NCBI GenBank assembly: GCA_003971905.1
Contig: RSEE01000013.1
Location: 868,001-932,000, forward strand
DNA: 64,000 nucleotides
From: Moniliella sp. 'wahieum'
Lineage: Eukaryota
Direction of reading: 5' to 3'
This document shows, one piece after another, positions 1 through 64,000 of this stretch (within the stretch, counting starts at the first letter, position 1; each line of letters starts with the position of its first letter). The translations under genes were made by a program, and so were the position numbers. Below the pieces are notes generated by a model. The model did not search any database and was not told where the DNA came from. It worked only from the letters and a program-made list of their open reading frames with translations.

Positions 1-1151
1 TGCATCTGCGTGCGCCGGCCGAACATGCACAGCTGCCCCCCAAATGCATCAGCCATCATCGACATCATCGATCATTGGCCAATCGACAACCACCCAAGAT
101 CTAATCCCACACCCTCCCCGCCGCCCACGCCCACGTTGCCAACGCCCTACCACCGCCTCTCCACTCCTCGCGATAGCATGCCGAGCATCTTCGACGCCCC
201 CCCCACACTGTCACTCACGCTTATCCACTCAGTACTCACATGCACTCACACTTCTCCACACTCACATTCTCACAGGTGCCAGTGATCTCGATCATGATCA
301 ACAGTAGTGACTATAGTGTTAGTGACTAATGGCTGCCCTCGTCTCTATCTCTCTCATGTCCTTAATTTGTCCTTCCTCCACGCTCCACCGGCCACCCTTC
401 AAGCTTCTCTCCTTGCCCTCCTGCCCGCACAGCCGCAACGGCGTCCATCTACATCCACACTGCCTACAGCCATAGTGGTCACCGTCACCAGCCACCTTTT
501 CGAACAGACTGTGTATCGAGTATCCTTCATTTTGCATCATTTTCCGATTCCTCCCTCCCCCCACTGCCCAGCCTCACCGGTGAGACTCACCAACTCCGCC
601 TCGCTGTTGCTCGGTGCGATTGACCCATGCTAATCGATTACACTCAAGCTCGCGCCCTCCCGCGCAGCGATATCGTCTTCCCGCCCCGTCACGCGTCACG
701 CATCCTCGTATGCCGACCACAGCGACCACCGTCAGCTACCGCTTCAACCGCCGATGATCGATGATCGATGATAGATGAGGACACCCCTGCTCCACCTTCT
801 TTTCACAATGAGTAATGACGTCAATGGCGGCACCGTCTTCGAGAATGTCGACGACGGGCACATGAGCACAGTCATCACGATGATAACACGTAACATGCAA
901 CACCTGTGGGCAGGGGCGTGATCGATGATCAATCATGGATAATCTCGATCAATGTCAGATCGAAGTAAAAAGGTAGTGGACTTGGGTCGACGGCGTGGTC
1001 ATATAACTGCTCGAACGCAGTCTCGGCAAGAGCCGCAGAAGAGACGTGGCACAGAACAGCCAGTCTACCACACCATCATGGCCACTCCATACCTGTCATA
1101 CCTGTTGCGCTCCATCACTTCTGTGTCCTGCATCCATCTTCCATTGCATAT

Positions 1152-1972
1152 TGTTACGGGCCGCGTCGGATCCAAGATGGTCTGATCCTAGCTAAGGCCG
1201 CCTGCTCTGCACCAACCCAGTGGAGCGCGCCCCCAAGCCCAACCAAGTTTGACGATGGTTGGTTGTACCCTGTACGGTGGTCCGAGTTGCCATGCGTACG
1301 CGCGACAGTAGTCGCCTCCCGCCCAAGTCCAAGTCGGTGGTCAAAACGAGACCACCAAGTATTCAGTATCTTTGCGACGTCCGTCGCCCGTCACCACTTA
1401 TTTTCCTTTCTCGATCGCGCCTGCGGCGATCAACCCCTCTTTTGACGTGCCTTTCTTTCTACACCCCTTTTGTGTCTGTTTCCCCTTTTTCGATTAAGCC
1501 TGTACCCCGGTGGGTGGGGGATCTTTTCCTCCACCCTCCATTTCGTCCCTTTCCCGCCTATCCTGTCCGACTCCTGCCCGTTTCCAGCCAATTGATCCAG
1601 TACAGGCAGCTCTTCTTGTTAGCGTCCGACTTCTCCTCCGACCTCGTCCTCCAGCCCCTCGTCAACCCCATCGCGCGAGCCCTCCTTTGGCCGCGGCGAT
1701 TCCCAGTCTCAGTTAAGGCAGTGTTTGTCCGCCGCTGCCTCCTCCCGTCCCTAAGTCCCGGAGGCTTCAGACACGTTACTACGGCCCAAGCCGGTGCAGA
1801 CGCAGCCTTGCCACACGTGCAGCCGCCCCACCAAAGGCCTCTCCTCGTCCCTAGCTCCGCTCGGATACACCAACCAGCCCAAGCCCGAAACTACCGTGAG
1901 TCGTCCTTCCGTCTCCTAAGGGATTGTACCCCAAGAACCTGGGTGAGCCCCTGGCGGGGCCCGCCCGTGACA
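1152..1972 (+). mobile_element. Solo LTR (821 bp) of an LTR retrotransposon, with 5-bp TSD CATAT
   Basis: Starts TGTTACGGG and ends CCCGTGACA (TG..CA, imperfect 9-bp inverted ends). CATAT is present on both sides (1147-1151, 1973-1977). Homologous to 41581-41953, 60294-61113 (rc) and 53498-54373 (rc). Strand is relative to the other copies only. Confidence 0.92.
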
Positions 1973-2277
1973 CATATACTTCGTATACTCTGCTGCTAAT
2001 AGTAAAATGTCTTCGTCAAAGATGATGATTCTGTACGCGGTAATAGCGCTTGTGTCACGGTACCGCTTGTCATCTCGATCTCACAAACGGGCGTCGCAAA
2101 AACAGGGGAGGGAAATGGAAAGGGAGAACAAGAGTAGGGGACCGACAGAAGGGCGAGGGAGATCGCTGATATACCCTTCATAAGGTCTCTCCCTATGCAG
2201 GCAACGAAATTTTTCGTCCAAGAAAGAAGAGAGAAGGGAAAGTGGGTACGAAATGAGAGGGGGGCACTTGGCGCCCA

Positions 2278-4566
2278 TCAATTATGACTGGTCAAAGTCC
2301 AGTCGTCCAGGGCCACGTTCTTTGGCTGCTTGGCGTCGTCGGCGCCCAAATCATCCCACTGCGGCTGCCACCAAGTCTGGACTGTCTGGTTCTGCCCGGG
2401 TTTAAGGGCAATGGTCAAGGTGGTCACACCGTCGTTGGAAGGATTAGTAAAGGTGTCCGCGTAGGACTTGCCCTTGCCCGCTGGACTGCTGGTTTTAAAC
2501 TTGGCATCGGCCGGGGAGAGAAGGGAGAGCTTGAGGGTCTTTTTGGCTACGGGGATGGTCAAGTCAGTGGCGGCATTGGGGTTGGTGATCTTATCGATGG
2601 TCAAGGTGGCCGTTCGGGCATCCGACGCAAGTTCGACCGTCGCATTGGTCTGAATCCGCCATTGCACCCGCTCTTGCCCACGGAACTGGCAATTTCATCT
2701 TGCTGCAGCACTTGGCGCCGCGAGTTGAGCGGACGAATGCCCCGTTTGACCGAGCCGGCCGTTGCGTTGTACAACCCACTCAGGTCGGTCACAAAGAAGG
2801 CCGTGTCGTCGTCCGAAGGCTTAAAATCAATCTCCTCTGTCTGCTGCGCCGACTTGGCTGAGCCAAAGCGCGAGGTGGGTACCGCTTCCACGTTCTGGTC
2901 CTTGCCATCGACCACGATCGTGTTTTGACCGAGGGTGCGCTTACGGAAGTAGGTCCAGCGTTGGGCCGTCTGCTCCTCCGAGGTAAAGTAGCCAGGGGAG
3001 AGATACTGCGCTGAGCCAAACTCACCTGCCCACCGGGTCCCCAGCGCATCAATCACAAAGTCGCCACCGTCCAGATCTCCGTGGGTCTGATGACCAAGAA
3101 GCTTGGACGCCTTCATGCCAATGTACAATCCGTTAAAGTCGGTCCACGAAGAGCGCATGCTCATCCAGGTACCGTTCCCGCCCGACTGATTGAAATGCTG
3201 ATCGAGGTTTTTACCGTTCCAGAACGCACCCTTGGCCGTCTCATCGTACCAGAACAGCGCCAGCGGGTCCCCCAGCGCATCTGCACGATCCCTCTGGTAG
3301 AGAGTGAATTGAGGCTGCTTGTACTGCTTGCCCCACCAAAGCATACCGTTGGCGTTGGAGGAGTACTTGTTGGGGCCATGGTCGCCGTATGCAAACAGCC
3401 CGGCATTGCCCGCCACATACATGTGGAACGTTCCCGTCTTCCAAAAGGAGGTGCTCAAGCCTTGGTTGGAACCTGTAGCAGAGATCAAGGCCGACTCGGC
3501 ACGTACGGCGGCATTGGTGCCAAAGTACCAGTAGTTGGGCGTCTCGGGCCAGGTACCGTCGGCATAGGGGCCTTGGAAACAGTTTTGCTTGATGTTGCCT
3601 AGCGCCGCGTCGAATACTTTGTCCGCCGTCTGGGCCGGGTCATCACTGGCATCCCCTTTAATGGCCAACGCACCCAACAGCAAACCCGAGTTGCATACGC
3701 AGTTCCAGTTGCCAAATCCGTTGGACGCCTGGGTCCACCACCCGGTGGTCGCGTTGCCATTGTATGCGTCCTGACCTGGTTTGAGGCCGAGAGAGATGAT
3801 GCTCCAACGGATCGCTTCGCGCTGTTTGGGCGTCCATGCATCGTACAGCCAATCGTACCCAATCGCAAACGCCGCCGTCATTTCGCCCGTATCGAGGAAA
3901 TGGGACGGGTTCCAGTGCTGGTCCGGGAGCGGTGCAGGGCCCTGGCCAAACGGTGGGATGTGTTGCCGGCTGCAACGTGAAGTTCACGCCAGACACGCTT
4001 GCTCCATTTCTTGTCCTGGGTAAGGCGGTAGACATACGACCAAGCCCGCACACGCTGCTGCACTTGACGCGATACATCCAAAATACCCGAGCCAGCATAG
4101 CCGCCGTCAATGGAGTAGTTGACCGGCGCCATGGAGTACCAGGCGGTGGCGTTGGCGAAAACTGAGGCGTTCATCGCTGCAGATACGGATCCCCCTTGAT
4201 GCGATCAGGCAGACAATCCCACATGTAGCTGGGGGCAATGATGCGCGGGTGGGAGCGGAGCTTGCTTGTTGAAAGAGCCGAGGAGGACGGGTCCTTGCAC
4301 TGCACCGAAGGGTCCCCGTTCCCACTCGGGGCCGAGGTGTCGACATTGTCCTTAAACTGGGGGTTGCCGTACGGATCGGTGCCGTTGTAGTAGACCTCTT
4401 CTGTCGTTGCTTTGGCGCGCTTGTCCATCACCGGGGCCAGGTGGCGGCGGGTCAACAAGGCATCAATGCCGTCGTGGCTGCGTGCGGGGACACGGACCAT
4501 AGATGCGTCTGTGGTCTGGAGGGCAACGGCAGCCGCCAGCACAGCTGCCATGGCTAGGCTGCGCAT
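2278..4566 (-). CDS. Secreted heparinase II/III-like polysaccharide lyase (alginate/chondroitin-lyase-like fold), frameshifted in this assembly
   Basis: Signal-peptide-like MRSLAMAAVLAAAVALQTTDAS. Motifs HPRIIAP, AFAIGYDWLY, NWNCVCNSG, WPETPNYWYFGT and THGDLDGGDFVIDALGTRWAGEFGS are spread over ORFs 4171-4596, 3878-4174, 2601-3881 and 2278-2667. Confidence 0.85.
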
Positions 4567-5143
4567 GTTGGTGAAAGAGTGTGGGGAGGGGGTCAAAGGA
4601 GTGTGCGTGTATGTGGGGGGGGGAGAAGAAGAAGCAGAAGCTGAGGGTATGGGGGTGGTGGGTGGAAGGAGACCGCTGTGCTAATAGGGATGTATGATGA
4701 GGAGACGACAATCCAGAGTATAACATTTGTAAACTGCTGCCAGAGCACGGCGGGCGAGGGGGCACAGCGCCAGTGTCTCGCTGTTGCTCCACTCGCTCCG
4801 CTCTGCTCGCGCTGCTTTTGCTTTGCCGCGCCTCCTCTCGCGCTCTCGCTCTCGTCCCCTGGCGCGGTTGAGAGTGCCTGCCCCCCTCCCCTCAAGCTAG
4901 ACACACCCCCTTGGGCCATGCCCCAACGGCCCAAGAGACCTCCAAGCGCTGGCGCAAAATCGGCCTATATATCAACGGCAGCCACACATACCCTCACTGT
5001 AACACCCTCCAGCGTGATAAAGAGTGTTGTGGCTCTGATCATGATCTCAGTAGCGGATCCAACAGGGCATTACGCTAGCCTATTCACCTAGGGCCACATG
5101 CAGAGCTTGCAGTGAGATTATTCATGACTCCCAAACAAAAAAG

Positions 5144-5240
5144 TGGTCAATATGAGGCTTGAACTCATGACCTTGGCATCACCAACACTTTTCAAAGAAA
5201 TGTATTAGTACCACGCTCTGACCAACTGAGCTAATCGACC
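5144..5240 (-). tRNA. tRNA-Ile(AAT) with 23-nt intron
   Basis: Reverse complement is GGTCGATTAGCTCAGTTGGTCAGAGCGTGGTACT-AAT-A[CATTTCTTTGAAAAGTGTTGGTG]ATGCCAAGGTCATGAGTTCAAGCCTCATATTGACCA. Acceptor, anticodon and T stems pair, and a T-run Pol III terminator follows (5133-5142). Confidence 0.93.
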
Positions 5241-5388
5241 GGATGGCAGTCTTTTGTCGTCACTGGTTGGCCCTAAAGGATGCCTACCTGAGGATGTCGT
5301 ACGGGAGGCGGCAGGGCGCTGCAGTGCGGCGGTTGCAACCCTCACGCCTCACATGCCACATGCCACTCCGCTGCCCAACCCTACCACC

Positions 5389-7378
5389 ATGGCCGCCGCC
5401 GACCCCCCGCCGCTCCGCCGCGGCCGCCGTCGGCATCAGCGCCCGCGCCCTCATCCTCACCAGCCTCGGCGCCTCCGCCTCCGCCTCCGTCTGCCCCCGC
5501 ATCCCCCCCTCCTGCCCCCACCGCCGCGTCTGCCCCCATCATAATGCACACCGTCCTTCCGCCTCTCCACAGCGGGCTCCAGCCTCGCCCTATGACTTGA
5601 ACATGCAGATGCAATTGGCTGTCGCCGCTGCCGGCGGCAGCGGTGGGCCCGCAGCGTGATGCGTCGGCCGGGGAGCAGGCCGATGCGACCCAAGGCGGGC
5701 CAACCACCTGCTGCTTGGACATATCCGCCTGGCTTTGACGCGCTCCAAGCGGGTTGGTGCCGTTTGTTTCGATTGCGACGGGCCCGGTCAAGGTGGATGC
5801 CAGCAAACGGCACTCTCTGTACAACACTGGCGGCAATACCATTGGTCGCAAGGCGTGGCTCCCCGAAGAGACAGAGGCGCTCATGTCGTCGTTGCACGAA
5901 ATCTGCTCCTTCAAGCAGGAGTACAATGGGATTCAGCCGTATGCGATTGTGTTGCGCTGGCACGGCGTTGGCGGCGTGCGCTCTAGCATCTTGGCCATCC
6001 GGAACAACATGCAGCTCAAGGACAAGTCGCGCAACGAACTGCTGCGCCTCAAACGCGCCAACCAACCCATTCCGTTCTGGAAGAACCTGCTGCACAAGAC
6101 CCTGTGGGTACGTTGCGTCCTGGCCTGTTCCTCCTTCCCACTGTACCACTAACTCGTTCCCCGCGCGAAGAACGACGAGGCGCAAGGGGTAATCGTCGAG
6201 GCCAACCCGCCTGTTCCTCCCTTGGACCAAGCATTGGAGCACGGCTGGGTACCAAGCGACTTTGGTGGAGGCCATGGCGATGAACACGGAATGCCTGGCA
6301 CCCGAGCCCGTGCGGCGCGCGAGGCGGCAGCGGCGCGGAAGTTGCGCCGCTCTCGCCAAACCGAGGAAGAGCAGAAAGGGCTAGGGATGGAACAGGGACT
6401 GGATGCGCAAAATCAAGCTCAGGCTCAAGCTCAGGCGGTCTTGGCCTACCTTCCTCCTCCCCCGCCCACTGTTGCCGTGCTCCCAACACCTCAGCACAGC
6501 CAAGTACCGACGCTGCTGCCTACGCCGCACACGATGCCGAGGTGGATAAGGGACAGAACAAGAAACGCAAACACGTTGAGACGGATGCGTTGGCATCTGC
6601 TACAGCCTCTATGGGCAGAGACGAAGAGGCAAACGCCTTGCGGCGGTACCAGTTGGATACGCAGGCGGCCACCGCATCGGCCGCAGCTGCGCAGTTACAC
6701 ATCCAGGCGCAACAAGCCGCTACCTCGTACACGGCCGCTGTTAACCAGCAACAACAGCCAGGCAAACAATCTGCCAGTTCGCAGCGCAAGGCCAATGCCA
6801 ATGCCAAGATCGCCTCGCTTCACGCTGCTGCCCACCACGCAGCAGGCTGCGGCCCAGGCCAGCATTCATGCCTGGCACTTGCACATGCAGCGTTTCCTTC
6901 CGGACCCTTCCCAGGCGGCGAACGCGGCGCAAGCGGCCGTCGCGGCCGGGCAGGCGGGGCTGGCGGGGACGGACATGGCCCATTTCCAGTCGCAAATGCA
7001 GCAGTACGCAGCACATGTGGAAGCCCACGCGGTGCGTACCAGCCTGCTGCTCCTGCTCCCGAGCCGCTGGATACGCCCAAGAAGAAGCGCTCTAAGTCCA
7101 ATTCCGTCGAGCCTGTCGATACGTCGCAGGGCGCGCCTGCTCCTCCCGATCCCGCGCCCCCGCCGTCACGCAGGACGCGGCTGCACACGCGGCCAACCAG
7201 GCATTGCAGTCGCTCGAGAACGGAGCGTGGAACTTGCCCTCGCTCGTTCGAATCCTGGGAATGCGTCTGTGCATCTCCCTCCTTCCAATCCTACCTCCGC
7301 CCGGCCCCGGACACGGAGCAGTCAACAGCCGCGCCTGGGGGCGCCCCTTCGCCGCCATCAGAGGGCCAGGCAGTTTAG
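5389..7378 (+). CDS. Telobox-type Myb/SANT domain protein (Tbf1/TRF-like) with Q/A/P-rich C-terminus
   Basis: RKAWLPEETEALM...IVLRWHGVGGVRSSILAIRNNMQLKDKSRNELLRLKRANQPIP resembles the fungal Tbf1-type Myb (HGxxGxxSxxLxxRNxxQLKDKARN). Intron GTACGT..CTAAC..AG at ~6108-6170. Both ends were reconstructed across frameshifts. Confidence 0.7.
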
Positions 7379-7850
7379 TTGTGGTGCATGTGCTCTGCGA
7401 AGATCACCGGTGCGGATGAACTGGTTGTATTTGTCCCCCCTCTCCCCCTCTCCCTGCCCTTCCCTGCCGCCTTTTCATTAGAAGTGTTAATGTGTTTTCT
7501 TACCTGCGCCTTGGCTTAATGGTTCCATTTCTGGCCTCCACACGCGAAGGTGCCTCCGTGCCCCCACTGGATCTGCTCTTTGGTTGTTGTACATTTGCCT
7601 ATGATTGGTCATCCCATGCTCTGCTGCTCATACTGCTCTCTGTTCCCGCTCCCGTCGCGTCCACAATGAATCCTAGTCCCAGGCAGTACATGGATCGAGG
7701 GGACTGGGGTGGCCAACGTCCTGGTTCTGTCCGGCCATCTAGACCACCGTTACTGCATCACACGAGCCAGATGTATACAATTGACAGGATCAAAGCACAA
7801 ATGAGGGATGGGATTGCGGCCGCAGTGCGGCGAGGGGCGCTGAGCCGCGC

Positions 7851-9415
7851 TCAAAGGTCCTCGTGGCCCTCGACCGGGGCGTCCTCAAACAGCTCGGGCT
7901 CGGTGGGGGTGACCTTGTTCACCCCATTCTCGGCGATAAAGTCGATAAACGAGTCGAGGGAGCGGTCGCCAGTAAAGTCAATCAACTCCTTGGTGCCTGC
8001 CTTCTTGAACTTGATCGTGGGGAAGGAGCGCACCTGGAAGCCCGCACTCGGAGGCACGTCGTTCGTCGTCGCGTCCATCTTGGCAATCACCAGCTTGGAC
8101 TTGGCCGCAGGCGAGGAGAACTTGCTTGCCAACTCATCGTACACTGGGGCCAGCTTCTTGCAGTGGCCGCACCAGGGTGCGTAGAACTCCACCAGCACAT
8201 CCTTCGCATCGTCAAACACCACCTCATCAAACTCGTCGGCGACAAGCGTGTACACAGGCTCGGTTTGCTTCGAAGGCACTGGCTCCGACTTGATCGAGGG
8301 CGCCACCTTGCCCTCCGAGTACTCCTGTACCCACTCGGCCAGACCCTCCGTCACCGCGCTCCCAGTGTGGGAGAAGGGATACTTGCCTGCCGTCGACAGG
8401 TCTTGGATCACAAACGGGCCAGTCATCGCCTTGCACATTGAGTGCCTTGGCATGGTTGAAGAACTTGTCGGCATCAATCCAGACAAAGTTGATCTTGTTC
8501 TTGTACTCCTTGGCAATCTTCTTAATCACCTCCAAGTCGGCGTTTTTCCCTCGTAGTTGGGCTGAGTAAAGTAGTAGGCCAGCGGCAGACCGGCCTCAGC
8601 GTAGGACATGAAGTTCTCCGGCCCCACCTCGTCCACCAACGGAACCGACTGGGCCTTGACAAACGCCGTCAGAGCATCAACATCGGTCTTGTCACCGTCG
8701 TACACCACTTCGGGCTCATCAAACGAGCGGTAGAGCACAATGGAAGGCTGGGTGGCACTAGTGGCTTCGGCAGCGCTGGCTTCGGTAGCAGGCCAAACAA
8801 GTAGGATTCCCGGTTTGCCTCAGCGACCTTCTTGTACGCCTTGGCTTCCTCCGAGTCGGCCGAGGGAAGGTAGGCGACCGCCACTACCTTCTCGGCCTTG
8901 GTGAACGTCGTCACGTTCGAAGCGTCAACGTAGGAGGTGGGGGGCAGAGCTGCTTGCGCATGTACGAGACAATCCCGTCGGCCTTGCGGCTGCCGCTGTA
9001 GTCGGCCGGCACGCCATTGCGGAAGACCTTGAGGGTGGGGAAGCCCTCGATTTGGTATTCACTGCACAGCGCCTGTTCCTGGGTGCAGTCGACCTTGGCC
9101 AACTTGATGCCTTCGGACTTGAGCTCGGTGGAGGCCGTCTCGTACTCGGGTGCGAGCGCCTGGCAGTGGCGGCACCAGGGCGCAAAGAACTCGACCAGCA
9201 TCAGGTCCTGCAGCGAGGCAGAGAGGGTCAGCCGCAGCTCAGCGACTGTGGCAACGCACGTGCCACACACGTACCTGGTCATCCACGTTCTTCTTGAACG
9301 AGCTTTGCTGGAGGGAGAGCACATTGCTGTCGGGCGACTCGGTGGCCGAGGCGGGGAGCAGGGTGGCCACCGACACGAGGGCAGCGAGCGCTGTGACCTT
9401 GGAGCTGAGCTTCAT
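7851..9415 (-). CDS. PDI1: Protein disulfide isomerase
   Basis: Signal peptide [24 protein letters not shown]. Thioredoxin motifs FFAPWCRHC and [10 protein letters not shown], b/b' domains, and C-terminal ER-retention-like HEDL. Intron 9208-9274. Confidence 0.95.
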
Positions 9416-9561
9416 GGCGGGGGAGGTGGTGGGGGAGGTGGGCCGAGGGGCGGGGCAGGAGACGCGCTTTAGTAGGTGGAGGTTAGGCCTGCTCGCTCCG
9501 TGGCTTCTGCTCCGAGGCGTGCGCAGGCCCACGGGGGCAGTCTCCACCGGCCGGCAGCCCA

Positions 9562-9642
9562 CCACGTGGAGCCTGCCACGTCGCCGCGGGGCCGTCGGCT
9601 GCCACGTGGAGCCACTTGGGGGGCCTGCCGACGGTGACGTCA
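9562..9642 (-). promoter_or_regulatory. Cluster of ACGT-core bZIP (UPRE-like) sites upstream of PDI1
   Basis: CCACGTGG 9562-9569, GCCACGTCG 9575-9583, GCCACGTGG 9601-9609 and TGACGTCA 9635-9642, all 150-230 bp upstream of the PDI ATG. PDI is a canonical UPR target. Confidence 0.55.
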
Positions 9643-10224
9643 GCGTCTGCGTTTCGCAGCGCAAGTGCCGATGAGGTAAGCACCGGGCCTCGCCAACACA
9701 AACAAAATCGTCTGAAGTCAGAGGCGAGCAGCGGTCACCTGGTCACCCGGTCAGGCCTCTCACAGGCCTTACCTCCGGCTGCTGCGCTAGCTAGCCCCGG
9801 CGGTCGGCCTTAGGGAGCCTGCAGCGCCCACACCCATAATTCTGGGCTGTGCGCTCGGTCAGGCTCGGCAGACCGGTATTTAGCCTGCCATTGCAGGCAG
9901 CCAGCCGGCTGCCTTGGTCTTCTGCATAGTCCCCATGGCGGTGACGGACTGAGCGACTGGTTGCCCCGGAAAAGATATGTTCCGACGCTGCACACTGGCG
10001 CTTTGACTGTTGTTGAGGCTGCTTCATCCCATCTGCGGACGGGGTGATGGAGCGCATGCCACTCTGCTTCTACCTTTTCCAGGCGGGCCACAACGATCCT
10101 ACAACCTTGGATGATGCGAGCCTCTCTCGCCGCACGGCGCCACAACGAATCGGATCGGGTTTGGGCTGCGTTAATTCACCCGGCGAACCCATGGTGCCCT
10201 ACACGCCCCTCCCCCCGCCTCCGA

Positions 10225-10903
10225 TCATGGCTCGGCCTCCAGGCCGGCACCATAGAGGGTGATCCGCCAAAGCTGTCGGTGCTACCGTGCAGAGTTAGGC
10301 GGAACGTCGACGCAGTTTCAGAGGGAAGCCCACTCAATCTGAGGATTCCAAGGACCAGAATAACAGTCAGTAATCGGACCCTCAACCACCCTCCCAAGCC
10401 CATCGACACGCCTGGCTCGTTGTGAGCAGCACCGTCACAGGGACAGAGGCAAGATGATCGCTCCAATGGGGCACAGCAAGGCGGAGAAAACATACCCAAA
10501 CGATTGCGTCGCATTGCTGTCCTCGGGCCAGACCTCGGCCAAGTCGGTCCATGAGCCGTGTACCCTGGCGGAAAGGGTGGCGCTAATGGCGCTATACCCC
10601 CCTTGAAACGTCAAGGAGAGCGCCTTGAGCCGGGGAAGGGCGACTGCCAACGTGGCTTCCGGTAGGTCGTCAGGTACCTCGTCCAAATCGTCCAGTTCTT
10701 CTTCGCTGTCTGGGTCGGTGTCGGGAGGACGGAGGGTGAACCAGAGGGTATGCACCACAGAGGACGGATCGAGCTCCGAAGCCGGGTCGCCAGCTGACGT
10801 CCAGGACGTCTCTGGCGAATCGTCGACGAGGGTCTTAGCTTCGCTCGCTGATCCGGACGATACCCTGATCATGCACACACACCACATCGGTCAGTTTGGG
10901 CAT
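10225..10903 (-). CDS. NR2C2AP/TRA16-like protein (galactose-binding-like fold)
   Basis: RVSS...LVDDSPETSWTS...LSLTFQGGYSA...WPEDSNATQSF [GTATGT intron at 10495] ...LTLHGSTDSFG follows the NR2C2AP motif order (RVSS, ETCWNS, FQGGF, PEDNN, TDFFGR). Confidence 0.75.
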
Positions 10904-11273
10904 TGTATACATTGCATCTGTTGTGTCTGAGGAATAACGTACTTGACAAGTGTGGAGGGTGTGAAGAGATTGACCATGATAAGGCAGCGATGGGGAAAAA
11001 GGATGGCCTTGGTCCTTGAAGCAAGGCGGTCCAAGGCGATGCACTCTCATCAAATCAGCGATGAAGTCATCTAGAGACCCAGGGTGGAAATCGACGTTTT
11101 TTATTCTTTTTTTTTTCTTGCGCGGCGCAACCGAAACAGGGCTACTAGGTGGGTTTCTTCTCCATGGCAATTCTCGTGTTGTTCATCTCCCCACACCATC
11201 TCTTGCGACGGAAGACTGCGGATCGAACTTACCCCCCCCCCCCGACCCCTCCGCCACTTTCCTCCTACTCACC

Positions 11274-12632
11274 ATGCACCCCGACCCGGCGTTCGATTCC
11301 GAGTGGGAGTGCGAGTCGGTCTGGGACCCCATGCGGATGCTGCAGTGCAGTGGACGCAGGTGCCAGCACCAGAGCTGCTGCTGCGGTACCCCGATGCGAT
11401 CAATGTGTGTGCGCCCATGGTGCGTACTCGAAAATGCCTTTCGTTCGCTCGTGTCTCTGTACAATACCCAGATTACCACTACCCCCATGATTCTGCCGCT
11501 GAGTTCAGCGTTCCTCCCTGGCCCGCGACTCGGACTTCTCTTCCAGGTTTTGAGCGTGGCTTCTTTGCATTTGAAAAGGCGGCTTCACGTCGCCAGCGCC
11601 TTCTTGCTCTGCAGCAAGCCGAGGGAAATAACGCAGAGGAGAAGGATACCGTTAAGGACACGAGGAGTATGTTCGTGGCGCGCTTATATGCCAGATGGCC
11701 GCGCACGACCCCAAGGCCCTGGCCGACGCGGCCGAGCTTATCGCCCCGCATGTGGACGGGATCGACCTCAATTGTGGCTGGTACGTACCCCCTCCTCCCC
11801 TGCCTCCGATTCACTGGCGCTGACCCACCCAGTCCGCAGCCGTGGGCGTACAGCGAGGGGATCGGGTCGGCACTGCTGCGCCAACCGGAACGGTGCGTGA
11901 TCTGGTGCGCGCTGTCAAGGCACGTCTCGGCGACGGGTACTGCGTTAGTGTCAAAATCCGTGTCGACCCAGATCTGCGCCGGACAGATCAACTGGTACGA
12001 ACAGCGCTCCATGCCGGCGCATCTATCTTGACTGTGCATGGGCGGACACGGCAGCAGTCGTCCGACTCGCACCCCGTCGACCTGGACGCTATCAAGTTTG
12101 CTCTTGATACCGCACGGGCGTGCGGGAGCCAGACGGCTTCCCCGTCGGCGCCTACGGGGCCAGAGGGAGGTTGCGATTACGAAGGTGGCGGCGCGGGGGG
12201 TACAGTGCCCTGCATGGCTAATGGGGATGTGTGGTCGTTGGCGGACGCGCGGGAAATGAGGCGAAGAACAGGTGCACAGGGGATTATGAGCGCCCGTGGC
12301 TTGCTCGCCAACCCAGCACTCTTTTCCGGTCACGCCGTCACCCGCTCGAGGCTGTGCGGGAGTTCGCCATCCTTTCCACTGCCCTGGGTGGGATGCCGTC
12401 CCAAAATACCCACCGCCACTTGGCGTACATGCTCGAGTCCCGCTTGTCCCGCAACGAGCTCGTTAGCTTCAATGCCTTGTCGAGCACCGCCGGGGTACTG
12501 GACTACCTCACTTACCAGGGCTTGTTCGGGACGGGGGGATTGGTCCTTGATCCATGGGACACCGGCCTGGTTCCGCCCAACTTGGACTGGTCTTCTTCCC
12601 TCATCTCGAAGCGGGTGCCTCTCCAGGCTTGA
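11274..12632 (+). CDS. DUS4: tRNA-dihydrouridine synthase (DUS4-like)
   Basis: NVCAPMVR, FRSLVSLYNTQITTTPMIL, QPWAYSEGIGSALL, VSVKIRVDPDL, LTVHGRTRQQ, ANGDVWSL, GIMSARGLLANPALF. Confidence 0.85.
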
Positions 12633-13101
12633 AGCACATGACTCGGCGCTTGTCGCCACCAATTGACACCCCTAGCAATACCAGCCCCCAAAACGGCACA
12701 ATGCAACTATAGCTTACCGCGAAACGCGGGGGCGGTGGTTCGGCCCTGGATACAGGGATATATGAAGCTTCTCCACCAGTGAGTGCCGCTCTTCGCTGAG
12801 CATGAGCGGGACAAGACAGAAGAGAAAGCGGCGATACAAGTGCAAGTTATGGGCCCATCGTCACCCTTACACCAGATGGTACAGTGTGCCATGCCCTCTC
12901 TGTGCATCATGACCCTAGCTACCCCCTGCGTTCCCTTTGTCGAGATCAACAGCCCCGTTCACATCCCACATCCTGTATAGCTCCATCATCATTGTCATAG
13001 ATCCAGTGCCTACTCAGCCTTGGTGGGCTTTCCAATACGGCGCACGCGCAGCTGCCAATGGCAGCACCAGCATTCCACCGTTCTATCCTCTCTTGCGGTC
13101 C

Positions 13102-15598
13102 TCATGCCGTTGGCTTGAGAGTCACATCTGACAGAATCTTGAAGGCTTCCCGATACACATCCAGCAGCGATTGCACCCGTTGCGCTCTGCTTTGATTGCT
13201 TCGTCCTCTTCTAGCAAGTTAGCAAAGAGGTTGTCCTTGTACAGCCCCTTGACCAGGCGGTTCTGTACCGAGTCCCGGGTAAAGTTGACGAGCAAGTGCA
13301 TGATAGCTTTGGGCACCAGATCCTCAACCATCTGTCGCACCACCCCAAAGTACGATGTGATCAGCCCTCGAATCAATGCCGTCTCCATCTCTTCTCGGTC
13401 CGACAGCATTGGCTGCGCTGCATCGCCGGGCATCGGGCCACGTCCAAATGTTTGTCCAAGACTTCATGTCGAACGCAGCGCTCGAGCCTTCCAGCCCCAC
13501 CCGCCCGGCCAAAAGGCTTCCACTACTTCGCGCTGGCGCGACAGGAGGTGCACCACCGAGCGCTGCCCCAGGCCCGGCCGTCGCACCGAAAAAGTAGGTC
13601 AGGAAACCGTCCCCTTGCTTGGGGCCGCCAGCAGCTGAGGCGTTGGTAGATTGGGACGAGGTCGAGAGCCGACCTTCGATTACCTGCACACCCGACCCTG
13701 TCTTCCGTTGCCGGCCAGCAGTGACCTCGCGGCCAAACGAGGGAGTTGCGGATTCCTCCACGTCACCGTCTGCACTCAGATCGGGGGAATCGGGGCGGTC
13801 TCCCTCCACGCCGAGGAGGCGGCGGCTAGTAGATCCGTGGTTGCTGCGTGCCTTGTGTAGCTGTTTGGTCTGTTCAGCGACCGCTGCCGAGTCGCGCACA
13901 AAGGCAGGATGGTTCGTGTTGATGTAGGCAGCCTGGATCGCGATCAAGCTCTGGACATACTCGCTCGTCGGGCCCAAGCGTTCCCGGAGCAAGTCCGAAA
14001 CCACCTCGATGAGCTGCGCATGCAATCGTGGGAAGCGTTGAAGTTCGGTATTGGTGATGTTGTGGCAAATCTTCATCAATTCTTCGTACACCAGCTCCAC
14101 GCAGCGCAGTGAAGGTGGCTCCAGGAGCTTGATCTGGGGTTTGATCAGTAGTTCGAACGCCTGCTCTGGAACAAAGAGGCTGGGACGGGGCCCTGTGCTG
14201 TTGCGAATGGCGGTCCGAATGTCGTGCACGGTCAGGTTGCTGGTTGGGTTCAGGCCTTCAAGCGCACTGCCAAACACATCATTGAAGATGTAGTAGATGC
14301 GTGCGCCGCCACAGAGTTCCTTGGTCGAGATCTCAAAGGACGTGCCATCAATCGACGCAACAAAGTCCCGGGCAAACTGGTCATCAGTTTGAGCACCATA
14401 GCGCCCTGCTCGTTCTGTCCACATAACCTGCATCGCCAAATGCAGCAAGTTCCTGCTGAGCTGGCCCACAAGTGTGTTGAGGCGGGCCTTCATGTCGGGC
14501 AGCTTTCCCGGATGTGGTTCATGAGAACCGTGTTGAGCGTGCGCGCCAGATACTTGGTCCCTGAGCGGTGGGCGATGCTGCGATAGGCGGGATGGTTCTG
14601 GAAAAAGTCCTGCTCGGCTTGGCGCGCCTCAAGCATGGAGACATTACCATTGATATCCTGCTGCGAGCGATTGACGACACCGATGAAGCCTAGCTTAAGG
14701 GGGTACACCCGCCCGGTGAGAATGTCCATGGCGTGCGTGCCACTGTCCATCAGGTCCAGCTTGGTCAGCACCCCGATAGTCCGCTGGCCCTGTGGGTCAA
14801 CACTCCGGGCAAGTTTGAGGCTATCGCTGTTGGCCAAGTCGACGTTGGCAGGGCTGATGGCAAGAATGATGCAGTTGGGTTTGGAAATGTAGTCCCGCAC
14901 CAGGTCGCGGATCTGACGCTCGATATCTGAAGGTTGGTCCCCGACCGGAATCTAACCAGAGTCAGCTGGGGGGCAAAAGCTGTGAGAGCGGCAGATGAAT
15001 GCGTACCTTGGTCAGCCCAGGCAAGTCGACAAGGGTCAAGTTGAGGACGTTGGGAGAATGGATCTTGAGATGGATTGGGAGCTTGGACACCCCCTTGTTT
15101 TGACCGGCGACTCGAAACGTTTCGTTCTCGATTTCGCGGCGGATTTCGGCAAAGTCGGTAAAGCGGCGGTCAAGATGAAGGAACTCGCCCCACTCGGCAT
15201 GCTGCGGGGGCGAGATCCGTGAGGTGCCGTTGAGACTGTCGTCGAAGTTGCCCTTGGACCCAAGCGCAGGGGTGTCGGAGGCAGGGGCGTGTGGATGAGC
15301 TGCAGTACCAGCGGGCGGCGGGTAACGATGCCGCTTCCGCGCGGGAGGAAGTCCTTTCCGACAATACTGGATGCCGAAGCCAACAAGGAGGGGAGATGGT
15401 CAGCTATGCCCACGCACCGGGAGGTTGGCTGCTACACTCACGTCTCAAGCACCGACGACTTGCCCGAGCTCTGGGCCCCGACGACGACACATTGTGGCAG
15501 GTCGACTTGGTCGCCTCCGATGGAGGCAAACGTCTCCTGGAGCTTGTTGACCGACTCGATCAGCGACGTGGGGGCGCAGGGCTGCCTGTCATGGTCAT
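13102..15598 (-). CDS. DNM1: Dynamin-related GTPase (mitochondrial/peroxisomal fission)
   Basis: [80 protein letters not shown] and GED segment [13 protein letters not shown]. Introns near 15370-15440 and 14953-15007. Confidence 0.92.
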
Positions 15599-16017
15599 GG
15601 AGGAGGAGGAGGAGGTGGTGGTGCGCCCGCAGCTGCCGCCTTCCCGCCACAGCGCGGCCAACACCAACCCCACGGCCAACCAACACTCAACCTCACTGCC
15701 GCCGTGCGGGATGCTCCGATGGACACTGCCCCTGTGGCGGACTGCGCTCTCTTCAGCGGGAGAGGCACGGGACCAGTGCTACCCCACCTGCCCCGTCCCG
15801 TAGCTTCCGAAGACGAGACGGCACTAGGGTTGTTGCCGAGCTAAGCGCTAAAGTACGGCCAGTCTCTAGTCTGCCCATCTAATAAGAGGCTCTGACGCGC
15901 GACGGCCACTCTGGCCGGCTTTCGCCTGCTTTCGCTTCTGCCCGTCTGCCTCGGCCTCTACCAGGGCGGATACCATGTAACAAGCGATGGATGCCGTGAT
16001 GCATGAAACATCTCGCC

Positions 16018-17957
16018 CTACTGGTCCGTAAACACCTCCAGCACAACCCCAGCGGCCACTGTCTCCCCGTCCTTGCGGAGCAGCAACCGGGCCATGTCCT
16101 TGTTGGTCTTGACGTCCTCCAGTGGCACGCCCTTGCTCTGCCCCGCTGCCCCACCTGCATGCAGCACAAGCTTCACCTCGGCAGAGCTGTTATGACCCAG
16201 CACACGGGGCTTCCGCCGCTTGACTTGGCCCGTCGATTTGTCCAGCGTAGCAATCAGCTCGGCCAGCGTGGCGGGCGTATTGGACGAATGGTGGAACACT
16301 TCGAGTGCGGTGCCGGCAACAGCGGGTAGGTGGGCTGGAAGACAATGATCTGAGCCCGAGCTGAAGTGGCCAAAGGAACGAGCGCATTGGGCGGGCACAG
16401 CACCGACCCCACCCCCACGTTGATTGATCCATCCCACTTAGATAGAGGGTCACGCTCGACCCCGCTGCGGCCCATTGAACCGCTTCGCCATCCTTTTCGA
16501 TGGTTCTGACTAGCCCGGATTCATCCCCGGGTACCGCCCGCACCACCTCTCCCACTTGCACCACTCCACTTACAATTCGCCCGGACACGCCCAGCCTGAC
16601 GACAAGGCTGACTGGCTCTTGAACACGTTGTCACTGGCAGGCGAAGGGGGGCATCGAACTGCCGGACCGAGGGGTCAAGTTTGTCCAGGACTTCTACCAC
16701 CGTTGGGCCCTTGTACCACTGAGCCAGGAGGCCCTTCTCATTCCGCTCCGCGAGGTTCTCTCCGACAGCGGCACCGCAGGGCACAAAGGACACCTTGGCC
16801 AAATTGAAGCCCGTGTGGGCGAGAAAGGGCTTCATCTCCTCCACAATCTCCGTATAGCGGCCCTCGTCGTATTGAACTGCATCCATCTTGTTGACCACCA
16901 CAACGAGTTGCTGCACCCCCAAGCTGCGAACGAGAAGAGCATGCTCGCGGGTTTGACCCTGGGAGCTGAAGCCCGCTTCAAACGCATTGATCCCCGCGTC
17001 AATGACAAGAACTGCGGCATCAGCCTGCGCAGCACCACTAATCATGTTGGGGATAAAGTCTCGGTGGCCGGGGGCGTCCAGTAGGGTAAAGTGGCGCTTG
17101 GGCGTCTCAAACGTGTCCTGGGCCACGTCAATGGTCACCCCACGTGCTCGCTCCTCTTCCGAGCTGTCCAATGCCCATGCATAGGCAAACGACCCTTGCC
17201 CAGCTTGCTGCTCGCCGCTCATTCTGCCCGTGCTCTCTCGCACTCAGAACCCAAGTTCAACCAACAGTCGACCCATCATGGTCGATTTGCCCGCGTCTAC
17301 ATGCCCCACCACCACCAAACTGAGCGCTGGCTTGCCCTGCTCAGCCTCTTGCTTGGCCAACTCTACCACCTTTTCGGGGGACATGTTGAGGCGAGGGGTA
17401 GGCGTCGCAGGTGGGGTGGGCCGGACACTGGAGCCGCTCTCGGAAGCGCTGCTGGGCCCGGGGGGGTGAGATGGACACTGTCTATTCCGGAGCGCAGTTT
17501 TTCCACCGCGGGATTGGCGGCCTTTTTTGCAGCTAGAAACGTGGGTCAGTCAAAGTCCATCCAGGGAGAAAGAGACGACCCTGCTGTTCTTGTTTTTGCT
17601 TCTTTTTCCGATCCTTTGCCTCCTTCTTTTGCTTCTCCTTGATCAAATGGTCCAACGTCCCTTCCACATCAAAGTAAGAATCCCACAGCAGATCCTTGAT
17701 TGCGCGATCGGTAAAGTCCGAGTTGGGGCCAAGAACCGACTTGACCTGGCTCAGCGCAGTTTCAAGTTCAAAGCGCGAGTCTTCGTCAATGTCTGCGATT
17801 AGCAATCAGACTGTCAGCCTCGCCCTACGCCATGGCCATCAACAGTATGCCCGACTAGGAGTGATAACGCACCATACGGGTCCAACTCGTCGGAGAAGTT
17901 GTCCTCAGCAAGCTCCTCGTCTAGATCCAGATTCCTGACGGCGCGATGGCGAGACAT
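16018..17957 (-). CDS. HBS1: Hbs1 translational GTPase (eEF1A/eRF3 family)
   Basis: N-terminal MSRHRAVRNLDLDEELAED and LWDSYFDVEGTLD (HBS1_N-like), followed by GHVDAGKST, SFAYAWALDSSEEERARGVTID, LDAPGHRDFIPNMISGAAQAD, NKMD and LRKDGETVAAG. Confidence 0.9.
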
Positions 17958-18544
17958 GATGGAGGCCAGCGGCGGGAGATGGTGGGTGGCTGACAAGCAA
18001 CTCAACCGCAGCTACCCCAAAGGTGGTCCGAGCTGTTGAATTTGAGGCGGGATCAAGCTCAACATTGAAACATGTGATGTCCAGACACGATGCATGATGC
18101 ATGGTGTGGTGGATGACCGCCTCTTCCAGCAGCCGGTCCGATGCGATGCTCCCCCGGCGCCAGAGGACGGAAGGGCGAATGCGAGGCAATGGAGGCGACC
18201 GGGACGGAGGCAGATGCGCGCCGAGGGAACGCAGGGGCAAGCACTTCACCTTGACGTTCCAGTCGATCCAGGTGGTCATATTGGGGCAGCAGCTCGAACA
18301 GCCTGCCACCGGCTGCCACGAACAGGCGTGACGTCACGCGTCAGGCGCCAATAATAACCCGCTCGGACCGCCAATTCTTCTTCTCAGGTCGAAAAGAATT
18401 ACGTCATCCATCCATTCCAGGCTTCTCGCCAGTTGCGTTTTCTCTTTTTCGACACTCGACACGCACGACCCACACTCGCTCGCTCCCAGTTCCGGCCGTG
18501 CACGCCTGCCTGCTTCCCACCACCACCTCCTCCTTCCCATCACA

Positions 18545-19808
18545 ATGCCAGCCGCGAAGACTGCCACGTCCACCTCCGCCCCTGCCTCTGCTGCGTCCTT
18601 CATGGACGTCGAGGTGCCCAAGGTACGCCACATTCGCTGCCGCACACGCTTCTGCAGAACCCGTTCGCGTGTCGAGTACTGACCCTCTCTGGGCTCTGTT
18701 GACTCCCAGTACCGCGCGGCTGGTGAGCCGCAGCTGCTGCGCTGGGCAAGGTTCTGTCCGCCGCTGTGGCCGGTGCCAAGATCATCGACCTTTGCAAGGT
18801 TGGTGACGACGCTCTGGCCGAGGCGCTAGCCCAGGCTCCCTTCAAGAAGGCCACCAAGGGCATCGCCTTCCCTACCACGGTGAGCGTGAACCATATCATC
18901 TGCAACTACTCGCCTCTGCCCGTCAAGACCTCGCTTAACCCAACCGAGGCCAGCTGGCTGCCCAAGAGCAAGCTGAGCAAATTACCGAGCTGAAGGATGG
19001 CGACGTGATCAAGGTCCAGCTTGGTGCGCACATTGATGGCTTTGCCGGTATCCTTGCCGAGACGGCCGTGGTGGGTGCGACCGAGGTCACCGGCCCCAAG
19101 GCCGACCTGATTGCCGCTGTTAAGGTTGCTGAGCAGGTTGCCTTGCGGCGCTCAAGGTGGGTGCGACGAACCATGAGGTGGCTAAGCAGATTGAGGAGGC
19201 GGTCAAGGAGTTCACTGGCGTGCGTCTTGTCGGTGACATGCAGACCAACCTTATGTCCCAAAACGTGGTCGATGGCAAGAAGAAGATTGTGCTGTCCCCC
19301 GAGTCGGGCGCACGGCCAGACACGGTCAAGATCGAGGCGAACGAAGTGTATGGGTTTGACCTGAACTTGACCACGTCCAAGTCGGGCAAGGCAAGTCGGG
19401 TGCTTACCCAGCCACCATCTTCAAGAAGACTGGCCAGACGTACCAGCTCAAGCTGGAGACTGCCCGCAAGGTCTTTGCTGCTGTGTCCAAGAAGGCGGGC
19501 TCGTTCCCCTTCCAGCTCGGCTCGGTTCTGCCTGAGTCGGAGCTCGTTCGCGCTCGGTTCGGTATCCAGGCTGCCGCCTCGCACAACCTGGTTCAGCCGT
19601 TCGAGGTGCTGTACGATGAGAAGGATGCATTCACTGCCCAGGTCTTCTTCACGGTTGCTACCAACGCCAAGGGCGCCATCCGCTCACGCCCGAGAATGCC
19701 GGTGGCTTTTACACCCCGGAGAAGATCAAGTCCACCCAGGCAGTGAAGGACGCCAAGCTCCTTGAGCTCCTTGCCCAGCCGGTGCGCATTCCCAAGAAGA
19801 AGAACTAA
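18545..19808 (+). CDS. PA2G4/Ebp1/Cdb4-like M24-fold protein
   Basis: GAKIIDLCKVGD, KGIAFPTTVSVNHIICNYSPL, VKVQLGAHIDGF-like segment, DGKKKIVL, EANEVYGFD and a C-terminal KKKN. Intron ~18623-18708. Confidence 0.85.
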
Positions 19809-20075
19809 GATTGCGTGGTAGCAGTTGCGAGCATCCAACTTTTATCTTCTGTCTATCTGGCGTCCATGCATGATTATCCGCTCCCGTCTGCGTCAACGGC
19901 ACCACCCATAGCAACAGCACCAGTCCGGCTGGGGCTCGTCACATCCTAGGGTTCCCTCATAGCAGGCAGAAGCTCTGCTTCCCAATGTACTGCATTGTAA
20001 TTGATCGAGTTGATGTTGGTGCTAGCCCATGACGGAGGAAAACAAGGGTAGGGATTGAGGGTTAACAATCCTCAG

Positions 20076-20315
20076 CTAGGCAACGCGATCGGTAGGGGCC
20101 GGCCAGGCTTCTTCGTGCCGGGCCAGCATCTGGTAGTGTGCCTCGGTATACTGGGCGGGTCCGCGGCGCATACGGCGGCCCATGTGGCTGAGAAGCTCCT
20201 GGCCCATGCAAGATGAGAGAAAGCACCAGACCAGCGCCAGGAAGCAGAAGAGCGCCATGGCCACCAAGGTCCAGATGAGCTTGGCGCTCAGTTGCTCCGC
20301 TTCATCCTGCGCCAT
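20076..20315 (-). CDS. Small single-pass membrane protein (79 aa), hypothetical
   Basis: Intact ORF with ACGATGG context, one hydrophobic segment (LIWTLVAMALFCFLALVWCFLSSC) and a basic cytosolic side. Divergent from NOG1. Confidence 0.55.
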   Translation of the reverse strand: MAQDEAEQLSAKLIWTLVAMALFCFLALVWCFLSSCMGQELLSHMGRRMRRGPAQYTEAHYQMLARHEEAWPAPTDRVA

Positions 20316-20745
20316 CGTGGGGAGGGAGGGATGGTGTCAGGCAGCGGACATGAACTGATGGAGGAACACAGGGAGGACGGGAATCAGCGCGAGTCGCGGC
20401 CGTAGTCGCAGGCGCCAACAAAAGACATACCCGCCCGAATGGAAGGATTGGTAGGAGGCGTCCGAGGCTGGAGGAGGTCGGGGGCGTGGGGTGCCCTAGA
20501 GTGTGCCCCGGAGTGTCCAGGTGAGCGTCCCCCCCCCCGGTGTCCAACCACAAGGAGGCCACCTTGGATCGGTGCAACTCCTGCGTCCATTCCGCCCTAG
20601 GGGCCCACCTGCGCCCAATTCCGCTGGGTATTTTTTTTGCGGCGGGCCAGCGACGGGAGCTACAGCCAGCAGATCGGCCGCCGTCTCTTCCTTCCTGCTG
20701 CCACCACCTTGGACACTCCCTCGATCCTCCCCCCGCCCGCCCGCC

Positions 20746-22796
20746 ATGGCGACGTTCAAGAGCAACATTGCGCCTGTCCCGACCGCAAGCGATTTCTTGG
20801 ACATTGTCCTGTCCAAGACGCAGCGCCGTACCCCCACTGTGGTCCATCCAGGATGGAAAATCACCCGTATCCGCAGCTTTTACATGCGCAAGGTCATGTT
20901 TACTAAGGACTCCTTTACCGAAAACTCGCTGCTATTCTTGAAGAGTTTCCCATTCTGGATGTATGTTACCCACCCCTGGTCGTTGGTTTTCCGTCGCTGA
21001 CCTTTGCTCTTGCCGCCGTCAGAACTTGCACCCGTTCACTGCGTCGCTCATGAACGTCCTGTACGACAAAACCACTACAAGCTCGCCCTGGGCCAGCTCA
21101 ATACTGCCAAGCACCTGATCGAGCAGGTTGCCAAGGACTACACACGTCTCCTCAAGTACGGTGACAGTCTGTACCGCTGCAAGCAGCTCAAACGTGCTGC
21201 CATGGGTCGCATGGCTACTATCATGCGCCGCCAGAAGGATTCCCGCATACCTCGAGCAGGTCCGCCAACACATCTCCCGTCTGCCCTCCATTGACCCCTC
21301 AGCCCGTACACTGCTCATTTGCGGCTACCCGAACGTGGGCAAGTCCAGCTTCATCAACAAGGTCACCCGGGCGGATGTGGATGTGCAGCCGTATGCGTTC
21401 ACGACCAAGAGCCTGTTCGTGGGCCACATGGACTACAAGTACCCCCTGCCGCGGTGTGATTGACACCCCCGGTATCCTTGACCATCCCCTTGAGGAGATG
21501 AACACGATTGAGATGCAGTCCATCACCGCGTTGGCCCATCTGCGCTCGGCTGTGCTGTACTTTATGGACTTGTCTGAACAGTGCGGCTACACGGTCGAGG
21601 CCCAGGTCCAGCTGTTCAACTCGATCAAGCCCCTGTTTGGCGGCAAAGCCCACCTTTGTGGTCGTCAACAAGGTCGACGTTCTCCGCCCGGCCGATCTGG
21701 ACGAGCCGCGGGCCAAGCTGCTGCAGTCCATCGTTGATGAGGGCGCTGGCAAGGTCCACCTCATGGAGGCTTCCACGTTTACCGACGAGGGCATCATGGA
21801 TGTGCGCAACGCCGCTTGCGACGCCCTGCTTTCGCTCCGTGTCGAGGCGAAATCCAAGTCGCACAAGGCAACTCAGGATGACGTTCTGAACCGTCTGCAT
21901 GTTGCCATGCCCAAGACGCGCGACAATGTGGAACGGAAACCCTTTATTCCCGCGGCGTTGCCGTTCGGGCCAAGTACGACAAGGAGGATCCTAACCGGCG
22001 CAGGCTCGAACGGGACCTGGAGGCGGAGAACGGTGGGCGGGCGTGTACTCGTCGGATCTGCGCAAGAACTATCTGCTGGAAAACGACGAGTGGAAGTACG
22101 ATGTGATTCCCGAGATTGCGGATGGCAAGAACATTGCCGACTTTGTTGATCCCGACATTCTGGAGAAACTCGAGGCGTGGAGAAGGAGGAGGAGAAGCTG
22201 GAGGCGGAGATGGCTTCTATGACGAGTCGGACGAGGAGGTTGATGAAGAGGCTGATGAGATCCGTGCGACCGCCAAGGAGATCCGGTACAGGCAGGCGGT
22301 GGCCAAGCAGGATGCCAGCGGCGCAAGGCTAAACATACTGCCGTCAAGATCCCGCGCAAACTGCAGCAGCACTCGATCAGCGAAATGGGTACCAAGCTTC
22401 GCGAGTCGGGCATTGACCCTTCCAGCATCGAGGCTCGTGCTGCCGTCCTGGCCAAGGCCAAGGCTGGACAGCAAGCGGAAGCGCCGCGATGAGGATGAGG
22501 AGATGGGCGAGGCAGAGGAGGCGATGGACACGGGCGACGCTCCCCGCCGCAAGGCACGCAAGAGCAACGAAGGCCGTGGCGTCGCGACCAAGTCCGGCAC
22601 CAAGCTTGGCACCCGCTCTACTGCTGGTCTCAAGGACGAGGCACAGGCCAAGAAGGCCCTCAAGCTCCACGACCTCTCCATCCGCCAGCGCAACTACCAT
22701 GGGCACCAAGGCGAAGGCGACCGCGCCATCAAGGAGGCACGGCCTCAGTGGCTTTACCGCGGCAAGATGTCTGCCGGCACCCGCCGCAGCCGGTAA
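20746..22796 (+). CDS. NOG1: Nucleolar GTP-binding protein 1
   Basis: [82 protein letters not shown] and C-terminal GEGDR...LYRGK. Intron ~20960-21023. Confidence 0.95.
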
Positions 22797-23406
22797 GCTA
22801 CCGATCCAGCCTTGGCTTGCCCTGGCGGTGGCGGTGGCAAGGGCAAGGCCGGAGCGTGTTGATCCTAAGGGATGCTTTTGCTTTCAGGTCTCATGTACTA
22901 TTACTTCCCCCCATGGAACTCCCTCTCCCTTTCCTCAAACAATGCTCGTTATTACCCGAACCAGGCCCCCTCCTGTCCTTAGCAGCTCTTCTCATAGGGT
23001 ACCAGTTACTCAGTAAATGGGCCTTAGCCAAACCGGTCTGGGTCCTCCTCCCTGATGTGCCCGCTGAGCCTGGAAGGAATCGTTTTTGAAGTTGAGACGA
23101 GACCAACACAGTGCGCCAGGAAAGGCTGCGACAGTCCTACTATGATCGATGGACAAAGAAATGGGAAGGTGTGAATTCTCGAGAAGCCCAAACGGGGGAG
23201 AGGTTGGATTGATTATTGGCCATACAACTAAGCCTTAGGCCTTGGCCCAGCCCAGGCCACAGTCTCCTCTCAGAACAACAAAGAGGATGAAATGAGAAAA
23301 CCACTTCCCTAACAGCCTGGAAAGGAAAAAACAAGGCAGGATGAACATGAACCGACCAAATGCAGCGCGGTCGCATAGATTGGCTCAAACGACCAACGAC
23401 CACACC

Positions 23407-24124
23407 TTAGAAGTCCCCATCGTCCTCGTCGGGAAGCGGAGCGGCGGCGGCCGTGTCGAGCTCCTGCTGGTACTTCTGCATGAGAGCCGCGTCGACCTGG
23501 ACTCAGGGGGCGCAAGGGCAGGAGCAGCAACAAACTCGAGGTTGTTGTTGCCAACGAGCTTGCGGGCGAGCCAGAGGAAGGGCTTTTCAAAGTTGTAGTT
23601 GCTCTTGGCAGAGATCTCAAAGTACTGCAGGTTCTTTTTGCGGTGGAAGGTGACAGCGCCCGTCTTGACCTTGCGCTCCTTGACGTCGACCTTGTTGCCG
23701 CAGAGAACAATGGGGATGTTTTCGCAGACACGCTCCAGGTCGCGGTACCAGTTGGGCACGTTCTTGTACGTGATGCGCGACGTAACGTCAAACATGATGA
23801 TGCCGCACTGGCCCTGGATGTAGTAGCCGTCACGCAGGCCACCGAACTTCTCCTGGCCAGCGGTGTCCCAGACGTTGAAGACGATGTTGCCAAAGTTGGT
23901 GTGGAAGGAGAGAGGGTGGACCTCGACACCGAGCGTGGCAATGTACTTCTTCTCAAACTCGCCCGTCAGGTGGCGCTTGACGAACGTCGTCTTGCCGGTG
24001 CCGCCGTCGCCGACTAGAGGGGGAGGGGGGGGGCACAGTCAGGGGAGCTCGGCCGCGGGCAAGGCATGAGAGGAGGAGGGCACGCACCGAGCACAAGCTT
24101 GAAGGTGGGGACCTCGGCAGCCAT
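23407..24124 (-). CDS. GSP1: Ran GTPase
   Basis: [12 protein letters not shown] [intron ~24015-24087] [47 protein letters not shown] and acidic tail LPDEDDGDF. Confidence 0.97.
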
Positions 24125-24617
24125 GGGGGGACAAGAGCGGGGCGCGAAGGGGATGGAGGAAGGGGCGGGTCGAGCAGCAGCGGGCGGGCCAAGTGGGACG
24201 CTGGGCGTGCAGACGGCAGGCTGGACGCTACGCTCGCCTGCGACGGCCGCCGGCACACCAACACGGGGCACGGCGCCTGTGCGGGCCGATGCGCGCAGCC
24301 AGCCGCCGCCGCGCGGCGCGGGGGCTGTGTGGGGCCTGGGCAGGCGAGGTGCGGCATGCGTGTCACCGGTGGAGGCCTAGGGTTGGCGGGTGGGCACGCG
24401 AGGGCAGGGCAGCGCACAGGCAGCTTCCAGTGGAGGGCGCTTGAACGTTCACTGGGGCGGGGAAAGTTGAACGTTCAAGCGCATGCGTTTCTCCGGCGGA
24501 AAAATACCCCCCGGGCAGGGCAGACAAATTCAGCGGGCGAAGCAAGTTGGCGAGGCACACACCCCGTATATCCCGCCCCCACCGCCTCTGCTCCGTCTTC
24601 CGTTCTGGCTTGCGGCC

Positions 24618-26379
24618 ATGCCCACCCTCGCGCTCCCGCTTGCCCGCGCCTCCGCCACGCGCGCGACCGCACGCCGCGCCGCACGCATCGCTGCTGGGCC
24701 AGCGTCTGCGCTGCGCCTCGTTCGCCGCCCTCTCGCCCCGCCCCCGCGGGGCGCTGCGCCTGCCGCGCTTGTGTCCGCACGCTCCTACTCGGCCCCCGCC
24801 GTGCAGCGCTCTGCAGTCTACGCCCAGCTGACGCCCCAGGATGTCGATGCGCTCGCCGGCTGTCTCGCCTCGCCGTCCAGTGGGCTGCTCACCTCCCTCG
24901 CGCCCGCCAGCGCAGCCACTCAGGTCGCCCGCGTCGAGCCGGCCGAACTCGACACGTACAACCACGATGGATGGGCAAGTATGTGGGCAAGGCACAGGTC
25001 GTGGTCAAGCCCAAGACCACCGAGGAGGTGTCCAAGGTGCTCAAGTACTGCCACGCACACAACCTCGCCGTTGTCCCGCAGGGCGGCAACACGGGCCTCG
25101 TGGGCGGCGGCGTGCCCGTGTTTGATGAGGTCATTATCAACCTCGGCAACATGAACTCGATCCGCACCTTCGACCCTGTGGCTGGCACGCTCGTGTGCGA
25201 TGCTGGAGTATCGAGATGCTGGACAACGAGCTGGCGGACAAGGGGTACATGATGCCCCTCGACCTTGGCGCCAAGGGCACCTGCCAGATCGGGGGCAATG
25301 TGGCGACCAACGCGGGTGGGCTGCGCTTCCTCCGTTATGGCACGCTCCATGGAAACGTCTTGGGCCTCGAGGTCGTCCTCGCCGACGGGACGATTGTGAA
25401 TGGTCTGAGCACCCTGCGGAAGGACAACACGGGATACGATCTCAAGCAGCTCTTCATTGGTTCCGAGGGCACCCTCGGCATTATCAGGGAGTGTCCATCA
25501 TCACGCCCAAGAAGCCCTCGGCGGTGAATGTTGCCGTGTTTGGTCTCGATTCCTTTGACGGGTGCAAGAGACGTTTGTCAAGGCTAAGCAATTCTGCGGC
25601 GAAATCTTGTCCGCGTTTGAGTATGTGGACCAAGATGCGTTTAATGTGGTGCAGAAACACACTTCCTCCAAGGATCCGTTTGAACAACGGTATCCTTTCT
25701 ATGTGCTGATCGAGACGAATGGCAGCAACAGTGAACACGACGAAGAGGTGCGTTGCTGACCCCTCCTCCCCCTTACGCTGCTCGCTAACCCATCGTCAGA
25801 AACTTAATGGCTTGCTTGAGAACCTGATGGAGACCGAAACTGTTGTCGATGGTGTGGTGCCCAAGACCCAAGCCAAGCGTCCAAGCTCTGGTCTCGCGCG
25901 AGCTCATCCCCGAGGCTGCCGGGAAGGAGGGAAAGACATACAAGTACGATTTGAGTATCCCCATTGCTGACATGGAGCAACTTTCTCTCCATCTCAAGCA
26001 GTACTTGCGTGACCAAGGTGTCTGGGCCGGGGAAGATGGCAAGGGCGTTCGTGATCTCGTCTCCTTTGGCCACATTGGAGATGGAAACCAGCACATCAAC
26101 GTCATTGTTGACCGGTTTGACCCGTGTACGAAAACGCGATCGAGCCCCATATCTATGAGTGGGTCAGCGCACACAAGTATGTCCTCCCTTCCGATTGCAT
26201 GATGATGTCCTGACCTTTTCGCTAGGGGCTCCGTCTCGGCCGAACACGGTTTGGGATTGATGAAGGCTACCAAAATCGGGTACAGCAAGAGTCCGGTGCA
26301 GATCGAGATGATGAAGAAAATCAAGCACCTGTACGACCCCAAGGGGATCCTTAACCCGTACAAGTACATTCAAGTCTAG
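24618..26379 (+). CDS. DLD2: FAD-linked D-lactate/D-2-hydroxyglutarate dehydrogenase, mitochondrial
   Basis: Arg/Ala-rich presequence, [83 protein letters not shown] and [11 protein letters not shown]. Confidence 0.92.
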
Positions 26380-26601
26380 GAGACGTTTCCTTCCTTCCCT
26401 CATGCCTCCCAATTTGTATTCACTACAAGTAGTACATTTATCACCGGCACTTTTCATAGCCGATACAACGAAAGATCCCGGAGGCAATGGAGATGGAGCA
26501 AAATGAAGGATCATTCATCATTGATCGTTGGAATGCAAACGTTAAAACACGTGTGTATGTAATGCCTGTTGAAGAGCACAACCTCATCTTCTGTCGAAAA
26601 A

Positions 26602-27805
26602 TCAGCAGAGTTTATTCGGAGCGTTCTGGCACTTGTTCTTGCCCTGGTTGCCACCGTCCAGGTTGACCTCGTTGAACTGGAAGCCCGAGCAGGATCCCTG
26701 GCCACAGACAATGTTGATGGGCACAGCGTCGCCGGTCAACGTGCCTTGGAAGTGGTTGACGTGCACGTCAGTGATTGGTACGCCAGTGTAGGGTGGCACT
26801 GGGCCCACCCTTGTAGTAGTCCTGCTCAATCTGGATGCCGTACTGGCTCACGCCTTGGAGGGTCAGGTGGGTGTAGGTCACGTTGGAAACGGACCCCTGA
26901 GCATCCTGCACCGTCTTGATCCGCATCGCGTTGGCCGAATCGACAATGGTCGAGCGTGCCACATACACGTCCTTGACCACATTGTTGCTCCGACCGCCAA
27001 CACTGCCGATCGAGATACCGTGGCCACCAGAGCAGTACGCGCCTTGGAAGATCACATCGGTTCCACTGTTGATGGCGAGGCAGTCGTCTTGGTTGTACAC
27101 AGTAGGCTGATCACTTTGGTCAGCATCCCACCCTGTCATAAATCTCCGAGTGGGGACAAGATGTGGGCGAAAACAGATATAATACTCACGTTGTAGATGT
27201 GCACACCCGTCGAGGCGCCCACGTCAAAAGCGCGTCGGTTGTGCCCCCCTTGGTGTCGCCATCCTTGCTGTCAATGTGGACGCCGTGACAGTGAGGCCAT
27301 TTACACCATAATGGAGAAGGCCTGGACGGAGTGTTCTTGACGCTCAAGTCGGGAGATGTGGCCATTGTTGACGTTGTGGATAGAGAAGAACTTGGGCTTC
27401 GTCTTACCGTCATCGCCCTTGCCGTCCCACCAGCGCTCGCCTTGGCAGTTGATCAAGGGCCGTTGGCCCCCGTGACGGTGATGCTGTCACCCTGCACTGC
27501 GATCAGAGGACCTTCCCACTCCTTGTACCCGAACGTTGTTTGTCCCGCAAACGTCACGCTCGTCCCGGCGCTCAACTTGGTCAGTCCAGTGTCTGCCCGC
27601 AGGCACGGCCATATCTTGAATGGTGATGGAGCGGCAGTTGGCTTGTCCGTTCAGCTGGCTGAACGAGGTGAAGACACAATTGTTGTCCCGCCGGTCCACG
27701 GCAATGTTCCTCTCGCCAAAGGGACGGGTCTTGGCCGGCCGGCCCACTCATGGCGTTGGCTGCGGCCAGCGCAGCGGCAAGAGAGACCCAAGGAAGAAGA
27801 TGCAT
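26602..27805 (-). CDS. Endopolygalacturonase (GH28), secreted
   Basis: Signal peptide [18 protein letters not shown] and GH28 motifs [29 protein letters not shown] and RIKT. The NTD motif region is frameshifted. Intron ~27105-27190. Confidence 0.9.
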
Positions 27806-27921
27806 ATTGAGAGAGTGTGTGAATGGGAGGCAGTGGGGAGAGGTGGGTGATGGGTAGGGAGGAGGTAGATGAGGGAGCTGAAAAGAGGAGATGCATTCAA
27901 AGCGCTGTTGGCAGGCCAATC

Positions 27922-27928
27922 TTTTATA
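27922..27928 (-). promoter_or_regulatory. TATA box (TATAAAA) of the GH28 gene
   Basis: The plus strand reads CTTTTATAAG, i.e. TATAAAA on the minus strand, ~120 bp upstream of the ATG and ahead of a CT-rich leader. Confidence 0.5.
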
Positions 27929-28967
27929 AGCCCATAGACAGCAAAGGATTGAGGAGAGCCAGTAGCCAATACGCATCGTGACAGTGTGGTGTCCTGTCAA
28001 TGACAATAGGTACTAGTAGCCACTCAAGCATCCTAGTAGAGTTTGCCAAGCTTTGGAGCTCCACGTACTCCACCTACTCCACAGACATAGGTACCCGCCG
28101 TCATGATTATCATAGTATGCATATCACACAACAGGTATGCCCATGTACGCAACAGGCCCTCGGGTTCAGGCTCAACAGGCGCCGCAGTCGGACGTCTTGT
28201 GAGGACAAGGGAAGAGGCAGTAGGGGAGGGAGCAAGAGTGCTTGGACCGACGGTGGGGATGTGACGGAGGAGTGGGTACCTCAGTTGGGCCTGGGCAGAA
28301 TGAATACACGTGCCCGGCGTGTGGAGCCAAATTTGCCAGAACCACCTGTGCGCCCTCCCGCACCGCCCTTGTCCCTGAGCGCCACACACTCGCTCGGCAC
28401 CTCGTGCTCCAACCACACTATTGGCCATTTCACTTTTTGTGGGGTTTATTGCGCCGCTGGTGCGACGCTTCCCGAAGGCTGACGGTGACCGGTGAGTGTG
28501 CAGCCAACGTCAACCGGTAGTCCAATCGGTCGCTGCCTTTAATCCTTGTCAAGCGGATTGCGGGCAAGGCCGATGCTCTCGACGATCCCCGCCTGATGGC
28601 TTCCCTCTACGCCCAGACCAATTCAGGTGGCGGAAGGGGTCTGTGCGCCGTGCCGGCTCAACGTCCGCTCTACTGAACCTGAGCGAGAAGAGCCCTCCTG
28701 AGCCTGCAGGCTCTAATTTGAATCGCTTACCCCAGCAGCGCAGTATTGGGATTTGTCAGCCCATGGTCGGCTTTTGTCCGCGGCTTCTCCGCTGCTTGGT
28801 CTCTTCTCCTGGGGTTTCGCCTCCCGCTTCCCAGCCGTCTCATTTCCGAGCAAGGGTTTGCAAAACCTTGACGCTTGAAGCTTGAAGCTTGACTGGACAT
28901 TGGCCGGGGCATCTCCATCTCTCCTCTCTCTTCCTCCACCTTCCCTCTTTCTCCTGTTTGCGTCAGC

Positions 28968-30826
28968 ATGGGACTCCTTGTGCGACTCGGACAGCAGCGC
29001 GCTCGCTCGCACCTGCGCGTCACGCCGCCGCGTTCTCGTCGTCGGCGCATGTTGCCAATCGCCCTCCCCCTGGCCACCTGAACAAGTACTCCTCCATCAT
29101 CACCGCCCCCAAAGACCAGGGTGCATCTCAGGCCATGCTCTACGCCACCGAGGGCATCGAATCGAAGGACGACCTGTCCCGTGCTATGGTTGGTGTGGCC
29201 AGTGTCTGGTGCGTCTCTTCCTCCCCGATTCTCACCGCAAAGCTGACCCGCAGCCCAGGTACGAGGGCAACCCATGCAACCGCCACCTGTTGGGCGTCGG
29301 CAGCGTGTGAAAAAGTCGATCAATGAGGCCGGTCTTACCGGCTACCAGTTCGGCACGGTCGGTGTCAGTGATGGTATCTCAATGGGAACGTCGGCCATGT
29401 CGTACTCGCTGCCCTCGCGCGACCTAATTGCCGACTCGGTTGAGAGCGCCTGCGGTGGCCATTGGCTCGACGGAGCAGTCGTCATTCCTGGATGTGACAA
29501 AAACATGCCCGGTGTGCTCATGGCCCTGGGCCGCCTCAACCGCCCTGGCATTATGCTGTATGGAGGCACCATCCGTCCTGGCCACTGTGGCGGCGAGACG
29601 TTGGACATTGTCTCGGCCTTCCAGGCCTACGGTTCTTACCTCGCCGAAGGCCAGACAGCCGAAGCGGAAACCAAGCGGGCCAATGTCATTCGTAACTGCT
29701 GCCCTGGCCCTGGTGCATGCGGTGGCATGTACACTGCCAACACGATTGCGTCCTGCGCCGAGGCCTTGGGTATGTCCCTCCCGGGCTCCTCCAGCTTCCC
29801 GCAGAATACCCGGAGAAGCAGGCTGAGTGCGACTCGATGGGTGCGGCGATGCGCAACCTTCTTGAGAAGGACATCAAGCCGCGCGACATTATGGTTAAGA
29901 GTGCATTTGAGGATGCGATTGCCCTCACTATGGTTCTCGGGGCTCGACGAATGTGGTGCTTCACTTGATTGCCATTGCTCGCACGGTAGGCGTTGAACTT
30001 TCCCTGGACGATTTCCAGCGCATTGCGGAGGAGACGCCTTTCCTGGCCGACATGAAGCCAAGTGGCAAGTACGTGATGGAAGACCTGTGGCTGCAGTGCG
30101 GTGGTATGCCGACCATCATGCAATACTTGATTGAGAACAAGTTCATGAAGGGTGAGCACATGACCGTTACGGGCCGCACGTTGGCAGAAAACGTGGACCG
30201 GTGGACGCATGAGCGTGGCAAGCTTCCCGAGTCGCAGAAGCTGCTGCGGCCTAAGGAAAATCCACTCAAGTCGACGGGCCACCTGCGCATTCTCAAGGGC
30301 AACCTGGCCCCTGGTGGTGCTGTGGCCAAGATTACCGGAAAGGAAGGCCTTCACTTTACCGGTAAGGCGCGTGTGTTTGACACGGAGGACGACTTGGTCC
30401 ATGCTGTGGAGCAGAACACAATCAAAAAGGGGGAGAAGACGGTGGTGGTACTGCGGTACAAGGGTCCCAAAGGCGGGCCAGGCATGCCCGAGATGCTCAA
30501 GCCCACGTCGCTCATCATGGGGCTGGCTTGGACAGGATGTGCCTGCTTGACTGACGGTCGCTTCTCGGGCGGCTCGCACGGCTTCGTCATTGGCCACGTG
30601 GTGCCCGAGGCCCAGGTGGGCGGGCCCATTGCTCTGGTGCGCGACGGCGATACGATCAAGATTGATGCCGAGAAGAACACACTTGATTTGGTCGATGTCG
30701 GAGGAAGAGCTGGCCAAGCGCCGCGCCGAGTTTGTCGCTCCGCCGCTCAAACCGACCCAAGGCACGCTACTCAAGTATGCTCGCAACGTTGCCGACGCCA
30801 GCCATGGCTGCGTGACCGACCTTTAA
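28968..30826 (+). CDS. ILV3: Dihydroxy-acid dehydratase
   Basis: [68 protein letters not shown] and [10 protein letters not shown]. Intron ~29209-29258. Confidence 0.95.
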
Positions 30827-31324
30827 GAAATTATTCAGGACTCCTGTCCCTGTCCCCATCTCCAGCATGTTAGGCATCATCGAATGTAGACTCCATCACG
30901 GCCATCGAAGGTTCGTCGAAGGTTGGCCACGTTGACCGAGGCGAGGGCGTAGGACAGAGATGGATGTAGCTCGAAACAGCCTCTGAAAGGCTGGCCATGC
31001 CGCCATCAGCCATCAGCGCATCAGCGCTCTATGCGCCTCAGCCGATGGTGGTTGCACGATGTGAGTAATTGACTAACACGGCGAGTCGGGCGAGTCGGCA
31101 CTGCGCTGGCGCAGAAGGGCCTGATAACTCACACGGCCCCCCTTCCGCTCGTCCCAGGTCCAATGGCCCTAGGAAGTTTGAGATATTAATTAAACCGGCA
31201 GCGAAGCCAAGCTTGGAGCTTTGTCGTGCTTCGACTTGCTCTTTTTCGCGTTCTTGCTTCTGCTTCCAACCACCACATCTTGAATCTCGGAGATTATGCA
31301 GCGCCTCTCCCTCTGGTTCCGTTG

Positions 31325-32638
31325 ATGCCGTCGTCCACGACCCGCCCCCAAGCTTATCATTGAGTACGCCCTCCCTTTCGCCATGCGAGATAAAGCCTAA
31401 CCCCCTCTGCAGCACCGACCCTGGTGTGGACGATGTCCTGGCCATCATCTTTGCCCTGGCATCGCCCGAGGTAGACCTGGCGGCCTTGACCCTTGTCTTT
31501 GGCAATACGACGCTGGACTATGCCCGTTCCAACATCCTCCGTCTGGCCCGTGTTTTGCGCCAACATCTCGCTGAGCACAGCCGGGAAGTGAGCATAGTCT
31601 CCCGTCTGACGTTGCAGCTACACTCCAACATGCCCTTAGCAAAGAACGCGCCCCCATTCCTGTCTACCTCGGTGCCGAGGGCCCGCTGGGCGGGGTACGC
31701 TTCACCGCATCTTATTTGTGCGTGTCTTCTTGTCCTTCCCCTGTGCCATGGTCACTGACACGAGCAATGCAGCCATGGCCGCGATGGCTTATCGGGCGTG
31801 TCTCAGCTCAATGGCAACCCATTCCCTGAGAATCCATCTTCGGGTCCGGAAGCCTGGCCGTTCGTTCCTGTCGAAGGCAAGGATTCGTCGGATGCGATCC
31901 TAGACATTCTCCGGTCCGAGCCTGCAGGCACAGTGCGCATTGCCGCCGTCGGTCCCCTGACCAATTTGGCCTCGGCATGGCGCAAGGACCCGCACACATT
32001 TGCCCGTGTGGGGCTGATCAGCATCATGGGCGGTGCCGTGGACCACCCTGGCAATACGAGCGCTACATCCGAATTCAACTTTTTTGCCGATGCCGTTGCG
32101 GCGCAGGAGCTGCTCGAGATCCCGCGGGACCACCCAGCTTGGGCGGGAAACCGCTCCCACTTCATATTTTGCCCCTCGACATTACCGAACAACACGTCGT
32201 GCCCTATTCCAGCCTCATCGGGACGATGCGGAGAAGCTCAAGACACGAGGGGGCCCTTTCGAAGTTCGTCTCGGCCTTCCTTCAGGGACCTCGGGCCTTC
32301 ACCAACAACCTCGGAGGCGCCAACTTTGATCCCGAAAAGCACGATCAGTTCCAAGCCCATGATCCCCTTGCTGTGGCTCATGCTATCTTTGTGAATCGGG
32401 TGCCTGGGTGGGTTTCGACACCACGCGCGTTTCTGATTGAGACGGAGGGCCGTCTGACCCGGGCATGTGTGTGGTCGATCGCCGGGAAGGCGAGGGCGAG
32501 GGCGAGGACGAAGGCGAGGGAGCAATCCGCGCAGAAGGCGCCGCAGCGGCTGCCCACCCGTTCCCCGTCAACGTTGTGACCGCTTCCCCAGGGATTGATT
32601 GGTTTGCCCAAATCTTTACCGCTCGGCTGGGGATCTGA
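31325..32638 (+). CDS. Inosine/uridine-preferring nucleoside hydrolase
   Basis: KLIID/TDPGVDD (split by intron ~31364-31412), VFGN, HGRDGL, AAVGPLTNLA, MGGAVDHPGNTSATSEFNFFAD, PLDITE and HDPLAV. Confidence 0.88.
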
Positions 32639-33108
32639 TATGCAGGCCGCCATGGGTCCGCCTATCTATTCCACTGCGACCCATGAAGCCGGCAGGTGTA
32701 GGGTAGCAACGTCCGATCCCCTGGACGAGAGAATGACTGCAAACGATGGGTAACCAAGCGACGGTGGGATGCAGCAAGCGTAGCGATCGGGTGATAGATG
32801 TGATGATTAGGGAAGTAGGGCAACGGGATCAAGTTAGGAGAAGTAGCTGTAGTAAGTAGGACTCGCTGCCTGGGTGTGCTCAGAAAAAAAGGCTGCCCAG
32901 TGGGCTCTGCGAAACTTCAAGTTTGAATCCAAGGTACTGATAGTGGCGCATTGGCCATACCTCTCGCGCCGGCCGATCGGCGTCGCTCCTACACAACCCT
33001 CCACCTCAGCCGAGAGAGTTCGTCTGCCGCGCCTCTGCGCCCACAGCCCCCACCCCTGCCGCAGGTGCACGCCTCCCGCTCTGCTCTGCTCTGCCCTCCC
33101 GCCACACC

Positions 33109-35208
33109 ATGGCCGCCCCTCGACCACGCTGGCGCGCCACCGCTTCTGCAGAAGGTGGAGCCCGTGCTGGCCACCATCATTGAGCGCAACAATGCGCTCG
33201 CACGCAACAACCCCGGCCCATTCGGCCCCGAGTCGCTAACATTTGACGACTTTGTCGCCGCCATGGAGCCCTTCAGCTCGTCCGCTACAATGCGCTGACC
33301 CAGGGTCGAGGTATGTGTTCCCGTCTTGTGTGCCCGGAGCTGACATGGGCGGTGTGTCTCCCAGGATGTCTTCAATCGCCGGCGAACGTTCAGCTCCGTT
33401 CGGGAGACTGATTTCATGGCTTCCTTCGATGAAGTCACCGGCCACGCGCCAGGCTTCACAGTAGCCCCCCACCTCGTGCCCCCTCCTGTGGCCAACCCTG
33501 CCAACTATCCTTGTCGGGAAGGGGCGAAATCGTGTGCCCTTGTATTCGCTGCCCTCTTTGGACATAACGTTGGGCTTCACTCGCTTTCCCTTCACGTCCT
33601 TATTCCCCTCCCCCTCCTCCACCTGTGGAATCACCGCCGCCTGCGCATGCTCCCTCACCTGCTCCCGCCGCCCCGGCGCCACAGCAGGACTCGACCTCCA
33701 TCGATCGTAGTCGGGCCAGAAGGACAGTTACTCGGTCCTCTTTGTCCCTCCGGAGCGACGCCAACGTGGGCGGCTGTCGGTGATTCATGAGGCACAGGCG
33801 AGCAGGCGTTGCTTGACCCGTAACCGCTGTCGGACCAGGCACCCACACTGGAACGGTGGAGGAAAACGTGGCCGAGTGTCCTCACTGGAGCGCCTGGCCC
33901 GCTGTGCAGACCACTTTTCGTCCAGTCGGAGCCCGCGTCGGAACTCGCGATTGCCCCGCGCGAGGTGGTGCGAACTTACCAGCTGAGTCTGCTCGATCAG
34001 CTTACTCAGATCTTCCAGGAGGAAGTGGATCTGCAAGGCGGCCCGCCGGTCACTTTCAGCGAGAGGGTGAGTTTGGGCTTGCGCATTGCCGCCCTCCGCC
34101 ATGGCCTGCACACCACCCGTCTTGTCTTGAGCCGGGCTGTCACCCACACTGACGTTTAAGCCAACATCATCCTGGACGGACGGCAGTCTCTCGGTTGGGC
34201 CGGTGCCTCGCTCCCCTCTGTCGACAGGGCCGTTGGATGACCGCCCCACTGGCGTCTTTGCTGAAGGTCCAATGCTGCATGAATGAAAGCCGACTTGCTT
34301 CTGCTAGAGCAGTTCAAAGACCTGAAAGACCGTATCCTGGCTTCACCGACCGGTTAGCGCCGCACGCGATGCGTCGTATGTCCAGGGCCATTCCCAGGCC
34401 CGGATCGCGCCATGCACCACGCCATGGGTGTTGATACGCGCAACCGGTCGCTTCATGTTCGCGGCCATTCGATCGTGTTGGAACTGATCGACTTTACCGG
34501 CCCGACCGGAACCTGCATGATCCGATATCAAGACGATAATCGGATTCCCATGGTGCGGGCCATGCCCTACCTCCGCCGCCAAAACTCCATTCTCGATCCC
34601 GAGGACTTGGGCAGTCCCACCCTCCTTCTCCTTCTGGCCGGAGACGTGAATGCCGAGTCTGAAACCCCCTTTTCCCCGCGCCTACCGGACCTGGTACCCT
34701 TCCCACGCATGTCCATTCCCCTATCCCCCCTCCCCCTGCGACAGCAGACCAAGGCGAGAGTCTTCCCCCGCTCCCGTTCCCGTTGGATCGGCCATCGGCT
34801 TTCTACCCGTACGCACAGGGCGACGGATCCCCCTTCGCTGTCAGCCCACGACCAGGCGCGGCCGCAGCGCTCCCTGTCGATCGTGGTGTGGCCGCGCGCT
34901 TCCTCGCTAGCCGTGCAGCTCTACGACGCTCCTCCTCTCGCCTCTCCCCACGCGAACAGTACCTGCACCATGCTGCCAACGAGTTTGATGCCCATACCGT
35001 CCGACGCCGCGCAGATACCCGCGATCGGTCCCCCGCCCCTCGGGAGGGGAGCGAGAAGGCACCCACCGCCCGTGCCCCGTCCAAGACGAGACGCTACCTC
35101 GGGTCGTGCCGGTCTAGGACGGAGAATCGCGCCGTTGCCACGTCGGGCGCTGTGATCGCAGACCGATTGGAGATGGGATGGAAACCTACCACAGCTGCGT
35201 CATCATGA
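33109..35208 (+). CDS. Hypothetical protein (fragmented by frameshifts)
   Basis: ACCATGG start after a CT-rich leader, protein-like segments (KVEPVLATIIERNNALAR, LTFDDFVAAMEPF, YQLSLLDQLTQIFQEEVDL) and a canonical intron GTATGT..CTGAC..CAG at 33311-33365. The 3' end is uncertain. Confidence 0.45.
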
Positions 35209-35699
35209 ATCATGTTACTCATGTTAATCATGCCATCATGCAACACCTTCAGACGGGGACCAGACGCCACTCTGCCGCAAGACCGAGGGAAGGGTCGATC
35301 CGACAGATCACAACCAAAACTTTTTTCCACTATGACGACGAAGAATTTATTGGCCTCTTATTGTTGTACTTTCTGGGGTGTAGGTTCCATCAATACAGAG
35401 TGGTAATAGGACGCGCAACGCAACTGGCTTACCAACACGGGAATGAGGGGACTTCAAAACTTCAAGGAGCGGCTGGGATCGACGACGGATCCACGAATGG
35501 AACGAACGATGGACAAGAATCGGGCAAAAACGAGAGTGGGGGGGAGGAGAGGTGACGATGGTGGGATACGAGACCGAAAAGAGGGTTGGGGAAGGCAACT
35601 CAGCTGGCATAACGATACCCGGCATCATAATCATAGCATAGAGCTGGTACCACCTTCAAAGCGAAGCCGAGGGAGAGCGGATCACTTGGCCACAGGCCG

Positions 35700-37006
35700 C
35701 GCAAAGACGCTTGTTTGCTAGGTAACTTGAGTGCCTTCCATGCCGATGCACTCAAACTGTGGGTCTGTTCACGTTTGGGCTCAGCAACGAGACGGAAGGG
35801 AGATTCACCAGAGCCTTGGGGCGGCTTGGGTTTGCCCCCCCACTTCCACGCACTGGGCTTGGGAGTCGCCGGGTTAGACGCGGGGCCAGTCGACGAGGCA
35901 GTCGCAGGGACACGTTGTTCCTTGGACGGGCAATCGGAGCGCCAGCTCCCGAAACTTCACTCGGACGAGACCAGCTCTTAGTCCGCATCCTCAGTTTCGA
36001 CAGCATCGTTCCTCCCACCGACGCCTTGTGGTCAGGCTTGGCCATCGAGCTGGCAGGCAGGAACAAGCTTCGGCCCATCGGTTGCGGCAGCGGACGTAAC
36101 TTCATGCAACGATGCAGCCGGGGTAGATTGGACAGGGAAGTCAGGCATGTTGCCCTCGTCAGAAGGGTGAGAAGAGTGAGAAGAGGGAATGTGGTCCAGA
36201 GAGGGCGCGTCCCAGCTCTCTTCGAGAGAGGTATGGGTAGCCGGGGTGTTCTCGCATCCTCAGGCCGGGGGGAAGAGGGGGCAGAGACGGCCGATAAGCT
36301 AGAGCGGGTGGCAAAGGCCGTTGCTGCTGCTGGGGCGCGCATAGACACAGGGGACGGAGGAAAGTTTCCAGTGGGGGGCACGGGCGAGGGCGGTACGGAG
36401 GGCCAGGTGAAGGTGTGCATCCAGCAATGGCGTTGAGGGTTGGGACGCAAAGGGAGATCCAGGTAGCGGAAGCACAGAGTAAGGTGTCGTTTCCAGTCCT
36501 ATCATGAGCTCCGCAGGCACATCGATCAGTTCCATCCGACCTATTGTGGAGGATCGAAGGGGGCGGGGAAGGGTGGGCGTGCTGAGCATGCCATGAGCAC
36601 TGGCGTACGGTCGCCGCGACTGCTCGGATCAGGGTCAGTATCCATCCATTGGCCAGAGACAGCCCAAGGGAAGGTGGTACATACGTCGGCCAGGTTGCCT
36701 GTGCTTGTACTTGCCAGATGGGAGCGATAGGTCCAGGGCCGAAGAGACAAGTCGGTGGGGGCACGCAGGTCAACAGACGCTCCCAGCAGGTTAGGAGCGG
36801 GTGAGAAGCTATCCATCGGGAGGGAAGCGGACAACTCGGCACGAATTAGCGACAGCTCTCGCGTGTCCTTCCACCTTCTCCGCCGGGGCTGGGAGGGCGG
36901 TTTGTTGTTTGCTGCTGCTGCGTCTGCTGCTGTTGTTGTTGCTCTGCTGCTGCTTCTGACGATGGTGGTGTTTGTTGATGCTTCTGGGGTGCTGCTGGGG
37001 CCTGTG

Positions 37007-37042
<36 letters not shown>

Positions 37043-37512
37043 GTCTGCTTCGGCTGCTGGTGCGCCTGTTGCTGCTGTTGTTGTTGCTGTTGTTGTTGTT
37101 GCTGCTGCTGTTGCTGCTGCTTCTGGCGATGCTGGTGCTGTCGCTGTTGCTGTTGCTGTTGCTGGTGCGTCTGTTGCTGCTGCACGGCTGGTGCAGGAGG
37201 AGCGTGTGGAGGCACAGCAGCAGGGTTAAGGACGCCTTCCAGCCAAGGGGAACTTGGATGTCACGCCTGAGCGAGGAGGGGCGGCACTATGTGTTTCAAT
37301 GGACGAACGTCTGGACCTGGGCTTGACGGAGCGAGAGGCAGCGGAGCCTGCGGCGGCCAAGAAACGACTGAGGCTGCGCGCACTGGGCGACTGGGAGAGG
37401 GAGGGACGGGGAGGCGGGGCGGGGCGGGAGCTGTGGATGGGGCTGGGGCTGGGGATGGGGATGGGGACGCAGGTGGGGGAGGCGTAGGCGCAGGCGCCAA
37501 AGACGAAGGCAT
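35700..37512 (-). CDS. Pro/Ser-rich, polyglutamine-containing hypothetical protein
   Basis: ORFs 37261-37512, 36541-37215 and 36299-36589 chain on the minus strand and include a long CAG/CAA tract. No recognised domain; the end is approximate. Confidence 0.5.
37009..37183 (-). repeat. CAG/CAA trinucleotide tract (polyQ)
   Basis: Interrupted (CTG/TTG)n on the plus strand. Confidence 0.9.
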
Positions 37513-39614
37513 GGTGGCGGGGCCAGCACAGGGCAGGTGGACCCAATGGGAGGACGTGGCGGGTGGGAAGCAAAGGCCGGGGGGTTCTGGATGGTGGACA
37601 CCAAAGTATACCGAAGCTTGAAGCTTGAAGCTTGAAGCTTCGAGGGTGCTTATGCATTATGGCCGACGTCAGTACGTCCGTACTCAGTCCCGTATTCAAT
37701 GCGTCAACCGCAAGAGTGAGCCTGCATATTGATATTGATTCCAGCGCCTGAAACAGCGGCAGTGCCTAGTGCCTAGTGCTTGGTGCCTGCGCCTGGCTGG
37801 CGCCGTGCCGTGCGGGAGCGGAGCTGCGTGTTGCTTGGCCTGAAGCATAACCAGTGATCGATGATCGCCAGTAGGAAGTGCCATGGGCCCACCAGTGCAC
37901 CCGCGGAGTGCTGGCCTCCGTGCAGCAGCACGTGGGCAGTGCTCCAGTACCGGCCGATCACCGATCCAATGATCAAAGGGATTGGCAGTGCTGCGTCGGT
38001 GCCGCGTGGCGCGTGACTGGGCGGTGGCACAGGTGATGTGTGACGGCGTCGAGTGACTGACTAGCTGACCAGACTAGACTGGTGATCAACTCGTGATCGA
38101 AGTGATCTGCGAGGGATCGGCGCCCTCGTCTGAGTGCTCGCCTGCGCCCGCTCCCACAGTTGGGCGCTGGAAGCTGCGAGTTCAGCCGAGGCCGCAACGC
38201 AACCAGCCGCCACAGGGCTTGGCACACGGCAGGCTGCTCCATACATACTGCCCTCCCGGTCCCATCGATCGACTGGCGAGCCATGCACATCCATCCTCTG
38301 CCCTCGCGGGCCTTGGGCCTTGGGCCCCGCTATCAGGGACTGGGCCTCAGTCGCCACCAACTTGACGAACCGAACGAACACAGCAGACCGGAGGCTCAGG
38401 CCCTGATCGGCCTGATCCCCGCCTCGCAGACCTCTGCTGTGACCAAAAACAAGTGTCGGCTAAGGCTCGGATGCGATATCTGAGATCGGTCAGATCCATG
38501 CCGATGAGCGCGGCACACTGAGTTAGCTGGTACTGACCTACGCGCTCATCGAATGCATCATGAGCATGAGCTCTCGGATCTCGGGCTGGCATCAAATTGA
38601 TCTCGATCAGAGCTGAACAACATAGGCTCGCGTCAAGCAATCAGGCACTTGCCCAGTCTAGTCAACCAACATCCGACCGGGTGTAGCCTGGTTTAACGTT
38701 TAATGTTTACCAGTTACCGGTATGCCGGCGCTTTCCTGCGCCCTCCCACCACGGCACCTCCTCTCCCCGCATATGGAACAGCCGCCGCGAGCACAACCCC
38801 TAGCGCAATCATTGTTAATCACGCGTCACGCGTCACATGGGACCGTCACCTGTCACGCATGTCACATGTCACACGGTATCCCATCGACAGAAGCGTCTTT
38901 CAACACCAGGTGCCTGTTGCAAACGCAGCATCTTTTCCTACTCGCCCTCGGCGTGTCAGCTGACCCAGGCTTAATCCTTGCCCGGCCCTCCGCCTCGGTT
39001 TCGCTCGGATGATTGGCTTGGGCCCATGCCAGTGCCCAGCCAGGACGGCGGAGGCCGACAACTTGTAACCCATTCACATGGTTCGCACCCTCGCAGCCGT
39101 GTGATGCAGATGCACCTGAGCTTGCTGACTCTGAGATCATCATCATCATGCATGCATCTCATCCCCGACCATCGAACAGAGTTGATTAATTCAACGTTCA
39201 ATATTCAATGCGTTACAAGTTTTTTACGTGTTACGCGTTAATCGAATCGTTAACGTACTCTTCGACGTTCACCACGTTCACCGAACGTTCAACGTGTTCA
39301 ACACGTCCGATAATCGATTAACGCGGAAGACTGCAGACCCTCTACCAAATGCAATGCCATAATGTTGAACCGCCGGTAACCGGCAACCGGTAACCGGTAA
39401 CCCCCAACTTCTTCAACAAAAGCCATAGAACCCCTTTGCGCTGGTGGCATGCACATATGGCACGCCCTGGCACGTCCAGCTCCTCCGCTTCTCGCTGCAA
39501 TAGTCCTCTCTAAGATCGGACAAGGATTGATTCTTGCATGTCTCTCTTATGAACTCTTGGGGCGTCGATTGTATATGGCCTGGGCGCGACTGTGCGTAAA
39601 ACACACGAGGAGGA

Positions 39615-39978
39615 TTGAACAAGCAGAATGCGACAAGAACGCCAAGTACCAGGGACGCACTCAAGAGCCGTTTTTCCCCCTGGTTTGACGACGCGAGGAT
39701 ACTACGGCACCAGACGGCGGGCAAGTTGTTTGCGCATTGGAAGGAGTTGGCTACTAAGTCTCAGTGGAAATGGTTCCTCGCTCGGATGTCAACCACGTTC
39801 CTCCGTGTCCACACGCGCTTCCTAGGGTACGGGACCGGATGGCGTGAGCCGGAGGGTCCTGATATCCTGGCGATCCCCTGGTCCCTTGACCCTGGTGGCG
39901 CCCCAAGTAACCCCGCAAGATGAACGGTTCGGTTTAGACGTAGCGTTCCCCCTGTCCCAGCCTTAAGCTCTGTCAATG
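39615..39978 (+). mobile_element. 3' fragment of a non-LTR retrotransposon (CRE/RLE-type), copy 1
   Basis: Near-identical to 50965-51332 and to the rc of 63385-63675, all sharing the 3' end CTCTGTCAATG. Encodes AECDKNAKYQ..PFFPLV. Confidence 0.7.
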
Positions 39979-41580
39979 GAATGCACACAACCTAGAGATT
40001 TGCCAGGACTGGGAGAATCGGATAGCAGACAACAGAGAGGATCGTGTTTTTGAGAGCTGGGGGCATGGATGAGATCGATGACCATAATAGGCAATCGTCT
40101 GTTCAAACACGGTTTCAACGTTCAACGTACGGGGGGTTGCCGGTTGGTGCGTATACGGGTGTGCATCCACTTAGAACCGGCTCTCTGCGATTGTAGACGA
40201 GCACATGAACGTGAGGACGTGAGTAGCGTGAATCGTGCGTACTGAGTACACTGAGTATAACTCAACTGAGTGCTTCAGTGGGTCGTGGGCGCGTGAAGTC
40301 GTGATGCTTGAAGCTTGAAGCTCTAAGAGTCTTGAAGCTTAAGCTTTAAGCTTAAAGCCTGAGGCTCAGGCCTGAAGGCCTGAAGGCCATGAAACCATGG
40401 CATCCTTCAAAGCTCGTACTCGGGTAGTTATCCTGTTTTTGTTTCCATACCACGCATTAGGCACTGGACATCTGAGATCTGAGCTTCTGAGCGCACTGCC
40501 GATCCTGTCGCAGGGAACCGGCACAGGCCAGTCTCACGTCCTTCTTCGTTGTTCCGTCACATGTCACACGTCACATGTCACAGGCTACGGCTCCCTGAGG
40601 CCTGACGCTAGGACAAGGCAGCAGCGGGGCAGTGTACAGGTGAGGTGATCGTCGCTTCAATCCCGCCTTGTCCCAGCCTCTCCCCCGTCGTTTGCATTTT
40701 TGCCATTGCATCATATGCATCGGGATTTGTGGGGATCTGCCTGGGTGTGTACACCAAAGCCGTTGTTTCCCCCGTAACGCCCTCATCCACTGGCCTTTGG
40801 CATACCGATGGCATCAATGAGATGTGCCATGTGCACCCCATCGAGGTGTGGTCCCTTCCCCTTCGAACAAGCCGCGCGCGCTATCCTACTCTTGCATTCC
40901 TATCATTTACAAAGCTTAGGGCTAGGGCAAAGTAATCCAGCGCTAGCAGATTCGCTCGTCAAACCGGCGTGTGTTGCTGCTGTGCCAGCCCAATTCGTAG
41001 TAGAACAGTTGAGATTCGCCACCAGGACAGGACGGGACCCTCAGGCCTGAGCCTCAGGCCTCATCGATCATCTGGCACCCCCGTCATTCGCTTCCAAAAA
41101 CCACATGTAGCGTGTGGATATACGAACGAGTGCTATTAACTAAGTAAGTACTGAGTGCGTGGTAGACGGAGTATGCGCGCGTTAAAACGTCAACGTCTCG
41201 TGTTGATTATAATGAGATCAATGAGATTAACCGATATATAACCAGGCTTCAAGCTTCAGACCTGTAACCTCAGGCCTCAGGAAGGCTTTCCAAGTGCCCA
41301 AAAGAATCTGTTGTCGTCTTGGTGGTGTCACTTGGCCGGTAGGCAGAATGCATGACCGGCATGACCTAAGGGAAGCCTTACTTGACGTGTTTTTTGTCGC
41401 ATTTCGCTTTCCCCAAAGGCGAAAAAAACTCCTTTTTCTCCCTTTTCCACAGGTGTTTGCGGTTGCTCTCTCATGTACCACCTTTCGGTATCATTATGTT
41501 GTAACCATACTGAGCCTCCGTATTGCATTTCATGCCCGAATTCCTCAAGTCGTGGTTCACCTGTCCTTTTTCACCTCCGA

Positions 41581-41953
41581 CTTGTTAGCGTCGGACATTC
41601 TCCTCTCCGACTCGTCCTCCAGCATCCGTCAGTCCAGTCGCGCGAGCCCTCTCTGGCCGCGTCGATTTCCAGTGTCTATCCCGTCTCAGTTGAGGCAGTG
41701 TTTGACCATTGCTGCCTCCTCCTACCGTCCCTAAGTCCCGCAGGCTTCAGACGCGTTACTACGGCCCAAGTCGGTGCAGACGCAGCCTTGCCACACGAGC
41801 AGCCGCCCCACCAAAGGCCTCTCCTCGTCCCTAGCTCCGCTCGGATACGCCAACCACCCAAGCCCGAAACTACCGTGAGTCGACCTACCGTCGCCTAATG
41901 GATTGTACCCCCAAAAACCCCAGGCGGGCCCCCTGGCGGCGCCGCCCGTGACA
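41581..41953 (+). mobile_element. 5'-truncated copy of the LTR family
   Basis: Aligns with ~1615-1972 and ends in CCCGTGACA. The 5' part is missing and no TSD was found. Confidence 0.85.
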
Positions 41954-43642
41954 CCATTCCTGATCATCCTAATGCTCCTGAACCCATCACTCAGTTGTCC
42001 GTACGCCTGGCCATCCTCCCAGACTCCGTCTCGTCCTCTTCCCCCACAACCGACTCTTTGATAACGTGATATGGCGCCTATATGATCCTCCGCCTCGCTT
42101 AAGGCTATACGTGTTGATCGCCCTTTGTACGCTTCTGCATTCATCTCAGTTTTAGCCCACGGCGCGTCCTTTTGCTGAAAATTGTTTCAGTAGTCGCTCT
42201 TCAAGCTTCAGTGTTGGTCCTATTCCCCGACCCCTATCGTATTAGCCATCAAGCTATTTGCCAAGCCTCCCATAACGTTAGGCAGGCTCCCGCCGTGTCA
42301 CCGTGTTGCCACAAGCGCGTATGGGTGTTGCGGATGAAGCACCACGAGCCTGAGGATCGGCTCCAACACAATCTTTGTGCAACGCGCCAACCATGGATTG
42401 GGTGCGGGCGCAAACCAAGATGTGTTCAAGCAACGCAGACTCTTACAAGAGTGCCACCATTTCCTCGGTTTCCACCCCTTTTGTGGTCGTACGTCCGAGT
42501 GTACTACCACTGATGGCGTATCCACAGCGAGGTAGGTTTCCTTTCCTTTGTGGTCTTGCATTTGCTTTCTCTTCTGTCTTTTAACGCTCGGCACCGTCTC
42601 CTCGCTCCTTTTGCTTTTCATCAGTCCGAGACCATCACATGTGGTGGTGATCACAAGCTACATATACTAGTAGTCACCGTATATAGCCCTTTCAGTCTCG
42701 GGCGGTGCGGTCTCAACGCACAGCCAATTAGCCATGGCGCATCACAACACACCTCTTCTCGCTATAGCTCACATGCGAGGGACACACTTATTACTCCTAT
42801 ATTAGTATATGTCAGTAGAAAGCATAGCTACACTGCAGTAAGCGTTGCATTCGCAAGACGGAGCCAATGCGAAGGAGAGAGAGACGCCTTCGTGCCGTAA
42901 TGCCACCGCGGTTCCATTTGCCACACTACAATACCCGTTCCCTCCTTTTCCTCACAAGCTGAATCAAGGATGACGCTTCATCGGGGCATCGCACAAAATG
43001 ATGAATCCACTGCATTTTGCCCCCCAGTCACTCGGTAACCAGTATATCTGCTACCATAAAGGCGTCTTAAGGGAGTTTTATCACTCTGCCGTCGGCCACA
43101 AACATCGCGCTTACTAGTTTTCGGAGAAACGTCGAAATTTCTTCTCTCTTTCTCTTCCCTATAGGTGGTAGTAGACCTCGTCATGATCCACGTCCCTTCT
43201 AATTCACAATATCCTTCTCAAATGCATTTCGGAAGGCAACGGCAGGTGAAGTGAAGTGAACTAAACGTGTGCACATTTGGGCATGTCAGAAGGACATAAT
43301 ACGTCTTCTGCATGACGATCCTTGTTCACCACTACATTGACTGACTCTTTCCTCAGCTCCGGCTCCTCTCTGGCGAATTTCAAGACCGAAAGGAGATGAG
43401 CCCTCCTTTCGGATCCCAGCTCTGTGGGGTGAGCCGTGGAGGCTCACGTGTCTGATATACTGGTGGAGGGAGCAAAATGTTTCCGTCGCGTTTCGCCACA
43501 GTTTCATTGTCCTTTGTGCCTCGTTACCTATGCGACCTGCCCGCTAGGTCGAACTGCGGTGCAGCGACTTTATCCGACACTTTTCCTCTCCTCGAGCACT
43601 GTGTACCACGACCAAGGGGACAAATACAATGCATCACCGCCC

Positions 43643-45338
43643 CTACGGCTTCATTCGTGCCGGCACCCACCGCCGCACCGCTGTATCGTGCACTGCATAG
43701 GACGACCGGTCTTGATGGCTTCCACCAGCGAGGCAGGGGAGGTCAAGTGTCCCTCGGAAAGGGCACGCGCGATACTGGGCACATGCACGTGGCACAAAAT
43801 CAACGTCTTGAGCACTTGTGTGTTGACTCGGTTCACCGAGCTGATCGTACCCAGTCCATCGGCCCGGCTGTCGAGTGCACAAACGGTGAACTGACCCGCT
43901 CGCTATCGTCCTCGTACGAGGGCACAACCAAAATGGCAAACCTAGGTGCAGAGTTAGTTAGTTTCCTACAGTTGATCAGGATGTCCTGTGGGAGAGGGGA
44001 AGCGTACTCGGCATGGCCAAAGACAGGGCCGCGCTTGTAGAGCCAGAAAGTCGACACAGAACTTGGTCCCGGCTGAACACCAAACCGAGAGAACGGTAGT
44101 GATGGTAGGCCACGTAGTTGATCAGGAACGGATTGTCCGCCCGGCGCCACCACTCTCCTTCCATCGGAACCTCGGGGGCCAGTACAGAGGGAGCGGCCGA
44201 GGAAGAGAGACAGAGGTTCATCACCTCCTCGGGAGAAAGGGTAGAGCCTTCATTGACCACCTCGAGAGCACCCAGCATGACCGAGAGGAAAAGGTTTCAA
44301 TAAGGGAGAGCTGCACCCATTCCACTTCCTCCAGCGGCTCTTCCTCCTCCGGCGCGGCGGGAGCAGCGGGTACAGCTGGAACAGGAAGGGAAGATGGTGT
44401 GCTGGTTTCCACACAACGGGTGGAGGAGTGGATGACTTCGGAGGTAAGACAACAGGCGCCTCCTCCAACCCGGCCTGAGCACGAGCCCTGGCTCTAGCTT
44501 CAACCGCCGCCGCAGCATCTTCGCCTCCACGGAAGTAGATGAGCCCCGGAACGGCGCGGTACGGTACCCATCGTCTGTTTCTTCCAGCTCCGGTTCGGCA
44601 AAGGTGAGCGACTCGTCAATGTGGAGGATTTTTTTGCCCATCGTCCGAAAGGATGCCACCAGCCGCCTTGAGGGTTTGGATGTCCTCTTCGGTCAGCTCG
44701 CCCCCCAGGGATAAGATTCCATCTGCACGTTGCGTTCCAGCCCGCACCGCCGCCCTGGCTCGCTCAATCTTGGCTTGCAACCTCTCTCGCCGTCGTACGG
44801 CCGTCAGTTCTTCGGCCGTCAAGATGACCGGTTGCCCGGCCGCTTCCGCTTTGGCTCGCTCCGCCAGCACGTGGCGGGTATGTTCCCTGCGCGCCAACCA
44901 GGTCGGCTCGGAGCGGGAGAGAGAGCCCTTGCCAAAGAATCCTCGGCGCCACAAAACCTGGGCTCCTTCGGGATCGGTGACCCAGACGGAGCGCGTCAGG
45001 GCATCGTATTGTCCTACAACGGGCGCAGGCAAGGCGTCTGCACTCTGCTGAGGCCACCACGCAAGCACGCGTTCCCATAAGCTCAACTTCTTCCCGCGCG
45101 CATCCAAACGTGCAAACACAGCCTGGTCCGCAGGTGGCACATCAAGCAAGGGCAGTGCGTGGCGGTACATGCGTTGCTTGTCCATCCGCGACGTACCCGG
45201 CTGAGTGCTCTTGCCCGTATTGGCCGGGCCTGCATCGGCAGCCCAACCGGGAACATGCGCCTGGCCGCCACCAGCACGCATCCCACGCCCTCGTCCACGC
45301 CCACGGCCTCGTCCGCGTCCTTGCATGGGAGGAGGCAT
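43643..45338 (-). CDS. SEN2: tRNA-splicing endonuclease catalytic subunit
   Basis: LWRRGFFGKGSLSRSEPTW, EWVQLSLIETF, DNPFLINYVAYHHYRSLG, LYKRGPVFGHAEYA and C-terminal RRWVPARMK. GTATGT-like introns are not clearly resolved. Confidence 0.9.
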
Positions 45339-45668
45339 GCTGGCAAGTGAGAAGGATGGAGGAGCGGAGGGAACAGGCGCGATGCGATCGATGGACCCAC
45401 CACCCGGTCCGTCCCCCAGCGAGCTTTTTGCGTAGCCTGAATTTTTTGTCGGTGGCGGAGGTTGAACGTTTCAATATCGCCTGACTCATAGCGAACTCAT
45501 ACCCATCTCACCGATCATCCCAACTTCATCGATGATTCGTTCCCATCCTGCATCCCGACAGACGCAGGCACTTAAGCTGAAGCTTCACTGATCGATGCAA
45601 CTGGCGGTTGGTCAGATACGCATCTACCCTGGACTTGCTATATAGGCGCGCGGAGCGAAGGAGGGACA

Positions 45669-45744
45669 GATGGATGGATGGATGGATGGATGGATGGATG
45701 GATGATGGATGGATGGATGGGGATGGATGGATGGATGGATGGAT
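45669..45744. repeat. (GGAT)n microsatellite
   Basis: About 18 GGAT units with two interruptions. Confidence 0.95.
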
Positions 45745-46049
45745 TGCTTGATTGATTGACAGGGTGGATGGACAAGGGAGCTTGAATAAACAAACATTCC
45801 GTTCTCGGGAGCTAACAAACAGTCGGCGCACGCAGCGCAGGCACCCTCGAGAAGACATGCAAACCAAAGATAAACCGTATGGAACAGCCGGGGGCAACAG
45901 GGATGGGTAAGGTACAATGGGACCAGGATGGGGAAACGGAGCAAAGCACAGGGACACGGCTGTCCCGAACATGTAATATGACAGATAATAGAACCGAAAC
46001 AAACGATGCGGATGAGCTCTGAGATCTGAGATCTGAGATCTGAGAGGGA

Positions 46050-48600
46050 AACATGCAACACAACATTACGCGCACACCGTGTCCGGGTGACGCAGAGCAA
46101 TCAATCACTGCGCCGTGCCCACCAGGTCTACTGGGTGGAAGCAAACACATCAAGCTCGTCGTCCAAATACGCCGAAAGCACATCAAACGATTGCGGGGGC
46201 GAGTGCGCTGGAGCGGCAAGATAGTTTCTTGGCCGAAGGGACGTGAGCGGCTCTGAAGGAGAGCGGATGTGCATTTCCTCCTTGACGGAAGCACTTCCTC
46301 GGGCTGGGAGAGCGTGTAGGCGTGGGGCCCGGGGCGGGAAGAGGGAGTAACAGGCCGGGCGGTGCGGGGAAGGGGAGAGTGGCGGCCCATGTGGGAGGAC
46401 AGGTTGTGCAGTGATGGAGGAGTAGGCGTGGCGGGCGAACCGGCGAGGGGGGAACCGCCGATGGGGAGAGCCCGACCGGGTGGGGAGAGCTGGTATTGTT
46501 TGGGGATAGGAAGAAAGCTGGCCGCTTGGACCCCCTTCCCCTTGGGCGTCACCATGTGTCGCTGACCTTCCAGGTCGGACTGTCCGATAAATCGAACGCC
46601 CGATTCTGCATAGTCTCCCCTAAGGCCATGCAGCAGAGGACAATGAGGCATCCGAGGAGGGTGTTCCACAGCTCGGTCGTGGCCCGGGCGGAAGCGGAAG
46701 AGAGCCCATGATAAGGCTCTGACGGATACCTGTTCCGAGGCGAGGGGGGATGTTGCCAGCCAGCAAGCCAGGGGAAGAGAACTGGCTGCTGTCTGGCGTG
46801 CTGAGCTCCGGCGGTACATGTCCAAGGAGCTGTACGAGTACCCCCCCAAAGGGCTTGGGTTGGCCCTCGAGCTACTAACACTCCCACGCTGGCCTGACTT
46901 GGCCCATGGACGGACAGGGTACGAAAGGGGCGATCCAGAGGGCAACTCGTACAACCCCAATCGGCCCTGCAGCTCCGCTTCGTCCGCCATGGAAGTGGTA
47001 CCTCGGCACTGCTCCCAGAAGGAGAGTGCGTAGGCGCTTTGACTTGAGACCTAGGGTCATGGGAACTGTCATCCCTACGTAATTTGAGTTGAGTTGACGA
47101 AAGAGGAGCGGGCGCACCTCCATTTGCGGGGAAGGTGGTTGGCCAGGCGAGTAGGATCGTATCGGTGGCCACGTTAGCTCCGTGGGCGAAACAGGGGGGT
47201 GGGACGGCTCGACCAAAGGCAATGGGGAGCAGGATAAAGGGACTGTAGGGGCGCTTTGGCCATGGGTTGCTGTGGCGTGTCAAATACCGACGCATCTTCG
47301 TCCGACTGGGTCCGCTGGAGGCGAGGGAACACAAAGCTCATATCCGGCCGAGGGTTGGCGCTTTGGGCTTTGCGCATGGGGTACCCCATCCCGACACATC
47401 TTTCCCTGCATACATCCCTGCCGGCCGCACTTGGGAGCGATGGGCAAGGGGGGAGGTCGGATCCCGCCTTCGCGACGGGAAGCTAGATCCAAAGTCGGCC
47501 GAGTGAGCCACGCGCATGTCTTGTGACGAGACGGTCGGGAGCGGAACTGTGTGTAAGCTGCGCGGTGCTCTCCATAGGGGAGAGAGGGTCCACCCTGGGT
47601 AACGACGGCAATGGGAGCGAGGTACTGCTTTTGGTAAAGTGTTTTAGGTTGGCATGCTAAGTTTCTGCTTCACGTGCGTCACAGGGGAACCACCAAGATC
47701 ACTGGGTAATGCAACGCTCTTGGCGGCTGTGTGTGACGGGGGAAGACGGAAGAACGGGTGGGGAGTTCGGGTGCATCGCCGCCCAATTGCAAGTATTGGA
47801 ATAAAGCATCGAGCAAGTTCTGCCGTTCCTTGGCGGCGGAGTCGAGTTCTTGTGTCCTCGCTCCTCGGGCGTGGACGTACCGAATGGGCAACGGACATGG
47901 CGCCCGACAGGGCGGGATGAACGTTGATCCGTCCTTGGACGGACGGGGTGAGGCGAGCCTGAGGGCAACGGTGTGAACGGTTGCGAATCCAAAACTCCAC
48001 ATGACGATCAAACTCACATGCTCCTGCACACTCAAACGAGTCATTGGAACCGTTCCGCTCACGCACCGTTCGTAGGAGGCTGTGCGACTGCTACCATGGC
48101 CCTAGAACGTGCCAGACGCTGGAACCATTGGGCGGGCTTGCCTTGGGTGGACCCCCCGTTGGTGTGCCGCGTGAACCTGCTTGCCAAGTATCCAGCTGGA
48201 GCCGGGTCGAAAGTTGAGGCGAGGAAGGTGCGGGCGAGGCTGTGGGGGAGTGGCGGGGGGCCCTCTTGGTACAGGGTCAACAAGGCGCATCGAAACACTG
48301 CTTTGCTTCGGGCGCGTCGGCCTGCGGTTCCCGACATAGACTGGGACCGCGAGGTTAGTTCAAGAAAAGCAGAAAGGGGAGGGGGTTGAAAGCAAAATAG
48401 ACATACAGGAGAAGGCTTGGACATCTTGCCACTGAGCTTACGAGTGCGGGCACTGTTGTTGGGATTCGGGTGGGATCAGGAGGCAAGGGACATTTTGGCT
48501 CACCGGGGAAGGGACGAGCGTGATGGGGTGAGTGTGCGGGGGTCAAGGGCTTGATGAATGGTGCGGGGGAAGGACAGGACAAAGGAGAATCGGACGGCAT
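46050..48600 (-). CDS. Ser/Pro-rich hypothetical protein (fragmented)
   Basis: Chain of minus-strand ORFs (48355-48633, 48059-48424, 47679-48062, 46549-47334, 45812-46990) and a canonical GTATGT..CTAAC..CAG intron at ~48341-48406. No recognisable domain; the end is approximate. Confidence 0.45.
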
Positions 48601-49029
48601 GATGGGCAGGCAGCTGGGAAAAGGGAGTGCCAAGGGTACAGAAAGTGTACTGTTGGTGAAGAGAGGTGACGACTAGCAGCACACCTGGCTTGCCATCTGC
48701 ACCGGGCCTGCGGACGATGCGGGGCGATGTGGGCGGGGGGGAGAGGGGCGTCGGAGCGAAGGCGACGGATGTGGGGCGTGGGCGAGGCTGGATGCGTATT
48801 ATCCGCTGGGCCAGGCGTCTGTGCTGGTGCTGGGCAGCAGATGGAGGCGGGGGTCAGAGGCAGAAGGGGCGGTGGTGCGAGCCGCGTGTTGGGTCGCCAG
48901 CGGGGCGTGCGACTGCTTGGGTGCAACCAGCTGGCCAAGCGAGGCGTCGCGGTGACCGATGAGCGTCGCATATGCAATCGCCCGCACAGGGACCGTGCTC
49001 TCTGGCGCTCAGATCCAGATCTCGCACGG

Positions 49030-52000
49030 GGCGTGATCGATGATCAGCTTCAAGCTTCAGTGTTCGATGCCAGCGCTCAGCCGCTCAGCCATCGGTGACG
49101 GGGACAAGGCCACACGAGCACCTCCACATCACCACCCCCATCTCACGCTCAGCCGCTCAGAAGCTCTCAGATCTCAGATCTCACTAGCTCACTGGCCAAG
49201 CCCACACGCCACCGGCCATCTATCCCACATCATGAGCATCATGTGCCTCATGCAGCAGCATGCGAATGCCTCCTCCAGTTCACCATCGCGCCGGCCAAGC
49301 AAGGAAGGGGCGAATGCACAGAGCGTGGACCCTGTGTGGGATTCATCGTCCCCAATATACTCGGTTACTCAGTACTCAACGTACTCAGCGCTTTGGGCGG
49401 CTAAGCACTCAATATTACGAGTACGCTCTGTACTGGCACGTAACCGGCCCCCTTCTGTCCCAGCCAACGTAAAAGCTTAGTGCACTTGAAGCTTGAAGCT
49501 TGGAAGCTTGAAGCTGTAGAAGGACCTCTGAGGCTGAGCCTCAAAACATCTCTCTCGATCTCAATGTTCTCAACTAACATTGCTGAGCCGCTGGAAGCGT
49601 GAAGCTTGAAGACCTTGAATTACCTTGAAGCTTGAAGCTTGAAGCTTGAAGCTGGAACCTTGAACGTGTTGAACTCAACGTTGAGCTGGAAGCTTGAACC
49701 ATCTGCTGAACGAATGGGCCGCTACAGTCACGAGGTAGTCACGGTGCCCAAGTGATTAGTGATTAGTGACTAGTGGCTTCGGGCTGACGCGCCACATGTC
49801 ACTGGGTGGCCGCCCAGGTAACTGGGGAGCCCGTGCGGCCCTTAGGCCTTAGGCCTTATAGTATTGTCTTCTCAGATCTCATTGAAAGAGAGCTTGAGGA
49901 TGGACGAAGAAACGCTACGCCCCTGCATCACGCGTATCACGCATCATGCCCTCAGGCTCGCTCAGAGCTGAACCTTAGCACTCATCGACATCGGGCGTGT
50001 GCTGCCGCTTGCTCTTCGTACCACCCAATTAGGAAGTCGTCAGAAGGTCAAGCTCTCTGGCTCGCACCATTGGCTTGCGAATCTGATGTCCAGACGAGAT
50101 CTGATGCATATGTTGTAGCGCGGGTGAATACGAATGAGCGCGTCGAGTTATAACTGTCGTGACGTGTTGAACCGTGCCTAAGCGAGGAAGAGAGTACATA
50201 GCAGGATGAACATGTAACGTTCAAATGCTTAGTTAGGCCTTAGGCCTTAGGCGAGTTCGCGTGGCTTCGTGGGTACGGCACTTGATGCATGTTGAACGTG
50301 TTGAACGTTGAACGTTGATCGATGATCGATGATCTCGATGATCGCTCGGCCCTATCCAGCATCACTGCATCACCGGCATCACCAGCCCCACGGCTTGGAA
50401 TCGGTAGGGGAGATCGAGAGCACCCTCGGCACGAAACGTTGGCTTGTATAGGAAGCAATGATCGATGATCATCAGTTACGCGTTACGCGCTACGCTTCAG
50501 TGCACACTGGGCGGCCGACCAGCAATCGCGTGTCCCACCAGAACCGAGGCACGTGGGGCAGGTTGCCGAGCTATACAGGGTGCAAAACAGTCACGCGGTC
50601 ACGCGGTCACGGTGACCGGTGACCGGTGAAGCTTGAAGCCGGTGATCCGATGAGCACGGAGCCTTCTCTTGTGAATATGAGCCAGCGCTGACCCGCTGAC
50701 CCCTGAGCCGGGGGCCGCCGGCAGAGGCCTCTCTAGCTTCCCTGAGGCCTGAGGCTTAGGCCTGTGGCTCAGGCGGCCTAAGGCCTCTTAGCCCAAGGCC
50801 TAAGGCCTAAGGATCAGTAACGGATAACCGTAACCGGTAGCCAGTAAAGCCGAAGGCCTGGAAAGGCTTAGGGTTAAGGCCAAGCAGCATAGGCCTATCA
50901 CGTGCCAGTGCAGCTTTTTAGGCCTTGGGCCGCGTTACGCGTTAGGCCTTTTAAAGTCGGATGCTTGAACAAGCAGAATACGACAAGAACGCCAAGTACC
51001 AGGGACGCACTCAAGAGCCGTTTTTCCCCCTGGTTTTGACGACGCGAGGATACTACGGCACCAAGACGGCGGGCAAGTTGTTTGCGCATTGGAAGGAGTT
51101 GGCTACTAAGTCTCAGTGGAAATGGTTCCTCGCTCGGATGTCAACCACGTTCCTCCGTGTCCACACGCGCTTCCTAGGGTACGGGACCGGATGGCGTGAG
51201 CCGGAGGGTCCTGATATCCTGGCGATCCCCCTGGTCCCTTGACCCTGGTGGCGCCCCCAAGTAACCCCCGCAAGATGAACGGTTAGGTTTAGACGTAGCG
51301 TTCCCCTGTCCCAGCCTTAAGCTCTGTCAATGAAATGGACGTGGTCTAGGTTTGGAATTTGAGACCCACACAGCAAAGTGTGAGACGAGCATTCCTGCCT
51401 CGGCCTCATCCACATCAGTCCTCCGTCGACGCGTCGACAGAGAATATTGATATTGATGTGGCCTGAAGCTCAGGCCGAGGGCCTTTCTGACCTGAGGCTC
51501 ACAGACTTCAGCCTGAAGCTTGAAGCTGCCGCTCACGCTCAGGGCGCTCAGAGCGCCAAGCCCACACCTGAGGCAATTATGCGAGTTACGGCCCTGAGGT
51601 CTGAGGCCTGAGGCCTGAGTTAACGTGCTACATGTTGACGTTAATCGATAACCACATTGAGAGCTTCTCGTAGGCAACAGCCTCAGCCTATAGGCTAAGG
51701 GCAGAACCCCGCCGGTCACCTTGTACCCACCCCTGTCACCTCAGATTGAGGGCTCCTCCCTCAAAAGCCTCATCGACCTCATCGGGCTCGCCGCCTTACC
51801 GCCTCACCTTGGCGCTCAGCTCTCATAGCGAGGGGCTGAGCTTCATTGAACGTTCTGTTAAACCAAGATTCCGTATCTTCCGTCGGGGGGCGAGGGTGTT
51901 CTGTACTGAGAGCGGAATATCCCTGAGCCATCCTGGACATTCGTCCATGTCTATCTCGTATTCCCTGCCTGAGGCCAGAGACCCCTCAGACCTCAGCCTG

Positions 52001-52110
52001 AGACCTGTGACCGGGTGACCACTGAGTCTCAGTGTACTGATCTGGGTCAAGATCCATAATCGATTATCCATGATCCACATAAATCCATGACACTGTCATG
52101 TGGACCTAGC
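49030..52110. repeat. Field of 7-bp-period palindromic micro-arrays (NNTNANN units)
   Basis: (CTTGAAG)4 49624-49651, (CCTTAGG)2 50238-50251, GTTGAAC-GTTGAAC-GTTGATC-GATGATC-GATGATC 50300-50334, GGTGACC-GGTGACC-GGTGAAG-CTTGAAG 50611-50638, and CCTGAGG/CCTAAGG arrays 50740-50812. Confidence 0.85.
50965..51332 (+). mobile_element. 3' fragment of a non-LTR retrotransposon (CRE/RLE-type), copy 2
   Basis: Open frame EQAEYDKNAKYQGRTQEPFFPLVLTTRGYYGTKTAGKLFAHWKEL..FLARMSTTFLR resembles the KxxKY..FxPxVxxxxGxxG C-terminus of restriction-like endonuclease domains. Same 3' end as the other two copies. Confidence 0.7.
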
Positions 52111-53497
52111 TCAGCCTCAGCTTTCATGGTATCCGTATTTGGTACGCTAGTCTGTACTCAGTCAATCGCATGTCTGTTCCGGTTCTATGATAGTCCCACA
52201 ATTATAACAGTTCCATCGGCAAAACGGTCATACCTTTGATAGTTTTGACCGCATGTTCGGTCATGCATCATGCACAGTGCATGCCAGCCGCGGATGACCT
52301 TATTGGCTTGAAGCGCTTTTGAGGGTACTTACAGGAGGCTGCGACGGGGGTTGAGATTTTGAATGGTTTTATAGCGATCGAGAGTCGTCCCGAATCTACT
52401 GTCGAGAAGACCAAAAATACCGTGCCAGTACTACTCAGTGCATGCCAATTTATAGTCAGAGTTGCAAGACAGTTTTTCTACCATCATGATTACGATTTCT
52501 TAAGTCGGACTGATGTTGCTCAGGATGTTTGTGGTGTGTTGATGATTAGAATTGAGGGAGGGAATATCCGATAAGGTGTCACGCGTCACAGCCCTCTTAG
52601 GCCATCGATCATCTGGCAATCTTCCCTCCGTTGTTCCCTTGCTTCACACAGTCATGCAGTCATCTCCTCTCCTCTACCAACGAATCCTTTGCAACCTTGA
52701 GTACTCGGATCTACTCGCCTCCCCCTGGCTCACCTAAAATGCACCTGTTGACTGTGATCCTCCGGCTCCCAGTCGGTAGACCAGGTTCGCCTCCTCGGTT
52801 CCATCGGCTTCACGCTGGCGTCCTAGCGTGTCACGGTCCCTGTGCCCTGCACTCTCTCCTGTTGTGTGACTCACTGGCCCTGTGCCTAGTCCGGCCTCCT
52901 ATATAGATGCCTCTGTACCCAGACCCAACTCTGGCTCCAATCCATCACCTTCTCCTCATCCTTCTGCCCGTCCGGCTCCCTATAGGCCAACAGCACCCAT
53001 AGTTGACCATTCTCTTACTCTTCATTGTCCTGATCAAGTTAGGAAAGAGTATACGTCACGGATATACCGTGAAGCTTCAAGATTTAGGCAAATTAATGAA
53101 GCCAGTCAAAGGTGATGAGCAAAACGAGAAGATGGGACAATAAGTTGAGCTAGAACAGAGAGGTAATAGTAATAGTACATCGTACAGGGCCAGGGTACTA
53201 AGTGCCTGGTTCCCCAGATTGGCTCAATCTACCTTTATTGATCAGCTCTCGTGTAACATGTAACAAGCCCCTCCTCTGACCCCTTCCACTCCACACGCGT
53301 TGTTAACTCGATGTTACAGGGTGACGGCGGGCGGGCGCGAACCGGGGAGAGCTCATACTTTCCCCTTTCTGCTCTTACCAAGGTCGTGTTTATGGCAAGA
53401 CTGATGGGCTGGTATGTCCGAACGTGAAACAAGCTCATGTATTTTGTGTCTAAACCGAACACATGTTCAGTTCGAGCTACTATTATGCAAAACTCTG

Positions 53498-54373
53498 TGT
53501 TCGGAGGGGGCCCGCCCGGTGGGGTTTAGGGGTACAATTATCCCTTGGAGATCCTAAGGTCGACTCAAGGTAGTTACGCGCTTGGGCTGATTGGTGGGCC
53601 CGAGCGGGGCTAGAGACAAGGAGATGGCTCTTGGCGTATAGCAGAGGCAACAGTAAATGTCGCAAGGCTGCGTAGCACCGGCTTGGGCGGCAGGATCGTG
53701 TCTGAAGCCTCTGGGTTCAGGTACGGGGAGTGGCAGCGGAGGACCAACTCTGCGGGACTGGAGCTGGACTGGGACTGAGGGGGGTGTGGCTAGGAGCAGG
53801 ACCACACGCGGCTGAACTGAGTTTTGGGCTTCGGCGTGGCGCCTGGGAGGCACACCCAAACTGGATTGTCTGAGGACGGAGAGTTGAAGACGGGCGCTGG
53901 AGGACGAGGATGGGAAGAGGAGGGGAGCAACTAAGAGAGGATGAGTTGCCTGTACTGGGTTGATCAATTGGCGAGGAGAGTATACTCTATAGGGGGAGAC
54001 GCCAATGGGCCGTGGGGGGAAACCATGAACCATTGCTAACAGACAGAGACTAAAAGGGAAATGATGCACTAGAGGACGAATGGCGGACAGGGGAAAACAG
54101 GGAGACGGTTACTGCACGGGCAACCTAGAAACTAGGTAAGGTAAACAGGTACGTGGCGACTATCGTCGCAAAGGAAACTACTGACAATTGGGTGGCCATG
54201 CGGTAACCACCAATTCACTTGGGCAAGAGGCGACTATTGTCGCGCGGATACGTCGGACAGGTCATCGCGCTGGCGGTCTTGCCAGCCGCGATCGAACTGA
54301 GTTGGATCCGGGTGCGCGCTGAGCGGACGGGCCTCAGCTGAGATCGGATCAGATCCAATCTGACCCATGACCA
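53498..54373 (-). mobile_element. Diverged (old) member of the same LTR family
   Basis: Colinear motifs shared with 60294-61113: GGGGTACAAT, GGTCGACTCA.GGTAGTT, GTGTCTGAAGCCT, GCCTGTACTGG, GATCAATTGGC and GGCGACTATTGTCGC. Ends are degraded and no TSD was found. Confidence 0.7.
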
Positions 54374-54576
54374 ACCTGGGGACGGGGTTAGGAAAGCGAA
54401 AGGCGCGCGTAGGCTCTGACGGGCTTGCCGGTTCATCTTCGCCCGTGAGACTTTCGTACGAGCAAGTCGATCCTTATTGCGTTGGCTTTTTGAGTCCCTC
54501 TCTGATTTTATCCTATCTCGAATCTTTTTTTGGACCGGGGGTGGGCGCATATCATCAGCTCTGAGTTGAGCTCACG

Positions 54577-54624
54577 TTTCTGATGGGCGTTAGTTCTTGA
54601 TGGGCGTTAGTTTCTTGATGGGCG
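54577..54624. repeat. Short tandem repeat, about 3 x 17 bp (TTCTTGATGGGCGTTAG)
   Basis: Read directly from the sequence. Confidence 0.8.
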
Positions 54625-57582
54625 CGTCTCGTATATACTCATTGCGAAGCTCTCTATCGCCTCATGATTTTCTCTTTCCCAGCGGAAGGTGGAGAATCGG
54701 CCCTTTTTACTTTGGGTCTTTCTTGTGTTGCAGTGGCCGCGTTCCCGTTCCCGTTCCTCAGGTGTGGCTCATATTTGTGTGGAAATCATTCCCGACTTGG
54801 TCTGTGCTCTCTTTTGTGGATCATCGGCCTCAATTCTTGACTTATTTCCTAGTTGCATCTCTTCTATTCCTTATAGATGCTGTCTTCATGGCCATTGTGA
54901 TCCATATTATTTTCCCCTATAGCGTACCTTTTCGTCTTCTTTTTATCTTTGTAATCACCATCTTTTGCCAATCCATCATTGACACAATTGGCAACCCCGT
55001 GCTTCTCTCCTGGTTTACCAGCGTCCCATGAATCAGTTTCCAGCGCCCACCCCACTTTGTTTTCCTGCATCCACTCGACGGGACATCTAAGTATACTGCA
55101 TATCTCCAGTATCCAGTTCGCCTGTACGGATCTCCCGTCGGCGATCCTATATGCAAGGTATAAGGGCCTGTCCGACCTTATTGTTTTCCTGTGTCATCCT
55201 TCCGGTCAACCCATTAGGGCTACGGACTACAGACTTCTCTTGTTATGGTGTGTAACACGCAACCTTGCCACGCCAGTCGACACCCCCACTACATCCCAAT
55301 CAAAAGGACTCACCTCGTCTCTTGCTCTGGTAGGATCTGTGCCCGCCGCAGCGTTCAGGCTTGATCAACCGCGAGTGGTCTGTCCACCTACAAAAGGAAG
55401 CACCCTTAAATTACAAGTCGGGCCCCAGTTCAGGGCCGCCCCTAACACTCGGGGACGAAAAAGGCCAGAAATACATCCAGAAAGGAGAAAGCACACAGGC
55501 CCACAGAATGATACCTACTTCCCTATAACTAAGGGAGAGAATGTTAATATAGTTCGGGTTATGCTGACCCCACACAAACACTCTCACAGTCAGACATAGC
55601 CACCACAGATTGACGGAGGCATCTTCTTGATCTGATTACAGACCCTGTTTCCCAAGTGCCTCTATGATGCTATAACCCTCTCCACATCGGATTCAGCTCG
55701 CACGGTTCCAGTTTCAGAAAAAAAACATATACTTCGTGACACGGGGGCGACAGGGCGGACGACTGTGCCGCAGTCGAACTCATATACTTCTCTCGTCTTC
55801 CTTGCATGGATAGGTTGTATCTAGGCCAGGAACCGGGCTGGCTCTCCTAATAATAGACGCTAAACAACCCATGTACTCCGTCGTGACCAAACAGAGAATA
55901 TTCCCTTTCCATTCGTCCCACGTTTGCATCGAGTCGAGGTGGTCCACCCGTTGGTTTGTTGGTCCCTGCTTTTATCCTGCTCTGATTTCTTTCTACTTCA
56001 ACCTAGTTGTACGCAAATGAGTTTGAGTACTGCGTGGAGCCGATTTTGATCGTAGCGTCCCCCATTATGGCGGCGAGGTTCTCCCCTCATGCTATTTTGC
56101 GGGCTGCACGTGTTTTGACTGTTCTCCCGTTTCTGACACGGAGTGTGGGAAGGGATGCCTTGTTTTGGTCTGTGTTTCTTGCTGACAGCCATCACGTCAT
56201 ACTCTTGTCTCCTTGCCCGTTTCTTCATTGCTTTCTTCATTACTTCGATAGATCTTGGGTCTGTACGGCTCTTGCGATCCATATGTTATTTCCCTCACAA
56301 GGTAGGGTCATTTCTTTTTCATTTCGTTTTTCCACGTCTTCACTTCTTTGTATTAAGGTATGCTGTTTGCCAATCCAACCGACTCACGACATGCAAATCC
56401 TGCGCTTCTATACTAATTTGCCACAGCAGCACCCCAGACCAGTATTAAGCGAACAACAACTCGCCTGTTTCCACTTCACTGGGTAGTAGCCATTACCGTC
56501 CAAGTTCAGCGTCCTTGCGACTGGGCATTAAAGTTGCCGTGCCCCACATCAGTAGCCATGCAGTCTCTTCATCAGTATGTGGATCCAATCATGCAAATCG
56601 CGCGTGATCATATACCAGAGTTGAATTGTCCCAATGATATAGCCTGTCCGGCCCTGTCTCGTTCCCTGAGTCGCCTTCCTAACCGGCTCTTCCTCTGCAC
56701 CTCAAGCTCACCACAGGGCGCTCACCGCTGGCTCCCCTCCATCTCTTTGCTTTTATTTTCCCCTCAGGATAAGGCCCAAGGGGGGACGCGTGACGCCGCT
56801 GGTACGGGCGAAGTGCCGGGCGCGGGCTGTTCTGAGCTCAGCGCGCTCAGCTCAGCTCAGCGCCAGCCTCGCAGCGTCACCGGTCACTAGGCACACTCCA
56901 ATTGACACAGGGACAGTGTGGTATCTGAAATGCGTTTCTCCGATCACCGGACGGGCACGAGAAAACTGCACCACCGCAAGGCGTGGCACAGCAGCAGAGT
57001 GCGAGAGCGTGACCCTGGCCAAGCAAGCGGAACGAATTTGACGAGTAGCCATGTGCTGGCTCTCGCCTGCCTGTGCGGTGCCATCCAGACAGGCCGCAGA
57101 GCCACTCTTGTCCCATCTCAGATGGAGGCGCTCGGCCTGAGGCTTTTTCCTGAGCGGCTCAGATCAGCCGCCGCAGTGACTGGTGGCATGCATGACATGT
57201 GGCATGCCATAGTCAAGCTGTCAAGCTGTGCCCAGTTCCACGCTTCAAGTGACTTTTCCAAATCGCAAGCCCACGCCTTTTGCCTGTCCCACCGCTCTCA
57301 ATCCTCTTTGCCCGCCATCCTGAGCGTCCTGGGCGGCATCATCCTCGTCCGCCCGCTTCAACCAGTCTGGCCTAGCGCCCTTGGCACGCGACGCACCGCA
57401 TTCGCTTCTCTGCGCGCTCTGCACTAATCCCTCCCTCCGGGCCATTCCATACTCCATTGCGACCAGCACAGCCCTCACTGCGCCTCGCTAGTCTGCCCAT
57501 ACCCACCCACAGCCTCTCCCTGCAGCATACCCGTATACACACGGCTCCCCGCCCGCACCATCTCCTTGCCAAGCTCCGTGGC

Positions 57583-58767
57583 ATGGAGGTCTCCAATCAA
57601 TTTCTCCCCGCCTCCCGCGAAGGACGCTACTATTTTGTCGGCATTCAGTCACGGGGAGCCAACTGTACTTGTGATCAGCAGCTTTACCCTCCTGCCCTCT
57701 CCTGCCCCAAAGGGCAGACATGTGTGCAAACGCTGGTCGCCCTGAGCTGTGGACGTTCCTGTCCTTCGAACCACTGCCAACCTCAACCGGGCAGTGGCTC
57801 CTCCAACAACTCCTCTGTGGCCGCCGGAGTGGGGGGTGGTGGGTGCGTTTGTCCTTCTTTCTCGTTGTTGGTGCGTGGTGGTTTTTCTGGCGCAGGAGGT
57901 CACAAAGGCGAGAGGCTGCCGCATGGGCTGCTCGAGCACGAGCCAAAGAAGCCGCTGCTTCCAATCCCTTCCGCCTGGGCCAGAACCAACCAACCTTTGC
58001 CGCCCGAGGAAAACGAGACAGACGCACATGTGACGGCTACACCGAGCCCAAGAACTATGCGCAGAAGTTTCCAGCCCTTCCACCTGTCGATGCTGCTTCG
58101 CCTCATCAACGTAGGCCAAGCTTGGATGAACGTGATATGGAGTATACCGAGTTGAGGACGATGGGCTCACCGCCTTCACCAATCAGTCTGAACGAAGCGG
58201 GGAAGAAGACGAACTTGCGATGCTGGAAGCATTCCAAAAACGCTTCTCCACCTCAGCTGCCACCCACCTCTCACGCATTACCGAGGCCGAGGATGAGGAA
58301 TGGCGCTCTACTCGCACTGGCTTGACAGGCCGTACAGGCAAGACGGCGAAAACGACGAAAACGACCAAGACAGGAACAGGACGATCCAGGGTGATGATGG
58401 CGAATGGGCTCTTGGCTCCATCGATTCGTAGTGGACGCCATCCTCCGCCGCCTTTACCGCCTACCACACCTCTTCCAACCCCCCCAACCCCCCTGACAAC
58501 CAAGGACGTCACCGAATCCATGTCTCTCCCGTCCTCAACCTCGCGGGACTTCGTATCGGCCCGCTCTGCACCTCTTCGTTCTCCGTTTGATGGGGTGGGC
58601 GAGGTGAAAGAGGAAGAACCCACAAGTCCATTTCAGGATCCAAATATCTCCAATACAGGTCTGGGCGGCACATCCAATCCCCCCCGATCGAAGAGCATAC
58701 TCCAAACGACACAACTGGCGGCATTTACCCTCCTCCACGGGGTGGACCGGAGGTCTTTCCATCCTAG
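57583..58767 (+). CDS. Opy2-like single-pass membrane anchor (Cys-rich ectodomain)
   Basis: CTCDQQLYPPALSCPKGQTCVQTLVALSCGRSCPSNHC, a Ser/Gly linker, VAAGVGGG..TM..WWFFWRRRS and a low-complexity cytosolic tail. Frameshifted; stop codon inferred. Confidence 0.6.
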
Positions 58768-60293
58768 GAGATTCCGAAGACGCTCATCGAACTTCTGCCG
58801 CCTCGCCCCCTGCGCACCCTCCACCCTCACCCACACATCACTCTTCTCCGCTCTCCGCCTCTTCCTCCCTGCCCCTTGCTCTTCCGCCTCAAAGCACAAG
58901 ATCTGGTGCTCGCTCTCCCCGGGTTCACTCCAAACGCCGGTTTCGTTTGGACGATGAGTAGCTGTGACCAGCTCACGTTGCCCCTAGGAGAAACTGATCC
59001 CTCTCCAAACCGGGCCACTCTTCTCCTTGCCCGCCCCCCCCCGCCTGATCCCCTCGTTTCTCCCACCAAACAATTCCCCACCCCAGCGACTTTTGCTACG
59101 CAGGGGTGTCCTTTCATTTTCCCTGCATATCTCTTTCCTTGATGGCAGGACCCATCCCACGCTCATTCTTTTCATGCCTGGTTTTCTGCAGCAGGAACCT
59201 CTTGTTGGGCGGCATGCTCTTTCATGTTGGCTCAACGCCAACTGATCCTTTCTCCCCTCCCCCTGTCACTTGCGCAACGGAACCCAACCCAACCCCCCTT
59301 TACCCTCCCCCTTTTTGTGCACATACTAGGTAGTACTGCCGAAATAGAAAAAAAGAATAGCGCGTGGATCTCGTGTTCCAGTGTCCAAGTCCACCCTCGC
59401 TTAAATTAAGTTGGGAGACAATTTGGAGGAGAACGAAGGGGCTTCGAAGTAAAGTTGGTGCCGATCATTGTTGTCGTCCAGGGGGAGCTCAAGTTGGTCC
59501 GTACTGGGCCTACTAGCTACTGCAGGTTACGTTGATTGCGTCAAGCACATTCTGTGATAGATTATGGCGGCGGTACTCAGTAACTCAAGCCTCAGGCCTC
59601 AGGCTCCAGTCTGAGACGGGCGGACATACTTGAAGCTTGAAGCTTGAAGCTTGAAGCTAGCTCGAAGCTTGAGGAACATGCAGTTGCAATAGAGACGGTG
59701 GCGGACAAGTATATCACCAGCACAGGGGATGCACAACCGCAGTGTACAGGGGGGAAATAGGGGGTGAAAATTTGGCTCACGTGGACTCACAGCTTTTCGA
59801 TATCTCCCCGACTCCTTCCTTCACCATCGCGCTACAGCATATTAGGTGGTTAATGTGTACGAGGACCGCAGCAGAGGTGTAGGGACGAATGGCTAAACAA
59901 AAGCTTCGGAATGGATTGGAATAGAGAAGATGAGAATAAGAGATGGATAATCGATAAGAACGGGAGGGAAGCGGCAATAAGGAGGCAGGGTGACTAAAGC
60001 TAGAGGAGGTACACTGGCATGCTTGAGAAAAAGGAGATGTGATCGAGTCTGGCCCGGCAACTGCCGGTGAGTAGCAAGCCATCAATTTATTGCTTTGTTT
60101 CGGGGCCGATGTGGTGCCGACACCACATCGACAGTTCATCAACTCCTTGAATCGGCTGCACGCATCAACCTTCACCCCACAGTTCATCTACTCGTTCAAC
60201 CGGCTGCACACATTTTTCCCTGAGATGCAATATCAGTTGTTTAGGCGCCCACTGCTATGCAAGCCTCTAACGTATCAGGAGACGGAGATGGGG

Positions 60294-61113
60294 TGTCACG
60301 GGCAGGCGCCGCCAAGGGCCCGCCCTGGGGTTTTGGGGGTACAATCCCTTAGGCGACGGTAGGTCGACTCACGGTAGTTTCGGGCTTAGGCTGGTTGGTG
60401 TATCCGAGCGGAGCTAGGGACGAGGAGAGGCCTTTGGTGGGGCGGCTGCACGTGTGGCAAGGCTGCGTCTGCACCGGCTTGGGCCGTAGTAGTAACGTGT
60501 CTGAAGCCTCCGGGACTTAGGGACGGGAGGAGGAGACAGCGGCGGACAAACACTGCCTCAACTGAGACTGGGAATCGACGCGACCAAAGGAGGGCTCGCG
60601 CGACTGGACTGACGAAGGGCTGGCGGACGAGGTCGGAAGAGAAGTCGGACGCTAACAAGAGCAAGCTGCCTGTACTGGATCAATTGGCTGGAAAACGGGC
60701 AGGAGTCGGACAGGATAGGCGGGAAGGTAGACGAGGGGGTTGAGACGAGAATGGAAGGTGGAGGAAAAGATCCCCATCAACCAGGGGTACAGGCAGGATC
60801 AAAAGGGAAACGGATACAAGAGGGGGTGTAGAAAGGAAGACAGGCGCGACCGAGAAAGAAACGGAAACGGGAACGGGACGGCAGACGCCGCCACAGCACT
60901 GGAAACTCGGTGGCCTTATTTAGGCCGGCCGACTTGGACTTGGGCGGGGGGCGACTATTGTCGCACGGAGCATGGCCCTTCGGCCACGATACTTAATTTA
61001 GCCAACCATCATCACACTTGGTTGGCCTGCGGTGCACGCTCTACTGGACATGTGCGGAGCAGGCGGGCCTTAGCTTCGGTCGGACCATCTCGAGTCCGCC
61101 GCAGCCCGTGACA
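60294..61113 (-). mobile_element. Solo LTR (820 bp) with 5-bp TSD TGGGG
   Basis: Runs TGTCACGGG...CCCGTGACA with TGGGG at 60289-60293 and 61114-61118. It is the reverse-complement homolog of 1152-1972. Confidence 0.92.
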
Positions 61114-62967
61114 TGGGGGAAGGGACACAGATGAATTGGATACGTCTATGGACAAACAGGAGGTATATGTACCTCCTCAGGAAGGGGGCACAGTCGAGAG
61201 GTGGACACAGGATCTCCCAACTGATAGGAATCATGCCATATTAGTGCCCATACTACGGGCCTAGTGGGCCAAGGGCCCCCTAGCACGGCGTGAGTCTGAC
61301 ATAACGGGACACAACACCTAGCTGCGGACAAGTAATACACACAACACTATAGTATTAGCCGATGTCCTTAGTAGTATACCCTCGCAAACTCAGCCGCATC
61401 CTCAACCCCAACCACGGTGATATCGAGACGACTGAGCTTGGTGCCTTGAGAAGCACACTGAAGGAGCTGTTGAGAAGTGCAACACTTTGTGTCACGACCA
61501 AAGACGGGCCGAGGAGCCCAGTGAGAATGTACGCCCCCTCTTGCAGTCGTCGCGCCGCGGACTGTGGTCCACTTGGGGGGCTACCCTATCCACCGCTGGA
61601 CATACCCCTTCCGGCTCATCTGACAAGGGCCGAGATATAGCTGGCTCCCAACCTCCCCGTCGTCGCGGCGATCGTCGATAGAACGTACCACATACCCAAA
61701 ATGGCTAAAAGGTGGCCACCACCCTTACGTATCCTCCTTGACAAAAAGTTGCACCCTTTTCCCTTTTGCTTTTTGATTCCCAACTGGGATGAGGTTGCGC
61801 GTTAGGGGACGGACGTGAAGGCGGGAGGCTCAGCTAGAATCTAAGAACAGGCAGGTTTTATAGAAGAGGAGAGGAGCACGAGGGGAAAGACCAAAGTACA
61901 GAGTCAAGCGGAAATGAGCCAAAATAGGCAAGATGCGAGGACCAAAAGCACGAAAGGCACGATGCGAGAAACGAAGCAGGTCTCTAGGACAAAGCGGACC
62001 CCAGACGAAAATCAAGGCGAGAAACCAGGAGTCGAGAACATGTACAGAGTTTGAGAGTTTTATAGACGAGAGCGATAGGCGAGAAGAAGAAACTGGTCTC
62101 GTAGATTGTTTTGTGTACTTTAGAGATGGTAAGAGAAGCCGAGGCGAGAAGCGGGAGCAATGATCAATAGGAGTAGAAGTGGCTATGCAAGGCGACTTGG
62201 TCGCCGTTCCCGTCCCCGTCCCTGGTACCACCTTGCATATTCGTCAAAATAATGTGGAGAGGCAACTCTCCCCTTCGTGCGCTTACTTGCCCGCTCTGAC
62301 TTGGTCCCTCCGCTTCTACAGCTGCCCGCCTCGCAACTCTCGAGCTGATCCACCATCCAGAATTCTAGCCAGCATCCCAGTGCCCCGAAGTCATTCGCAG
62401 CCTCAGTTGCAGCTTCAATGCCAGCTCCGCCTCCAGTCTCATAGTCTGAGCAGCGTTGTCCCCCGCTCTCTCGCCCTCTCGTCGCAGGGAAAAGCAACGG
62501 CTTCAGACAGACCACTAGTACGTTCAAAAAGCGATGCCTTTTGCAGCCTTAATAAACACACGCTCAAGCATCCCCTAGACACCAAAAAGTCTCTCTATAG
62601 TTCCAAGCTCCGCTTGGCGCCGCCCCCCAAACCCACACACAAAACTATCGGGAGTCGAACCTTCTCTCTCTTGTATCCCTTTAAACCCCAGCTGTCCCCA
62701 AGGCTGAGGCCAGGCGTAATACCACACATACATGCAGTACTGGATGACAACACGCGGTCGTACCCACTGTTTGGGACCCTACTTACGGTAGTAATAATCC
62801 CTAGTATATACCTTGGATGGTCCACACGTTCGCCGTCCACCCTTCCGTTGTCTATCACTGTTCCTTGCCCACGGAGGGCGTGAGAGGAGAGAAGGGTAGG
62901 GCATGGGCTCTGCACATTGCGTCGGTAAAAGGCGGAAACGTTGACACGGTTGACTACATATATATCA

Positions 62968-63365
62968 CTAGAAGACCACCGGGCCTACGGCCCGGTCAGC
63001 TGGGGCTTCGCCCCAGCTTGATGCTTGGTGCACCGTCGCCATCTTAGCCACCGGGTCCGCCCCACCGTAGCCACCGTTCCCCCCATCGCCACCTTAGCCA
63101 CCGGTCCACCGTTCCACGCTGGAGAGCGGAATAGTATTCACCACTACGCCTTGGGCAGAATTTTATCACCCATGTGCAGCAGCGTGAACTGGAACGTGGC
63201 GGGTGGCACACTTACCACATAATCTTGTGCTGGGGTCAGGAAAAAATGCCCCAAATGTGACGCCACATGGTGTAGTGGCGCCGGTAGCCCAAGTCCGGAA
63301 CCTTCTGGTTTGTTCCGTGCAATATTCCTTCTGGCTGGCAGGAATATTCTAGCCTCTGTAGCTCA
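62968..63365 (-). mobile_element. Helitron-like element, 3' portion (minus strand)
   Basis: The minus strand ends in two GC hairpins, then GGTCTT, then CTAG|T, the same 3' end as the element at 63366-63995. Homology runs to ~63178 and the 5' end is not seen. Confidence 0.6.
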
Positions 63366-63995
63366 TCTCCCTTTGAATTCATATCATTGACAGAGCTTAA
63401 GGCTGGGACAGGGGGAACGCTACGTCTAAACCGAACCGTTCATCTTGCGGGGGTACTTGGAAGCGCCACCAAGATTAAGGGACCAGGGGGATCGCCAGGA
63501 TATCAGGACCCTCCGGCTCACGCCATCCGGTCCCGTACCCTAGGAAGCGCGTGTGGACACGGAGGAACGTGGTTGACATACGAGCGAGGAACCATTTCCA
63601 CTGAGCCTTAGTAGCCAACTCCTTCCAATGCGCAAACAACTTGCCCGCCGTCTTGGTGCCGTAGTATCCTCGCGTATATCGCAGACCCCCTTTTTCTTTA
63701 CGTCATGCTTACCTATTTGTTTGCGCGGGCGGAATGCGCACCCCACCCCGGCGTGCTCAGCCATGCACATCTCCCTTTTTATATCGCAGACCCCCTTTTT
63801 TCTTTACGTCATGCTTACCTATTTGTTTGCGCGGGCGGAATGCGCACCCCACCCCGCGTGCTCAGCCATGCACATGGGTGATAAAATTCCTCCAGCGTGG
63901 AACAGTGGAACGGTGGCTAAGGTGGCGACGGTGCACAAGCACCAAGCTGGGGCGAAGCCCCAGCTGACCGGGCCGTAGGCCCGGTGGTCTTCTAG
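63366..63995 (+). mobile_element. Non-autonomous Helitron-like element with duplicated 5' segment
   Basis: A|TCTCCCTTT starts at 63366 and again at 63770. 3' hairpins AGCTGGGGC-GAA-GCCCCAGCT (63945-63965) and ACCGGGCC-GTA-GGCCCGGT (63967-63985) precede CTAG|T (63992-63996). It lies between A and T with no TSD. Confidence 0.7.
63385..63675 (-). mobile_element. 3' fragment of a non-LTR retrotransposon (CRE/RLE-type), copy 3, nested in the Helitron
   Basis: Reverse complement of the 3' ~290 bp of the 39.6 kb and 51.0 kb copies. It splits TCTCCCTTT|ATATCGCAGACC, which is uninterrupted at 63770-63792. ATATC occurs at both junctions. Confidence 0.75.
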
Positions 63996-64000
63996 TGTTA

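Follow-up and report, generated by a model that had tools for sequence, protein, structure and literature searches.

How short tandem repeats with many unrelated units come to obey a single rule of symmetry is the question raised by the non-coding DNA at positions 49030-52110 of the 64-kb stretch analysed here (the window). Exact two-copy runs of period 7 occur 45 times in the window, against 3.5 expected from 20 dinucleotide shuffles. In 33 of these 45 duplications the unit can be rotated to the form xyTNAy'x', in which a TNA triplet alternates with a 4-bp palindrome; the chance of such a unit is 448/16384, or 2.7% by our own arithmetic. None of the 45 runs has an odd-palindromic 7-bp unit with a centre other than TNA. 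The 10-mer made of a 4-bp palindrome between two TNA triplets (TNA-pal4-TNA) is found 96 times in the window, compared with 7.0 ± 2.3 in 50 shuffles, while the same arrangement with ANT as the outer pair is at background (10 vs 8.0 in shuffles). The remaining 14 outer letter pairs around a 4-bp palindrome are also at background level, leaving TNA as the sole enriched pair of the 16. At the second triplet, TNA is counted 192 times against 14.7 expected, with TNC, TNG and TNT close to background. Non-palindromic 4-nt fillers between TNA triplets are not enriched (108 vs 116.9), indicating that palindromy is intrinsic to the grammar. The fillers are diverse, 12 of the 16 possible 4-bp palindromes being present in the window (AATT, TATA, TTAA and CTAG are absent), and the target preference past T-N-A is weak (C at position -3, 0.42 vs 0.33; N = G or C, 78% vs 70%). 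The 7-bp palindromic TNA grammar of this non-coding DNA is thereby confirmed as real.

The comparison with shuffled DNA and with an ANT control had been put forward in a sequence-only reading of the locus, which anticipated the enrichment that was found. The CTTGAAG and TCTGAGA arrays that it had named lie exactly where it had placed them (Table 1), and the switches of core that it had described were recovered in the 7-bp register at 50302-50332 (ACGT, ACGT, TCGA, TCGA) and 50613-50636 (CCGG, CCGG, AGCT). It had also called for the autocorrelation of TNA at lag 7, which gives 51 pairings vs 18.4 expected in 49030-52110, and 50 vs 41.5 in the gene-dense part at 2300-36900. Of the 96 TNA-pal4-TNA 10-mers, 33 fall within 49030-52110; the others are grouped mainly in three intervals, 0-2, 36-42 and 58-60 kb. 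The scars are concentrated in gene-poor stretches, where the density of TNA is doubled (238 per 3081 bp vs 1198 per 34601 bp).

Table 1. Heptamer arrays, mixed chains and +9 products in the window
Position	Strand	Feature
37613..37640	.	GAAGCTT x4 array
40302..40366	.	Long imperfect TGA/TTA + AGCT array
41054..41070	.	Mixed chain TCA GGCC TCA TCGA TCA, flanked by CC and TC; flank rule obeyed
41351..41366	.	+9 class, CATGACC GG CATGACC
46013..46045	.	TCTGAGA x4 array (TGA + GATC), exact x4 at 46018-46045; outside 49030-52110
49485..49515	.	CTTGAAG array (TGA + AGCT), 4.3 imperfect copies
49590..49664	.	Long imperfect TGA + AGCT array; exact core CTTGAAG x4.3 at 49624-49653
49840..49858	.	CCTTAGG array (TTA + GGCC); period continued by upstream CC, not by downstream flank
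50233..50252	.	TTA + GGCC array; flank match downstream only
50291..50343	.	Mixed chain TGA ACGT TGA ACGT TGA TCGA TGA TCGA TGA, flanked by GT and TC; left fillers mirror left flank, right fillers right flank; bordered by two +9 variants
50368..50383	.	+9 class, CATCACC GG CATCACC; non-palindromic 7-mer directly duplicated, 2-nt spacer = reverse complement of its last 2 nt
50475..50495	.	TTA + CGCG array
50590..50636	.	8-bp-period run (GGTCACG + C), then mixed chain TGA CCGG TGA CCGG TGA AGCT TGA, flanked by GG and AG
50741..50812	.	Degenerate GGCC arrays; middle base G, G, T, C, A, A, A
51514..51527	.	Single footprint, TGA + AGCT
51593..51619	.	CCTGAGG array (TGA + GGCC)
51768..51783	.	+9 class, CCTCATC GA CCTCATC
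59629..59658	.	CTTGAAG x4.3 array

The sequence of the fillers follows that of the adjacent flanks. The 2 nt outside a chain continue its period upstream in 39 of the 74 chains and downstream in 35, where chance would give about 1/16 per side. The match is seen on both sides in 17 chains and on neither side in another 17; the latter exceed the ~7 10-mers expected by chance, and some of them are left unexplained. When the extension is pooled over the 148 chain ends and read beside the 49 ends with no extension, it peaks at 2 nt (41 ends), with 25, 18 and 10 ends at 1, 3 and 4 nt, respectively. Among the 43 singletons, the summed upstream and downstream extension (u+d) has its mode at 2 and is below 4 in 26; most single events are therefore not whole 7-bp tandem copies. 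In chains with mixed fillers, the rightmost filler mirrors the right flank in 4 of 4 cases, while at the other end the leftmost filler is a full mirror of the left flank in 3 of 4 and matches it at one of its 2 nt in the remaining chain.

A related class of products, 2 bp longer (the +9 class), consists of a TNA-centred 7-mer repeated with a 2-nt spacer. The spacer and the 2 nt next to it are reverse complements in 12 of 13 such cases, compared with 3 of 83 for 7-mers with other centres. Viewed separately as fillers, 12 of 47 meet both flank conditions (by our own estimate, chance would yield 0.2 such fillers), and by our reading of the individual rows 7 of the +9 products cannot be taken as a plain 9-bp tandem. 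Products with two adjacent palindromes (+11) number 0 in the window, which weighs against the mechanism proposed below.

The middle base N of paired TNA triplets is the same in 80 of 96 pairs; of the rest, 14 have the complementary base and 2 some other base, whereas random mutation of N would give complementary and other bases in a ratio of about 1:2. The flank rule is obeyed in only 5 of the 13 singletons with complementary N, so part of these may arise in another way. Duplication of a 7-mer, templating by the flank, the requirement for TNA, and the retention or complementing of N can all be read directly from the DNA. Both marks of a generic flank-hairpin footprint are present, namely retention of both TSD copies (as TNA in the same-N pairs and as the whole 7-mer in the 12 +9 products) and junction nucleotides that are P nucleotides from the adjacent flank (in the matching chain flanks and the +9 spacers).

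The arrays are probably excision footprints stacked one on another, left by a cut-and-paste DNA transposon absent from the window. We infer the transposon, its hairpins and the geometry of ligation from the patterns described above. The element would integrate via a 7-bp staggered cut centred on T-N-A, duplicating the target pqTNArs on both sides. At excision, the transposase would seal both flanks as hairpins right at the border between element and flank (offset 0, cf. RAG and Transib), and a host nuclease would open these about 2 nt off the tip, leaving self-complementary overhangs of 4 nt (rs s'r' at the left flank, q'p' pq at the right). Upon end joining, each overhang would be ligated to the opposite flank at its recessed 5' end, yielding pqTNA-rs s'r'-TNArs or pqTNA-q'p'pq-TNArs; that is, TNA, a 4-bp palindrome and TNA, with one flank as the template and a net gain of 7 bp. 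In the +9 product (pqTNArs, 2 nt, pqTNArs), one flank would keep 2 palindromic nt, the other hairpin having been opened at its tip, and where the opening falls 4-5 nt from the tip, the middle base would be replaced by the complementary one. That a gain of 2 nt on one flank should go with a loss of 2 nt on the other is proposed on the basis of this ligation geometry. Every scar would hold two TNA targets, and further cycles would add units in register, since overhangs inside a palindromic array would be fully cohesive; replication slippage may lengthen the arrays further.

It is possible, at a likelihood that we place a little short of even, that the responsible element represents an undescribed cut-and-paste family in this Ustilaginomycotina lineage, combining a 7-bp TSD centred on T-N-A, RAG/Transib-like hairpins formed precisely at the border, and a very high frequency of excision. 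We know of no superfamily that unites offset-0 hairpins with a 7-bp TSD that has T-N-A at its centre. The separate steps have precedents: according to passages of PMC5499845, it is established for hAT, Transib, RAG and MULE that nucleases of the host open the flank hairpins and NHEJ then joins the ends, and two fungal transposons with 7-bp TSDs, hAT7 and Kyakuja, appear in the relevant part of PMC12730594.

The window itself was searched for such an element. The ORFs of the window were compared with Pfam as 168 translations (32 of 150 aa or longer, and 136 of 75 aa or longer from its gene-poor parts, a few being in both sets); four housekeeping ORFs were the sole hits, with no transposase and no hAT domain, in line with the sequence-only reading, which had seen no matching transposase. 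Neither a RAG- or Transib-like protein nor an element with a 7-bp TNA-centred TSD was seen in the window. Of the two TIR families in the window, R2 has 5-bp TSDs (CATAT, TGGGG) that are not TNA sites, and the other, an element with CACTAG ends at 62966-63997, is truncated by the end of the window. A structural scan for TIRs flanked by direct repeats of 6-9 bp, and a search for inverted repeats in 37-53.5 kb, gave just array-on-array matches. Self-BLAST and alignments of the dispersed repeats in the window yielded no empty and filled paralogous sites and no informative indels. A metagenome scan with (CTTGAAG)3 gave 121 loci, among which no relative or agent was found. With AGCT fillers set aside, TNA-pal4-TNA occurs 151 times in these loci vs 147 expected over 636 kb, indicating that (CTTGAAG)3 arrays in metagenomes exist without the grammar.

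The excision reading had originally been framed around a hAT-type element with an 8-bp TSD of consensus nAnnnnTn and flank hairpins at offset 1, in which odd palindromes centred on the terminal base of the TSD give a net +7. The part that stands is the iteration of hairpin-type footprints with palindromic nucleotides, each recreating targets; the 8-bp hAT model we regard as very improbable. The hAT target consensus is nTnnnnAn, and footprints of Ac/Ds and Hermes resemble the present scars in having hairpins on the flanks (proposed in the present case), in keeping the TSD copies, and in junction bases that are palindromic or complemented; however, the 8-bp TSD, the consensus and the offset-1 geometry all fail here, where the unit is a TNA-centred 7-mer. 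That hAT chemistry gives flank hairpins and footprints (passages of PMC5499845), that an 8-bp TSD with offset 1 also yields +7 by our own derivation, and that the middle base is complementary in some pairs all speak for such an element. Yet it leaves the base after the second TN free, where the data demand A, and the escape of assuming two TNA triplets 7 bp apart in the empty site is contradicted by the single events. These keep 2 nt of periodic extension on one side, not two full A....T hexamers. The simplest offset-1 outcome (tip base kept, opened 3') would complement the middle base, which is mostly unchanged, and the 12 +9 duplications, with their TNA-centred 7-mer and 2-nt inverted spacer, have no equivalent among footprints that an 8-bp hAT TSD could leave. 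A symmetry about the last base of an 8-bp TSD is not supported, given the required A, the retained N and the 7-mer duplications, and the 168 ORF translations gave no Pfam hit to the hAT dimerisation or DDE domain.

Shorter TSDs fare slightly worse. A 5-bp TSD (xyTNA) with 2 palindromic nt from one flank is one way to read the product seen most often, pqTNA q'p' pqTNA, and R2 provides a family with TSDs of this length; but the target would then be asymmetric about T-N-A, palindromic nt would come from one flank only, the TSDs of R2 itself are not TNA, and 10 of the 12 +9 products do not fit, as they would need rs to be T plus the complement of N, a condition found, by our reading, only at 38404 and 50330. 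This makes the 5-bp version a somewhat poorer candidate than the hAT element. Poorer again is a PIF/Harbinger- or CACTA-like element with a 3-bp TNA TSD, the 2 terminal nt of each inverted end forming the palindrome. It would account for the copying of TNA on both sides of the filler and make the palindrome automatic, and the CACTAG-ended element would be a candidate of this kind. However, the filler tracks the local flank rather than a fixed terminus, both in the chains at large and in the mixed ones, and it takes 12 different forms. The duplication reaches 7 bp in the +9 class, unlike the 3-bp TTA/TAA TSD of PIF/Harbinger. Harbinger prefers TTA/TAA targets, contrary to the G or C found as N in 64 of the 80 same-N pairs. 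Among the hairpin variants considered, a 3-bp TSD with a 3-nt-loop hairpin predicts a non-palindromic filler (q'p's'r') and was rejected on sequence. A simple 7-bp TSD in which the two hairpins both open at their tips was likewise rejected, with only ~2 candidate arrays, by our reading, among the period-7 runs.

Less improbable than any of these, though still unlikely, is an origin with no mobile element, in which T-N-A sites are cut, with a stagger of 7 nt and hairpin ends, by a nuclease that either belongs to the host or has been domesticated, or a polymerase snaps back during end joining, and slippage follows. No transposon is visible in the window, and once two units exist slippage can extend them, e.g. 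into the long imperfect arrays. Against this, a direct 7-bp duplication needs staggered cuts and fill-in on either side of intervening DNA, which is the signature of integration; slippage alone cannot make a flank-templated palindrome and predicts whole-unit copies, unlike the short extensions of most singletons; and the metagenome (CTTGAAG)3 arrays lack the grammar. The least credible account takes the arrays as selected regulatory palindromes (arrays of binding sites) or as an artefact of sequencing or assembly. The arrays do lie in intergenic, promoter-like DNA, but neither version predicts 12 unrelated fillers under one structural rule, with the filler set by the neighbouring 2 nt.

The footprints proposed here, with their offset-0 hairpins, can be compared with several known systems. 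Tc1/mariner elements have a TA TSD, and the insert in their footprints derives from the transposon ends. As in the footprints of Tc1/mariner and Sleeping Beauty, both target copies are kept here around a short symmetric insert, but the insert is templated by the flank and not by transposon ends. In V(D)J recombination and in Transib/RAG, the hairpin forms at the exact border and P nucleotides come from off-centre opening; the CMCT clade, to which Transib belongs, has CA..TG termini. Passages of PMC5499845 on V(D)J coding joints and Transib/RAG suggest a likeness to the present scars in the offset-0 hairpin (which here is part of the proposed mechanism), the 2-nt flank-templated palindromic additions and the end joining. 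The TSD differs: Transib and the CMCT clade (CACTA/EnSpm, Transib, Plavaka) have TSDs of 2-5 bp in the part of PMC12730594 that treats them, in contrast with the 7 bp proposed here. The same source gives 7-bp TSDs for hAT7 of rust fungi, but by our own derivation hAT chemistry would then give +6 and not +7, and for Kyakuja (KDZ) of Laccaria, a basidiomycete element whose TSD has the length proposed here.

If this mechanism is correct, the main genomic legacy of the family would be its footprints rather than its copies, with dozens in 64 kb and probably thousands genome-wide should other windows match. Through such footprints, tandem repeats of heptamers would arise de novo and the element's own target would become twice as dense, and transposon traffic, rather than slippage, could start and grow tandem repeats. 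The scars would form a natural record of hairpin opening by a fungal nuclease, at 2-3 nt from the tip in ~85% of events and at 4-5 nt in ~15%. Together they would be an extensive natural sample of how hairpins are opened and ends are joined in a basidiomycete, with the position of opening and the strand that was fixed reported by each one. They would point to a type of transposon in which exact-border hairpins are unusually paired with a 7-bp TSD. Promoters would have received many 6-bp palindromes of the type A-NNNN-T, which could alter gene regulation.

A search of the literature for the grammar or for CACTA-like elements with 7-bp TSDs gave only PMC4081816 as relevant, and the literal array strings led to unrelated papers only. 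In a passage of that paper (Ali et al. 2014, citing Laurie et al. 2012 and Schirawski et al. 2010), '10-bp repeats' of Ustilago maydis are suggested to be TE footprints, a secondary citation that agrees with the similar smut-fungus arrays mentioned in the sequence-only reading; the supplementary files of the paper that were searched make no mention of them. Those repeats are short, scattered in intergenic DNA and read as TE footprints, and U. maydis belongs to the same subphylum. Their 10 bp would equal TNA + 4 + TNA, a likeness to a secondary description that we treat as a lead. U. maydis is not close to the present organism, the best named dynamin matches being 53-57% identical. If the proposed mechanism holds, it would supply a concrete rule by which the U. 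maydis repeats, described in that passage of PMC4081816 only as suggested footprints, could be tested.

Short repeats of period 7 crowd positions 49030-52110, as they do other gene-poor stretches of the window. There are 45 exact two-copy runs of this period in the window, compared with 3.5 in 20 dinucleotide-preserving shuffles; in 33 of them the unit rotates to xyTNAy'x' (primes denote complements), for which the arithmetical chance is 2.7%, and none of the 45 has an odd-palindromic unit with a centre other than TNA. The 10-mer consisting of a 4-bp palindrome between two TNA triplets occurs 96 times in the window against 7.0 ± 2.3 in shuffled sequence, while the 15 other outer letter pairs around a 4-bp palindrome are at background level, the ANT control among them (10 against 8.0). 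The 4 nt between the triplets, the filler, include 12 of the 16 possible palindromes. In repeat-rich DNA the density of TNA is doubled. Within 49030-52110 two TNA stand 7 bp apart 51 times, where 18.4 such pairs are expected; the lag-7 peak is absent from gene-dense 2300-36900. The arrays named in the sequence-only reading, and the switches of core that keep the 7-bp register, were all found at the positions it gave, and the heptamer grammar it described is real and strong. Public metagenomes include at least 121 contigs, of widely varied GC content, that contain the heptamer array (CTTGAAG)3, and these loci lack the wider TNA-palindrome grammar (151 occurrences in 636 kb, where 147 are expected), so that the grammar belongs to this genome rather than to repeats of this kind in general. 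Elsewhere, the CTTGAAG heptamer arises as an ordinary repeat without it.

Palindromy is intrinsic to the grammar. Non-palindromic fillers (TNA-NNNN-TNA) are not enriched in the window (108 against 116.9 expected), which rules out plain retention of a 7-bp duplication as the source. The flank serves as template for the filler: among 74 maximal chains (runs of TNA and filler), the period is carried on into the 2 nt before the first TNA in 39 and into the 2 nt beyond the last TNA in 35, where chance would give about 1/16 per side. Both sides match in 17 chains and neither in 17, the latter to be set beside the roughly seven 10-mers expected by chance; templating on one side only is divided almost equally (22 and 18 chains). 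Extension beyond the chain peaks at exactly 2 nt over 148 chain ends, and in 26 of 43 singletons, or single events, the periodic extension summed over both flanks is below 4, so most single events are not whole 7-bp copies. The elementary change reads pqTNArs to pqTNA q'p' pqTNA rs, or its mirror image, pqTNA rs s'r' TNA rs. In the four chains with mixed fillers, the left flank is mirrored by the left fillers and the right flank by the right fillers. TNA is required at both triplets of the 10-mer; their middle bases are the same in 80 of 96, complementary in 14 and otherwise different in 2, and the flank rule is obeyed in only 5 of the 13 singletons with complementary middle bases.

A second class of product, TNA-centred 7-mers repeated with a 2-nt spacer (n = 13 in the window), shows the duplicated 7-mer unit directly. 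In 12 of the 13, the spacer reads as the reverse complement of the two neighbouring nucleotides of the 7-mer, compared with 3 of 83 for 7-mers with other centres. By our own reading of the individual products, a simple 9-bp tandem is impossible for 7 of the 12. Period-8 cases, in which the 7-mer is followed by 1 nt, are also present, for example at 50597.

Coordinates of examples of the proposed scars and of repeat elements within the window
Feature	Positions	Description
+9 class (net gain of 9 bp)	50368-50383	CATCACC GG CATCACC
+9 class	41351-41366	CATGACC GG CATGACC
Mixed-filler chain	50302-50332	GT (TGA ACGT TGA ACGT TGA TCGA TGA TCGA TGA) TC; example of the flank rule
R2, full copies	1152-1972; 60294-61113 (opposite strand)	~820-bp non-autonomous element with terminal inverted repeats
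R2, other copies	41581-41953 (truncated); ~53505-53753 (partial)	
CACTAG-ended element	62966-63997	~1 kb; inverted ends at least 65 nt, 97% alike
R1, dispersed repeat	39609-39990; 50959-51340; 63380-63675 (opposite strand)	

The arrays are probably stacked, repeated excision scars of a cut-and-paste element, itself unseen, with a 7-bp target-site duplication (TSD). What the sequence itself shows is the duplication of the 7-mer, the templating and how the middle base behaves; a transposon, flank hairpins and the geometry of ligation are our inference from it. The transposon would make a 7-bp TSD centred on T-N-A, and the flanks would be sealed into hairpins exactly at the element ends. Opening by a host nuclease about 2 nt from the tip would give two 4-nt self-complementary 3' overhangs, each then joined to the opposite flank at its recessed 5' end, so as to leave a top strand pqTNA rs s'r' TNA rs and a bottom strand pqTNA q'p'pq TNA rs, one of which would be fixed by replication or mismatch repair. 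Such crosswise ligation would account for the net gain of 7 bp and, with fixation of one strand, for one-sided templating in about equal numbers; the same geometry would explain why +11 products, with two palindromes side by side, are absent from the window. Since T pairs with A, an opening at 3 nt would leave the product identical; at 4-5 nt the middle base would become its complement. The +9 class would arise if a hairpin opened off-centre were paired with one opened at its tip. In a palindromic array the overhangs would be fully cohesive, so that each further cycle would add one unit in register. For hAT, Transib, RAG and MULE it is established that flank hairpins form, that host nucleases such as Artemis open them and that NHEJ leaves footprints, according to the relevant sections of PMC5499845.

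Excision footprints were already proposed in the sequence-only reading, and that part is supported, whereas its hAT specifics are not. A hAT element with an 8-bp nAnnnnTn target is very unlikely: it leaves free the base after the second TN, where the sequence requires A, and, resolved in the simplest way, it predicts that the middle base is complemented, but the two triplets mostly share theirs. It also needs two TNA in the empty site, contradicted by the flank and extension data of single events, and the 7-mer + 2 nt + 7-mer products are beyond its reach. A 5-bp duplication plus 2 nucleotides, also very unlikely, accommodates only 2 of those 12 products. A 3-bp duplication of TNA in which termini of the element stay behind is very unlikely too, since the filler tracks the local flank and comes in 12 kinds. 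Slippage may lengthen arrays, but it could not create a flank-templated palindrome.

Neither of the families with terminal inverted repeats in the window, R2 and the CACTAG-ended element, could be matched to the 7-bp TNA-centred scars. The R2 copies are 81-87% alike, with 10-nt termini TGTCACGGGC...GCCCGTGACA; each full copy is flanked by a perfect 5-bp TSD (CATAT in one, TGGGG in the other), and since these are not TNA sites R2 is not the agent. The CACTAG-ended element contains an R1 fragment and a 106-bp tandem repeat (63675-63875); its left flank is TATATAT, and the 3 nt of right flank in the window (TTA) are too short for a TSD to be read. The three R1 copies, one of which lies inside 49030-52110, are 96-97% alike and have a common 3' end, one being 5'-shortened; the repeat has an open frame of about 100 codons, for which Pfam gives no match. 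None of 168 ORF translations from the window is a recognisable transposase, and no Pfam family was found for 136 open frames of at least 75 codons in 37200-45000, 48900-64000 and 1-2300.

The '10-bp repeats' of Ustilago maydis have been proposed as transposable-element footprints, as cited by Ali et al. (PMC4081816, citing Laurie et al. 2012 and Schirawski et al. 2010). Their unit has the length of TNA + 4 + TNA, a match in length only, which we regard as a lead. The sections consulted of Kojima 2025 (PMC12730594) include hAT7 in rusts and Kyakuja in Laccaria among the fungal elements whose TSDs are 7 bp long, and put the TSDs of the CACTA-Transib clade at 2-5 bp. An element that would combine a TSD of 7 bp with T-N-A at its centre and with hairpins exactly at the border, as proposed here, is unlike the families described in those sections and in those of PMC5499845. 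A description of the rule was not found in the literature searched, which did not include the likeliest source, the original U. maydis repeat papers. The proposed scars are of solid interest for specialists in transposons and DNA repair, although repeats were reported earlier from U. maydis and the agent is still missing.

The window is eukaryotic, with ORF matches to a dynamin central region, an EF-Tu-type GTPase, a FAD-binding domain and dihydroxy-acid dehydratase. Among named organisms the best matches to the dynamin fragment come from Ceraceosorus, Malassezia, Sympodiomycopsis and Moesziomyces (Ustilaginomycotina), at only 53-57% identity; the organism is therefore smut-related and not close to any named genome among those matches. 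About 25 kb of the window is gene-poor or has orphan genes only. The sole RNA gene found, at 5143-5240 on the minus strand, is a tRNA of 97 nt by Rfam and a tRNA-Gln (ttg) of 85 nt by ARAGORN, a length difference that suggests an intron. A long imperfect TGC/TGT triplet tract of about 92 units at 36910-37183 probably encodes, on the opposite strand, a stretch rich in glutamine, and a GATG microsatellite of about 20 units, with a higher-order period of 41 bp, lies at 45669-45772.
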